64,000 bases of DNA, taken from NCBI GenBank assembly GCA_002269645.1, contig NIVC01001396.1:1-64000 (forward strand). The letters are read 5' to 3'. The stretch comes from Macrostomum lignano. Taxonomy: Eukaryota. Both the position numbers and the translations under genes were made by a program. This document shows, one piece after another, positions 1 through 64,000 of this stretch; within the stretch, counting starts at the first letter, position 1; the number at the start of each line of letters is the position of its first letter. The notes under the pieces were generated by a model. That model searched no databases. It was not told the DNA's origin and was given only the letters and a program-made list of their open reading frames with translations.

Positions 1-63
1 TGTCTCTTAGACATCTCTATGTCCTAGTAGCGGTTTCTTATCATTCGGAAAAATTTTGCAAAG

Positions 64-3000
64 ATGCTTATTGCTAAAAAAAGCCATTCCTTGCAGGACA
101 ACGCCTCCAAGTCAACCGGTGGCAACAACAACTTGCACGCCGCAATCGACGCCTTCGACCCGAAGCACATGGACACGCTGAACAGCTTCTTTGATCTGTA
201 CGAGAAGCAAGCCGGAAAGTTGGACGACGATCTGCAGGAGACTAAAGTGAAAATTCAAGCTAAAGAGGAGGCCATTAAAGTGCTCGAACGTCAGCTGCGC
301 GACATTGAAGCTCGTTACGCTGAACTGCAGAGCCGGTAAGTCACTTTGTATAAATGTTTCAAGTCTTTAAATGCGTATACTCAATAATTAAAAGTATCTG
401 GCAACAATAGAAATCCTGTCTGTTTTTTCATCTGCATTTCTTTCAAAGTTTCTTTAGCATTCAATGCATAAAATGAAACTTTAGCTATGAAACGTTCCTT
501 TCCGGTGCCTTATTCGTAAATTCCCTTCACATATAGGGTTATCAGTTATCAAAGCGTCGACATTAATATCAGATATGCAATTGTAATTTCACGGGCAAAT
601 GTACTTAGATATTTTTAAATACTTATTAGGAAGCCACGTGTCCTGCAGGGTAATAGCTTTGCGGTAAATAAATTCCATGCAGACACAATAGCAATTCAGG
701 ACACCAGACAGCCAGTTGTTAAACAAAAAACACGGGCCATTCCGAACCAAGAAGTACATCTCGCATTCCAGTTTTCTGGATTTTCAATATATGCAATTCA
801 CTCGCTATACTTGCGCGCTTGGAAGCCACAGCAACGTCCACAAGAACGCCGACGGTGCCATAAAAAAACTTGTATTTCCATACAGTCATGATAGTTTCTG
901 CGTGCAGCAGCATCGTGGGAACTCGCGCTCTCTCTCTCTCTCTCTCTGCCTCGTTTCATGAACAGCGTTCGGAACCTCCCCGAGGGAGACGATGCTGACG
1001 AAAGGCTGTGCAAAAAAAGCCAGAGAGAATGAGAGAGAAGAGAGAAATATGACTATTAGACGGTTGCCCGGCTTCCGTAGAATTACAGCAACGGCTGCAG
1101 CTCCGGCGCACAACGCGCAAGCAGACGCGAAAGCAGCCAAACACAGCGGGAAGCCAGCTCGGTTGGAAATTGTTCGGGGATTGATGCGGCATGCGGGAGG
1201 CTGGGAGAGAGAGGGGAACTAGTGGAGATAGGCTACAGCTGGGGCGGCCAGGGTAACGCAGCCAAGCGTTATTGATTTTTTTGACGCGTGCACTTCGGTT
1301 CCGAGTGGTTTTCCGGTGCCAGTTCAGCGCGTATCCTGCACAGTGCATTATGATATTATAATATTATTATAATATTATTTTAGCAACGTAGTGCAGTCAG
1401 CACAGTGCTACTAGAACTATACTTCTGCGGTAGATCATTTTGTGTGACTCTGCTTCGGTTTTATATGCAAGAATCTCATTATTTAGATTTGCATTCCACG
1501 CTTAGGGATATGATACATTGCCCGCTTAAAATAATCCTGAATTTATTATCTTCATCCTCAGGGAGGTATCTGTGGTTCTGGAAAGCCAGGAGGCCACCCA
1601 GCTTGAGTTGCACTTCTCCTACGTGGTGTCGAGGGCTCGATGGAGTCCGAAGTACGACATCCGTGTGTTCAGCAACGAGTCCGCTATGAAGGTAAGGCAT
1701 AGAGACTGACGCTTTGTGAGACAAGTCTATATTCTATATTAGCAGGAATGTTCTAGGCATTCTAGAGCAATGCGTTCGACGACATCCGCTAACTCGTGCA
1801 CACATGCAAGCGCGTCAATACTGTACGATGGCACACACTCATACACACTCACACAGGGTGTACAGCGATCCTGTCTTTCCCATCGTCGCCCCAGGTACTT
1901 CCGCATACTCTGCCCTTTAATCCCTTGTAGATAATCTACTACGGCATGGTGCAGCAGAACACCGGAGAAGACTGGGAGAACGCGCAGATCTCGCTGAGCA
2001 CCAGCATGCCTGGTGTGGGCGGTACCGTACCGCCGCTCACGGTTCAAAAGGCTCACTTCAAGTCTAACAAGCCGTAAGATTAAAATAAATCTAAGTAATC
2101 CTGCTTATAAATCTGAATATGATTTAAGGGACAGTCTTGAACAGCAGCGTAGTTTTACATGGTTCCTTATTGAGGTTATTAACATGAGCTCAACAGTACA
2201 ACCATTTCAGCAGAACACTTCCTAATGATAGTTGAGGGCTCTTCAGTGTTAGAATACCTTTATTTTGTGTTCCTGTCTATTTTTATAGTGCTACCAATAT
2301 CCTTGTCTCATCTAAATTTGCGTTAAACTTATTTGTGTACACACGTATTCTGTTATCTAATTGTGCGAAGAGCATTTGGCTCCTGATTCGAAACTGGCCT
2401 TGAAGTCACAGTATTCGACAATTATCTTGTACAGGGGTCAAAACTGGGGTTGTCGAGAATTGAGCTATGTTTCAAGTAGTGCGTAGTCGTTATAATGTAG
2501 TTAATATATGTAAAATTTCAATCAGTGTTTTGCTAGCTAATGTTGTCTACAAGCAATGCTAATTGTAGTGGATGACGCACTGTCGCACCAACTATTTCTA
2601 GCAATTCTATATAATTTAGTTCCAGTTTAATCTGATCTGCGCCACGCGTACGTTAGTTATAGCCTTTGTTTTAACAAAATTAATGCGGTCGTATACGTAC
2701 GCTCGTAGTAGTCAAGCCACTTGAGGAAAACCGAGTGAATCCCGGTCCTGCGGTTTTAGACGCTCCAATACACCCTACACTGACATGAAGTTGTCCGCTC
2801 TCTGACGCCCCCTGATGTTTACACAAGTCTCCGCCTCAATATCCGCTCCAATTCACATGATCTTAACTTGACATCAAACTCTGTATAATCGATGGCAATG
2901 CCAAGTATATAGCTAGTATCTAAATTTAGGCAACCTTCATCGCCATCCATAATGTTTCTAAACAGAACGCGTACATTAGGCGAATACCATTTGAAATTGA

Positions 3001-6000
3001 CAAAATTATTATTGGATGGCCTTGAAGCCTTCACAAATACCTATATAATAACCTAAATTTACCGAAATCGCTAATCGATATCACCTCAGAATGGCTTTGA
3101 ATAAAAACAATAAATAAGAAATTATAAATCAAGTCATGCGTTAAAGAAGCTAATTAGAAAGCTATGAAACTCGACCTAGTCGTCTGGCACGTCGCACTAT
3201 TTTCCTCGGGCAAGCAAACGTTATATTAATTCATTTCTGTCTTCTCGGGAATCCCGGATCATTAGACTGCTACCTGTGCAACATTTGTCACAATTTTGTG
3301 TCTGTCAAGTCAATGTTCCGAATGTTATTATTATCTAGCATGGCGTGTACGTACTTAAATGTCATAGCTACAGAATTAGGTTAATGAACCACGAAATGCC
3401 TTCTTCACCCAGCGTCAGCTTTGTGAGCAGCGTTGTCGGCGGTGGCGGGTGGCGTCAGTGGCAGCTCGCCGGTTCGCCGGGCCCAGAGCATGCGCACTGG
3501 TGGCAGCTCTACCCTGCGCAAGTCCAAGCACATGCCGGTGGACGAATTCTGGCAGCTGAAGCGGCCGACGACGCCTCGATGGCATCGGAGGTAGCGGGGA
3601 TTTCCGGTGTTTTGGGATTATTTAAATAAAATTTTAGATTGAAGTTGAATTGAAAGAAGCGATATAGAAAATGTTGTTATTTATAAACTCGCAGGTAAGT
3701 GCAGCGTGATTTGAAATTTAACCTCTAACGCCTTACTTTACGTTTTCCTACTCTATAAATATTTTTCGTCACCGCTTTCCGCTTTCAATGTTTCGACAAA
3801 AAAGCAAACGCACTCAACTATTAATAGTTTTGTTATTTTTTCTACTTTGTTTTCCAGTTTTTTGTTTGAATGCTTGGTACGTAAAGATGCTTATTTTGTA
3901 AGAAATCGCTTTTGCTGGATCTGTGCAACATAGTCGATTGAACTGCGCTGCTGTTCAGTGTTAACAATGGGAGCAGGAACAGTCAAGATTTTACAAGAAT
4001 GAAAGCCAGCCAGGCACTATTCTGCAATTTCCTTCGTACTCAAAAACACCCGCGTTCAGCGACTGCACGACCTCAGTGACTCTTCGTCGCAACGCCACCA
4101 AGGTAAAGAAAACGCGAAGCGTCGTCAAAGCGCTGAGTTTCCACGCCGCCAACGATCGCGGCTCGATGGCTCGTCTGGGCGACGATTCACCGGGCCTGGA
4201 CCCCGACGATGAGTCCTCGCTGATGCTCCGCTCTCCGACAACGGAGGTGCAGGGCTCGGCCTTGTCTAGCGCTGCAGCTGGCGCGGGTCCATTCTTAGAT
4301 CTGGCGGCCAGCACCAGTGGCGGAGTAAAAGAGGTTTCCACTGCGCAGTACTTAGCGATCTATAGTTTAACCAGCTATTCGTTTATCTCAAATTTAGTTA
4401 ATTTTTAATTTGTGTTTTTGTCTCCTCGTCAGAAGCGCTCAAAGCGTTTAATACTGCCGCATAGTTCCGTCCAGTCATGTTGTGTTGCACACCTCATGTT
4501 TTAATATAGCTCGCGTCCTTAAACAGCTCAATCAATCTATTAAAAATTAGAATCCCTCTCATGAGACGGCATAAATTTGGAGCACTGACCCATAGTTTTA
4601 CGCCTTAAGCTAGTACCAAGGCCTAGTCAAGTAGAAGGATGAAAAAACGTTTCTTGGAAATTTTAGAGGCCGGTTTTACCGAAACAATACATGGCTGAGA
4701 TAGTAGGTTTTTATTTTTCCAGCACAAAAATTGTTATTGCTTTTGATAGGAGGCAGACCCAGTGGTTATCTTTTGATATAACTTAGCTATCTTACTTATT
4801 TATAGCTCTGGTGATATTCATACAGAATTTCGTTTAGAAAATTGAGAGTTTATTTAAACTTTATATCTTACGTACAGGTCCTATGCCAAAAATCATAAGA
4901 ATTCCCCAACTTGACTGATCATTGGTTTCATGAATCTTTGCTTCCATTCTGTTGCACATTTTGTTACACAGTCATTAAGCTAAGAATGATAAAATAGATT
5001 CATGAATCCATTTTGGCACAGAAGATGTACAATTGTACATAAAATAAAATATTAACATCGAATCCTACTTTTATAGACGAAAAGCTTTACGAATATCCCC
5101 AGAACTATAAGAAAGGCAAGACATCATTGGTTCTGCCCCTGATCAAAAGCCACGTAGATTTTGTTCTAAAACCTCCTATCTCCGAAATGTATTTTTCGGC
5201 AAATCCTGCCTCCTAAAATTTCCCAAGAAACGTACTTTCCCGTTCTTCGAATTGACTAATCCTTGGCTAGTACTCGTACTAATTTACAGCATTCTATTTT
5301 TGGCCTAAGCGTTTGCGATTATCTGTCGTCATAGCCAACTAGTTTTGATGCCACATGTGCCATTCCGGATTTATATTTTTGTGGGAGATTTTTTCATCTG
5401 GGCTGTGGCTGACTCTTCTACCGAAGTGGAAAGATATTGAACTCTCACTTTGAAAGGGTCGTATTAACACTTCTCTAGACTATAGGCGGGTTGTTGACAG
5501 CTTTTTAGCTTACAGCTATCGTATGAGCATAACCCTCGTAGTCTATAAGCGAAAAAACACAGCCCTGACAGTGAGTGGCCTGGTTAAAAAAAGTACTTCA
5601 CTCTGGTAGCTAGCGCTGACTCATCGCTGGCTGAGAGAAGAATTGAATAGCGAAGGGTATTATACGGCGGAGGAAGGAGAGGGGTTTGGCTATTCAGCAT
5701 TTGAGAGTGACTGAATGGGCTGACTGAACAGCAAAAAAGCCCCAAAGCCAAACCATGCACCCTCGTGCCTGCACAGCGACTGCAAGCCTCTGAATGTCTT
5801 CACCACAATACACACCCTACAACTAGTGCACCGCTTTGACTGACTCTTGGGCGCTACAAGCACAAAGTCTAATCCTTCACATATGATCTTTTTTAATAAT
5901 AAGTTATTAATGCACAACCTCTCATGAACAGATAATTGAATACAAATCGTTTTTTTGTTATTCATCGCTTCCCAATCCCAAGGCTTAGCTTTGCCGCCAG

Positions 6001-8433
6001 CGTATATTTTGGATACACTCAACTGTCGGGCCGAAACTTTAATTTTGTCCACGGCGCAAAGTCTTAAACTATTCATTGTACCTACTCCTGCCCATCAAAG
6101 TTAGATTGAGATCAAAGCAGACATAACTGAATTAATCGACTGTTTGAAAAATTAGTTTATCCCGTAAAACATTCCGCGACGTTGATAGACGTGGCTGGGA
6201 AATTAGTACTTTTGCATTAGGCCACAGGATGACGATGTTATACGTCGATCGAGCGTCGGTGTAATTTAAAGGTACCTATTTGCCAGTGACATACATCAAC
6301 GTGGATTGCTATGCGGGTATAATAGATAATCAACGACTGTGATTCAATAGAATATATCTGGGATGTCGGGATATTAGAAGTTTCTTTAAAGTTATCCGTA
6401 CGGATAGAATCTAGATCTGTCTTTGTAATTACTTTTCGTCCGAGTTCGTATTAAAACGTGATCCCAAATTTTTGCGTTGTCTTTTTGGAGCCTAGTTTTT
6501 TTAAATAAGCGTTAATCGCACTACTACTAAAACAACTTTACAGCAAGCTGGTCGCGCCGGAGACACTCTCAGATCTGGCGGTTCCAACATCCAGAGCACC
6601 CAGTTCGAAGTGCCTCGCCTTTTCACTATTCCGTGCGACGGCGAAGAGCACAAGGTGACATCGCCATTATCGACCTGTGCCCCACATTCGAGTACGAGTC
6701 TGTGCCGCAGAGGGCTCCATATGCCTACTTGAAAGCTGTCGTTACTAACACGTCTAACTATGCTCTGCTGGCTGGCCTACAAACATCTATGTGGATAACA
6801 ATTTCATCGGAAAGGTGAGAGTCGAAGCATATTTAGTGCCGATTCTAGTAAAACAATTTAACAAAACTGTGCAACAACTATGGAATAATGTAGATTTTCT
6901 TTTCATAGTAACCATTTGAAGAAAATTTTATAAGCCCATCTACGGAAGCTCCTTATTTTCTCTACGCCGGTTGGAACCCCGGCGTCTGAATAAATTTAAC
7001 GGCTGGATAAATTTAACGATAAACAGAGGTGGGGTCAAGTATCTTGATTGTCTATGGACCGATAGCAGGGCCGCTTAGTACGGAAATATTGAATCAATAG
7101 AAGACATCCGTTGTTTCATAATAATTCGATATCTATATAGTTAAGTCGTTCCTGACGCAAAGCCTAATTTACAAACTGGGATGAATTTTTTGCGTCGGTA
7201 TAATGATCGAAAGCAATTGTAGTTTGGATTTGAAAAATATAGTACACCACATCGTTATTTACATGCAATATCATCAATTATATTATCGCGTAGTTGTAGT
7301 ACGTAATGGATAATCCATGCTGCAAACATGTATCTGATATACTGTATAAATCACTACGTGAACTAATTAAATCCATTTATACCTCCGTCCAATTCAGTCG
7401 GAGCTAAAGGCCGCCGCCCCATCTGAGGAGTTCCACTGCCACCTGGGCGCCGATCACGGCATCAAAATGAGTTACAAGCCAATGTACAAGAAGCGCGAAG
7501 GTGGCCAGTCCAAGACGGCACTGTTCTCGCACAAGCAGGTGATCGAATTGCGCAACACTCACCAGAAGCCAATCCGAGTTCAGGTCATCGAGCCGGTGCC
7601 TCGCCCTATCGAGGACAAGATCAAGGTTAGACCAGTAGTCATTCTACAGAGGCCTGCAGTGACATTACTTATGACACACCCGAAGTAGTTAGAATTAAAC
7701 CAATTAACAGTGTAAGACCACGGGTGCTATCGATGCTAAACACTGATCAACAAACATTCTCAGGTGAACATCGTTGAGCCGCCTAAATTGAACTCGGAAA
7801 AGTACGACAAGCAGAAACCGATTCGGCTGAGCAAGTCACACTGCGTCGAATGGGACGTCGATTTGGATGCTGGTAAGCGAGGTTTTTAGAGAAAAATCAT
7901 TTGCTTACTGGAGATAATATTTCATATTGTCATGCAAAAACTACGTAATATTCTTTCTGAGTTAGCTTTACCAAAGCTCCATGCTCGACACCAGATCGTC
8001 AGGCCAAAAAGTATTAAATAATGTCGATATGAAACAGTCCGATTTATTTTACCACGTTGCACGTTTCTGTCAAACTAGCGGAATTCTTCAGCTGAAGACA
8101 ACAAAATTATGCAGAATGTATAAATTTAATTTCCCTTCTTAGGATACTTTTCAGGCTATTTAGAATAATTATTATTACCAGATACAATTAATCACGGCTT
8201 CTATTCAGCGAATAACTTTTTGTTCATTATGAATAACATATAGCTTAGATGCTGTACTTGTACGGGTTCCATATACGACATATCGTACATATATACATAA
8301 GTAAAAATATTAAAATTGGTTATGTTTGACAATTAAATTTCACCTCGCAGGCGAGGGCAAGGAGCTAGTTCTTCGTTACAACATCGAGCTGCCAGCCGGA
8401 GAAACTTTGGAGTACACCGTGTCGGAGAATTAG
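64..8433 (+). CDS. DUF4139/DUF4140 (F37C4.5 / TIGR02231-like) protein, 5'-partial, spliced. Exons 64-335, 1562-1691, 1931-2073, 4060-4333, 6544-6814, 7398-7625, 7764-7872, 8351-8433
   Basis: Manual splicing at GT-AG sites gives phase-compatible exons with family-like motifs: FSYVVSRARWSPKYDIRV, YYGMVQQNTGEDWENAQISLSTSMPG, FEVPRLFTIPCDGEEHKVT, FEYESVPQRAPYAYLKAVVTNTSNYALLAG(P)TNIYVDNNFIGK, EEFHCHLGAD, IEDKIKVNIVEP, VEWDVDL, ending in TAG at 8431-8433. Exon 6544-6814 needs two single-base additions (~6659 and ~6777) to stay in frame. Confidence 0.85.
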
Positions 8434-11400
8434 ATATTTTTATTGATTAAAAACGAATGTATCAACTGATCGAACTTTGAAACTATTAGGCACCTGTTAC
8501 GTTTATAACAATATAATATTCGCGAGCTTTATTTATAAATGCTTCATTGTAATAACCAAACTCTCGACTATATTGGTTACTAGTATATATTCATGTTTAA
8601 TACACATATAGATATGAAAACATCTAAATACGTATATAGTGTGTTGTTGCGCGCATATTTAGTTCTTAAACAAATTATTAGTCGAAGCTGTTGTTTCTTT
8701 GCTTCTGACTATTTGCTGGCTACTACTGTCTATAACCACAAAGACAGCCCCTCCTGCGCCCAATCCTTCTAAGGCTGTCTATTGTCATAATTTGTTTGCC
8801 ACGTTAATACACGCAGATTAATTATCTTCTCCTAGCTGAGTGCTTTGTGTCGCTTTACCGAAAATATCCATTTTAATTTTTAATTAGCTCGCACGTTAAA
8901 ACGTTAAGATTTAACCGAACTGAATCATAGAGTTAAAATACCATTAAAATTTTTCAGACCATAAGAATCGATTTATGCTTAAACGCTATTCCTCACAATT
9001 TTGTGCGTTTGAAATTTCCCATTTGTTCGTTTAAATTCTGTGGCATATTTTGTGCACAAAACTGTACAGACTGCACAAAAAATAATCGCACCAATTCGCT
9101 TTGCAATGTCGGTAATGAGTGTTGAAGTTTTATAGAATTGTTACGATACCCGAGTAGCAATTTACTCGTTTTATTTGCTTTTCCGAGCGCAAGCTGACTT
9201 TGAAGTGCTTATATTGCTTTTTGCACTAATTCTGGTAATTCAGTTTTGTTATTATCATGTTTATAGCCGCTCGTAATACGGCACTTTGCCTTCGCAATTC
9301 GCTGAAGCTGTGTAATTCGTTAATTTTAGATCGAGATCTTTTTAATTGACTTCTCTGATGGAGATAAAGTTGGTTCCGGAATCACTTTTCACTTTCAGCT
9401 ACAGAAGCTGACAACTCAAAGTAGACACGGTTATCTAGATGAGGGTTCAAAGAAACATAGACGTAAAATCGATTAGTTTATTCGTCGTAAATTTTTTATG
9501 CTCGTGTGTGCGATTGAAGCGCATGTATGGCGCAGGAAAATAAAAAAAACATTGCTTCAGCGTATCTCTTAATACGACTGTTTATTTATATTATAATTGA
9601 CTCCATGAGTATTTATTGCTCTTGTTTGTCAGTAACCTTACTCTATGACAAAAATAACAAGGACAGAATTTGATGGATACCTGAGACTGCAAAAATATTT
9701 TGAGCTTTGTTTCCTTAAACTTTGGCTTCTATTTGTTTCCTATTCTTTGGATTGACTGTCCGCCAGCAGTACTAGCTGCTCTATGCATAACCATTATGAT
9801 TTTAATACTTGCTACTCAAACTCGTCACTACTCGTAAATAACCCCTGCTATTTACAATTTATAAATTGTCTTCAAGTTTAATTTACGCCATCGGCCTTCA
9901 ATGTATTACAATTCTGTGCAGCTATATTACGCTTAACCAGTATGAGCAGTAAATATTCACAGCCTTTGTCTAGTTGTTATCATACAAGCCACATTACGCT
10001 AGGCGCATTAAATATTTTTTAATAATTTCATATAAGGACAGTTTAAACGCTTTTAATCCTTGCCCCCTAAGTATAAGTTACATGTGCAATTTTAAGGTCG
10101 CTTTTTAAACTCAATTGCTGATTTTTTGTAAAAAAATCGACCTAAATATTTAATTAATTACAAAATCGCCTGATTCATGTAAAGCTCGTATTTGATAGGA
10201 TTGGATTGCGACTTCGTATTCAAAGTGAAAATACTTCATTGAAAAAATTACAGTGCGGTAGTGAATTTTGTTTTTAACGTAGTTTTTATATTAGCGATTT
10301 TTTGTTAATCGGAATCCCATGTGTCTAAAAATTTTATTTCTGCAACACTTTTGTCCCTTTTAGTCACCAAGGCCAAATTGGTTTTTTTTAAAAACAGTTT
10401 TTAATCTGAGTAAGATTTTTTTGTTGTACTTCCTGCTGTTTTTTAATATTCCGCGAGTTCCTACAATTAGTCTGCTGAAGTGCGAAAGTCATCGGAGAAT
10501 TAAAACAAGATAGGTGCACTCATGAAGTCGCTAATATTTTCGATCCATAGTACGCTATGTCCGATCTAGCAATACTGTTCTTTTCAAGTCTTAATTTTCT
10601 ATGTCTACTGTCGCTTTGCCCAATCAATATATGGCTAATATTGCACTGGTTCTCTGTTAATTCTATTTTTTTGTCATTTTTACGAGTTTGGTGGCAGCAA
10701 CCTCTCCCCCGAATTATTAATTTTTATTCGATTTTGATCAGCCAGCATTATTAAATGATTTTTATCTGATTTTATTACTGCTTACAGCTTTTAAAATTCT
10801 ATTTTACCGTCTTTTAATACGAGCAATATAATATAAATGACACTGTTAATCTATCTAACAATAACTATTAACGTTAAAAAGCTGAAGTACACCATATATA
10901 AAAGTTATACAGTGATCTTTTAATTCTTGCAACGTTACTATTATTACTACTGCCTGGACTATATAAACAGTTGAAATCTTTTAGAAGTCTTCTTTTTGTT
11001 TTAATTGATGCAGGAGTCCTGGTACATGTACATCTGATTAGTTGATACTCCGCAAGATATCGAGAATGTTGCAAGATAATTAAAAAATTAAATTAGATTA
11101 TCTGAAACGTCTATACAATCTGACTGACGTAACCCGGGCTGCATGAGAATACATTGACCACAATTGTACTAGAAATGGCCGACTATAAGGGACTCTATCG
11201 GTCACGGATGATCCAGGAGTCTCGAGTTATGGTGGGCGTTAGGGGAGGTCGCAAAAGATGGGGAGAGGAGGACAGTAAGCACAATTATAGGCACAAAAAC
11301 TTAAGCTCTCTACGAGCGTAGTGAAGCGTACTAACAAGCATTATCTATACCTAGGAATCAAATAAATACGGAAAACTTTCACTCCTTCACTGTGCTTCAA

Positions 11401-13429
11401 TAAGCTTGCGTCAAGGTGCCCTCAAGAGTTGAGTTGGCTTTATCTAGATTATTTCCATTTAAAATTTTTCAAGTTTAAAACTTTGTCACGTAGTTTACAT
11501 GTACATGTAGGAATTGCAATTCCAAGAAGTATTTAGTTTTCTTAAAGCAAACGATTTAGCACGAGTCATCTACAAGTAAGTAATCTTCAAACTCAGAGAA
11601 TATCAATTAAACAAAATCTGGTATTATATAGTTAATCTAATCAGACAAATGATGTAAAAAGAAACAAATAAATTTCCACCAGCCCTTTAATCGAATAAAA
11701 AATTCGTTTTTCTTACGATGAAGCGGCGTAACAGTTTTAAAATGAGTAAAAATTCACTGGTCACAATCAAAATAAAAAACAGCGCAAATGCAACCAGCAC
11801 TGAAATGCCACCATAAAGTACAACATTTCAATAGCACCCAAATAGATTTCGTTCAAGTAAACATTAACGCGACGAATCGCATCTGCTTCTGGCGTACAGT
11901 ATATAACAGCGTAGATAACAGCATGCGGCATCATCATATCGAACCGCTGTTGCTCTTGAAATTCCCCATTAAAATGCGTAAAAGCGACCATAATTTATGG
12001 AACTGCAAGCGGGAAGTCAGATAAGATTTTCATTTACCTCATTGACCAATATTTTTCATATCGATGCCGAGAAGCATTTCATATTTTCTGCCGAAAGGCT
12101 TTTCTGTACGATGAATTTTTTTTCTGTCCGTGCGTTTGAAAACAGAATCTGCAGAAACTATATTGCGTTGTGACGATTTTGAGGGAGCCGTCATATAGCT
12201 ACTGCATGAATGTCACAGAGAAAAAATGAATCGATATAGTGCATGATCTGAATTAAATAAAAAAATCTGACACTTTTATGAGTTATCTGAAAGGAATTAA
12301 GGCAGCAAGAATCCAAAAGCCGATTGTAAATGATTAAAACGTAAGAAGAAAATTTATTACATAATAATATTTTTTCTTATGCATTGTACCCTGTAAAACT
12401 GTAAAGCACTTATGTTAATTCACCGGTATTATCTGCTCGTATGTGATGAGGATGGAAGTCAGCCGCAGATGGGGAGGGCTCATGAAATTCTTTCCCTGCA
12501 ATGTACTCACTACTCACAGTAAGCATTAGCATGTTCTCTCTCTCTCTCTCTCTTTCTACTTTCTCTCCTTTTTTCTCTCTGTATCCTTATTTTCTATTTT
12601 ATCGTAAGTCACCAGATGTCAAGTGATTAGGCCACTAACTGACCATGCGTTTAACATTTGATTTTTTCTGCTCATCTCGACCTTTCGGTTTTTCCCAAAA
12701 ACAAAGTCTTTCCCCTGAAATTGGGTCTTGGTAACTCGAATTTTACTCCAGCCAGTTTGTACTGAGATTGCATAACAGCCGTTGCAGCAAAGTACTTTAA
12801 ATTTTTGCCGCGGGAAACCGATACTACCAGTCTCGGTGAGGGCTCAACTTTGTGAAAATAACAAATATATTATGACACAATTCAATGTAGGATTTGTAAT
12901 ACCCATTTATTGATTATCGTTCCCGGCAACTGCGTCTCGCGCATCCACGAGAGACCTGGCGCATCCACCAGGTGATTCATCTGCTCAAGAAGGGCGTTAT
13001 GAGAATAAAGACGTCATATCAGCGACAGTGCGGGTGGACAACATGGAGAAAGCGATCTCGGTCTTCCTTGTCAAGTCTCAGCGGTTTACTACAGTGATGA
13101 CCGAAGCAAGACTTAATCGATATGTTAGAGAGGGGAAACCAAGATATGTGGCGTCGCACTATTGTCAGCAGCTTCCCTCGCCCTCGCCCTCGCCCTGGGT
13201 TGCTGTCTGCCGCTGGGCAGCCTCCCTCCCTTTTTGCTGCCTGTTCTCTGTCACCCCCCCCCCTCTTCTCTGCGCTCTTTGCTTGCAGCCACGAGCTTCT
13301 CTGCTGTGGCCTGCTCTGCGTTTCGTTCCTGTCCTGAGGTCACGCTGGTTGCTTGTTTCCCTTGTCATGTGAGCAAGTCACCTGACAAGTCTTGTTTTCT
13401 CGAAGTCCTAAAGTGCAGCCTCCCTCCCT

Positions 13430-15500
13430 TTTTGTTCGTTGGCCCGTGTTTACGGAAGGAATCACGTGCTTTGGGCCCCTTGCCTTCTCTAAGGTAATAG
13501 GTGACTCATGTTTCTAAAAATAGATACTGAAGTCATGCGGCCCTGTGCACTTTACCCGCAGACCCTGCATGCCTTCTCTAAGGGGGAGGGTGACGTCAGT
13601 TCTAAAAATAGAACAGAGTCACGAGGTCGGCGCACAATGGCGCAGCGGGGATTCCCTGCCTATAAATACGTGGCCCTCACCCTTGGTTCAGTCAAGGATT
13701 TTTGTTCTTGTTCTTCTTCTTTAGTCTAGTTTTCCAGACTTGGTTTAGTTGCCCGTTTAAGATATCTGTAATTGGCCTGACTAAACTTAGACGCCAAAGC
13801 CTAAGGGAGGCTAACACTGCCTTCCCAGCCACCCCCTTAGCCCGGCGGGATCTGCTGACCATGACGCCTTGTTCATTAATCTGCAAATCTGCACGCTGTG
13901 CTGAGTTCGTTGACTTGTTTATTTCGTTCCGACGGGAAGCTCACCTCACTGAAGGTCGAGACCTGAAGGAACTGGTGGCAGCACTACCTACGCTACTAAG
14001 AGCTAATAAGAATCTTCCGAGAGAAGAGGCTCGAGACTTAAGGTAGAGCTCAAGTGCCTAAGCCGGGAAGCTAAAAGCTCTCTACTTCACTACCATGCAA
14101 ACTTTTCCAACATTTTTAGTACGCGTGGATTTCTGTATACTATTAATCTCAGCGTCAATTTCGCCGAGGCCGAGTGACTCATGGAAACTCCATCATCTTC
14201 AAGTGCCCCTGTAGAGATCTCCAAATACGATACAAAGTAAACTACTGTAAGTAGTAACATAAAAATGCGAAAAACTTGAATGTTATAAAAATTGCAAACT
14301 GTCATACTCTATTTTAAGACCGTGAATACAACGTACAACGAAGCATGAGACAAGTTGCAACGATGGTGAAATATGTCGCAACTATGGTGAAATATGATGA
14401 AATATGATGAAATATGAGTCGCGCTACTAAATATATACCAAAAATTCGACTATAAATATAAGCGTAAAATCCGAGCTGAAACCTCAGACTCGGAGCAGCC
14501 TCAAAGGATCTTGTGGTTAGTTAGAGCAACTAATCGAGGCTATATCTCTGGGAGAGAAGCGTATAAATTGTGAAGTGTTGTTCAAGTCTTCGTTATTTTG
14601 ATTAATTGAGAGCGATTTTATTGCCGGCCGGCCGTTGTTGATTCGTTGACTTTACTGAGACTATTTGAGGCCTCCCATTTTTCCTAAGGGATTGGATAGG
14701 ATCTGCGGACCGATTCCGATACCCTTAGAGGATTGCTGACTGTTGATTTGGATTATCCTAGATTAACCGATAGGAGCACACGACTCCGATTCCGTTAGAT
14801 CTAGAAGAAGACGCCCCCTTTGGAGGACCTCGCGTTAGAATTTGAGTTTATTAGGGCGCACTGTTGATACTGATTTGGCACTCGAGAAACGTACTGAATC
14901 CCGCACTCAAGGAGATATTTCGACGTCGACTTCACTGTTCTGCTCTCACTCTCGGCCGACTTTGGACTTCGAAGACTTCAAGAAGATTCCTCCGGAGAAG
15001 AAGAAGATTGGTAGAAGCGAACTCTACAAACGCGCGCCACAAGGAAGAAACAAGGAACGAGCTCGGAGAACCTGCCGGACACAGAAGAAGAGCCCGCCAC
15101 AGTAAGTGAACACGTTAATTTTGTTCCCAGGCTTAAGTGTCTGGAAGTGGGAGTTTTCGGGAGACTGATCACCTCCCGAATCAACTCTTCACCCCGACAT
15201 GGACTGTGCGACCTTCGTTAAAGACTAGCTGGCTACAGCAACTTCCTACGAGGCCTGTGCGGTGCGGCAACTGCGGCGACTGCGGCCTTCACGACATCAA
15301 CTACTGCCTGAATGCGTGCAAGTTAGACCAAGACTTCTTTCACAGCGTTCGGCAGGCCTTTGTCGCTGCCGGACCGAACCTACTGGCACTTTTCCACAGC
15401 TGGCTTGACACGGACCTTCAAAAGCGATTTAGTAGTAGATCTCGATACATATCGGCAATTATATTCCTACACAACATACTATTGGAAATTTAAAAAATTG
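13430..15500. other. Unclassified degenerate element-like block(s) with promoter motifs
   Basis: CACGTG, TGACTCA and TGACGTCA motifs at ~13.47-13.60 kb, TATA-like TATAAATA at ~13670 and ~14450, and only short ORFs without a recognisable domain. No terminal repeats or TSD were found. Confidence 0.2.
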
Positions 15501-16179
15501 AGTATACTAACATTTGGCTTCATTTGATGGCGATATTGAACAAGCTCTTCAATTCTGATTTCGTGCTTGCATAAGTTACGGTGAGATTGAACATCAACCA
15601 ACTGGTGATCACGATGAGTCATGATGAGTTCCTGCACCGGATACTGAAACTAGCATTATATACGTTGTAAAGAACTTTTACCCAGACCAAAATGACAAGT
15701 CAAAACGGCCATTATTACACAATTCAGCGACTTCTCCGGCAGATGCTTACCAATCGATAAAAGCAGGCATACTGCTGTGATTTACTTAAACTAATTAAAA
15801 ATTTATGACTAAATTATACCCATTATCTTATCTGACCGTCAATTAAACTGTCCCTCGCCACGCTCAACCAATGTACATCATATCATACTCTCTGCCCAAG
15901 TGACCAATCAGCTCACCCACCTCTCCTCTCGTCCAATCAAATCATGTTTAATGAAATGACCGGAAAAGTGTGTTAATTTGACCCGGTGTGCTGGGTAAAA
16001 GTATGATACAATACGCTTTACGTGCACTCGTATTTTGGGCCATTGTTTTCAACTCCGCGTCATACTATGCAATCTACACAATTCTTGAACTATTGCTTAA
16101 CTTTTGTGTCGCGTGAAATCGCCCATTTCGGGGGAGGGGGTTTGGTGTTTCTAAGTGTTTATTGCTGACGTGAATCGCA

Positions 16180-16410
16180 TCGATGCTGCTGAGGGGGAAT
16201 GATTGCTGAGGGATAATGAAACTGAGAGGAATGATGCTGAGGGAGAATGATTCTGAAGAGAATTATGCTGAGGGGAATGATGCTGAGGACGAATTATGCT
16301 GAGTGGAATGATGCTGAGGGCGAATGATTAAGCTGGGTAATGATGCTGAGGGGAAAATGATGGTGATGGTGCATGATATTCTGAGGGGAAATGATGCTGA
16401 GGGGATATTC
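16180..16410. repeat. Degenerate ~15-17-bp tandem repeat (GCTGAGGGGAATGAT)
   Basis: About a dozen visible ATGCTGAGGG...AATG units. Confidence 0.75.
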
Positions 16411-17098
16411 CACGAGGGGATTTTACTGTGTCGGTCACGCGTAGTGGGGGGATCGACTAGTTTCTTAAGAAAAATGTCTTTCTAGGGGAAAAGTATGCTG
16501 AATTTCCAACTACGCTAACTGATTTCAATCTTCTAAAGATTCTGACTCGCATTTTAGCGTAGCTTTGCACAGTACTCCGCGTAGTTTAAATAATGTTTTG
16601 CCTCTTACAATTAATTAGCAAGTCAGATTGAAAAAAAGAAAAGACTTACCCACGCGTTTTTGTTTATTACATTCGCCAGATGTGAAGAGTGCGTGGGGCT
16701 GTTGAAATAAAACAGTCCACAAAGTGTGCGAAAGCTGAGTGAAAGTTTATAACAAATTGTAAAGGGCATGGTACGAACTAGCAGTTGAAGACTGGCTGTG
16801 CATAAAAAAATTGGTCTGGCGTAAATGCTAGGTAGCCTCGTACACTGTTCTGTACCCATTTTTTCTGACTTTGACGCGGTGTGGTGTTGTAGTTGGAGCC
16901 GAAATGCAGCTTGGCTCGCACTACACTATTGAATCGTACGTACACCGTATTGATACTTTGCAGGCTTCAAACGCTGAATATAAACAGAACTGACTTGAAT
17001 TTGCTAGCAAGTCTTACACTTCAGTTTCTGCTCTGTAGAGCCTTGCTTAACTAACTTCTATTTTAGTACAAGTGTTGGACGACAAATTCCAGAACAAC

Positions 17099-19159
17099 AT
17101 GGCCAACCAGGGACCCAGCTACGGACTCAGCGCGGAACTAGAGAGAAAAGTTAGCCAATTCTAAATCGGGGTATTATTGCAATAAATTAACAGATTTCAT
17201 TTCTCACCCGGTGACTCTAATAATGCCAATTTCAGCGACGAGAAAAGCGAAACCCTGCTCAAGAGTCGCAGGTGCTCGACTGGATTGAGGCGGTTCTGAA
17301 GCAACCGCTCGACCGAACCAAGCCATACGAAGACCTGCTTTGGGATGGTGAATATCGGTTCTATAGTTATTTAGTGTTATACTTTATAATTTGCTCCCTT
17401 GCCCAGCAGCCCTTTAAGAGGGGACAAGCTGGCGAAAATGTTGGGCCTGTAAACGTTAGAGAGACCCCAGTTTGGGCCGAAGTCGGTGACAATAAAGTGC
17501 TCGGAATTCACAACACCTAAGGAGCAGAGAGGCCAGTCCTCACTATGGATTTTACCCAGGAGGTAGCGATGTCTAACGAAGCAGCCGTGATCCAAAAGGT
17601 TACCACCCCTATGTCCCCAAGGTTCAGTGTTATTAGATGGGGTGTTCAATGACATCAACTTTGTGTGTCAGTATCGTCAACTTTGGATGCTCGGTGACGT
17701 CAAACTTGTGTTAGTTACTCGTACGTCAACTTTGTATGTCAACGACGTTATCGTTGTGTGTCAGTGAAGTCAACTTTGGGTGTTCAGTGATATAATTTTT
17801 GTATGTCAGTGACATCAAATTTTGGCTGCTCAAGGAAGTCAGCGACGTCATATATTATGTCCAGTGACGACAACTTTGTGTGTTGGTTACGTCAATTTTG
17901 TGTATAAACGACTTCAACTTTGTATGTCAGTGAAGTCAAATTTAATTTGTATGCCAGTTACGTCACCTTTGTGTGTTAGTGACGTCAAATTAGACTTCTC
18001 CGTGACGTCATCTTCGTGTGCCAGTGACGTCAACTTTGTATGTCAGTACGCAAACTTTGGGCATAGTGATGTTAACAGGGTCGTCAAGGTGCAATCGGAG
18101 TCCTTACCCCACACCGCCGATTGCCGACTTTCTGTAGGTAACCTGTGAGCAATTGGCTAATAGTGAATATTACAAAATAGTTTTTAAACTTATCTCACAG
18201 GCATCCTGCTGTGCAAACTGATGAACACCATCCGTCCTGGCAGTGTGAAACGCATTCACGAAAACACTAAGATGCCATTTAAACTGATGGAGAATATCGA
18301 CAGCTTCCTGAAAGGCATGACCGCCTTTGGGGTGCCATCGTCGGATCTGTTTCAAACCATCGACCTGTTTGAGAAGAAGGACATCTGCCAGGTCACCCAG
18401 AGTCTCTTCGCTCTGGGTCGTACGGTTGGTACTTTTTGTAGTTAGTACTTTTGGAACCTCATGAAGATCAGTAGTTTAGTTTATTACTGTTATACTTTGA
18501 AATTTGAGTAGCATCAGTCGGTGTCAGAGGTGTCAACTTTTAGGTGTCGTTAGCGTCATTTGAGAGATTGACATTTCATTTGATGAGTTGCGATTTAATT
18601 TGAGGGGGTGCCGTTTAATTTGAGAGGCCGCCATTTCATTTGAGACGCTGCCATTTCATTTGAGACGCCGCCATTTCATTTGAGACGCTGCCATTTCATT
18701 TGAGACGCCGCCATTTCATTTGAGACGCCGCCATTTTATGAGACGCCGCCATTTCATTTGAGACGCCGCCATTTTATGAGACGCCGCCATTTCATTTGAG
18801 ACGCCGCCATTTTATGAGACGCCGCCATTTCATTTGAGACGCCGCCATTTTATTTGAGAGGCCGCCATTTCATTTGAGAGGGGGGGGGGAATTTGCACAC
18901 CTTTAGATTCAATACCTTTCTCTGTTAACTGTAGCACTGGAGCTGGAAACGCATGCCTACGCCCCATCCGCAGTGCCAGGTGCAGCCGGACTACTCCGGT
19001 CCCATCCTGGGCCCCAAGCTGTCCGAAGAGAATCGTCGCACATTCACCGAAGAGCAGCTGAACGCCAACAAGACGGTGATCGGGCTGCAGGCCGGCTACA
19101 ACAAGGGCGCCAGTCAGGCTGGAATGAACTTTGGCAAAACCAGGAAGATTCTCGACTAA
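17099..19159 (+). CDS. Calponin-family actin-binding protein (myophilin/transgelin/Mp20-like), ~190 aa. Exons 17099-17149, 17236-17347, 18201-18424, 18974-19159
   Basis: Spliced product MANQGPSYGLSAELERK|RREKRNPAQESQVLDWIE...WDG|ILLCKLMNTIRPGSV...MENIDSFL...DLFQTIDLFEKKD..QV..SLFALGRT|CQ...GPILGPKLSEENRRTFTEEQL...IGLQAGYNKGASQAGMNFGKTRKILD*. This is a CH domain plus one calponin repeat; all junctions are GT-AG and phase-consistent. Confidence 0.95.
17640..18065. repeat. Degenerate ~22-bp tandem repeat in calponin intron 2
   Basis: Recurrent GTCAACTTTGTRTGTCAGTGAC-like units. Confidence 0.7.
18605..18880. repeat. 18-20-bp tandem repeat (ATTTCATTTGAGACGCCGCC) in calponin intron 3
   Basis: About 13 near-identical units, some with a shorter ATTTTATGAGAC variant. 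Confidence 0.9.
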
Positions 19160-19676
19160 GCTGCATGGTGCTTGTCCGACCTGCAGGTCCAAGAAATGAT
19201 TTGAGACGGAAAAATAATGTTTTAACTCGATGGCAAAATAGTTTGCAACAATTTTAGAGTCAAATTCTATACTCAGTAGGCAATGAAGGGCGCGACAATA
19301 TTACTATAGTACTCGACGTACTTTTGGTTTAAATATTATATTTTTAAATTTACAATAATTCTTAGCTTACTGCGGCAATAAATACTCTTAAGGACATAGT
19401 TGCTATCTAATTGAGAGATCAGTGAAAATTTGGAGACTTACGTTTTGTTTTGTTAATCTAAATTCGTTATGCTTTGCTTACCGAAACGCGATAAGAAACC
19501 AAAATTTTACCGCAAGAATAAACAATTATTAAAATGTATTCTCATATCGCAAGAGCAGTTATGACGGCTATATTTAGCTTCTATTTTTTTATTTGTATAG
19601 AAAAGCAAAAAGGTGCAAGGAATTTCCTGGACCACAATAGTACAGCTCCTCATTCTCAAAATAAGCGGGGTAAACT

Positions 19677-21305
19677 TCATACAACAGTCGATCTGGCATC
19701 TTTGATGGACTTTTCGGCCTTTTTCTGCCCGTGAACTGTGAGGTCATAGATCAACTCGATGAACTCGCACAGGGTGAGCAGGGACATGCCCAAGTAGATG
19801 CCCATGATGCCGCCCACGTCAGAGATGAAGTTCTGCAGTCCGTAGTCGATGGAAAAGGTCACCTCGTCGCTGAGAACCCGGTCCGGCTTAAAGTGCACCT
19901 TCAGTAGGTTGTTTCTCACGTAGGATATCATAGTCGATTCGTTGCTGTTCAGAAGAAATTCGAGCGCAGGTACGCTTAGGTTCTTCGACTTGGCCCGCAC
20001 CAGGGCCTCTGCGATTGAGGTTCTGACGTACCTGCCGACAGAGGACTGCGAGGGCCAGTCGGAGCTGGAGATGCTCGCACTGTAGGTCAGAGTGTTGCAT
20101 GGCTGTTTGGACTGGCACCTTCTCTTTGTCTCATTGGCAATCAGGTCTACCCGAGCATTTAAATTCTTGTCCCGATAAAACACGAAGAAATTTGGATTGC
20201 CTGTCAGATTCAAAACAAATTTTTTGTCTCTGAGAGGCCACGGGAGCGGACTGATGATACCTGAGAGGTTCACCAGTTCCTGGAACTGCTTGTGGTACTC
20301 GTAGTAGAAACAGTACGAATAGCTGTACTTGTGGCTGTACGGTGTCTGGTCGTATGGGTTCAAAAACTGGACGTCGCTTGTGTCACTGCTGCAATCGAAC
20401 TGTCCTTCCTTCTTCACGTGTCTGGTCATGATCATATTCACCGTGTGATGCTTGCCAGGTGCCAGCGAGAACGAGTCGACAAAGTCTGATGGGTACTCGC
20501 CGGGCGAAGTGAGAAATATTCGAAAGCCCAATCGCCTATCCAGCGTGTTGAAGTCCCTAACCGACAGGGACCAATCTGACACAGGAACCGGCGTGTCTTT
20601 TGTAATGACATAGTCCTCGATAGGGTGACCGGTCGAGTTCATTCCGGCGAAGCTCGAGTCGAGCAGCAGTGTCACATCGAGGCCAGAGGACAGACCCGTC
20701 TGCAGAACCTTGCTCTGCAAGTCGGCGCTCAGAATCCACCGGTAGCAGCGCATGTACCTTGGGTGGTAGAAGCTGGTTGCTGGCAGAGTTTTGTACTCTG
20801 GTAGGCCGTTTCCGTTACTATAAGTTACGTCGCTCGAAATGACATCCTGCTCCGGTCTGTGCGCCAGCTTGTCCACAAGCAGTCTATACGGAAGCGATTG
20901 AAGATTGACGAAGGACGTTTCCATAAACATGCTGATTTGTTCATCTGGACTGTCCGCCACGGTGGCAATCTGCTGCTTCAGTACGTAGTCATTAATGCGC
21001 AGTCGCGAGTTGATCTCGTTTGCCGAGTCGGCATCAATATTAGCCGCATAGCTTGCCGAGATTGGGTTTTCGAAGCAAATGTACACGTCCGGGAACTGGA
21101 AGTGTAAACTGTCGGCCTCAAGCGAGGTTGTCACCTGGCGTTGCTGCAGTTTGATTATGAAATCAATGAAGCCCTTGAAGAAGAGGCCGCTCATAAGCAG
21201 GAAAGCCAGCACCCAGGAAAACCGCACGTGCATCGGTTTACCAGTTACAGTACGAGGAAGACCGTGGGCTGTTGTGGCTTTGAGCGCTGAAATCACTGGA
21301 AGCAT
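19677..21305 (-). CDS. DEG/ENaC/ASIC-family amiloride-sensitive sodium channel subunit, intronless, 542 aa
   Basis: N-terminal HG motif (TTAHGLPR), TM1 (FSWVLAFLLMSGLFF), FPDVYICFENP (FPxVTxC motif), QPCNTLTY...SSSDWPS, and pre-TM2/TM2 FISDVGGIMGIYLGMSLLTLCEFIEL carrying the G-x-S selectivity filter. Confidence 0.92.
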   Translation of the reverse strand: MLPVISALKATTAHGLPRTVTGKPMHVRFSWVLAFLLMSGLFFKGFIDFIIKLQQRQVTTSLEADSLHFQFPDVYICFENPISASYAANIDADSANEINSRLRINDYVLKQQIATVADSPDEQISMFMETSFVNLQSLPYRLLVDKLAHRPEQDVISSDVTYSNGNGLPEYKTLPATSFYHPRYMRCYRWILSADLQSKVLQTGLSSGLDVTLLLDSSFAGMNSTGHPIEDYVITKDTPVPVSDWSLSVRDFNTLDRRLGFRIFLTSPGEYPSDFVDSFSLAPGKHHTVNMIMTRHVKKEGQFDCSSDTSDVQFLNPYDQTPYSHKYSYSYCFYYEYHKQFQELVNLSGIISPLPWPLRDKKFVLNLTGNPNFFVFYRDKNLNARVDLIANETKRRCQSKQPCNTLTYSASISSSDWPSQSSVGRYVRTSIAEALVRAKSKNLSVPALEFLLNSNESTMISYVRNNLLKVHFKPDRVLSDEVTFSIDYGLQNFISDVGGIMGIYLGMSLLTLCEFIELIYDLTVHGQKKAEKSIKDARSTVV

Positions 21306-22603
21306 TGCCGATCTCCTTAGCTACGTGACTTGTGTGATGCGAAGCTACGGAGATGGTCGCAAAAGCGAACTATTGATATTGTCACGAGTTTCGTGTGCAA
21401 GTCATTCTGCTTGAGCTGCTCCTGTGCTAATGAATCAATTTTTTTTCTATTTCCCTGGCATGCGGTTACTGTGCTCAGAATAACTCATTGGGCAGACTTT
21501 TATGAGTCATGAGGACTCTCCCTGGTCTAGTAAAAAATCCTTAACCAATAAGGGAAGCCCCTAATGCTGATTAATCCCCACATCGTTTTTTTTAGTTCGT
21601 CTCTCTTGACAATTCCCTCTCCCTTGGATCGACGCCCAACCCCCTATCTATTGTTTTATTTTTACTCAGATCATTGACCACACGTTGAGCCGGCAGAGAC
21701 CACAGATACTAATATCTGTTATTATATCAATAGTATCAGTGGTAGCGACCACAACCCGAAAACCCATTAGTCGTCAGCCAGAGCTCAATTCCTAATCGAA
21801 GCAATATGGGCGTATTGCTTTCATAATCCCCACAGCGGCACTAAGTGCATTATGGCTACTATAGTCTACCTAACTTGTCTTAGTTAGGTAGACTATAGGT
21901 AGTTAGGCAGTACATCTGATTTGTTAATATTATACGAGCGTATCCAAGTCAGCTGTACTGCAATAAATAATTAATTCACAAGCTCTCGATCTTGAGTGCA
22001 TGCGAGTAAATAAACAACTGGGACTAAATTAGTTGTTCATATTCTGCAGCAGCGTACATAACAAAAGGACACGAAGTCATTTTTTGGTAAAACAACCATC
22101 AAATTTTCGGTAAAGTAAAAGAGATTAACGATTCGCAAGTAGAGCTGAGCTCAGAAATTAAAATCAATAAGCTATATCATTTTTAAGCTTATCAACCTCT
22201 CTCCGCTGTAAAACCTTCAAAGTTTCATTTTAAAAACTTTTGGCGCATGCCATTATCAATTCCAATACCAATACTCACACAGGCACTGGCTGAACCAACT
22301 ACAATTTATGAGTCCAATGACAGCTCTCAACTTGATTGAAAATATACCCCGTAGTGAAGCCATATATGCGCGAGTTATGGCTAAATTTTGTTGCTAAATT
22401 TAGACAAATTGTCAATACCTCAGTTAATAGCTCAGGTAGCTTGCCAGGCATTTTAGGATAGTTATTGACAATTTGAAAATAAATATGAAAGAGGATTTCA
22501 CGCCAGCTCAGGGTGCTGAAGGGTAGAGCCAGAAATTCCGTGATCGCAGAAGTCTAGATATATCTAGCTCGGCGGTCTGGTTCCCGATGTCTGCTAGCGT
22601 GGC

Positions 22604-24048
22604 TGTGAGATTCCATCCCAGAGTGTGAGATTCCATTCCAGAGTGTGAGATCCTATCCCAAAGTGTGAGATTCCATCCGTGAGTGTGAGATTCCATTCCA
22701 GAGTGTGAGATCCTATCCCAGAGTGTGAGATTCCATCCCAGAGTGTAAGATTCCATCCCAGAGTTTGAGATCCTATCCCAGAGTGTGAGAATTCATCTCA
22801 TAATGTGAGATCCCATCCCAGAGTGTGAGAATTCATCTCATAATGTGAGATTTCATCCCAGAGTGTGATATTCCATCCCAGAGTGTGAGATTCCATCCCA
22901 GAGTGTGATATTCCATCCCAGAGTGTGATATTCCATCCCAGAGTGTGAGATTCCATCCCAGAGTGTGAGATTCCATCCCAGAGTGTGAGATTCCATCCCA
23001 GAGTGTGAGATTCCATCCCAGAGTGTGAGATTCCATCCCAGAGTGTGAGATTCCATCCCAGAGTGTGAGACTCCATCCCAGAGTGTGAGATTCCATCCCA
23101 GAGTGTGAGATTCCATCCCAGAGTGTGTTATTCAATCCCAGAGTGTGAGATTCCATCCCAGAGCGTGAGATTCCATCCCAGAGTGTGAGATTCCATTTCA
23201 GAGTGTGAGATCCCATCTCAGAGTGTGAGATTCCATCCTAGAGGGTGAGATTCCATCTCATAATGTGAGATCCCATCCCAGAGTGTGAGATTCCATCCCA
23301 GAGTGTGAGATCCCATCCCAGAGTGTGAGATCCCATCCCAGAGTGTGATATTCCATCCCAGAGTGTGAGATTCCATCCCAGAGTGTGATATTCCATCCCA
23401 GAGTGTGAGATTCCATTTCAGAGTATGAGATCCCATCCCAGAGTGTGAGATTTCATTTTGAGTGTGAGATTTCATTTTAGAGTGTGAGATTTCATTTTAG
23501 AGTGTGAGATTTCATTTTAGAGTGTGAGATCCCATCCTTGAGTGTGAGATTCCATCTCATAATGTGAGATCCCATCCCGGAGTGTGAGATTCCATCCTAG
23601 AGTGTGAGATTCCATCCAAGAGTGTGAGATCCTATCCCAGAGTGTGAGATTCCATCCCAGAGAGTGAGATCCTATCCCACAGTGTGAGATTCCATCCCAG
23701 AGTGTGAGATCCTATCCCAGAGTGTGAGATTCCATCCCAGAGTGTGAGAATTCATCTCATAATGTGAGATCCCATCCCAGAGTGTGAGAATTCATCTCGT
23801 AATGTGAGATCCTATCCCAGAGTGTGAGATTCCATCCCAGAGTGTGATATTCCATCCCAGAGTGTGATATTCCATCCCAGAGTGTGATATTCCATCCCAG
23901 AGTGTGAGATTCCATCCCAGAGTGTGAGATTCCATCCCAGAGTGAAAGATTCCATCCCAGAGTGTGAGATTCCATCCCAGAGTGAAAGATTCCATCCCAG
24001 AGTGAAAGATTCCATCCCAGAGTGTGAGATTCCTCCCCAGAGTGTGAG
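22604..24048. repeat. 20-bp satellite (GAGTGTGAGATTCCATCCCA)n, left part
   Basis: About 70 tandem units read directly from the sequence. Confidence 0.97.
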
Positions 24049-24521
24049 CAACAACAACAACAACAAGATACGTGGCCCTGCAAGCAAAGGTCACAGGTAC
24101 GGCAGGGCGCGTCAGATGGCGCGCCGCAGAGCCTTGGAGCAGTAGCCCTCGGCCTGGGATCACGTGGCCCGCCAGTTGAAGTCACCGCCGGCGCAGGATG
24201 ATGAACGGTCGTTGCAGCTTGGCCCGATCGTACAGGGCCTCGGTCCCGACGCTCTCGTCAACTCGAAAGGCCGCACGGAGCAGCCCTGTGTCCGCCAAGT
24301 CCAGCTGCCGCTCTAGCGTAGCCGTCAGAGTCCACGTCTCGGCGTTGTACAGCAGGACGGTTTCGACCACCGCCTGCCACAGCCGAGCCCTCTGACGGTC
24401 GGGCAGCGCTTCGGACTGGAGGACGGCTCAGATCGAACGAAAGGCCGCCCAGGCAAGTCCTCTGCGCCGCCGGAGGTCTTCCTCCACGTGAGGCACCAGA
24501 CCGCCGAGGTAGGTGAACCGC
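24049..24521 (-). mobile_element. RTE-like non-LTR retrotransposon, 3' part (RT C-terminus plus (TTG)n tail)
   Basis: The minus strand encodes FTYLGGLVPHVEEDLRRRRGLAWAAFRSI, VETVLLYNAETWTLTATLERQLD and ILRRR*LQLAGHVI, and ends in a (TTG)n tract at 24049-24066. It joins in frame to 35355-35632 when the 24522-35348 insert and one TSD copy are removed. Confidence 0.88.
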
Positions 24522-24911
24522 ACTACGTATCGCGCCGTTATGTGTTGATTTTCAGAATTCTGACGCAAAAAACGCAAATTATACTACTATCTGAAAATGA
24601 AGTAAGTAGTATATGAAAATGCTATCCTAAGCGTGATATATGTATACATAGCATATTTCTATATGTACTTGCATATGTACATTAATACAACTGCATTCAT
24701 CCCTATCTATCTCAAAATGGATATATGTACATTAATCCCATGTACATTAATCCCTATCTATCTCAAATGTCCATGTCTATCCCCAATTGTATATGTACGC
24801 AGTACATACATGTGCATTAATCTACATGTACAGTGTCATCCCCAGACGGCCCGCGCGCGCCAAGATTACAACTCGAAACCCTACTACATGTACAATCTCA
24901 TCCAAATGAGT
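24522..24911 (+). repeat. Left terminal inverted repeat (~390 bp)
   Basis: Reverse complement of ~34893-35348, near-identical over the outer ~330 bp with indels toward the inner end; rich in ATGTACAT palindromes. Confidence 0.9.
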
Positions 24912-27900
24912 CAACTAATTGTACAGCTCACATCATATATAAACTATTTACAAAGAAGATATATTTACATTAAATCAGTAGCATATTACAGGAAATAATT
25001 TATGTACAACATTACCAGCGAATAGAATATACAGAAAATTTTACATTGTTTTTCAATATTTTTCTCTTCATAAATGATTTTAAACAGGTCTGACATGCAA
25101 AATATGTACAATAGATTTTTACATTGGCAATTTCGCCGCATACAATACAAAAATGCTTTATGTACATTGAATTATGTACAACAAATAGATTTATTCTGAT
25201 AAATTTAACAATACAACAATATACATTGAATCGTCAGTTATAATTAGATTACATTATTTATAGCCATAAGGCCTGCTGCCGGCCCCGTACACACGTTTTG
25301 TCAGGACGCGCTGAAACGTCTTGTCCATGCTAACAGTGTGTATGGTGCAAGACGCCTTGTCACGCCTGAACTGGAACTGCGGCAGCTGCAGAGAGCCGCC
25401 GTGTAGCAGGGTGTTGCGCAGGTCGTCACTGCGTTCCCGTATCTCCGGAGTCAGGCGGATGCCCTTGCATTTCAGGACCTGGCTGTGGACACCAGCCGCA
25501 TCCTCGACAATGTAAGTGTAGAGCTTGGGCCCCCCACTTACAAAGTCGGTCATCCGGCTACCTGCAGGCACCTCATCGGTCCACATTCCGAGGCTCGTGC
25601 CATGGGGCGGCTCCCATTGACCCTCGGAATGCCGGTAAACGACCCTGTGTGGGAGAGAAAAATGAGATAATTAGTTCCACATGCTAACTATTCAATTCTA
25701 AAAGAATTTTTCCAATGCAATACTTACGAGTCGCTGATTAAAGTAACGGTGTCGGTACTCTAGCAGCATAAACTCGCTGCCAATCGGTTCGCAGGCCTTG
25801 ACTTTGAGGTTGGGGTCGGTCAGCCGGGCGAGCCAGTCCTCGTAGCTGGACACAATCTCGGTCGATGTCAGGTCGTCACGCTGACAAAATTTGCCCCAGA
25901 GCCTGTGTTGTGAAAAGAAAAGCTACTGTTAGTAGAAGAAAATCATTTAAAAACAGAATTTATGAATACTTATGAATTCAAAAAGATTTTCGCTACAAAG
26001 CGAAGTCCTGGGTTGGGCTCGACTTTGTCCAGCGTGACGCCCTCCTTGGCGTAAAAATCGGCAATATAGGCCGCCTTATCTTCATCCGACATGCCGGGGG
26101 AGCCGCTCGATTCGGCCTTCAGCTTGAGGAAGGCATTTACATAATCACCGAACAGACCGGTCCGCTTCTCTGTCCAGTAGGCCAGCGCGTGCACCGCCTG
26201 CAGTCGGTAGCCCAACTGGAAGGCCTTTTGCAGCTCAGGCGTTGCCCAGGTGCCTGTCAGCGCCCGCTCCTGGTCTGAGTGGTTGCAGCCGCCGCACTGC
26301 TGCTGCTCCATACAGGTGCGGCAAAGCCCAAAAAAGAGCTTCTTTTGCACCCTGTATGGCAGCAGCGGAATGTGCAGATCTGACGGCGGCAACACAGTCA
26401 CTTTGGCAATGCCAAAGTAGCTGGCCAGCGCGTCAGAGTTGAGCGTCTGCGGCGTCGGATGTTGCACCGGGTGGCCAATCGGGTACGAGTCCTTTGACTG
26501 CACCGTCGGGTACAGAGAGACCTGCAAGTTGAAATAAAGCATTATTTTTCATAAACTGTATTTTTGCAAAATACATTCTACTATATTAGTAGTATCACTA
26601 CTCACCACATCCCGATATTTGAGAGTCTCAGTCTCGCTGGCCACAGCATGCGGGATAAAACACTCTACGCGGCCGCCATAGAGAGCATCTTCCATCTTGA
26701 GTGGAGCGCGCAGATGGGCAGTTGCGGCGATAAAGTCGGCCTGCGATGCCAATACAGTGTCGTATTCATGCTCCCAAATTGTACGAACACTGTAGTTTTG
26801 CCGCTCCAACTCGCGAGTGAACCACTCGGTTTCGTGGCGAATGTGGCTCAGAGGCTGCCGTTTGAGCGGGTGGACGACATCCTGATCGGGCATACACTGC
26901 TCGCAGCCATGGTAGAAACAACCATGAAACTGCAAGACAGTGTTGCTAGTCTCATCAAAGCCGTCCACCTTGCGGCCGAGAATGACCGCCTCGCCGCCAG
27001 TCGAGTCGCAGGTGCGCAGCCGCCCGCCAAATTCGGTGGCATTCAAATAGGCCAGCCACTTGCGCGCCTTGAACGATTGCTGGTCGGCCTGCCGGGCAAT
27101 CACGCCGACCGAGTTGGGCTCCATGAATTTAGTAGTAAACACGGCCATTGCTAAACTGGCAATCGTATTGGCCTGAACAAACGGTTCCAGGCCGTCACAA
27201 ATGTCGCCAATTATCGACCTGTACTTGATGCAGCCCTCGCGAAGCAGGACTGTGTCACTCAAACAATAATCGAGATACTCCCGATTAAAGTTGAACAACT
27301 CGCCCTGTCGCGAGGCCAGCCAAGCACAGATGGAGCCGTAATCGTTGTTCGCTTTGCCGCCATAATATTCAATAGCCGGGTAGGGGCCAACGTAGTTCCA
27401 ATTAGCCGGCTTGTTAAACTCGTGGGGAAACGTCCCCTTGGCCAGCTTTGTGTCAGCGAGCCCTAGCGCTTTGGGGAATTGCGCAAGCGGGATTGGTATA
27501 AAATTTAACGAATCTTTAAATACCAATTTATCCACCATCATGCTCATTAGCCGGCTGCCCTGGAACAGTACTTGGGGCCGCTTCTTGGCCAGGCCGTTGA
27601 GCAGAGCGTCAAGCAGTAGAAACGCATCATAGCCTGATGCATTATGCGCGACAACAATGGCGCCGCCTCGGAATGTGGTGCTCAGCCAGGTGAAAAAAGC
27701 ATTCAGCGAGGCCGGCCCCACAGCCACAAAATCGGCCATTTGGCAGGCGCAGTCTGAGGGGCTGACGCAATTGGAGAATTCCTCCCCCAGATCGCGGCCA
27801 GTCAGACAGTTGGCGGCGCTATGCAGGCCATTGCAGAGGCGGCAAGTCTCGCGCGGAAACGCCCGGCCGGAGCAGGTCTCGCAGCACGTGACGGCAGTCA

Positions 27901-29965
27901 CCAGATGCACGTGATGCTGCTTCTCCTCGTCCGTGTATGTTTCCGTATCGTAGAACACGTACGGCATAGTGGATGCTTTCACTTTGGGAGCCTTGACGAA
28001 GCACAAATGCGAGCCGGCCTCGTCGTACTGTTTACACAGTGGGCACTTGACATGCCCACACTTGTGTTCCGGCTCCTTTTGCCCGACTTTCAGGTCTTCG
28101 CAATACCCGCATTTGGGGCAGACTCGGACAGAGTCACAGCGAGACCTGCCGGCCCGGTTCTTTCGGCGGTGGTTCTCGAAGCACTGCTGATTGTAGCACT
28201 TGAGGCCACAATCAGCGCAGCGCTTGTAGTCACGCTGCAGGCTCTTGCAGTCGGTGCCGGGCACTTTGCATTGAGGGCAGGTGTTGGCACACTTGTGCTC
28301 TCTAGACTTGCAGTCGTACGCCTGCTGGCACCGGTCACAATAGCGGCGGGCACCGAAAAATGGCGGCACTTTGCAAACAGTGTTAAAGTGCTCGCCAATT
28401 AGGTGCAGATTCAGCACTGTGCTGCCAGGCAGGGCATACACACACGTGTTGCCCTCCTCCGCGCCATACACACGAACGCCGAAATCCCGGCCGGGTGACT
28501 GGGCGTTCAGGGCCGCGAGCAGTTGGGGGAGCACGTCAACCCCGAAAGGCCCGTCCTGTGCAATGGTTGATAAATACTAAAACATTTGTATATTAATAAA
28601 AATGCAAATTAAAATGTGCAAGAACATTTTTACTCACCGAATACAATTTGGCGGCAATCTGAAGCTCCCCAGTCAGCTTCGTCTGCAGTGGGGAGTCGGC
28701 CTTGATGGTCCTCCAAGTTTGCTTAGTGATGGCCTTGGCCTCCAGATCGGCAAAGGCCTTGGCCACCACTAGCGCCCGGATAAGGCATCGCTTATCGCTG
28801 TTGGCAATGACGACGTAGTTGCGTCCCCCAATTGAATGGCGTGCCTGGATGTGGCGCTCCGCCGCATCTAGGCTGCCGCAGCCGCCCCGCGGGACCCAGG
28901 CCTTGAGCAAAAACAATTTAAAGTTGTTGCCCAAGACACTGGAGTCCGACTGCAGAACCTTGTTGATATGTTTAAATATCAGCTCTTCAGTGAAGCGGCT
29001 GCGGCGGACGGGCGGCACGTTAACCGTCAACATCATGTTGTCGGCCGTTGGTTTGGCCGAGATGAAATCGTCGGCTTGCAAATCTGAGCAGAGCACAGAA
29101 ATAATGCCCTCAAACGTGGAGCGAATATCGGTAGTATCTGCTGTCGCGGTGAATGTCACTACATATTCGTAGCCTTTTGCCTTAAATTTAGGCAGAGCTT
29201 TCGCCCCGCCAAGGCGCGCAATGAAGCCTGAAAAAAATGGAGGTTTTGAAATTAGAATTGCGAGAGGCGGCGGCGGGTGAATGACTCATGAAATCAACTC
29301 CTTACCATCGCCTTCGACAGTGTCGGGCTGGGGCGGGGGTTGAAATTGAGCCAAATCTGCAATAAAAATGCGCATGGTGACTAAAATTCTGATCGCTTGG
29401 AATTTTAAAAACTGTCAAAAATTTTTGATTGATTGCCTGCAGCAGCAGCAATTTTATCGCCCCACCCCAAGCAACAGAAATCGGTGAGTTGTAAAAACCC
29501 CAACTCGGCACGTTCCGACACGTAGCAACAAAAGAAATGTGGGGTTGATTGACCCCGCTTCGAATTTTAGGCTGTCAAAAATGTTTGATTGATGACCCCT
29601 GATAACACAGATCCTGCCGCAGCAGACATTGTAAAATTTAAAAAAAAACCCTATCAGCACGTGCCTCCATTGTGCCCCCTTGACACCTAGCAACAATACT
29701 GCGCGGCCGCTTTTGGATTTTTAAAGCTGTCATAAATGTCTGATTAATAACCCTCACTGTAGCAGCCAAGTTTTATTGCTGCCAAAACCCCTACTGTCAA
29801 TTGCAGCGGTGATTACATCATCATGCCCAAAAATCGGGGGGTTGATTTTATCACTGCCGCCAGAATACCGACCCGCCCACCCCGCTGAGTCACGTTCGCG
29901 CTGCAGGATTGCTGTTTTTGCTTCTCTCTAGTTCAAGGATTAGTCACATAACCCCTGAAAGGGGA

Positions 29966-30752
29966 TGTCAACTTAAGCACCAGAATGGAGCCCGAAGTTC
30001 AGCTCCGGACCAAACCGACTGCAATCGATAACTTGTCGGCCCAGACGACTAGAATCGCCGAGACATCCCATCCGGCTCCCTTCCTTGGGGTCCCAGGGGA
30101 TAAAGGGGATAAAATGGGGATCTCATGTCAACTTAAGGCTCTGGAATGGAGCCCGAAGTTCAGCTCCGGACCAAACCGACTGCAATCGATAACTTGTCGG
30201 CCCAGACGACTAGAATCGCCGAGACATCCCATCCGGCTCCCTTCCTTGGGGTCCCAGGGGATAAAGGGGATAAAATGGGGATCTCATGTCAACTTAAGGC
30301 TCTGGAATGGAGCCCGAAGTTCAGCTCCGGACCAAACCGACTGCAATCGATAACTTGTCGGCCCAGACGACTAGAATCGCCGAGACATCCCATCCGGCTC
30401 CCTTCCTTGGGGTCCCAGGGGATAAAGGGGATAAAATGGAATCTCATGTCAACTTAAGGCTCTGGAATGGAGCCCGAAGTTCAGCTCCGGACCAAACCGA
30501 CTGCAATCGATAACTTGTCGGCCCAGACGACTAGAATCGCCGAGACATCCCATCCGGCTCCGTCTCTTGCCGAAACTTCCAACACCCCCGGCGGCTCGGA
30601 TGTGTAACTCAAAGTCTCTCCAGGAGTCACCTTCGTAGCTACCGAGAACCTCCTTGACACGAATTCTAGTCGTCTGGGCCGACAAGTTATCGATTGCAGT
30701 CGGTTTTGTCCGGAGCTGAACTTCGGGCTCCATTCTGGTGCTTAAGTTGACA
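29966..30752. mobile_element. Foldback/MITE-like element with ~90-bp inverted arms (TGTCAAC...GTTGACA); the left arm is amplified in four 160-161-bp tandem units
   Basis: Units start at 29966, 30126, 30287 and 30447. 30663-30752 is the reverse complement of the first ~90 bp. No clear TSD. Confidence 0.7.
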
Positions 30753-31584
30753 TACCCTTTTATGACTATCCTCTACAGGCATTATCCGGCTATACTGCTG
30801 CTGGGGATATTCTCTTATTCTCTAAAACTCTGTTATTTCAACAGGCCTGAATTTGAGAAATCCAGTTCCTCCCTTTACTTCAACATCTATGTCAAGAGGA
30901 AATTCAGAAATTTTAAGCCAAAATGAATGCTCAAGATGAAAAGCAGTGGTTTTCAAAGAAAACCCATATTTCAACAAGCGTTAAGTTTGCAAATCACACA
31001 AATGCTAAAGCTGAAAAGCGCACTTATACAACCCTATTTTTCTACTCGTAATTTTAGATTTTGCAAATGCTAGAGATGAAAATAATTGAGGCTAAATAAT
31101 AAAAAGCAGTTTTTTCAGAGAGTCCTATTATTTCAATAAGCTGAATTTAGAGTTTGCAAAGCAACTCTGAATGCGAAGGGTGAAAAGCAGTTTTACAGTG
31201 GGGCCTCCTATTATTTCAATAAGCCTTATTTTGAGTTTGCGAAGCCAAATGAATGCCAAAGATGAAAAAGCAGTTTTTACAGTGAGGCAGGCCCGATGTG
31301 TTTAATATTCACGTAACCATGATTTTAAATTTCCGCCAAACTACGCTTAACAACGCATTTTTGTTAGAACGAAATCTTTGTTTTAATGGGTTTGTTTTAT
31401 TCGGGAAAATTATTTTGTTAAACCGCTATAAAGAAATTTGTTTATTCACGACCCGCGCACCCCACCTCCCCCTTTTTGAGACTATAAATACAAGCGATTG
31501 CGGGCAATTTCCCCTTTGCCCGCCGTTTCCTCGATTCGGTCAAGAAAAGCAAAACGTGTTGTCTTAGTCACTGGAAAGCAAGAC

Positions 31585-31732
31585 AGGAGAGAAAGCTGTA
31601 AGAGGCCAGAAAAGCCGTAAGAGGCCAAGAAAGCTGTGAGAAGCCAGAAAAGCCGTAAGAGGCCAAGAAAAACTGTAAGAAGCCAGAAAAAGCCGTAAGA
31701 GGCCAGGAAAGCTGTGAGAAGCCAGAAATAGA
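31585..31732. repeat. ~19-21-bp tandem repeat (GAGGCCAGAAAAGCCGTAA)
   Basis: About 7 degenerate units. Confidence 0.75.
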
Positions 31733-32619
31733 CGGTTGACAAGTCGGGCAACTCCTTCCCAGGGAGCCCGCAACTAAATATAGGGAATTAATAGTAGTAA
31801 TAATAATAGTAGTGAGATTCATAACTACATGTAGACCAGTGTTTGCCGCTCGACACTGCTACCAGGGCGACTTGCATAGATTCAAGGAGTCCTTAGATTA
31901 GAATTCTAGACTTGATATTTTCTAAGAAGCAGCAATTGACTAAGCAATTTTATGGAGTAATAACTATTCTAAATTACAACAACTTGATTCTGTAGTGTGA
32001 TTATAAACTAGGAAGTGTATAGCCCTGGTATAACTTGGTGGCATAGTGGAATAAGAATACCATAATAGTAAAGACACCTACAACAACTTGGTGCTTGCGG
32101 TAGGATAATTTCTAGAGAGAGAGTTTAGGCCTGCAACAACTTGGTAACAGCAGTGGGATCTTAACAGACAGAAATACCCCCTGGTACAACAGATAACAGC
32201 CCTATATTATTCAATAATCCCGAATTTGGAGTTTCGTAAAAGATAAAGATGAAAAATAAATTTTTACACAGACTTGCAAGACTCACCTAGCTGTCGTCCC
32301 CTCTTTGCGGCCGGAGGCTGAGGCTGAGACTGCTGTTGTGAGGGGCCTGCTCGCCCCCACAAAGCTGAAATGGCGGCTTCAGCGGCTGGGCGTTTTGATG
32401 CCATGCTTCTGCTGCTGCTGCTGCTGTGCTGGTGCGATTGTGGTTGATGCTGCTGTGTTGCCGCTGTTGCAGGCTGATGCTGTTGAAGCAGTTGATGCTG
32501 CTGTTGTTGCTTTTGTTGCTGCTGCTGCGGTGCTGATGCTGCTGCTGTGTTGCCGCTGTTGCAGGCTGATGCTGTTGCTGGCTACTTCTGCTGATGCGGC
32601 TGCACCAGCACTCACCCGC

Positions 32620-32627
32620 TTTATATA
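32620..32627 (-). promoter_or_regulatory. Candidate TATA box (TATATAAA) for the pPolB transcript
   Basis: TATATAAA on the minus strand ~215 bp upstream of the putative ATG at 32404, followed by a CAG/CAA-rich leader. Confidence 0.45.
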
Positions 32628-32699
32628 CCTCGCGAGAGGGAGGATGGGGTAGGGGCATGAGAAGTGTGCGTGATTTTCTTTCCTGGGTCTATATTTTCT

Positions 32700-33200
32700 A
32701 GATTAGTGTACGATTGTACACTCGGTTCCACATTTGGTATAGAAAAGTTGGGGTCGAAAATACCCCGCCAATTCTTTTCTCATGCGGTATTTTATTGGAT
32801 CTAAGCGGAGCCAGCCAACCGGCACTCTCGCAGGAGTGAAATTGCGACTTCGCCAGAGACAGTCTCTCAAAGAAGAAGACCGCTTCCTCTTGCAGCATGT
32901 CTATTCGACTTGAATTGGATAGAAAACGGTGTTTATCCAGAAAATAATTGGCAGAAGTTGACCAACGTAATGTTTAGGGATGGACCTGGGTTATAGGGAC
33001 AGAGAGTCAGTTATGGCATTTAAGCGGTGGTAAAGAATTGCCTTGGTGAGGCTGGGGTAGGTGTTGTGTTGTTCTTTCCATATTGGCGAACATTAATAGT
33101 CCTGGGTTGAATTTTGAATATGGCTAGAATGTATAGCGAAGAATCGTTGAATTGAAGGGTGACTCAACATGCAGTGTGTGCAACAAAACCGATTCAGTGC
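32700..33200 (-). mobile_element. Possible highly degraded LINE RT remnant inside the Polinton-like element
   Basis: Only faint motif traces (LLMFAN.., GIFDPNFS), broken by stops and frameshifts. Confidence 0.25.
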
Positions 33201-34311
33201 ATCTAAAAGAGGCTGTTGTGAGCTTCAGAACAGAGAATAACGTTTAAAATAGCATCAATGGCATGATTTAGTAATTGAATGCTGAAAACTTTTAGTTTAA
33301 TAGCGACCTGTGTTTTTAGCCCCAATTTTTACAGTGTCTATAGAATATTTCCCCAGCTTCTAGGGCAATATACCAGTACATGCCTATTTGAATGACAAAA
33401 CAGCATTTTTGATGGTTTATTAGCTGAAATTATGATTTCTATTGATAAAATGGCAGATTTCGATCCATAAAGTAAGCATTTTAACGTTAAGAATCGAAAA
33501 ATGAGAAAACTCGTGTTTTTCATTAAAAAGTTTGCATTTCTATTTTTTTACCATTCACCAACTATTTCTGGGCTGAGCTGGGCTGGCTTGTGGACTTCCG
33601 TGTGGGATTCATTCCTGCTTCGAAGCCGTCTCAAGTAAAGTTGAAACGGCATTTGGACAAATTACTCGTAGCTGTTGAAATGATGTTTTCCAGTGATGAA
33701 ATTACTGATTTTGATCAACAAAGTCTAACTTGAAACGGTAAAAATTAAAAAAACTGGAGAAAACTCGCCTTTTATGAAATGTGCTTTTTACGAGCTAGCA
33801 ATTTAGCTTTTAATAAACTTGGACGGAATTCCAACTTGGAGAGGTCAGTGGGTGATTCATTCCTGCTTCGAGAGATCGAACTTTCATAGAGTCTGAAAGT
33901 TTGAAGTGAGAGGGCAGGGGAAGCGATTGGTTCAATTCGATTTGCTATATGGGTCTGCTGACCATTAGAGGGGTGGCTGTTTTCAAACAGTCTTGGGGTT
34001 GAATTTTGAACATGGCCAGAGATAAAGGGTGATTCAACATGCAACAATTAATTCCATAGTGTACACACGCGTCAGTGGCATATTTTGCGGATTAAAGCGC
34101 GACAAGGGGTCTTGTATCATCTGCACTATCAATAGATATATAAAACATTGCTTTCACAGTCTTGATTTAGAGGCCAACTAAATAAATATATACGTATCAA
34201 AGCTCGGCCGGCTTTTTGTGTAAATATATATATACGCCTTTTGAAAACTTATTTGACTCTGGGAGAGGTGACGAGGGCTGAATTCTAGAAGGTGAAGTAT
34301 GGAAGGAGTGG

Positions 34312-34677
34312 GGGGGGCCGTAGCCCAGCGGTAGCGCAGCTGCTCTGGTGTGCCAGCGACCCAGGCTCGATTCCAAGTGCAGTCACATTAATTTGGGGCT
34401 GAATTGGAATCTCGGCTTGGCTCTGCTCGTGCAATTAACGGCCTTGAGAGCCAACCCCCCAAGGCGCAGTGAAGTGTACATGCCTAACGATAAAAATAAA
34501 GTTAAGGCCGCTGTACACTCCTGTGTGAGTGTGTGCCTGCGTACGTATCCGCGCGCTTGTATGCCTGCTCAGGGGAGTCGGCGGAATGGGCAGTAATGCC
34601 TCTCGCCGGTTGTGTGCCAAATGTCGCTTAAAGTGCGCCAGGGTGCACACAACCCCCCTGCCTCTAATAAAAAAGAA
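34312..34677 (+). mobile_element. tRNA-derived SINE (~365 bp) with 13-bp TSD ATGGAAGGAGTGG
   Basis: A-box TAGCCCAGCGG (34321-34331), B-box GGCTCGATTCC (34364-34374), A-rich tail TAATAAAAAAGAA, TSD at 34299-34311 and 34678-34690. A second copy lies at 55713-56095. Confidence 0.88.
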
Positions 34678-34892
34678 ATGGAAGGAGTGGAGATAACAGT
34701 GTGGACAGCGATTTTTGGCTGACTCATGCCTCCTCTCCGCCAATTTTGGGGGATGGGTGGCGGTTTCTGCGTACACTGTTTGCTTTCTGTGGATCAGCAG
34801 ATCATGAAGAGTTAATTCTTGGATGTGCGGCCACACTGCACTTTGCAAATTTTGGGTTGGTGGGCGCTTCTGCATGCTGTTTCAACTATTGA

Positions 34893-35348
34893 AAACTCAT
34901 TTGGTAATAGTAGATGAGATTGTACAGCGCGCGCGTACACCAATTCTCACCTCTGCGCACAACTGTACACACGTAGTAGGGTTTCGAGTTGTACATGTAA
35001 TCTTGGTGCGCGCGCGCGGGCCGTCTGGGGATGACACTGTACATGTAGATTAATGCACATGTATGTACTGCGTACATATACAATTGGGGATAGACATGGA
35101 CATTTGAGATAGATAGGGATTAATGTACATGGGATTAATGTACATATATCCATTTTGAGATAGATAGGGATTAATGCAGTTGTATTAATGTACATATGCA
35201 AGTACATATAGAAATATGCTATGTATACATATATCACGCTTAGGATAGCGTTATCATATACTACTTACTTCATTTTCAGATAGTAGTATAATTTGCGTTT
35301 TTTGCGTCAGAATTCTGAAAATCAACACTTAACGGCGCGATACGTAGT
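34893..35348 (-). repeat. Right terminal inverted repeat (~455 bp)
   Basis: Inverted copy of 24522-24911, with extra internal sequence near 34930-34975 relative to the left TIR. Confidence 0.9.
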
Positions 35349-35354
35349 AACCGC

Positions 35355-35632
35355 TGGCAGCGTGCGAGCCTGGTCGTCTGCCCGTCTGCGCCGCGGCACG
35401 TCAGGTCAGCTGGGATTTCGGCCGGCACAGTCAGCACCTCGGTCTTCAGCGTGTTGACGATCAGACCAACGCTCGATGCCACCTCAACCAGCCTGTCGAT
35501 CTGGCGCTGGGCACCTTCAACGGACGACGACAGGAGGGCGAGGTCGTCGGCGTAGCCAAGCACGCTTAGGCGCTTTTCGCCATGGTGGTGACCGATGCGT
35601 CTGCACAGCAGGAAGCCGTCATTAGCCGAGGG
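35355..35632 (-). mobile_element. RTE-like LINE, 5'-truncated part of the same copy as 24049-24521
   Basis: The minus strand encodes DGFLLCRR...LSVLGYADDLALLSSSVEGAQRQIDRLVEVASSVGLIVNTLKTEVLTVPA...RLARCQR, with the RT YADD motif. Confidence 0.9.
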
Positions 35633-37935
35633 GAGTGTGAGATTCCATCCCAGAGTGTGATATTCCATCCCAGAGTGTGAGATTCCATCCCAGAGTGTGA
35701 GATTCCATCCCAGAGTGTGAGATTCCATCCCAGAGTGTGATATTCCATCCCAGAGTGTGATATTCCATCCCAGAGTGTGAGATTCCATCCCAGAGTGTGA
35801 GATTCCATCCCAGAGTGTGAGATTCCATCCCAGAGTGTTAAATTCCTCCCCAGAGTGTGATATTCCATCCCAGAGTGTGATATTCCATCCCAGAGTGTGA
35901 GATTCCATCCCAGAGTGTGAGATTCCATCCCAGAGTGTGAGATTCCATCCCAGAGTGTGAGATTCCATCCCAGAGTGTGAGATTCCATCCCAGAGTGTGA
36001 GATTCCATCCCAGAGTGTGAGATTCCATCCCAGAGTGTGATATTCCATCCTAGAGTGAAAGATTCTATTCCAGAGTGAAAGATTCCATTTCAGAGTGTGA
36101 GATTCCATCTCTGCAGAGTGTGAGATCCCATCATAGAGTGCGATTCCATCCCAGAGTGTAAGATTCCATCCCAGAGTGTAAGATTCCATCCCAGAGTGTG
36201 AGATTCCATCCCAGAGTGTGAGATTCCATCCCAGAGTGTGAGATTCCATCCCAGAGTGTTCCATCCCAGAGTGTGAGATTCCATCCCAGAGTGTGAGATT
36301 CCATCCCAGAGTGTGAGATTCCATCCCAGAGTGTGAGATTCCATCCCAGAGTGTGAGATTCCATCCCAGAGTGTGAGATTCCATCCCAGAGTGTGATATT
36401 CCATCCCAGACTGTGAGATTCCATCCCAGAGTGAAAGATTCCATCCCAGAGTGTGAAATTCCGTCCCAGAGTGTGAGATTCCATCCCAGAGTGTGATATT
36501 CCATCCCAGAGTGTGAGATTCCATTTCAGAGTGTGAGATCCCATCTCAGAGTGTGAGATTCCATCCTAGAGGGTGAGATTCCATCTCATAATGTGAGATC
36601 CCATCCCAGAGTGTGAGATCCCATCCCAGAGTGTGAGATTCCATCCCAGAGTGTGAGATCCCATCCCAGAGTGTGAGATTTCATTTTAGAGTGTGAGATT
36701 TCATTTTAGAGTGTGAGATTTCATTTTAGAGTGTGAGATCCCATCCTTGAGTGTGAGATTCCATCTCATAATGGGAGATCTTATCCCAGAGTGTGAGATT
36801 CCATCCCAGAGTGTGAGATCCTATCCCACAGTGTGAGATTCCATCCCAGAGTGTGAGATCCCATCCTAGAGTGTGAGAATTCATCTCATAATGTGAGATC
36901 CCATCCCAGAGTGTGAGAATTCATCTCATAATGTGAGATCCCATCCCAGAGTGTGAGAATTCATCTCGTAATGTGAGATCCTATCCCAGAGTGTGAGATT
37001 CCATCCCAGAGTGTGATATTCCATCCCAGAGTGTGATATTCCATCTCAGAGTGTGATATTCCATCCCAGAGTGTGAGATTCCATCCCAGAGTGTGAGATT
37101 CCATCCTTGAGTGTGAGATTCCATCCCAGAGTGTGAGATTCCATCCCAGAGTGTGATATTCCATCCCAGAGTGAAAGATTCCATCCCAGAGTGTGAGATT
37201 CCTCCCCAGAGTGTGAGATTCCTCCCCAGAGTGTGAGATTCCATCCCAGAGTGTGAGATTCCATCCCAGAGTGTGATATTCCATCCCAGAGTGTGATATT
37301 CCATTCCAGAGTGTGATATTCCATCCCAGAGTGTGATATTCCATTTCAGAGTGTGATATTCCATCCCAGAGTGTGAGATTCCATCCCAGAGTGTGAGATT
37401 CCATCCCAGAGTGTGAGATTCCATCCCAGAGTGTGAGATTCCATCCCAGAGTGTGAAGTTCCATCCCAGAGTGTGAAGTTCCATCCCAGAGTGTGAGATT
37501 CCATCCCAGAGTGGAAGATTCCATCCCAGAGTGTGATATTCCATTCCAGAGTGTGATATTCCATCCCAGAGTGTGAGATTCCATTTCAGAGTGTGAGATT
37601 CCATCCCAGAGTGGAAGATTCCATCACAGAGTGAAAAATTCCATTTCAGAGTGTGAGATTCCATCCCAGAGTGTGAGATTCCATCCCAGAGTGTGATATT
37701 CCATCCCAGAGTGTGATTCCATCCCAGAGTGTGAGATTTTATCCCAGAGTGTGAGATTCCATCCCAGAGTGTTAGATTCCATCCCAGAATGTGAGATCGC
37801 TTCCCAATGAGTGAGATCCCATCGCAGAGGGTGATATTCAATTGCAGAGGGCGAGATCACATCCCAGAGGGTGAGATCCCATCCTAGAGGGTGAGATCCC
37901 ATCCCAGAGTGTGAGATCCCATCCCAGAGGGTGAG
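35633..37935. repeat. 20-bp satellite (GAGTGTGAGATTCCATCCCA)n, right part
   Basis: About 115 units, same unit and orientation as 22604-24048; degenerates to GAGGGTGAGATCCCATCCCA at the right end. Confidence 0.97.
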
Positions 37936-38474
37936 GTGTTATTGTTGTCGTGTATTTATGCCGCTAATCATATTGCTGTTTTTATGACTAGAATAAAAAT
38001 TAATGAAATAAAACAAAGCACAATAATTTTCGTTTATTTGAGCTACAAATGATGCGAAAATATGCAGCCGTTGTTTATTACAAAATTCCATCCAAATAAA
38101 ATCTCGCTTATGTCGCTAATTTACGGTCTTTAATACAACAATTTATCGAACTTAAATTCATTCAATAGAATTTAAGCAGCCAGAATTCAGAATTTTCTAC
38201 AGCTTGGAGAATAATCAGCAGCATAATTCTAAAATTAGCGCTGAAAATTTGGTGGATAATTTAAAACCAAAGCATGAGATGACTTGCATTTCGGAATACT
38301 TTAATGGCCTCGGCGAATAAAATTGCAAAGGTGAAAAAACGTGGATTACAAAATTCGACTTTAATTTTCAGTTTTAAGTCAATAAATGTAGCACTCATTT
38401 TGTTATAAATTACTGAGCACAGAGAGTTAGTTATAAATATATTAGGATAAAATTTTCTGTTCATCTAGTAAGCG

Positions 38475-39000
38475 CACAGAGTGACACATCATAGAGTGAC
38501 ACATCATAGAGTGACACATCACGGAGTGGCACATCACAGGGTGACACATCACAAGGTGACACATCACGGAGTGACACATCACGGAGTGACACATCACGGA
38601 GTGACACATCACGGAGTGACACATCACGGAGTGACACATCACGGAGTGACACATCACGGAGTGACACATCACGGAGTGACACATCACAGAGTGATACATT
38701 ACAGAGTGACACATTAAAGAGTGACACATCACAGAGTGTTACATCACAGAGTGACACATTAAAGAGTGACACATCATGGAGTGACACATCACAGAGTGTT
38801 ACATCACAGAGTGACACATCACAGAGTGTTACATCACAGAGTGACACATCACAGAGTGACACATTATAGAGTGACACATCACGGAGTGACACATCACGGA
38901 GTGACACATCACGGAGTGACACATTATAGAGTGACACATCACGGAGTGACACATCACGGAGTTACACATCACAGACTGACACATCACAGACTGACACATC
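38475..39000. repeat. 15-bp satellite (GAGTGACACATCACR)n
   Basis: About 35 units. Confidence 0.95.
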
Positions 39001-39068
39001 AATCAATGAAACATAAATCAAAATCAATTTCTGCAAAAGAAAATTTTACAAATAAAAAATTCTGTTAG

Positions 39069-42000
39069 TTAGTCCGATTCAGCTCGAGGACCCCAGCGCA
39101 TCTTCTCTGGCGACAATTTTCTTTTCCTGCCGGCGACAATTCTAACACGCCTGGGCGACCGGAAGTTGACCGGGATGGACACCGGGTGCAGCACCTCACC
39201 TGATGGATCACCACGTTCGTCAGCTTCGTTCTCGGAGACGCCGGAAAATTCTCTACCGAGAAGCTCCTTGCCTAGCGCTCTTCTGGGCAACACCATGGGC
39301 AGGTAGTGCGTACCCGACGGGTGCAGAACGAATCCAGGCAGTTGAAGCTCGTCCTCGGCGTCGTCTGGATGATCTTCGCTGCCGGCGCTGTCACTCTCGC
39401 CTGGTTGAGCCTGCTGAGAGGAGTGAAAAATCACAGAGTGAAAAATCACAGTGTGAAAAATCGCAGAGTGAAAAATCACAGAGTGAAAAAACACTGGGTG
39501 AAAAATCACAGAGTGAAAAATCACAGAGTGAAAAATCACAGAGTGAAAAATCACAGAGTGAAAAATCACAGAGTGAAAAATCACAGATTGAAAAATCACA
39601 GAGTGATAAATCACAGATTGAAAAATCACAGATTGAAAAATCACAGAGTGATAAATCACAGAGTGAAAAATCACAGATTGAAAAATCACAGAGTGAAAAA
39701 TCAGAACGACAATACAGAGGGTAAAAATCACTGGGTGAAAAATCGCAGAGTGAAAAATCACTGGGTGAAAAATCGCAGAGTGAAAACTCACTGGGTGAAA
39801 AATCGCAGAGTGAAAAATCACAGAGTGAAAAATCACAGAGTGAAAAATGACAGAGTGAAAAATCAGAGTGAAAAATCGCAGAGTGAAAAATCACTGGGTG
39901 AAAAATCGCAGAGTGAAAAATCACTGGGTGAAAAATCACAGAGTGAAAAATCGCAGTGAAAAATCACAGAGTGAAAAATCGCAGAGTGAAAAATCTCAGA
40001 TTGAAAAATCACAGAGTGAAAAATCACAGAGTGAAAAATCTCAGATTGAAAAATCACAGAGTGAAAAATCACAGTGTGAAAAATCACAGAGTGAAAAATC
40101 ACAGATTGAAAAATCACAGAGTGAAAACTCACTGGGTGAAAAATCGCAGAGTGAAAAATCACAGAGTGAAAAATCACTGGGTGAAAAATCGCAGAGTGAA
40201 AAATCACTGGGTGAAAATTCGCAGAGTGAAAACTCACTGGGTGAAAATTCGCAGAGTGAAAACTCACTGGGTGAAAATTCGCAGAGTGAAAAATCACAGA
40301 GTGAAAAATCACAGAGTGAAAAATCACAGAGTGAAAAATCACAGAGTGAAAAATCACAGAGTGAAAAATCACAGAGTGAAAAATCACAGAGTGAAAAATC
40401 ACAGATTGAAAAATCACAGAGTGATAAATCACAGAGTGAAAAATCACAGATTGAAAAATCACAGTGATAAATCACAGAGTGAAAAATCACAGAGTGAAAA
40501 ATCACAGAGTGAAAAATCACAGAGTGAAAAATCACAGATTGAAAAATCACAGAGTGAAAAATTGCAGAATAAAAAATCACAGAGTGAAAAATCACAGAGT
40601 TATAAATCACAGAGTGAAAAATCACAGAGTGAAAAATCACAGAGTGAAAAATCACAGAGTGAAAAATCACAGAGTGAAAAATCACAGAGTGAAAAATCAC
40701 AGAGTGAAAAATCACAGAGTGAAAAATCGCAGAGTAAAAAATCACAGAGTGAAAAATCACAGAGTGATAAATCACAGAGTGAAAAATCACAGAGTGAAAA
40801 ATCACAGAGTGAAAAATCACAGAGTGAAAAATCACAGAGTGAAAAATCGCAGAGTAAAAAATCACAGAGTGAAAAATCACAGAGTGAAAAATCACAGAGT
40901 GAAAAATCACAGAGTGAAAAATGACAGAGTGAAAAATCAGAGTGAAAAATCGCAGAGTGAAAAATCACTGGGTGAAAAATCGCAGAGTGAAAAATCACTG
41001 GGTGAAAAATCACAGAGTGAAAAATCGCAGTGAAAAATCACAGAGTGAAAAATCGCAGAGTGAAAAATCTCAGATTGAAAAATCACAGATTGAAAAATCA
41101 CAGAGTGAAAAATCACAGAGTGAAAAATCACAGATTGAAAAATCACAGAGTGAAAAATCGCAGAGTGAAAAATCACAGATTGAAAAATCACAGAGTGAAA
41201 AATCACAGAGTGAAAAATCTCAGATTGAAAAATCACAGAGTGAAAAATCACAGTGTGAAAAATCACAGAGTGAAAAATCACAGATTGAAAAATCACAGAG
41301 TGAAAACTCACTGGGTGAAAAATCGCAGAGTGAAAAATCACAGAGTGAAAAATCACTGGGTGAAAAATCGCAGAGTGAAAACTCACTGGGTGAAAATTCG
41401 CAGAGTGAAAACTCACTGGGTGAAAATTCGCAGAGTGAAAACTCACTGGGTGAAAATTCGCAGAGTGAAAAATCACAGAGTGAAAAATCACAGAGTGAAA
41501 AATCAAAGAGTGAAAAATCACTGGGTGAAAAATCGCAGAGTGAAAAATCACAGAGTGAAAAATCACAGAGTGAAAAATCACAGAGTGAAAAATTGCAGAA
41601 TAAAAAATCACAGAGTGAAAAATCACAGAGTTATAAATCACAGAGTGAAAAATCACAGAGTGAAAAATCACAGAGTGAAAAATCACAGAGTGAAAAATCA
41701 CAGAGTGAAAAATCGCAGAGTAAAAAATCACAGAGTGAAAAATCACAGAGTGATAAATCACAGAGTGAAAAATCACAGAGTGAAAAATCACAGAGTGAAA
41801 AATCACAGAGTGAAAAATCACAGAGTGAAAAATCACAGATTGAAAAATCACAGAGTGATAAATCACAGAGTGAAAAATCACAGATTGAAAAATCACAGTG
41901 ATAAATCACAGAGTGAAAAATCACAGAGTGAAAAATCACAGAGTGAAAAATCACAGAGTGAAAAATCACAGATTGAAAAATCACAGAGTGAAAAATTGCA

Positions 42001-45000
42001 GAATAAAAAATCACAGAGTGAAAAATCACAGAGTTATAAATCACAGAGTGAAAAATCACAGAGTGAAAAATCACAGAGTGAAAAATCACAGAGTGAAAAA
42101 TCACAGAGTGAAAAATCGCAGAGTAAAAAATCACAGAGTGAAAAATCACAGAGTGATAAATCACAGAGTGAAAAATCACAGAGTGAAAAATCACAGAGTG
42201 AAAAATCACAGAGTGAAAAATCACAGAGTGAAAAATCACAGAGTGAAAAATCACAGAGTGAAAAATCACAGAGTGAAAAATCACAGATTGAAAAATCACA
42301 GAGTGAAAAATCACAGAGTGAAAAATCACAGAGTGAAAAATCACAGAGTGAAAAATCACAGAGTGAAAAATCACAGAGTGAAAAATCACAGATTGAAAAA
42401 TCACAGAGTGATAAATCACAGAGTGAAAAATCACAGAGTGAAAAATCACAGAGTGAAAAATCACAGAGTGATAAATCACAGAGTGAAAAATCACAGAGTG
42501 ATAAATCACAGAGTGAAAAATCACAGATTGAAAAATCACAGAGTGAAAAATCACAGATTGAAAAATCACAGAGTGAAAAATCACAGAGTGAAAAATCACA
42601 GAGTGAAAAATCACAGAGTGACACTCACTTCCGGTCCGGATGTAATCCTGGATGAGCTCAGAGGCTGAGATGAAGAAGGCGGTGCCTGAGGCGGCGGCAG
42701 TGGCAACTCAGACGGTGGCAAGCCTTTGCGCGCATCGAGCAACGCTGAGATCTCCGAGTCGTCGTCTGCCAATGAAAATAGACACATTCTATGGTACGTA
42801 GTGCGCGCAAAATGAAAACTGCGCGTATCAAAGAAAAGACACGCGCGCATCTGTGCGCAAAAGAAAACAACAAGATGAGCAGATTTCTTGCTTTAAGTAC
42901 AGCAGTTAAACTGTACACTTACCTGAAAATTTAGAGTTATATCGCTGCAACGCGCCCTGCAGGTGCGCATAGAGGTGGGCACACAGGGAATCAGCTGTGC
43001 CAGCCGACATCTGCGCTGACTCAGACTCTGACAGGAAGCTCAGGGTAGCTCGAGTCGCGTCCAGGAAGCCTTGTTGAAAATTCTCTGCGCACAAGGCAGG
43101 AATCTGATGCCCGCCTGACTCTGCGGTGCGTGCGGATGAGGAACTGACTGTAGCATGAGAATTTCACTAACTGGGAGGCTGGCCCAGCTACTGACACTCT
43201 GGGAGACCGGCCCAGCAACTGAGGATCTAGGAGGCTGGCCCAGCAACTGAGGATCTGGGAGGCTGGCCCAGCAACTGAGGATCTGGGAGGCTGGCCCAGC
43301 AACTGAAAATCTGGGAGGCTTGTGGCCCAGCAACTGAGGATTTGGGAGGCTTGTGGCCCAGCAACTGAGGATCTGGGAGGCTGGTGGCACAGCAACTGAG
43401 GATCTGGAAGGCTGGCCCAGCAACTGAGGATTTGGGAGGCTTGTGGCCCAGCAACTGAGGATCTGGGAGGCTGGTGGCACAGCAACTGAGGATCTGGAAG
43501 GCTGGCCCAGCAACTGAGGATCTGGGAGGCTGGCCCAGCAACTGAGGATCTGGGAGGCTGGCCCAGCAACTGAGCATTTGGGAGGCTGGCCCAGCAACTG
43601 AGGATCTGGGAAGCTGGATCAGAAACTGAGGATCTGGGAGGCTGGCCCAGCAACTGAGGATCTGGGAGGCTGGCCCAGCAACTGAGGATCTGGGAGGCTG
43701 GCCGAGCAACTGAGGATCTGGGAGGCTGGCCCAGCTACTGAGGATCTGGGAGGCTGACCCAGCAACTGAAAATCTGGGAGGCTTGTGGCCCAGCAACTGA
43801 AAATCTGGGAGGCTTGTGGCCCAGCAACTGAGGATCTGGGAGGCTTGTGGCCCAGCAACTGAGAATCTGGGAGGCTGGTGGCACAGCAACTGAGGATCTG
43901 GAAGGCTGGCCCAGCAACTGAGGATCTGGAAGACTGGCCCAGCAACTGAGGATCTAGGAGGCTGGCCCAGCAACTGAGGATCTGGGAGGCTGGCCCAGCA
44001 ACTGAGGATCTGGGAGGCTGGCCCAGCTACTGAGGATCTGGGAGGCTGGCCCAGCAACTGAGGATCTGGGAGGCTGGCCCAGCAACTGAGGATCTGGGAG
44101 GCTTGTGGCCCAGCAACTGAGAATCTGGGAGGCTGGTGGCACAGCAACTGAGGATCTGGAAGGCTGGCCCAGCAACTGAGGATCTGGAAGACTGGCCCAG
44201 CAACTGAGGATCTAGGAGGCTGGCCCAGCAACTGAGGATCTGGGAGGCTGGCCCAGCAACTGAGGATCTGGGAGGCTGGCCCAGCAACTGAGGATCTGGG
44301 AGGCTGGCCCAGCAACTGAGGATCTGGGAACGAGTTCGGGTTAATCTGGGGTATGTGAGGTACCAAGTAACCAAGCTCAAATCCAACCAAAGTCAAGGTC
44401 CGCAGCACTCACCAGTCTTGTACTGACCCACCAGTGACGTCAGTACAGCGATGTGCTGAATGGCCATCTCAATAATCTCAGCCTTCTCGATTCGGCCTTG
44501 GCTCTGAATTTTTTTAAGTTGGTGAAAATTTTTTGCTTCGTAAATAAGTACTCGATGAACTAAACGCTGTCTAGAGCAGTTGGAATGATTACAAGGAAAA
44601 CACTGTTGTTGGTAAACAGCTCTGACTCAAGCAAACTCTCGCACACAAACAGCCATATGAAGAGTTAGAAAGCAGGCATTGTCTCATGAGCATTCTCAGC
44701 TCACTTGTTTTGCTCTCGCACTGGCACAAGGCAGCACAGCTCTGCAAGGGCGTTATTAACTCGATCTCTGCGCCTCTTCTCAATGATTCTGTGAGACTCC
44801 GGGTCCTGCGGTCGGGATTGAGGGCGAACGAGGTGTGAAAATTATGTTACAATATGTGGGGAGATGCAAGATGTCAAGATGTCAAGATGCATGACATCTT
44901 GCATGACATCTTGCATGACATCTTGACTATATACTCATCTTTCCTAATCCTTAGTAGCCGTACAGTTACATACCCGGCCGCTGCCGCCGCTTCCAGAAGC

Positions 45001-45162
45001 GATGCGTCGTCCAGATTCTGCGTCTGATGCAGCTGCTGCAGCCCCGCCTGCTATCAAGAGCGGCACAGCGGATGAGGCCTCTGCCGCTGCTGCTGAGCTT
45101 GATGAAGCTGCTGAGTTCGCAGCTGCTGCCTCTGGCTGACCTCTGCTGCGGGAGGCCGGGAT
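39069..45162 (-). CDS. cwo: clockwork orange-like / DEC-like bHLH-Orange transcriptional repressor, 5'-incomplete. Exons 44974-45162, 44705-44805, 44413-44503, 42923-43147, 42629-42765, 39069-39413
   Basis: The b[31 protein letters not shown]...[17 protein letters not shown] closely matches the cwo signature ([14 protein letters not shown]...GRIEKTEIIEMAI). An Orange-like segment [16 protein letters not shown]...LCAHLYAHL follows. Junctions are GT-AG and phase-consistent except 44705/44503, which is off by one base. Confidence 0.82.
39421..42622. repeat. 15-bp satellite (GAGTGAAAAATCACA)n filling the last cwo intron, with higher-order duplication
   Basis: About 210 units; a rare-variant landmark (AATGACAGAGTGAAAAATCAGAGTG) recurs at 39849 and 40923. 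Confidence 0.97.
43171..44329. repeat. 24-27-bp minisatellite (GAGGATCTGGGAGGCT[TGT]GGCCCAGCAACT) in a cwo intron
   Basis: About 45 units filling most of intron 43148-44412. Confidence 0.95.
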
Positions 45163-46045
<883 letters not shown>

Positions 46046-46740
46046 CGAGCATCTGACTTACCCATAAAGAAGTTGCAACATTCGCTCCATAGCTGATTCT
46101 ATCGAAATTTTGTCGCACAAAGTGTTAACAACTCTGCTGTGATAGAAAACCAAGGTTATTGCAATTTCTTACTGCACAACACTAGAGCAGTATCACTAGC
46201 AGAATTCGCATTGGGCGAAACGAATTGGGCGAAATAGACGCTACGCTGAAAAACCTACAGTTGTTCTTAGCTGTCTACAAATCTACCTTAACCTTATGCC
46301 TGCAGACTTGAAAGTCTCGAGTTTTAAGACCCAGTAGCGCGCGGACGAGGTGGTTTAAGCTCCTCTCACGTGTCCACCTCGCGTGTTTTGAGTAGCAACT
46401 CTGTCGTGGCCCTTTATATCTATTCTCTTAGGCTATTTTTCATACAGAAATGGACGCTCTATGCATGAGGACAATGAGCATACTTCAACCCTGCGAGGCG
46501 AAGATGCGGCACAATTTCCATTTTAAGGCATACACCGTTTTGAGTCTGGCAGTGGTAGGGCTTTTATTACAGCTGAAACTTTAATAATCAGCTAAAAATA
46601 AAACAGCATTTCTGTAGCCATGGGCTACAGCATATATGTACTCCTTGAGATTATCAATCCTAGAATGATATGGTCCGCGCAGTTTACAGTATGGGGTTAG
46701 TGATGAAAAGTACCCAAACGCACTTCAGAGATATATAGAG

Positions 46741-47190
46741 ACGCTGAACTCTATCAGTCATTCAAGCTGCCCTCTATCATTCATTCAAGCTGCCCTCTAT
46801 CAGTCATTCAAGCTGCCCTCTATCAGTCATTCACGCTGAACTCTATCAGTCATTCACGCTGAACTCTATCAGTCATTCACGCTGAACTCTATCAGTCATT
46901 CAAGCTGCCCTCTATCAGTCATTCACCGCTGAACTCTATCAGTCATTCACCGCTGAACTCTATCAGTCATCCACGTTGACCTCTATTTGTCATTCACGCT
47001 GAACTCTATCAGTCATTCACGTTGGCCTCTATCAGTCCTTTCATTCACGTTGGCCTCTATCAGTCATTCACGCTGAACTCTATCAGTCATTCGCGCTGAA
47101 CTCTATCAGTCATTCGCGTTGGCCTCTATTTGTCATTCACGTTGAACTCTATCAACTTTCACGTTGGCCTCTATCAGTCCTTTCATTCAC
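46741..47190. repeat. ~23-bp tandem repeat (TCATTCACGCTGAACTCTATCAG)
   Basis: About 19 units with CTGCCC/TTGGCC variants. Confidence 0.9.
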
Positions 47191-49479
47191 GCTGCCCTGC
47201 ATCAGCATTCACTCCTATGTCAGCTGTACATGTCATAGGAACGCACATAACGCACAATATTAATACATTTAGCGGTCATTCACGGCCCCTGCATGATTTC
47301 AACGGTCATATACATGTACTCGTAGCTCGTACACTTCTCTAACCACCACTTAGACCCATTCTCATTTATAATCCTAATTACTGTGTACGAAAATAGTCAG
47401 CCCGTAATAAACTGCTTATAAAATTGCAAGTAATTTACCCTCCTACGCTCGTATTATTTATTAGACTGAAGAGCATGGTAGCATATGCTTGAGAATACAT
47501 GCTACCCATGCATAGACCACGCTAAAAGGCTTGGTGCACTTCATAGCAGTGTGTAACGAGCCGTAGCTTATAATGCAGTTTATTTAAGCGCAGTTGGCCC
47601 GCACACTCCTGTCAAAAGCTCAACACATGACAGCAGCTAAAACCCTGAGAGGTCACGTGTTTTGCAACTTCAATTTGCGCTCAAAGAGTATACTTACATT
47701 CTACTACATTGTAATGCTTATCCACGGCTGTTGCAAGTCTGAATATACAATTTTAATTTGAAAAGTTTTGCTTAATTAGTTTTACGAGCGTAGAAAAAAA
47801 GTTGCTTCGCATCTACTCACATATGAAATTTAAATTGTTTTTGGTACAGAACAAAGCAAGCAGCGAAGTTAGAATGGTGAAAATTCTGCACTCAATGACC
47901 GCGCGGTTTATGAGGTTGCGGCGGTGCAGCTGCCTGCAGACTCAACAAAAACATCTACCCAGCACGTGGGTATAGCTTCTCTAAAAATTAAGCAACAGTT
48001 ATTGCAAATTTATTTAGTTGCATAAGCGTTTCACCACCCGCGCCGCCCAGCCAATCACACCCACCCCACGCCCCTTATTTCCATTGGCTATCTCAGCCCT
48101 CCTATCCTTTTACATTACCGCCTATCTCCGCAGTGCAAGTGCGGCAGAGTTGCATAAACTCGTACTACTCACATCGCATTAGACTAGCCATCGCATCGCA
48201 TTAGAAGCCGGAATAACTGCTCCAGACTGTGTTACCGTGTTTCTCATTTTTTCATCTCTTATTAGTAATCAATTTTATACTGCCAAATCTATCTGTCTCT
48301 ATAGAGATCCGGCTTTTTATCCAGAGATTCACCCGGTATTTCATCCTGCACTGCTAATCCAGATTTGATCCGGTTTGTTGTCCACGTTTACATCCGCTAA
48401 AACCGGAGAATTTTCTGAAGGTACCCCGGAGCTAGAGCCGGATGAAAGTACTCAAAAATTCACACTTTCATCCGGAATGTTAACTATTCATCCGGCTATC
48501 GTCCAGCATTTTAAATGGGCATTTTATATTGCCGGATGATTGGGCCAGGCGGGATGGCGATTATTTAAGGAATCGAATGGCGATGATTATTTAATGAATT
48601 GAATGGCGATTATTTAAAGAATCAAATGGCGATAATCCACCTATCTAAATAGTAAAGAATCCATTATCCAGAAATTCATATGTTGAATATCGAATAAGCT
48701 AAAGACCAATTGTTGGTTCAAATGGATTCTAAATAAATGAAACCGCATAAACTCGATTAAATTCAAGCACATTTATAAATCAATTATTAGTAAATCGATG
48801 ATATCAAATGAGCATGGTTAATTACTTTATACACTGTGCTATTTACTGTTTGTTTTACAATTAAGATTCGCAACATTACGTCACTCATATATAAGTAGCT
48901 TAGCAAATGCATAACAAAAATTCCCCATGGATGGAACGCGTCAGGCACTGCATTTTAGGAATTGCATATCGAAACACATTGATGTTAAAAGGAGGAAGGT
49001 CTTTGGGTACTTTAACGAGACGTAATAAACTATTTTTTCTTCAGAGTTTAAACGTTAACGTTCTTTCAATACGAGCCCCATCAATCCATCATTTCACGTT
49101 ACATATAACACTTAGCACTACTATAATCAGCGCTATTAGTAGAATAAAAGGACATGTCTATCGAAATTTAAGATAAAAAATCGGCTATTTTTGAAGGTCT
49201 CAGGTGGACGGTTTTAGGGGGAATTAAGGGGAAGACTATTAAATCCCATTAAAAGTTACAACCAAGGACTACAATTTCCTATAATGTAGGTAGAAAAGTT
49301 CAGATACACGACTCCAGTAAGGTGTATTTAACATCAAATGCGCTGCCTCAAATTTACAGTTTAAATTGAAGCTTTTACAAAATTTAACAGGTAAAACTGA
49401 GTGCGTCCAGACATTGGGTTGATCGCATTGTTCAGATAAGATCAGGAAATGGATAGCAACAAGTTTAACTTGACTGTCA

Positions 49480-49980
49480 GACAGACACACAGATAGATTT
49501 ACGGATATACAGACACCTGGTAAACAGACATCTGACAAATACAGACCTAAACAAAAAGACAGATCTACAGACAAACAGACAAACGGACACAGACCTACAG
49601 AGAGCAGACATAGACACACGGACACGGCCATAGACACACGGACACGGCCATAGACACACGGACACAGACCTACAGACACACGGACACGGCCATAGACACA
49701 CGGACACGGCCAGAGACACACGGACACGGGCATAGAAACACGGACACAGCCATAGACACACGGACACGGCCATAGACACACGGACACGGCCAGAGACACA
49801 CGGACACGGCCAGAGACACACGGACACAGACCTACAGACACACGGACACAGGTACCTACAGACACACGGACACAGACCTACAGACACACGGACACAGGTA
49901 CCTACAGACACACGGACACAGGTACCTACAGACATACGGACACAGGTACCTACAGACACACGGACACAGACGTAGAGACA
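49480..49980. repeat. ~20-26-bp tandem repeat (GACACACGGACACGGCCATA and variants)
   Basis: Direct inspection. Confidence 0.9.
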
Positions 49981-50057
49981 CAGCAAAAAGCTAATAAAAA
50001 AAACAGAACGCACAAACTGCTAGCCCAAGACCAATAAATGGATTAAAAATTTCTTTA

Positions 50058-53000
50058 TTAATTCTCTTTAAACTGCAGCTTCACCTTCTTACTATTATTA
50101 CTAGTAGTAGTAGTCGCAGAGGCAGCCCCATTGTCTGCAGTGAAACTGGCACCAGATGTAGAAGCGGTAGAACCGCCAACCCTGGCTAAAAAAGCCATAG
50201 CCTTTCGTTTACGTTCGAGCTGCTTACGAATATAGTTATCATCAGCTGAAGTCGATTGCTGCTGCTGTTGCTGACTGACTGTTGCTTGACCTGACAGTTG
50301 CTGTTCCTCCTTATGTTGCCGTTGCATCGACAGAACTTTTCGACACTCCTCTAGCCGACCGCACTTCATCAGATAATATGGATGATACCGATGGCTGGAT
50401 TGTAGAAAATCAAATCTAGAATCGGATCGAGCCTTGACAACGGCTTCAAAATCTGTGCCATTGCGCTGTACATAAGCTGCCAATTTGTCAATGATGAGTT
50501 TGGTCTCTTCATCGGCTGGCTGGTTGCACTGCACAGCCAGCTCGATCTCAGCTGGGATTGCTGATTGAGAATCGGTCAGCTCACCGCTTGCAGAGGTAGC
50601 CGTGGGCGCCGGCGGCGGCGGCGGAGGGGGCGGCGGTGGCGGCGGCGGCGGCTGATGATAAGCCATGAGCACTGCTTGCTGCTCCTGCTGTTGCTGCTGT
50701 TGCTGCTGCTGTTGCTGCTCGTCTTCCTGTTCTTGCTGGCGTTGGCGGAACTGTTCCAATAATTTAGCATAAGAAGTGCCCGCTGTACTGACTTTTGGTA
50801 GGCTGATTGAAGTGGCAGCGGCGGAGGAAGACTGCGGCGCGTGATGCAGGTCGTCTGGCGCCAGGTTCATTGGTCTGGAGTGCGTTTAAATGGAGTGCGT
50901 ATCAACTGAGATCTCAGGGTGAGACTAATACGAGACTATGAGACTAATACGAGACTAATACGAGACTATGAGACTAATACGAGACTAATAAGAGACTATG
51001 AGACTAATATGAGGCTAATATGAGACTATGAGACTAATACGAGACTAATAAGAGACTATGAGACTAATATGAGGCTAATATGAGACTATGAGACTAATAT
51101 GAGACTAATAAGAGACTACGAGACTAATATGAGACTAATATGAGACTGAGACTAAGAGACTAATATGAGACTAGTATGAGACTGAGAATTATATGAGACT
51201 ATAAGACTAATATGAGACTAATACGAGACTATGAGACCAATATGAGGCAAATATGGGACTTATGAGACTAATATGAGACTAATAAGAGACTATGAGACTA
51301 ATATGAGACTGAGACTAATATGAAACTAATATGAGACTAGTATGAGACTGAGACTAAGAGAATAATATGAGACTAGTATGAGACTGAGACTAAGAGACTA
51401 ATATGAGACTAGTATGAGACTAAGAGACTAATATGAGCCTAATACGAGACTGTGAGACCAATATGAGGCTAATATGAGACTATGAGACTAATATGAGACT
51501 AATAAGAGACTATGAGACTAATATGAGACTAATATGAGACTAGTATGAGACTGAGACTAATATAAGACTAATAAGAGACTAATATGAGACTAGTATGAGA
51601 CTGAGAATTATATGAGACTATAAGACTAATATGAGACTAATATGAGACTATGAGACTAATATGAGGCTAATATGGGACTATGAGACTTATATGAGACTAA
51701 TATGAGACTAATAAGAGACTATGAGACTAATATGAGACTAATATGAGACTAGTATGAGACTGAGACTAATATAAGACTAATAAGAGACTAATATGAGACT
51801 AGTATGAGACTGAGAATTATATGAGACTATAAGACTAATATGAGACTAATACGAGACTATGAGACCAATATGAGGCTAATATGGGACTATGAGACTAATA
51901 TGAGACTAATAAGAGACTATGAGACTAATATGAGACTGAGACTAATATGAAACTAATATGAGACTAATATGAGACTGAGACTAAGAGACTAATATGAGAC
52001 TAGTATGAGACTAAGAGACTAATATGAGCCTAATACGAGACTGTGAGACCAATATGAGGCTAATATGAGACTATGAGACTAATATGAGACTAATAAGAGA
52101 CTATGAGACTAATATGAGACTAATATGAGACTAGTATGAGACTGAGACTAATATAAGACTAATAAGAGACTAATATGAGACTAGTATGAGACTGAGACTA
52201 ATATGAAACTAATAAACAAAGCAGTATTAAAACTCACTTAGGCGGCGCCAGAGGCACATAACGACCCTGCCGGATGGCCTCCAACACCAGTCGATAATAA
52301 GGATAGAGTTCGTCGCCATAGCTTAAAAATCGAAAACTAGCATTGCCACTCTGTTTAGTTTTCAATACAATTTCCATCTGCGGCCCGTGCCTGGCCAGGA
52401 ACTGGGCAGTCTTGTCAATTATGGCCCCCTGTCGCTTGGTCATTGGCATTCGCATATCGCGAGGCACGTCTAAATTGATTGGAACAGCAAATGGTTCGCT
52501 GTCTGCCTCTTCTTCTGGTGTTGCTGAGGCTGCTGCTGCTGCTGCTGCTGCTGCCGCTGCATCGGTTGCAGGCTCTACCAAGCTTGACTGAGCCGTCATT
52601 GCTGTAGAATTCGAGTCGCCGTTGCTGTCCTTCGACGCCGACTCCGAATAGTTGAAGGCCACTTCGCTGAATGACGATTTATTAGCCATGGCAACTCGCT
52701 TCTGGTGCTCCTCTGCATTTGGAGGTTATTAGGACTGTATTAGAGTAATCGGGGCAGTTATTAGTTGGGACTGTATTACAGTAATCAGGGCAGTTATTAG
52801 AACTGTTTTACAGTAATCAGGGCAGTTATTATGACTGTATTACAGTAATCAGGGCAGTTATTAGGACTGTATTACAGTAATCGGGGCAGTTATTAGGACT
52901 GTATTACAGTAATCAGGGCAGTTATTAGAACTGTATTACAGTAATCAGGGCAGTTATTAGAACTGTATTACAGTAATCAGGGCAGTTATTAGAACTGTAT

Positions 53001-56000
53001 TACAGTAATCGGGGCAGTTATTAGGACTGTATTACAGTAATCAGGGCAGTTATTAGAACTGTATTACAGTAATCAGGGCAGTTATTAGAACTGTATTACA
53101 GTAATCAGGGCAGTTATTAGGACTGTATTGCAGCAATCAGGGCAGTTATTAGGATTGTATTACAGCAATCAGGGCAGTTATTAGAACTGTATTACAGTAA
53201 TCAGGGCAGTTATTAGGATTGTATTACAGTAATCAGGGCAGTTATTAGGACTGTATTAGTAATTAGGGCAGTTATTAGGACCATATTACAGTAATCAGGG
53301 CAGTTATTAGGACTGTATTAGTAATTAGGGCAGTTATTAGGACCATATTACAGTAATCAGGGCAGTTATTAGGACTGTATTAGTAATTAGGGCAGTTATT
53401 AGGACCATATTACAGTAATCAGGGCGATTTTTTATTAGGACTGTATTATAGTCAGACTAAGTCTTGGACAAGTACATGTAAAATACATTTTGCAAGGATT
53501 TTAGGAATGAACTTTAAAAAATGCCCTTTAAAAAAGCACATGAATATTATATATAAACTCATAAGCAGTCTCACCCTCCAAAAGTTGATAATGTTGCCAG
53601 TTCTCATCGAGTTCCAAATATCGTTCTTTCTCACACTCGGCTTCAATATCAGCATCCTCAGCTGCTTGTGTTTGGCTAGCATTATTGGTAGATGCGGTAG
53701 TTGAATGGCCACCAGGCAGTTCTGTTAGACAGCCGCGAACATCAAACCTAAGATTAGCAAGTTAGTAAGCACTGTAATCTATTTATCATTATGAAATTAT
53801 TTTATACCAGTGAAATTGTTGGCCTCTATGGCTTATAGATTTTTAATGCATGCTTAAAATTCAATGACAAGTTTAATGGTTTTTGGAAAGTGAAAAATCT
53901 TATATATAATTTGACCATAACCTTTTTTGTAAATAATTTTATGTAAGTATAATCATGACATGAAGCTATATAGAGATGAAAGAGTGCAGCTAGGATCTTA
54001 TATTAAGTATCAATACTTCAAGCATAAACAATTGCCAACATAAAATATTTATTATTAGACAAAAAAACAAAAGCACATATTTTTCAGTATATTTAAGATT
54101 GCCAATACTATATCTTTATTATACTTAACCTTAGCAATAATTATGAAATAGTGCACCTTTTTCTATAATACTATATATCCTTCTAGTATATTTTTGCTAC
54201 AATTACAACCTAATACTTCTTAGAAAATACTGTATTCAAATGTCCACTAAAATATTTTGTTTTAATGTTGTGATACAAAATAATATTTTGCAAATAAGGT
54301 CTCTATAGGGGGTTTTGATAGTGCTGATTTCAAATTTGAGCTTCATTTCTGGTAGCTTCAACCCAACCACAGGGCATGGGGAATGGGGGGTTTTAGGATG
54401 GGAGATTCTTTATGGGGGTTGATTTTCTTTGTGAAGGACCTCTATCTTTGTTTCTTTATGGAGGTTGAAAGAAACTAACAACCTTTAGTGGTAGCAATTG
54501 AGATTTAAAGATAGATGTTTGGTCCTTTGTCAACTTGGTGATAGCCATAGAATTATTTTGATAAGACAGAAGCTTATACCTTTTGTGATAGGGATGAGCT
54601 TCCTTCTATTAATATCTTACTAATTAGCCACCAAAGTTGTAACAGACATGATTGCTTTCACTAAAATTATCCCACCACTGACACCAAAGTTGTCAAAGGG
54701 GCTGACCTTCTGTCTTTATAAATAATCTCACAATGCCACTAGCTGTTACAGGGCTAATTTTTATACTTAATTTAATTAATGTATTTTTGCACAAATGTAC
54801 TTATACTTATTGGTAGCGTGACTCCTCTAATCTAATTCTATATTGGTAGCATTTACTTATCTTATTGTAGCATCTGAAAAATGTACTGTACTCTTTGGCC
54901 TGAGAAGTCTAATAGCACTGTCTACTCTATTTACTCATATAAGTTTTCTCTCAGTCCTAGGCCTTCCCTGAATCAGAGGGTCACAGCCTTATGCATTTTC
55001 CCTGCCCTGAGGCGATTCTCGCTTTCAGCGGTTTCTGATACTTCCAATGTTTGGAGTTTTACTATAGAAATGAATAAGCCTTTCTGAACACAAGCAAATT
55101 TATTGAGAATGATTATATTAACTTTAGAATATTTTTTAAAATAACAACAGTAAAACAAAATTTGTGTTAATTTAAATATGCGAGTTTCTAAGAAAGTATA
55201 ACAAAATATAAAGTATTAATTGTGCATAAAAAGAGACTATAATTTTTTACTTAACATAGGCACTACCTCACTTTGATAATTAGTTAAATATTCAAAATCT
55301 TAAATATTTATTGTCATATAAGGTTTAATTTTCTAGTTTAAGCATATTATACTTGGTTTAAACTTGCATGTTAACTTTGTGAAAATTTGAAGGCAAAGAA
55401 AATTAAGCAAAGATCAAAGTGCATTCTATTTTTAGAAATTTTTAGAAATTTTAAATTACTAACTCATAACTTCTAATATATACAATATTTGGTCAATTAT
55501 AGGATGTCTTTGGTGCATGCATTTGGTGCAACTAGAAAATAAAAAATATAGGTTAAAAACACTTTTAAACAAATTAAACAAATAGTTTTCTGCATCAATT
55601 AAAATCTCTTGAAGTATGCAAGAATGTATCTCAATTATTTTTTGTCTTTTTGTTCAAATTCATTTGCATTCTATTGAAATATATCAATCAATATATGTTG
55701 TCATTCTCACTTATTGTTTTTTTATTAGAGGCAGGGGGGTTGTGTGTACCCTAGCACAATTTGAGCGGCATTGTCACATAACCAGCGAGATGCATTACTG
55801 CCCTTCTGCCGACTCCCCTGAGCAGGCACAGAGGCACACAAGTGCGCGGATATGTACGCAAGCACACACTCATACATGAATATACAGTGGCCCTAACTTT
55901 ATTTTATCATTAGGCATGTACACTTCCCTGCACCTTGGGGGTTGGCTTTCAAGGCTGTTAATTGCACGAGCAGAGCCAAGCCGAGATTCCAATTCAGCCC

Positions 56001-56975
56001 CAAATTAATGTGACTGCACTTGGAATCGAGCGGCTTCGAGCCTAGGTCGCTGGCACACCAGAGCCTACGCTAGACTGCTAGGCTATGGCCCCCCTTTCTC
56101 ACTTGTTACTGAATTGGCTATTATCCAAATGGCTGTTACTGAATTGGTTATGCTTTGTTACCAAAGTAGACTAACTATAATTTAGACTAGGTAAATAATC
56201 TAGAATCCTAAACCTAAAAAAGGCCAAAATTCAAAAATGTCTAATACTAATAGGCTTTTGACTTAGTAGTTTCATTATTAATAATAGATATTTTAATGAT
56301 AGGCTTTTAGTTTTTTGGGAAGATTAAGTTAAAAGATTTTATTGTTAGTTAGTTAGAGTCAAATGATATAATAATTAATAATATTTAAAAAACTTTTCTA
56401 AAAATACATACACCAAGTATTTTTTTATAAAACTATAAGTTTAAAATATTAGAATATTTCAAATTTGAAAACTATTATTTATATAATTAATTATAATTCT
56501 TATTTAAAGTAGATAAAATACTTATCATTTTCAAATAGCCTAGGTTGTATATTGTACTTAGTGATATCAAGCCTATCTATATATATATAGACTTAGAATT
56601 TACAGGATTTAGCTATTGCAATGGTCGGCCTATATGGCAAATTGGTTTATTTAGATAAACCAATGCTATAATAATATAATATAGGTTTAGCTAGATAAAA
56701 GGGTTCTTAAGTTAAAAAATAAATCAATTTAATATGAATGCTACAATTGATAGGGTAATATTTTAAAATAATACTTACCTATCAATTAAAATTTCTTGAT
56801 CAGCAGTCCAAGGAATTAAATATTTTCCAGAGTTAATTTCAATGTACTTTTGACTATCATGATAAATGTTGCAGGAATAGCCTTGTAGAAACAACTTTGA
56901 AAACTCATCTTCGTCCTCATCGTCATCATCATATTCTGAGAAGAATCGAAATGCCCCATTCGATCCTCCAGCCAT
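50058..56975 (-). CDS. SFSWAP: Splicing factor suppressor-of-white-apricot homolog, ~553 aa. Exons 56779-56975, 53575-53747, 52238-52712, 50058-50874
   Basis: DRY_EERY-type N-terminal domain (LFLQGYSCNIYHD...GKYLIPWTADQEILIDR|FDVRG...EAECEKERYL), SURP1 (AIIDKTAQFLARHGPQMEIVLKTKQ..N.SFRFL...LYPYY) and SURP2 (IIDKLAAYVQRNGTDFE...RFDFLQSSHRYHPYY). Splice phases are consistent and the total of 1662 nt is a multiple of 3. Confidence 0.9.
50922..52213. repeat. (GAGACTAATAT / GAGACTAT)n satellite filling SFSWAP intron 3
   Basis: Mixed 6-11-bp GAGACT-core units over ~1.3 kb. Confidence 0.95.
52724..53450. repeat. ~31-32-bp minisatellite (CAGGGCAGTTATTAGGACTGTATTACAGTAAT) in SFSWAP intron 2
   Basis: About 23 units. 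Confidence 0.95.
55713..56095 (-). mobile_element. tRNA-derived SINE, second copy, 9-bp TSD TTCTCACTT
   Basis: Colinear reverse complement of 34312-34677; TTCTCACTT at 55704-55712 and 56096-56104; lies in SFSWAP intron 1. Confidence 0.85.
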
Positions 56976-57520
56976 CCTTATTCCTCACGCTTAGGCCTAG
57001 TCTAAAGCAATCGAAAATTCGCAATCGACACGACAGTTGGTTAGCAAAAACAGTGGTAAGGTTGAATTATGGATTAACAATAACAAGTCGTGTCTGTGGT
57101 ATCGAACGCTTGAAAACTCAGATTTCTATGTCTAAAAAGGCAAAAAATTGAAAAAAATTTCACACTCTTCACAATAAGACAATGTAATTTTAAGTTTAAA
57201 GATAACTTCTTAATCACACACGGAAAGATCCAGCGACAGCGTGTGTAACTCGTCCGGCAAATGTTTTCTGAGAAACGTGAGACCACTTAAATTTGTGCGA
57301 AAATGCTTCGTAGTAATAACTTTACTAGTTTCGAACCACTCCTAAAAACAATCAAACAGAACATTCTCTGCTTTTGTCAGTCAGTTTTTACCCAGATCCA
57401 AGGCTCCAAGACATATAGGTGTTGAAATGTTGATTTTTTAATTAAGTTGCAAAGATTCATCTTTTGATCGTTTGATACTGACAACAATAACAACATGCAG
57501 CAACAACAACAAAAATTAAC

Positions 57521-59810
57521 AGTCAGAGTCAGGACTCCGAGGTGTGCCTAATGGACGCACTGGAGCGACCCGGCGGGGCGTCACCACGGGGGCGTTGCGC
57601 GCCAGGCGGAAGAGGTCGGAGTTGACGTCAAGATTGAAGCAGGTGTCCTCCCAGTGCAGCCGCTTCGCCCAGGGCGATGGTGCTGCGGAGGTGGGTGCGC
57701 GTCTGTTGAAGAGCGGCAACGTTCTGCTCCGTGGCGTCGAGTTCGGCACAGCTGCGAGCAGATTGACAAGCCCTCTGGGCGGCGTCGCAGTCGCTGTTCC
57801 AGAAGGACTTGAAGGCGCCGCGGCGACAGCCCCGCGAGATAGCGTGGGACGCGGGCGCGCAGGATGTCTGCCACAGTAGTCTGGCCCACACACGCACCGC
57901 CTCCACTAATCAGGAAAAGGCCGAGCTTTGCGCCACCATCTGCGCCTCCGAGTCCAAACTCGAGCCCGGCCCAACGACCGTAACACGCGCAGCGAAGCCA
58001 ACGCTTTCAGTGGAGCTTGCCGCGCCACTGAAAGCCGCCTCGACATCGAAAAGGACTTCTCACAGGCCGAACTCAAAAACGCTATGAAACGTCTCAATTC
58101 AGGCAAGTGCGCGAGCCCCGACGGGATCTGTATAAACGAGATGCTAAAACAGCTCCATGCTACCGCCGAGGGTCGCCTTCTGGACCTGATTAAGAAGTCT
58201 GCAAAGGCCAGCCAGTGCCTTCCGGATGGACAAACATCGTCCCGATCCCAAAGAAAGGAAATGAACCCGGCAAGCCGACGTCCTACAGGCCAATCGCGCT
58301 CACCAGCTGCAATTGCCAAGCTCGCCGAGTGCCTCGTCCAACAACGCCTGTCCTACTGGCTGGAATCCAACGGCGTCCTTACGCCCAACCAGGCTCGACC
58401 AGGACCTCGGTATTCCCACACGCTTTGTGTTCTGGATCCATCGCTTCTTGAGCCACCGCCGCACGAGGGTCAAATGGGTCAACGGGCCAGTCGCGAGCGG
58501 GTCTTTGAGGACGGCCTCCCCCAGGGTAGCGTCCTAGACCCCTTCTCTGGCTCATTTTCGCGAACGACCTCCCGGCCGCCATCAGGACCGCTATCCCGGA
58601 CTGCGGCATCAACTTGTTCGCCGATGACAGTAGCTTCCTCGCCACCCACCGCTGCCTCACCGACTGCACCGGCATCATCCAACCAGCCCTCGATGCCACG
58701 GCGGCTTGGTGCGCCCGATGGAAGGTTCGAATTCTTCTTAGTTACGACAAATGTGAGTACTCGACCTTCACCCTCTGCCCGTCTGAAACAAACGACTCAA
58801 GATTAGCGGCCATGACATCGCCTTCAACCAGAACCCCCGCCTGCTTGGCGTCACCCTTGATGGCCAACTCAACTTCCCAAGCACGGCTAGGAAGTTCGCC
58901 GGCGGATGACCCAGCGCCGCAGCGCCCTCAACGCCTTAGCTCACTGCAGTACCGGCGAGGACACGTATCGAGGACGAGTCCTGCACACAGCCTACATTGC
59001 TACCATCCGGGTCTGTGCCGACATGGCAGTGCGGTCTGGGCTAACGGGGCCGCCCCAGGACTCGACACGGCATCGAAAGCCAGCAAGCGATCTGTGCGCG
59101 GCTGATCGCATCTTTAGTCATCTTTGGCTCTACTCCGTGGAAGCTATCTACCTGGAGGCGAATTTCCACCCAATCAGTCTCGAAGCCCGAAGATGGGCCC
59201 TGATGGCCTAAGAGAAAGCGTCCTGCCGCCTCATCGACCCGTTTCGGCAAATCTGCGACAGGCACCTGAACATCCGTCTAGCGGCTAACAAAGGCCTTCT
59301 TCGCGAACAAGCCAGAGCCTGCTGCGATGCCATGATCGCTCCGCCTCGTCTGTTTTTCCTCTCATCCACCATCTAGCTCCTTCGGATTCTCTTATCGATT
59401 GTGGAGTCTATCTGCATGTTTACAAAGCTCCCAGAGTTCGATGGCATCCGTGGCAGTGCTCTCCGCCATTGAGCTGCGCTGCGCCCCGACTCGGCCCTCT
59501 ACTTCACCGATGGCTCCGTCTCCGGCGGTATCCCTAACGGTGGGTCGGTTTGGATCCTGCTGCATAAAGAAAACGGCTGGATTAGCCGCTGTGGCCACGC
59601 TGCCATCGGCCGATGGGGCAATTCTTTCGAAGCCGAGCTCAACTCCATCTCTCTTGCGCTTCACGACATCATGATACGGCCCCGCCAACTGACCGGCCAA
59701 CGCTGAACTCCAGGCTCGAAACCGTTAAAGCTCTCCTTACTCAGGCGGCTCGCCGCGGTACTCAGATGACCCTGCAGTGAGTGCCCGGGTACTCAGGGGT
59801 GCAAGCAAGT
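57521..59810 (+). mobile_element. Degenerate RNase H-containing LINE (I-group-like) with an inverted 5' segment (57521-57904 on the minus strand)
   Basis: Plus strand: FSQAELKNAMKRLNSGK..SPDGI, IVPIPKKG...SYRPIALTS, GLPQGSVL.P, MFADD, RLLGVTLD, and RNase H LYFTDGS...FEAEL...TLQ*VPGYSG, with many frameshifts and deletions. Minus-strand 57521-57904 encodes the upstream linker (KSFWNSDC...AKRLHWEDTC..L). Confidence 0.85.
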
Positions 59811-59818
59811 CTAGGTAA

Positions 59819-60474
59819 CTTAGTTGTCCCTGGTAGCCTCTCACCCAACCAATCAGAAACTCAACAGCCGAAGACCAGGTAATCCACAGCGACCGAATCG
59901 GCTTAGTGCTTCGCAGCCGTAGACCCGGGATGATGCTGATGTCACAATCTTCGCAGATAGCTAGCAGGTGATGTTCTTAATCTTGATGCTCGCTGCTGAC
60001 GACCGGAGGGAGGGATTCGTTCTTGATGATGATGGGGGAGTCGCGATCCGGGGATCAAGAGACGACGACGGTTGAGCTCCGGGAGGTCTAAGTTAGGCCA
60101 AAGTCCCAGTAGGCGGAGCAGGAGGTTCCAGAGAGCGGCACGAGGTTGGGTCCGAGCGGGCCAAAAACTCCGGTTTAAATAGCCGCCAACTGGACCGCAA
60201 TTTGTTATAATGGACACCTCGATTCTGATTGGCTGAACCGATTTGTTATAACGCACGTTGAATTTTCTGATTGGCTGAACCGATTTGTTATAACGCACGT
60301 TGAATTTTCTGATTGGCTGAACCGATTTGTTATAACGCACGTTGAATTTTCTGATTGGCTGAACCGATTTGTTATAACGCACGTTGAATTTTCTGATTGG
60401 CTGAGCTTGTTGCCACCCAAACTCACGTGACCAAGAGATCCTATCAGTTCCCTCGGGGCCATAAAAATACGACA
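59819..60474 (-). mobile_element. Solo-LTR-like / promoter-bearing block that truncates the LINE
   Basis: Minus-strand TATTTAAA at 60174-60181 preceded by five CCAAT boxes in a 42-bp repeat. TGT..ACA-like ends at ~59825 and ~60474; AGGTAA is present at 59813-59818 and 60474-60479. Confidence 0.35.
60196..60404. repeat. 42-bp tandem repeat, each unit containing CTGATTGG (CCAATCAG on the minus strand)
   Basis: CTGATTGGCTG starts at 60225, 60267, 60309, 60351 and 60393. Confidence 0.92.
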
Positions 60475-60476
60475 GG

Positions 60477-60634
60477 TAATAAGAGCTTTCTAATGTATAT
60501 TTTTTTCATTAATTTTTATCATTTCTACGCGAAAGGTCATAAATCATAATGTAGCGATTTTGAATCATTTATGACCTTTCGCGTAGAAATGATAAAAATT
60601 AATGAAAAAAATATACATTAGAAAGCTCTTATTA
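60477..60634. repeat. Perfect 68-bp inverted repeat with a 22-nt loop (MITE-like hairpin, TA at both ends)
   Basis: 60477-60544 is the exact reverse complement of 60567-60634. Confidence 0.92.
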
Positions 60635-61327
60635 AGTAGAAAGTGAAGATAATGAAGAGAAGTCGCTAATCGCTAATCCCAACGTACTTTTAGGGGTAAA
60701 ACGCATAGCTGTCAAAGCTGTCACACACTTAAGTGAACACGAACATTAGGCCCTGACCTCATAAATCTTGATGGCCTGGAAAAATGATGAGAAAAAAGCC
60801 ACCACCCGCGCATCCTCTCAGACCATCTGGCGCTAGTCTCAGCATTGAGTGAGGCGCAGGTGGCTCTCAGGCCAGCTCGAAAGCAATGATTTATGATCCA
60901 AAAGCCGCACCTATGTTATTATAACTACAAGTATGGCAAAATCATATAACTAGTACGAATTTTAGGAAAATTACATAAAGAGAAGAAAAATGCCCATAGC
61001 CTGTTGTTAGTAGGCTAGTAAGTTTGGAGCCCATGTGCGAGCGTGAAGTTTGGAAAAAAGTGCATCCTCATCAAGATCCGGCCACTGCCCCGAATTGTCC
61101 TACTCCTGCAACTGGACGGGCATTGCCGAGTAGGGACCCTGCCGCCTTTGCAACCAGCCGGCCGAGCAATTCTACGAGTACGTACTGTCGTATCCGAAGC
61201 TCGATACTACCCTGACGCATCATCGGCGTCACTTGTCTGCGGGACTTAGCACGAGGGAATGTGGTGGCACAGCTTTTGGGGGCCATCGACTGGCGGCCTC
61301 TCTGAGCTCACCTCCGTATTAAAAAAC

Positions 61328-62330
61328 AACAACAACAAAACAGCAACAACAACAACAACAACAAAAAAGCAACAACAACAAGGTAACACCGTCGCGGAAC
61401 AGAGTAAAATTCACAAAGAGCGGTGTCAGCTCAGTTTTCTCAGTGCGAGCTAGCTCTTTGAAGGCGTTTGAAGGCGGCAACCTAGCGTGCACCTATGGCC
61501 GAGCACCCCGTAGCGGCGCGTGGTGCCCTGCATCCATGAGCAGCAGGACGTCCTGCACCAGTTGCGTGCAGGCCTCCGCAAGGATGGTGTGGCCGGCCAG
61601 TTGAAGTCTTCGCCTGATGAGGGTCTCGCTAGGTTGGTCGCAGCTCTTCGTGCTGGTAAGAGGGCCGCGTTTGAGACTGCGTCCACGCGTAGCTGATGCT
61701 GAAGGCGGCTCGCATCAGGGCCGAGTGTGCTGCGTCTAGCCGCTTCTCCTCGATCAGCATCCACGTCTCGGTGTTGTAGGTCAGGACGGTTTCGACTATC
61801 GCCTGAAACAGCCGGGCCCTCAAGCGGTCTGGCGCAGCACGGCGTTCTGCAAGACGATGCGGATAGATCGAGCCGAAGGCCGCCCAGGCCAGGCCCCTGC
61901 GTCGCGCCAAGTCCTCCAGGACACTGGGCACAAGACCGCCGAGGTACGTAAAGCGCGTGATGCAGAGAGGTAGATCGGTTGCTGCACGACCGTCGGCGCC
62001 CCAGCAGGTGATGTTAATTGATAGGCAGCTCCGCAGGTACAGTCATCACCTCCGTCTTCTCGATGTTCACGCCGCTAGCCCGACCGATGCCGCAGAGCTG
62101 TCTGCACCAGCTAGGCTGTCTAGCATGCGCTAGGCTCTCTCTCAGGGCCGCGTACATATAGAGGCGAGCATGAGCTCCAGGTAACCATGCAAGGAGCGAG
62201 TACAGCGCCACTTCTCCAGTTGGCGGCTGCTCGTTCGCCGACACAGCAGGAAGCCGTCCTCATCTGTTTGGTAGCTGCCCCCCCGCAGCGCCCATTCGAG
62301 CACCAACACGAAAAGGTAGGGCACAAGCTA
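61328..62330 (-). mobile_element. RTE-like LINE, second degenerate 5'-truncated copy with (TTG)n tail
   Basis: PYLFVLVLEWALR, DEDGFLLCRR, VNIEKTEVMTVPA, RFTYLGGLVPSVLEDLARRRGLAWAAFGSI and FQAIVETVLTYNTETW; (CAA)n on the plus strand at 61328-61381. Confidence 0.85.
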
Positions 62331-63044
62331 ATATTTACTTATAGTAATACTTTAAGTCCATGTAAGTATAATTTGCTTCGCTGTCAAGGGAAGCTATATA
62401 CTACAAGCGTGTAACTTTCGTGTAACCGTGTAACTATCTTGTCTGGTACTTGGAGGCTTAACTAAAACAGCGTCTTTCTACTTCTCCTACAATTATTTAA
62501 TGGCTGCAGTGTAAAGTAGGCCAAACAGATACATGTACATTCGTATAGTCTTGCACTTCGATCCTAAGTAATTTCCAGTTCGGAGTAACAAAAGAAGGCT
62601 CGATCCATACAGATGAAGCTCTATACATATGCGTGCAGTCTAAAAAACACAGAAAAAAGTACTAGCTATAGCATAGCTAGAGTGTGCATTTAAATGTATT
62701 CCAACTGTTTGCCAGTTCAAAGCTTATACACAAAGAGACTTAATAAATTATAGAAATAGATCCCGAGATTTACAATACATGTATCCACGAGCCTAAAGTG
62801 TACTAAAAGTTTTTAAACTTTAAACTGTAAATTCAAGTGTACCTGCTGTACGTACGTACATGTATATACCTAAAAATATCTTAAACAAGCCATCCTTTAC
62901 ACTCGATCGGGCGTTCATCAATCCACACCATCTGTACATGCATTATGTACGTATGCATCTACATGTAGCACATACAGTGTGTGGGGCCTTGCCATCTCTA
63001 ATCGATCAGAAAGACACTACTCGATGACTTAATTATTACCTCCA

Positions 63045-63545
63045 CTACTCTAACTACTCCCACTACTCCCACTACTCCCACTACTCCCTCTACTCACTAT
63101 ACTCCCACTACTCAACTACTCCCACTACTACCACTACTCAACTACTGCCACTACTCTCACTACTCCCACTACTCACTACTCCCACTACTCACTACTCCCA
63201 CTACTCACTACTCCCACTACTCCCACCACTCCTCTACTCCCACTACTCACTACTCTCACTACTCACTACTCCCACTACTCCCACCACTCCTCTACTCCCA
63301 CTACTCCCACTACTCCCTCTACTCACTATACTCCCACTACTCAACTACTCCCACTACTACCACTACTCAACTACTGCCACTACTCTCACTACTCCCACTA
63401 CTCACTACTCCCACTACTCACTACTCCCACTACTCACTACTCCCACTACTCCCACCACTCCTCTACTCCCACTACTCACTACTCTCACTACTCCCACTAC
63501 TCCACTATTTCCACTACTCACTACTCACTGCTCCCATTACTCCAA
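63045..63545. repeat. (CTACTCCCA / CTACTCA)n simple tandem repeat
   Basis: Direct inspection. Confidence 0.93.
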
Positions 63546-63572
63546 CTCAATCTACATAAAGCAACCTGTCGG

Positions 63573-64000
63573 TCACTCGCAAGGCTCGATTCGTGGCCCA
63601 GTAATCACCATCAGGCTGTGAGAGTACTCCGACTCAATGCCGCCGCCCGTGACGCCGAGACAGTCGAATCCGTCGCAATAGGAGCCGTCGCTGTCGCCAG
63701 CCTGAGCTATGTTGACGCCGGCGCTGCCACCGCTGAGGCCGCCGCCTCCGCCGCCAACGAAGCCACCGTTGACGTCGGGACCTCCGCCTTCTCCACCGTC
63801 TCCTCCTCCATCAAACAGCGCCTGATCTCGATCGCCATCAGAGTTGTCCTTCCTTTTGTTTGCTTTGCCGTTCCATCCGGAGCCGCAGCCTCCTGGGTTG
63901 GCGCTGTTCGCGCCGGCGTTCGTTTCTTGATAGCCAGCCTGTCCGTTGGCTCCTCCGTTTAATCAAAGCTCTGCCGGCCACAAAATTGATTCGGTGGCGT
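63573..64000 (-). CDS. Partial glycine-rich protein with an ALK/LTK-like glycine-rich domain C-terminus
   Basis: The minus frame reads LNGGANGQAG...PGGCGSGWNG...DGGGDGGEGGG...GGFVGGGGGLSGGSAG...GSYCDGFDCLGVTGGG...LMVIT...*. This resembles the GGGGGYSGG...GGSY...GxVxI pattern. A one-base frameshift is needed near 63960, and the CDS runs off the window. Confidence 0.45.

Follow-up and report, generated by a model that had tools for sequence, protein, structure and literature searches.

The 10.8-kb mobile element at positions 24522..35348 of contig NIVC01001396.1 of the flatworm Macrostomum lignano (the window, that is, the whole 64,000-nt stretch analyzed here) probably represents the polymerase half of a Polinton in two parts, in a defective copy; the two halves would complement each other in trans. 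In the M. lignano genome, we observed that the gene content is split between two element classes with shared ends, that both classes are flanked by target site duplications of 6 bp (TSDs) and are under purifying selection, and that a second pair of classes repeats this pattern.

The element in the window

The terminal inverted repeats (TIRs) are 99% complementary without gaps (24522-24860 versus 35010-35348) and, with gaps allowed, the match reaches about 370/380 nt (∼375-bp TIRs). The element splits a LINE reverse-transcriptase frame that reads on across the empty site, and the empty-site joint 24515/35349, with a 6-nt overlap, was found in contigs from three of four runs. The TIRs, the exact 6-bp TSD AACCGC and the protein-primed family B polymerase (pPolB) reported in an earlier note on this DNA were thus confirmed by the TIR alignment, the LINE empty site and PF03175 matches. 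TIRs and TSD lie within the Polinton/Maverick ranges (100-1500 bp and 5-8 bp, respectively), while the length of 10.8 kb including insertions, like the about 9.5 kb of sister polymerase copies, is below the 13-25 kb of those elements. About 2.1 kb of the window element consists of secondary insertions that are missing from the sister copies. The features are:

24516..24521, + strand: left TSD copy, 6 bp, AACCGC, within the LINE reverse-transcriptase frame
24522..24891, + strand: left TIR; its terminal block (nt 1-31) also occurs in the integrase/capsid elements
25254..25644, - strand: last pPolB exon, stop codon at its end; joint 25644/25732 in two of four runs
25728..25902, - strand: pPolB exon lacking 112 bp near 25732, a deletion that takes away polymerase motif C
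25974..26521, - strand: pPolB palm exon (PF03175); the next intron, 25903-25973, has a non-canonical donor here
26606..28576, - strand: large pPolB exon with Cys-rich region, exonuclease, VSR-like insert and palm start
28638..29227, - strand: N-terminal pPolB exon, probably the terminal-protein and OTU-like region
29306..29356, - strand: putative small pPolB exon, from splice signals
29961..30757, no strand: insertion specific to this copy, with tandem repeats of 161 bp and inverted ends of ∼98 bp, in putative intron 1
31283..32188, no strand: copy-specific solo-LTR-like insertion (TG...CA, 4-bp duplication)
32287..32404, - strand: probable first exon of pPolB (MASKR..., rich in Gln, C-end basic)
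32619..32627, - strand: TATA-like box upstream of the likely first pPolB exon
32965..33927, no strand: conserved non-coding arm, ∼90% among polymerase copies
34178..34311, no strand: subterminal stretch shared with family-A capsid elements at 76-95% identity
34312..34675, + strand: SINE-like insertion with direct-repeat flanks; second copy at 55713-56094
34969..35348, - strand: right TIR
35349..35354, + strand: right TSD copy, 6 bp, AACCGC

The polymerase matched PF03175 at 54.6 and 42.7 bits (cut-off 25.8), as a protein-primed family B polymerase does. Its gene is spliced: spliced joints at the pPolB introns were present in runs guessed to be RNA, and the large-exon junction 26519/26604 was found in all four runs. 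The VSR-like insert was labelled by eye after the description in Jeong et al., and the N-terminal exon was read according to the pPolB domain order in the available text of PMC11161782. The OTU region was placed by position and is without a profile match; Alpha-class adintovirus PolB is of the PF03175 type with an N-terminal OTU. The start of the likely first exon was found in 13 of 13 family-A polymerase units and in the window copy this exon is phase-compatible with the small exon, the junction of the two being absent from the run contigs. The window copy of pPolB is defective, with motif C gone and one donor non-canonical; motif C is kept in 11 of 12 other A-polymerase units. This break had escaped the earlier note, as had the PC4-like and dUTPase genes on some sister polymerase elements.

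In 235 stop-free segments of 29350-34960, searches for integrase, capsid (by HMM), penton, protease, ATPase, PC4 and dUTPase gave nothing better than E=0.15, and the check for spliced integrase or capsid exons that had been proposed was run over the same interval and found none. The claim that the element has no integrase, packaging ATPase, protease or capsid therefore holds: neither an rve integrase nor a capsid, penton, protease or ATPase gene accompanies the polymerase in the window element. Rfam gave no match. The arm at 32965..33927 is ∼73% identical to the ∼250-bp repeat arms of a palindromic non-coding class. Coding potential of this right arm or of the palindromic class was considered and rejected on account of frameshifting indels and stops, and we therefore treat the arm as non-coding.

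Two element classes with split gene content and common ends

ACTACG termini bound three recurring classes in the genome. One consists of pPolB elements of ∼9.5 kb; another, of ∼10 kb, lacks pPolB and encodes an rve integrase, a double-jelly-roll capsid, a penton-like protein, a protease and an ATPase; the third is made up of palindromes that do not code. The same split of polymerase versus capsid is seen in a diverged second pair (family B, ACTACTA termini). Counted from TIR to TIR, with one-ended units excluded, integrase or capsid was found in 0/15 A-polymerase, 0/6 B-polymerase and 0/3 short polymerase-fragment units, and a polymerase domain in 0/12 A-capsid and 0/7 B-capsid units. Two capsid units were first scored as polymerase-bearing; their match was confined to residues 1-86 of a public gene model, which are translated intron DNA, and they were not counted as polymerase. 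As a control, five of seven AGTAG-type units in the same genome carry both modules. Exact TSDs flank 11/15 A-polymerase, 10/12 A-capsid, 6/6 B-polymerase and 7/7 B-capsid units; there were 10 distinct TSDs among the 11 A-polymerase and 9 among the 10 A-capsid units, some loci being duplicates of one insertion.

Most A units were first located by a 14-nt terminal pattern, so that their similarity is partly built in; copies found by protein had the matching end type in 6/6 A-capsid, 9/9 B-capsid, 11/11 A-polymerase and 7/7 B-polymerase cases. Six loci with the 14-nt pattern (C13, C479, C947, C1651, C4217 and C4838) were excluded, having no polymerase or capsid gene in 10 kb (four are without family sequence and two have ∼230 bp of TIR only). 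Among the top candidates scored genome-wide there were at least 105 polymerase and at least 64 capsid/integrase loci, which shared a contig in three cases, the nearest being 48 kb apart. No joint polymerase and capsid unit occurred among 43 coding units or these 169 loci, and no full-length ACTAC unit was found among the top candidates. The genome searches scored the best 90 of 171 and 144 of 154 (polymerase), 98 of 534 (MCP) and 150 of 1638 (integrase) candidates, and because only these were scored and the assembly is in 5269 contigs, a full-length member may have escaped detection. Where the ends of one-piece units were located, they start with AGTAG (five clear, two with imprecise boundaries). 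At one locus (C382), ACTAC ends cluster near a canonical-type polymerase.

The capsid-element integrase matched PF00665 at 35.6 bits (cut-off 32.6) and has a chromodomain-like tail; ACTAC-family integrases are 26-43% identical to those of one-piece families. The major capsid has 'F54H12.2-like' homologs, and its predicted model (pLDDT 87) matches PBCV-1 Vp54 (E 2.5e-17) and mavirus MCP. Penton, protease and ATPase, which gave no Pfam match above cut-off, were identified solely from motifs and from their resemblance to one-piece relatives. The gene order (pVII-like, integrase, penton, pX-like, capsid, protease) is as in the one-piece relatives, no unassigned frame of polymerase or helicase size was seen in the capsid elements, and orf2 had no usable match in the Atlas. 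Together, a polymerase and a capsid element cover the core set of pPolB, integrase, major and minor capsid, protease and ATPase. Runs guessed to be RNA, none on record as such, covered 28-30 of 30 bins of the capsid element; as this coverage is indistinguishable from DNA, it was not used as evidence.

Polymerase and capsid classes share identical terminal 31-mers, while the sequence further in is unrelated. A-capsid elements differ from the nearest A-polymerase element at 0-5 positions in nt 1-31 and at 21-22 of 30 in nt 32-61; in the terminal block (nt 1-31) B-capsid and B-polymerase differ at 0-6 positions, compared with 11-18 across families. The terminal blocks did not cluster by class (permutation p=0.97, n=20), and the left TIR of the window element beyond nt 31 is specific to polymerase and non-coding elements. 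Since nt 28-50 of A-capsid elements match B-polymerase and not A-polymerase elements, the pairing of polymerase and capsid classes may not be strictly one-to-one. Internal DNA is shared as well: ∼370 bp of polymerase-element intron DNA is present in 2/12 A-capsid units, and capsid-type TIRs are joined to a polymerase-arm-like interior in 3/15 non-coding units. Purifying selection acts on both halves (dN/dS about 0.1), with dN/dS of 0.08-0.12 over 21 A-polymerase pairs and 0.09-0.21 in 14/15 A-MCP pairs (one pair had dS=0). Between A and B, dS was above 1 or saturated and dN/dS 0.03-0.14 where computable.

The 15 A and 6 B polymerase units, with their independent TSDs and dN/dS about 0.1, support the proposal of a recurring, integrase-dependent polymerase-only family and reject its alternative, a unique deletion derivative. 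Integrase elements with the same termini, whose presence was to be checked, do exist; they are the ∼10-kb integrase and capsid elements lacking pPolB and not full-length Polintons. Because of them, the suggested distinct polymerase-only class, although it recurs, is better read as one of two parts of a system than as a class standing by itself.

A probable two-part Polinton and its alternatives

As the polymerase of the window copy is broken, this copy would need both polymerase and integrase in trans, and gene content and shared ends suggest that complementation between the halves is likely. The pPolB, with a fused terminal protein, would prime at the shared ACTAC ends and, by strand displacement, copy either element as linear DNA; the capsid element's rve integrase would recognize the same ends and insert either element, making the 6-bp duplication. 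Ends and short internal pieces may be exchanged when both replicate in one nucleus, the double-jelly-roll capsid, penton, protease and ATPase could package the ∼10-kb halves as a bipartite virus, and the palindromic non-coding elements may parasitize both functions. With slightly more confidence than not, we interpret the whole as a double-jelly-roll DNA virus of animals that is bipartite and integrating: an ancient Polinton split, with replication and integration/virion segments inserting separately into the germline genome, a hypervariable 31-nt end shuffled between them, two co-resident descendant families and palindromic parasites resembling defective-interfering elements.

It is unlikely that each class is instead a satellite of one-piece AGTAG Polintons, borrowing integrase or polymerase with no mutual need. 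Many one-piece Polintons with both modules are indeed present, one B-polymerase unit is nested within an AGTAG Polinton, and a pol-less unit belonging to an AGTAG family exists (C10b, 7.9 kb); however, the located one-piece ends are AGTAG and not ACTAC, the integrases have just the 26-43% identity given above, and within each family polymerase and capsid classes have identical 31-mers and exchange DNA. Very unlikely is a derivation of both classes by deletion from a ∼19-kb ACTAC Polinton, missing from the assembly or existing only as an outside virus. This reading would expect the whole TIR of one parent, yet the classes differ past nt 31, and neither a full-length ACTAC parent, among the top candidates, nor neutral evolution was found; dN/dS about 0.1 between copies is unexpected for passive derivatives, and the split is repeated in two families with saturated dS. 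Taken together, the two halves do give the gene set and size of a normal Polinton, and the searches and assembly are incomplete, but the 43 coding units and 169 loci among the top candidates included no joint unit.

A partnership in place of fission, in which a polymerase-less Polinton recruited an unrelated linear pPolB replicon and the ends converged, would have the same present-day mechanism as the two-part Polinton and differ in origin alone; we consider it quite unlikely. The unrelated TIRs past nt 31 agree with it, and polymerases of most metagenomic one-piece capsid relatives match an AGTAG-type query more widely than the ACTAC-element pPolB. On the other hand, one-piece adintoviruses that join Alpha-type PolB and Beta-type virion modules are described in the available part of PMC8502044, the polymerase elements bear PC4-like and dUTPase genes like one-piece Polintons in M. 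lignano, and a close pPolB match, known from protein alone, is a Nematostella protein (36%).

The best pPolB matches, excluding those named for or as close as M. lignano copies, are at most 40% identical, and outside the M. lignano genome the searches gave no close relative in its genomic context. Metagenome capsid relatives are 28-38% identical, with a pPolB match at 15 of 26 loci of at least 5 kb and no complete TIR-bounded pol-less unit among these 26. In IMG/VR there was no capsid relative, and two distant pPolB loci there lacked a matching capsid or integrase. The other genomes compared had no look-alike elements, and we found no description of a split Polinton in the literature searched; an earlier one could exist in paper supplements or Repbase entries.

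The definition of Polintons asks for polymerase and integrase in a single element, and surveys in print select for this joint gene content (for example, at least five Polinton proteins inside a TIR pair, as given in the consulted part of one survey). Split forms would be dropped as decayed fragments. If true, a split that stayed stable while two families diverged would represent a large dsDNA virus-transposon turning multipartite, its history preserved in dozens of integrated copies within a laboratory flatworm. End recognition in trans would become testable, as would mutual cheating as a source of multipartite genomes (see the available text of PMC10159356) and the origin of bidnavirus-like segmented genomes from Polintons.

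Comparison with known systems

Polintons/Mavericks (polintoviruses; Alpha-PolB adintoviruses) likewise have a PF03175 pPolB, an rve integrase whose tail is chromodomain-like, a double-jelly-roll capsid, a penton-like protein, a protease, an ATPase, TIRs and a TSD of 6 bp. They are, however, one 13-25-kb element in the portion of bioRxiv 2023.08.22.554363 consulted, as opposed to two ∼10-kb elements here; vertebrate Maverick ends have AG/AGT/AC motifs in the corresponding part of PMC8097293, in contrast to 5'-ACTAC, and intact vertebrate Mavericks are intronless, whereas pPolB here has spliceosomal introns. The losses described in the accessible section of PMC4405056 concern Polintons without capsid and adenoviruses without integrase.

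Bidnaviruses and Drosophila Vesanto virus also have segmented genomes, in which one segment carries a pPolB derived from Polintons and the termini of the segments match, and the passages available from PMC4061559, PMC8502044 and PMC8363768 describe them without an integrase. The termini match here too (31 nt), but those are ssDNA viruses, whereas here both parts integrate with 6-bp TSDs, and the parvovirus-type capsid and helicase reported for bidnaviruses in the text seen contrast with the double-jelly-roll capsid found here.

Tlr1 elements and Polinton-like viruses likewise have a capsid module without pPolB, in Tlr1 with an rve integrase (PMC11161782, in part). They encode a replacement replication protein, whereas here a separate pPolB element shares the ends of the capsid elements. 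The yeast killer/helper linear plasmids pGKL1 and pGKL2 each have their own pPolB, and neither is known to integrate. In the available text of PMC13348850 they are, as here, paired linear TIR elements (about 9 and 13 kb) acting together, but they are cytoplasmic and particle-free.

The window element and its polymerase gene

The TIR unit with an exact AACCGC target-site duplication (TSD) and a gene for a protein-primed DNA polymerase (pPolB), described in the earlier note, proved to be real. Its TIRs are 99% complementary over 339 nt (about 370/380 nt once gaps are allowed), AACCGC flanks both sides, and the PF03175 score of the multi-exon pPolB exceeds the cut-off. The polymerase is 88-93% identical to public Macrostomum lignano (flatworm) proteins. 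The element splits a LINE reverse-transcriptase frame that reads through at the empty site, and the empty-site joint was present in contigs from 3/4 runs. The note had also seen no integrase or capsid exon to the right of the gene; this held in 29350-34960, where neither the capsid profile nor any of 15 family proteins matched one of 235 stop-free segments with an E-value below 0.15. Taken alone, the element departs from a Polinton in that it has no integrase or virion genes and is too short. The features are:

22800-24050 and 35630-43000: surroundings of the element, where the target LINE fragment is set within a 20-bp minisatellite
24522-35348: the element, pPolB on the minus strand
24530-24548: positions 9-27 of the terminal 31-mer
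near 25732: 112 bp missing from pPolB compared with sister copies
25903-25973: pPolB intron with a non-canonical donor
from ~38.4 kb: 15-bp satellite arrays, next after the minisatellite region

Because of the 112-bp deletion, the window pPolB has no polymerase motif C, which is present in 11/12 other pol elements of the same family (A-pol). Compared with sister copies the element also carries three secondary insertions. The gene model was built from splice signals; spliced joints of three downstream introns were found in 4, 3 and 2 of 4 runs that are presumed to be RNA, and since many positions differ from the window, the run contigs report on the family. The likely first exon contains a Gln-coding repeat that was hit by LINE insertions in several copies (contigs C583, C485, C3161 and C2286).

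Pol and capsid elements with common ends

A 14-nt terminal pattern gave 92 matches, versus 4 with the reversed control, and formed 30 facing pairs; all 30 were retrieved, together with loci from polymerase, capsid or integrase searches. Three classes have ACTACGTA ends in common: pol elements (~9.5 kb excluding insertions), capsid elements, whose median length is 10.1 kb, and non-coding palindromes. The capsid elements are the integrase-bearing elements with ACTACG termini for which the earlier note had proposed a search. Their rve integrase scores above its Pfam threshold and also gives a weak chromodomain match. Named homologs of their major capsid protein (MCP) include 'F54H12.2-like' proteins, and its predicted model (pLDDT 87) matches the double-jelly-roll capsids of PBCV-1, iridovirus and mavirus. 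Penton-, protease- and ATPase-like frames are also present, with catalytic motifs kept in most copies. ACTACTA ends occur on both a second polymerase family (62-70% amino acid identity) and a second capsid family (87-89% in MCP), here family B.

A further frame, orf3 (L086:8849-9349, L051:2524-3072), encodes a TBP-like protein in 19/19 capsid units: its best PDB match was TATA-binding protein (E=0.0027), and Atlas top matches were to PF00352 at 0.95 with a low recognition score. No Polinton-encoded TBP was described among the literature matches listed. One pol-element subtype carries PC4-like, Ser-rich and dUTPase genes (L057-L058 on C1263; L114-L117 on C157, a rearranged cluster with several copies). 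The palindromic elements are abundant (L040-L056 on C125, C356, C440, C695 and others), measure 6.6-9.5 kb with 2-4-kb arms and ~250-bp repeats, have either pol-type or capsid-type TIRs, and resemble copy-back defective genomes.

The polymerase is systematically separate from the integrase and capsid modules. In the set of units for which two termini were located, integrase or capsid was found in 0/21 pol units and 0/3 pol-fragment units, and a polymerase domain in 0/19 capsid units; an apparent polymerase in two capsid units was rejected as translated intron DNA. The same test detected both modules in 5/7 control units of the AGTAG type, other Polintons of this genome; the misses were one unit with a divergent polymerase (PF03175 match inside) and one 7.9-kb pol-less unit. 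At least 105 pol and at least 64 capsid/integrase loci, both lower bounds with MCP and integrase lists that reached other families, shared a contig only 3 times, 48 kb apart at the closest. In a separate case, C1412 (L110-L111, L028-L029), a family-B pol element is nested inside a one-piece AGTAG Polinton with integrase, endonuclease-VII-type pPolB, PLA2-like and pX genes.

Exact 6-bp TSDs, counted with some duplicate loci, flanked 11/15 A-pol, 10/12 A-capsid, 6/6 B-pol, 7/7 B-capsid and 13/15 non-coding units, so integrase-less pol elements insert as precisely as integrase-bearing ones. The four A-pol exceptions represent a single flank-swap event, in which gcagtc and cgtgac were exchanged between two loci (C583/C485/C3161 versus C4472/C3173), either by reciprocal exchange via two element copies or as an assembly chimera.

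Ends, selection and a likely bipartite Polinton

At their ends, pol and capsid elements share no more than nt 1-31; over nt 32-61 they mismatch at 21-22/30 positions. Within the 31-mer, positions 9-27 are hypervariable in blocks and the flanking positions nearly fixed. There were 25 distinct 31-mers among 70 family-A ends, the two ends of one element usually matching. Identical haplotypes occurred across classes (two A-pol = A-capsid, one B-pol = B-capsid), and haplotypes did not cluster by pol or capsid class (p=0.97). Although the majority of A units had been picked out by the terminal pattern, all loci found by protein (33/33) had their own family's end type. A-capsid nt 28-50 match B-pol, which counts against strict pairing. 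Two capsid units contain pol-element intron DNA, a subterminal stretch is common to both classes, and some non-coding units have capsid TIRs around a pol-arm-like interior; these sequence mosaics point to recombination between the classes.

Both halves are maintained, as dN/dS was about 0.1 among A-pol and likewise among A-capsid copies. Synonymous sites between A and B are near or at saturation in both halves, and therefore the split layout is most likely older than the A/B divergence. In many elements the two TIRs match at 99-100% of 300 nt, consistent with recent insertion.

In Polintons, according to PMC6431247, pPolB replicates and a DDE integrase integrates. On that division of roles, an element with pPolB alone cannot make a 6-bp TSD, and protein priming is closed to one without pPolB. 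Most simply, pol and capsid elements would supply each other's missing function through their shared ends; we infer every step of complementation and packaging. That both classes are instead satellites of the AGTAG Polintons, most of which carry both modules, seems improbable; an origin of the pol/capsid pair as a partnership is slightly less probable still, and descent of both from an unseen full-length parent is the least probable of the three. We consider it probable that the window element represents the polymerase half of a Polinton that is likely bipartite, in a copy that has become defective.

Comparison with known systems

No split Polinton was found in the full-text literature searched (Repbase, supplements and subscription journals lie outside that scope), nor under the terms looked up in the accessible parts of PMC11131425, PMC4405056, PMC10159356 and bioRxiv 2023.08.22.554363. 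Together, the pol and capsid elements hold the full Polinton gene set; for Polinton pPolB, a TP-vOTU-exonuclease-palm layout is given in PMC11161782. Bidnaviruses and Vesanto virus also have segmented pPolB genomes, yet they are ssDNA viruses. In vertebrate Mavericks (PMC8097293) a single molecule carries two gene modules, with another division of the genes than here.

Follow-up and report, generated by a model that had tools for sequence, protein, structure and literature searches.

Structure of the polymerase locus

Why should a virus-type, protein-primed polymerase gene (pPolB) of Polinton/Maverick type be split by spliceosomal introns? The gene that raises this question lies on the minus strand of the window, the 64,000-nucleotide stretch of Macrostomum lignano DNA analysed here. 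The answer that we consider probable is that the locus is a dead polymerase-only copy with six old spliceosomal introns, and that this family likely supplies the replication functions of a Polinton divided into two parts. The gene is organised as follows.

32620..32627, minus strand: TATATAAA box (candidate TATA box), some 220 nt ahead of the ATG
32287..32404, minus strand: coding part of exon 1, 39 codons, basic NLS-like patches, phase-1 donor, ATG at 32404
29357..32286, minus strand: intron 1, 2930 bp, GT-AG, phase 1
29306..29356, minus strand: exon 2, 51 bp (45 bp in subfamily B)
29228..29305, minus strand: intron 2, 78 bp, GT-AG, phase 1
28638..29227, minus strand: exon 3, predicted terminal-protein region and first half of the vOTU-like domain (Cys motif)
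28556..28637, minus strand: intron 3, 82 bp, GT-AG, phase 0
26606..28555, minus strand: exon 4, vOTU His motif, Cys-rich region, exonuclease motifs, VSR-like insert, first half of motif A
26522..26605, minus strand: intron 4, in motif A, 84 bp, GT-AG, phase 0
25974..26521, minus strand: exon 5, motif A to motif B
25903..25973, minus strand: intron 5, in motif B, 71 bp, phase 2, AT donor in the window copy
25728..25902, minus strand: exon 6, broken near 25732, 113 bp missing relative to sisters
25645..25727, minus strand: intron 6, end of motif C, 83 bp, GT-AG, phase 2 in sisters
25254..25644, minus strand: exon 7 through the stop codon
25190..25195, minus strand: AATAAA, 61 nt past the stop

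The six introns lie exactly where the preliminary description had placed them, each ending in CAG after a pyrimidine-rich tract, and the phases are consistent between the ATG at 32404 and exon 6. The short introns (71–84 bp) were called AT-rich, which holds for a GC content of 0.24–0.31 against 0.55–0.63 in the exons, but less so for intron 2 (0.44). Five of the six introns start with GT; intron 5 of the window copy starts with AT. Motifs A and B do straddle introns 4 and 5, but removal of the introns does not yield an open frame.

Pfam PF03175 matches exons 4 and 5. Exons 3–7 map onto the polymerase profile, with vOTU and exonuclease motifs present, and exons 4–7 tile a profile of 59 non-Macrostomum polymerases with neither gap nor overlap. 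At the family level, the gene has the terminal protein–vOTU–exonuclease–palm order of a protein-primed PolB, in which the terminal-protein region is predicted. The proposed first exon has a homologue in subfamily B (ATG, basic patch and phase-1 GT donor), but its RNA junction is not among the joints listed below. Of 19 sister loci, three of them without the entire 5' half, 11 contain the upstream TATATAAA box. Promoter and splicing had been read as host gene architecture; this reading is not supported, because the combination is not specifically host: adenoviruses use both a TATA box and splicing.

The window copy is dead and cannot encode a working polymerase. The donor of its intron 5 is AT (GT in 18 of 19 sisters, GC in one). 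The 113-bp deletion in exon 6 takes out motif C and, by shifting the frame, leaves the last exon to be read in the wrong frame up to a stop after 23 codons. Among 13 sisters, intron 1 measures 931–1240 bp in all but one, where it reaches 5561 bp. The 2.9-kb first intron was thus described with the right coordinates and phase, but its length is specific to the window copy, in which two insertions inflate a normal ~1 kb. The first of these has a very high depth in a DNA run.

29961..30757, no strand assigned: copy-specific insertion in intron 1, about 797 bp, inverted ends, 161-bp tandem array, MITE-like
31282..32189, no strand assigned: another insertion in intron 1 confined to this copy, about 908 bp

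Element ends and a separate integrase/capsid element

The gene is contained in an element whose insertion interrupts a LINE.

24281..24515, minus strand: LINE reverse-transcriptase frame, 3' part, interrupted by the element
24516..24521, plus strand: target-site duplication AACCGC, left copy, 6 bp
24522..35348, no strand assigned: whole polymerase-only element of family A, 10,827 bp, ends 5'-ACTAC...GTAGT-3'
24522..24860, plus strand: terminal inverted repeat, 339 bp, 4 mismatches between arms
32700..35009, no strand assigned: non-coding arm, common to many gene-less palindromic derivatives
about 34178-34269: 93-bp stretch in the non-coding arm, 96% identity with the arm of the partner element
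34312-34674: SINE-like, high-copy insertion inside the non-coding arm
35010..35348, minus strand: other arm of the terminal inverted repeat, first 19 nt equal to the integrase/capsid element end at L210:7195
35349..35354, plus strand: target-site duplication AACCGC, right copy, 6 bp
35355..35640, minus strand: LINE reverse-transcriptase frame, 5' part (Pfam RVT_1, E 8.7e-05)

The terminal inverted repeats span 339 bp in the window copy and about 250–1400 bp in sisters. Polinton termini are reportedly 5'-AG (Kapitonov and Jurka, 2006); the ACTAC pattern found here, matched by 109 termini (56 distinct), is not of this form. Exact 6-bp duplications of varied sequence flank 44 of the 46 ACTAC-ended elements with both ends read, and a 6-bp target-site duplication is given as a Polinton/Maverick criterion in PMC8097293. 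A tRNA search of the window found none.

No match to an integrase or capsid was obtained in 14 elements of families A and B plus the window (ORFs and tblastn), and packaging ATPase and protease are absent from the A/B elements. A separate element of about 10 kb, with relatives on 28 contigs at 93–99%, carries an integrase (rve, E 1.8e-08) and a 433-aa protein whose predicted structure resembles the PBCV-1/Sputnik major capsid (E 8e-14; model pLDDT 62) and which is thus modelled to fold as a double-jelly-roll capsid. Polymerase and PC4 gave no match in this partner element (one rearranged copy; a second copy is colinear by coordinates). Its ORFs include a Walker A motif and protease-like residues, recognised by eye, and 36% to a group-4 ORF, with no Pfam match below 0.01. 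A single end was read in each of two partner copies, and both consist of 27 bases of family-A type followed by 23 bases of B type; one partner end is identical to the end of the window element at 19 of 19 positions, and the partner arm shares the 93-bp stretch with the window arm. The polymerase and partner elements thereby combine complementary gene sets with matching termini (for the two partner ends read). A two-part Polinton appears likely from these comparisons, since the partner has integrase and capsid, no polymerase, and family-A-type ends. That the ends are shared shows common handling of the elements; it does not show that they depend on each other.

Gene-less palindromic elements carry the same ends and duplications, which shows action in trans. 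Among 15 A-ended stretches, three contain the polymerase and 12 are gene-less or hold unrelated transposons or unknown ORFs. Polinton integrase or capsid was found neither in 20 further stretches (15 B-ended, among the first 100 of 226 matches, and five A-ended) nor in two more same-ended ones. A genome search with Pox_A32 gave no match although ATPase ORFs exist, and this blank is uninformative. Viral contigs searched with the patterns of a relative and a PDB sequence search with a family protein gave no match, and NCBIfam added nothing.

In working sisters, Pol II transcription would be followed by splicing, and the product would be a polyprotein that joins terminal protein, vOTU, exonuclease and polymerase, its nuclear signal being encoded by exon 1. 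Starting at the ACTAC ends, this polyprotein would replicate linear DNA through protein priming and would serve both halves as well as the gene-less passengers, and the partner integrase would insert the polymerase half, the partner and the passengers alike. Introns, once gained, would persist because copying from DNA to DNA has no reverse-transcription step to purge them. A more far-reaching version, which we regard as speculative and rather unlikely, is a true bipartite integrating virus, in which one integrase/capsid segment would serve two long-diverged polymerase segments and a gene-less copy-back swarm. All of these would exchange a terminal code of 27 variable bases, and the introns that cut motifs A, B and C would form a splicing lock through which the host cell type determines when active polymerase is produced.

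An unlikely alternative, in our judgement, is that the polymerase elements are satellites borrowing an integrase from any complete resident Polinton, the ACTAC integrase/capsid element being an independent degenerate Polinton. Three or more further integrase families do exist in the genome in dozens of copies and likewise make 6-bp duplications, and dependence on the partner is proposed from sequence. However, the other Polinton groups with ends read all start with AGTAG and have no DNA in common with families A and B, whereas the partner shares its variable terminal 27 bases with family A and the arm stretch with the window, and is without exactly what A/B have. Groups 2 and 4 possess their own distant polymerase, one of them as a single 1312-aa frame. 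AGTAG ends, where read, also led us to reject integrase groups 1, 3 and 4, together with the 60% and 87% subgroups, as the dedicated partner.

Passive spread of a domesticated host gene through segmental duplication is a very improbable reading. Introns, a TATA box, a polyA signal and purifying selection would suit such a gene, and some loci are near-identical allelic or duplicated copies. The copies, however, are bounded by inverted repeats and their own 6-bp duplications at unrelated sites (the 44 of 46 above), and the window copy splits a LINE frame with inverted ends that differ at only 4 of 339 bases.

Age of the introns

A 200-aa piece of the polymerase has 129 matches, of which 22 are full-length at 95–100% and 45 near full-length at 62–71%. 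The second subfamily (B) shares 67% protein identity with family A at a dS of about 1.8. The dN/dS ratios are 0.106 within A (36 pairs), 0.097 within B (28) and 0.155 between A and B (9), which shows the polymerase exons to be under purifying selection. Only 4 of 21 family-A copies pass every check for exons 3–7.

The comparison with paralogues proposed in the preliminary description bore out its view: intron positions are kept across copies, and no resolved sister site is intronless. An intron is present at 85 of 85 resolved sister sites, a count that leaves out three unanchored sites and includes several loci that are probably allelic duplicates. The lengths fall in all three classes modulo 3; the donors are GT at 83 of the 85 sites, with one GC and one AA, and the acceptors are AG at 82. 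All six positions and phases recur in subfamily B, where introns 3–6 were read in four copies, the splice sites of exons 4–7 in 10 of 10 and introns 1–2 in 9 of 9. Because all six are common to subfamilies separated by a dS of about 1.8, sequence comparison indicates that the introns are old. Introns 4–6 can no longer be aligned between A and B (283, 317 and 47 of 500 shuffles were equally good), and similarity from intron to intron is at the shuffle level in 9 of 10 pairs, with that of introns 5 and 6 reached in 2 of 300 shuffles. Introners are repeated, mutually similar and recently inserted, whereas these introns are dissimilar and fixed in both subfamilies. That the short intervals are later introner-like insertions into dead copies of an intronless gene is largely refuted and very improbable. 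In favour of this reading, the window copy is non-functional, 12 of 18 sisters have an intron 4 that keeps the frame and contains no stop, and introners are known in dinoflagellate Polinton-like proviruses (PMC11957031). Against it, the six sites are common to both subfamilies with none missing at 85, the introns are mutually unrelated in 9 of 10 pairs, the exons show purifying selection, and spliced joints exist.

Splicing evidence

The data consist of assembled contigs from four probable RNA runs of three studies, their RNA type being a guess, and run X1 has DNA-like coverage. GT..AG joints are present in RNA-type contigs of all three studies. Introns 4 and 6 are joined in 4 of 4 probable RNA runs, intron 5 in at least two of the four (in contigs from other copies), and intron 2 in at least one, in a single contig with only 25 bases on one side, which makes it weak. 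The RNA check suggested earlier was thus positive for introns 2, 4, 5 and 6, but the junction 32287/29356 of intron 1 and that of intron 3 do not occur among the best 15 of 23 joints. One RNA-type contig ends at the intron 3 acceptor. The RNA-type contigs differ from the reference copy by several percent and could derive from other copies. Several of the same junctions are already present in automatically predicted gene models in UniRef. The view that the introns are spliceosomal and spliced at the family level is supported.

Introns in the catalytic motifs

Introns 4, 5 and 6 cut polymerase motifs A, B and C, respectively. A post hoc test of this bias gave P of about 0.003, with intron 4 only at the 94.6th percentile and intron 3 at the 13.8th. 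Motifs A, B and C are whole in 202, 167 and 197 of 209 database relatives. We also considered these relatives as independent support for motif-sited introns; they gave little, as 1 of 14 truncated relatives ends at such a site (motif C), in a set biased to long proteins.

Inteins and self-splicing introns in family-B polymerases concentrate at motifs A, B and C, and inteins home by means of a nuclease; the A/B introns, unlike inteins, show no sign of homing. On a slight balance, the position of the motif-cutting introns most likely reflects a bias, at invariant sites, in how introns are gained or retained; a function as a switch is somewhat less likely.

Comparison with known systems

The adenovirus E2B polymerase is produced from a spliced pPolB mRNA with a short first exon; adenoviruses are not known to integrate or to have introns in the catalytic motifs. 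Families A and B resemble Polintons/Mavericks in a protein-primed PolB with vOTU Cys/His motifs, long inverted ends, 6-bp target duplications and many dispersed copies, and alpha-class adintoviruses (Polintons/Mavericks) combine OTU with a pfam03175 PolB (PMC8502044, PMC11161782). They differ in having no integrase, capsid, ATPase or protease, in ending with ACTAC where the other Polintons of the same genome end with AGTAG, and in the six polymerase introns. The statement that Polinton genes are intron-poor agrees with the literature, where core Maverick genes are described as intronless: intact vertebrate Mavericks are reported without introns (PMC8097293), and nematode Mavericks with introns only in cargo genes (10.1101/2022.07.12.499685).

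VSR-type pPolB2 Polintons of a marine nematode and molluscs (PMC10748475) likewise have a nuclease-like insert between exonuclease and palm. That of the A/B polymerase carries DGFD and FHGCFYHGC motifs, and one database relative is named VSR protein. The likeness is drawn from motifs, and those Polintons, unlike A/B, are complete, integrase-linked elements. The filters used to select them required ORFs of 900 aa or more with a linked integrase (PMC10748475), by which an intron-split, integrase-less family would be missed in Polinton surveys.

Bidnaviruses are bipartite, with pPolB and the other genes on separate segments with matching ends (PMC8502044). They are, however, single-stranded, with a parvovirus-like capsid and no integrase, whereas both parts of the present pair integrate and the capsid is predicted to be double jelly-roll. 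Introns inside the element are also found in introner-bearing Polinton-like proviruses of dinoflagellates (PMC11957031) and in protist PLVs with group I introns (PMC12220804). Those are recent, repeated mobile introns or ribozymes, whereas the A/B introns appear mutually unrelated, old, family-fixed and spliceosomal. Among the papers listed by a literature search, none describes a Polinton core polymerase split by introns or a bipartite Polinton, and PMC10379824, on Tc1/mariner, is the only one listed that contains both Macrostomum lignano and polinton.

Six introns that were gained and kept through a dS of about 1.8 would make this family a natural test bed for intron gain and its sites, of which the bias to catalytic motifs is an unexplained feature. 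The division into polymerase and integrase/capsid elements, if true, would represent genome-integrated segmentation in double-jelly-roll viruses. As the host is a laboratory flatworm, expression and insertion polymorphism are measurable there.

Intron structure of the window gene

The pPolB gene lies within an element with ACTAC-type ends. The features of the window are as follows.

24522-35348, element of 10,827 bp; ends ACTAC...GTAGT, inverted ends of 339 bp with 4 mismatches between the arms, 6-bp duplication AACCGC
25254-32404, minus strand, pPolB gene
19677-21320, minus strand, host ORF, amiloride-sensitive sodium channel (Pfam ASC, E 3e-45)
50058-50885, minus strand, host ORF, Surp-module protein
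34312-34674 and 55713-56094, SINE-like repeat of very high copy number, present here twice; tRNA-like head by eye

ARAGORN called no tRNA in the window. The element interrupts a LINE reverse-transcriptase frame, and a 20-bp tandem repeat with an identical unit is found on both flanks of the interrupted fragment (22604-24048 and 35633-37935).

Introns 1-6 and exons 1-7 are numbered along the gene from the ATG at 32404. Direct reading of the window sequence bore out the positions of all six introns in the preliminary description, the details of which stand in part. All six introns end in a CAG acceptor and five begin with GT, but intron 5 starts with AT. The five short introns are 71-84 bp long and, with the exception of intron 2, AT-rich (GC 0.24-0.31 versus 0.55-0.63 in the exons). 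The phases are consistent from the ATG to exon 6, whereas the last exon is off frame. Neither the AT start of intron 5 nor this loss of frame is in the preliminary description. The 2.9 kb claimed for intron 1 includes two insertions private to the window copy; the intron measures 931-1240 bp in 12 of 13 sisters (other genomic copies of the gene). Compared with the sisters, exon 6 of the window is 113 bp shorter, with motif C gone, the frame shifted and a stop after 23 codons, and the intron-5 donor is AT, where 18 of 19 sisters have GT and the remaining one GC. Based on this deficit and the donor change, the window copy is a pseudogene.

Of 18 family-A sisters, 12 have an intron 4 (26522-26605 in the window) that keeps the frame and contains no stop, so that its retention would add 27-29 residues inside motif A; the window copy has a stop. 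In six family-A copies (L019-L022, L029-L032, L037-L038 and L043-L044), 2.7-5.3 kb separate the ATG from the first donor, i.e., there are insertions in the CAG-rich exon 1.

Two polymerase families and their introns

The close database proteins were all labelled Macrostomum lignano (12/12). Searching the genome with a 200-residue piece of exon 4 gave 129 matches, some of them probable allelic duplicates. Family A, to which the window copy belongs, comprises 22 full-length matches at 95-100%; family B comprises 45 at 62-71% that are nearly full-length. We compared 19 A and 10 B loci, plus one A locus added later. Insertion-free elements of both families are approximately 8.8-9.7 kb long, and exact 6-bp duplications of varied sequence accompany 44 of the 46 ACTAC-ended elements with both ends read. 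No integrase or capsid match was present in 14 A/B elements and the window. A small divergent gene occurs in 10/10 B copies and four A loci and is absent from the window; a Pfam PC4 match (E 6.7e-06) was obtained with its A version, to which the B version has 43% identity.

All 85 intron sites that could be resolved in the sister loci carry the intron (GT at 83, AG at 82), with lengths covering all classes modulo 3. Family B has GT-AG introns 3-6 at matching positions and phases, and likewise introns 1 and 2; in 9/9 copies its first exon is homologous (ATG, basic patch and phase-1 donor) and its exon 2 measures 45 bp. The comparison across copies proposed with the preliminary description thus upholds the introns, which are real. 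Homologous introns 4-6 of the two families align no better than shuffles, and the window introns are mutually unrelated, with only a weak score between introns 5 and 6. Scored singly, exons 4-7 cover adjoining parts of a profile built from 59 non-Macrostomum relatives, leaving no gap (boundaries 896|897, 1081|1083 and 1177|1179). The dN/dS values are 0.106 within A (dS 0.17), 0.097 within B (dS 0.08) and 0.155 between A and B (dS ~1.8). Exons 3-7 passed all checks in 4 of 21 A copies, as did exons 4-7 in 8 of 10 B copies.

Bases 1-8 of the termini and the TTTT at base 28 are constant, and bases 9-27 (window 24530-24548 and 35322-35340) form a copy-to-copy mosaic with few alleles per position (56 distinct among 109 termini), the two ends of one copy usually being alike. 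The mosaic pattern suggests exchange between termini. Palindromic copy-back elements are numerous (L015-L018, L049-L050, L074, L077, L080, L083, L089 and L173-L192); they measure 3.9-9.9 kb, are gene-less or carry only the polymerase 3' half, and have termini of A or B type with 6-bp duplications. One A-ended palindromic element (L081:4648-9375) surrounds a 769-aa ORF with no Pfam match and a 542-aa CIDE-N ORF, which may be cargo or a nested element.

Splicing

Four runs from three studies were taken as probable RNA, none being recorded as RNA. Their contigs were aligned to L012, a sister copy that lacks the insertions in intron 1, with genomic copies as the control for joints. Exact GT..AG joints were found at introns 4 and 6 (4/4 runs each), 5 (2/4) and 2 (1/4; one contig with a 25-base side), whereas the joints listed (all but 8) include none for introns 1 and 3. 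For intron 3 of the window, one contig ends at the acceptor with ~99 letters over, and pieces from a DNA-like run span the intron. The spliced contigs contain the stretch absent from the window copy, indicating an origin in other copies.

Introns in the polymerase motifs

The polymerase domain holds three of the introns, 4, 5 and 6, which interrupt motifs A, B and C, respectively; in percentiles of local conservation these sites stand at 94.6, 99.6 and 98.9, and that of intron 3 at 13.8. This bias of three of six introns has a post hoc P of ~0.003, and database relatives add little further support for motif-sited introns. Gain or retention biased towards invariant sites seems to us more probable than a regulatory lock.

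Comparison with known elements

The window element works like a Polinton; taken alone, however, it lacks the integrase and capsid of one and differs in its terminus and in having introns. Intact vertebrate Mavericks were intron-free (PMC8097293), nematode core genes have no introns, these being confined to cargo (10.1101/2022.07.12.499685), and the introns reported in Polinton-like elements are introners (PMC11957031) or group I ribozymes (PMC12220804). Among the papers listed in literature searches, outside Repbase, subscription papers and supplements, there was no account of an intron-split core polymerase, a bipartite Polinton or Macrostomum Polintons. The intron-split polymerase is a real feature.

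Probable source of the integrase and capsid

Before the partner element was found, families A and B appeared to borrow from other resident Polinton groups. Several such groups exist in the genome; they start with AGTAG wherever their ends were read and have no DNA in common with A/B. Groups 2 and 4 (numbered by their integrases) have their own distant polymerase, which in one copy is a single 1312-residue frame. Groups 1 (L094-L101, L110-L113) and 3 (L114-L133) carry an integrase, A32 ATPase, F5/8 type C protein and Eco47II-like nuclease, and D5/PriCT primase-helicase ORFs adjoin group 1. Group 4 (L141-L146, L154-L158) is a complete 12-13-kb Polinton with a chromodomain integrase and two ORFs resembling PC4 and TBP (the latter at L142:7023-7583; Pfam TBP, E 3e-21). 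One copy of this Polinton sits inside a B-type palindromic element.

Among the loci followed up through shared ends in search of a partner, only gene-less palindromes or unrelated inserts came up. The probable partner, a separate ACTAC-ended element, was reached from the most distant integrase match (38%). It encodes an integrase (rve, E 1.8e-08), ATPase-like and protease-like ORFs (by eye) and a 433-residue protein whose predicted fold resembles the PBCV-1 and Sputnik major capsids (E ~1e-13; pLDDT 62, 8 sequences). The copy examined had no polymerase or PC4 match; a second, ~10.2 kb by coordinates, has no space for a polymerase. Relatives occur on 28 contigs at 93-99%. In the two partner ends read (never both of one copy), bases 1-27 are of family-A type, followed by 23 B-type bases. 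One end equals that of the window over 19 bases, and a 93-bp stretch of the arm is 96% identical to the window's arm. The polymerase elements and the partner have complementary gene sets and matching ends, and two long-diverged polymerase families have in common both the full set of six introns and the ends of the partner.

Proposed mechanism

The structure of the elements, their spread by integration, selection and the splicing of four introns are established, and the mechanism beyond them draws on the biology of Polintons (PMC11161782) and adenoviruses. By this analogy, spliced mRNA would yield a nuclear polyprotein, from which its vOTU would release the terminal protein. Protein-primed copying would begin at the ACTAC ends. 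Template switching may generate the palindromic copy-back forms, as seen in both families, and the partner's integrase would insert any molecule bearing ACTAC-type ends. Because copying would proceed from DNA to DNA without an mRNA stage, the introns would persist.
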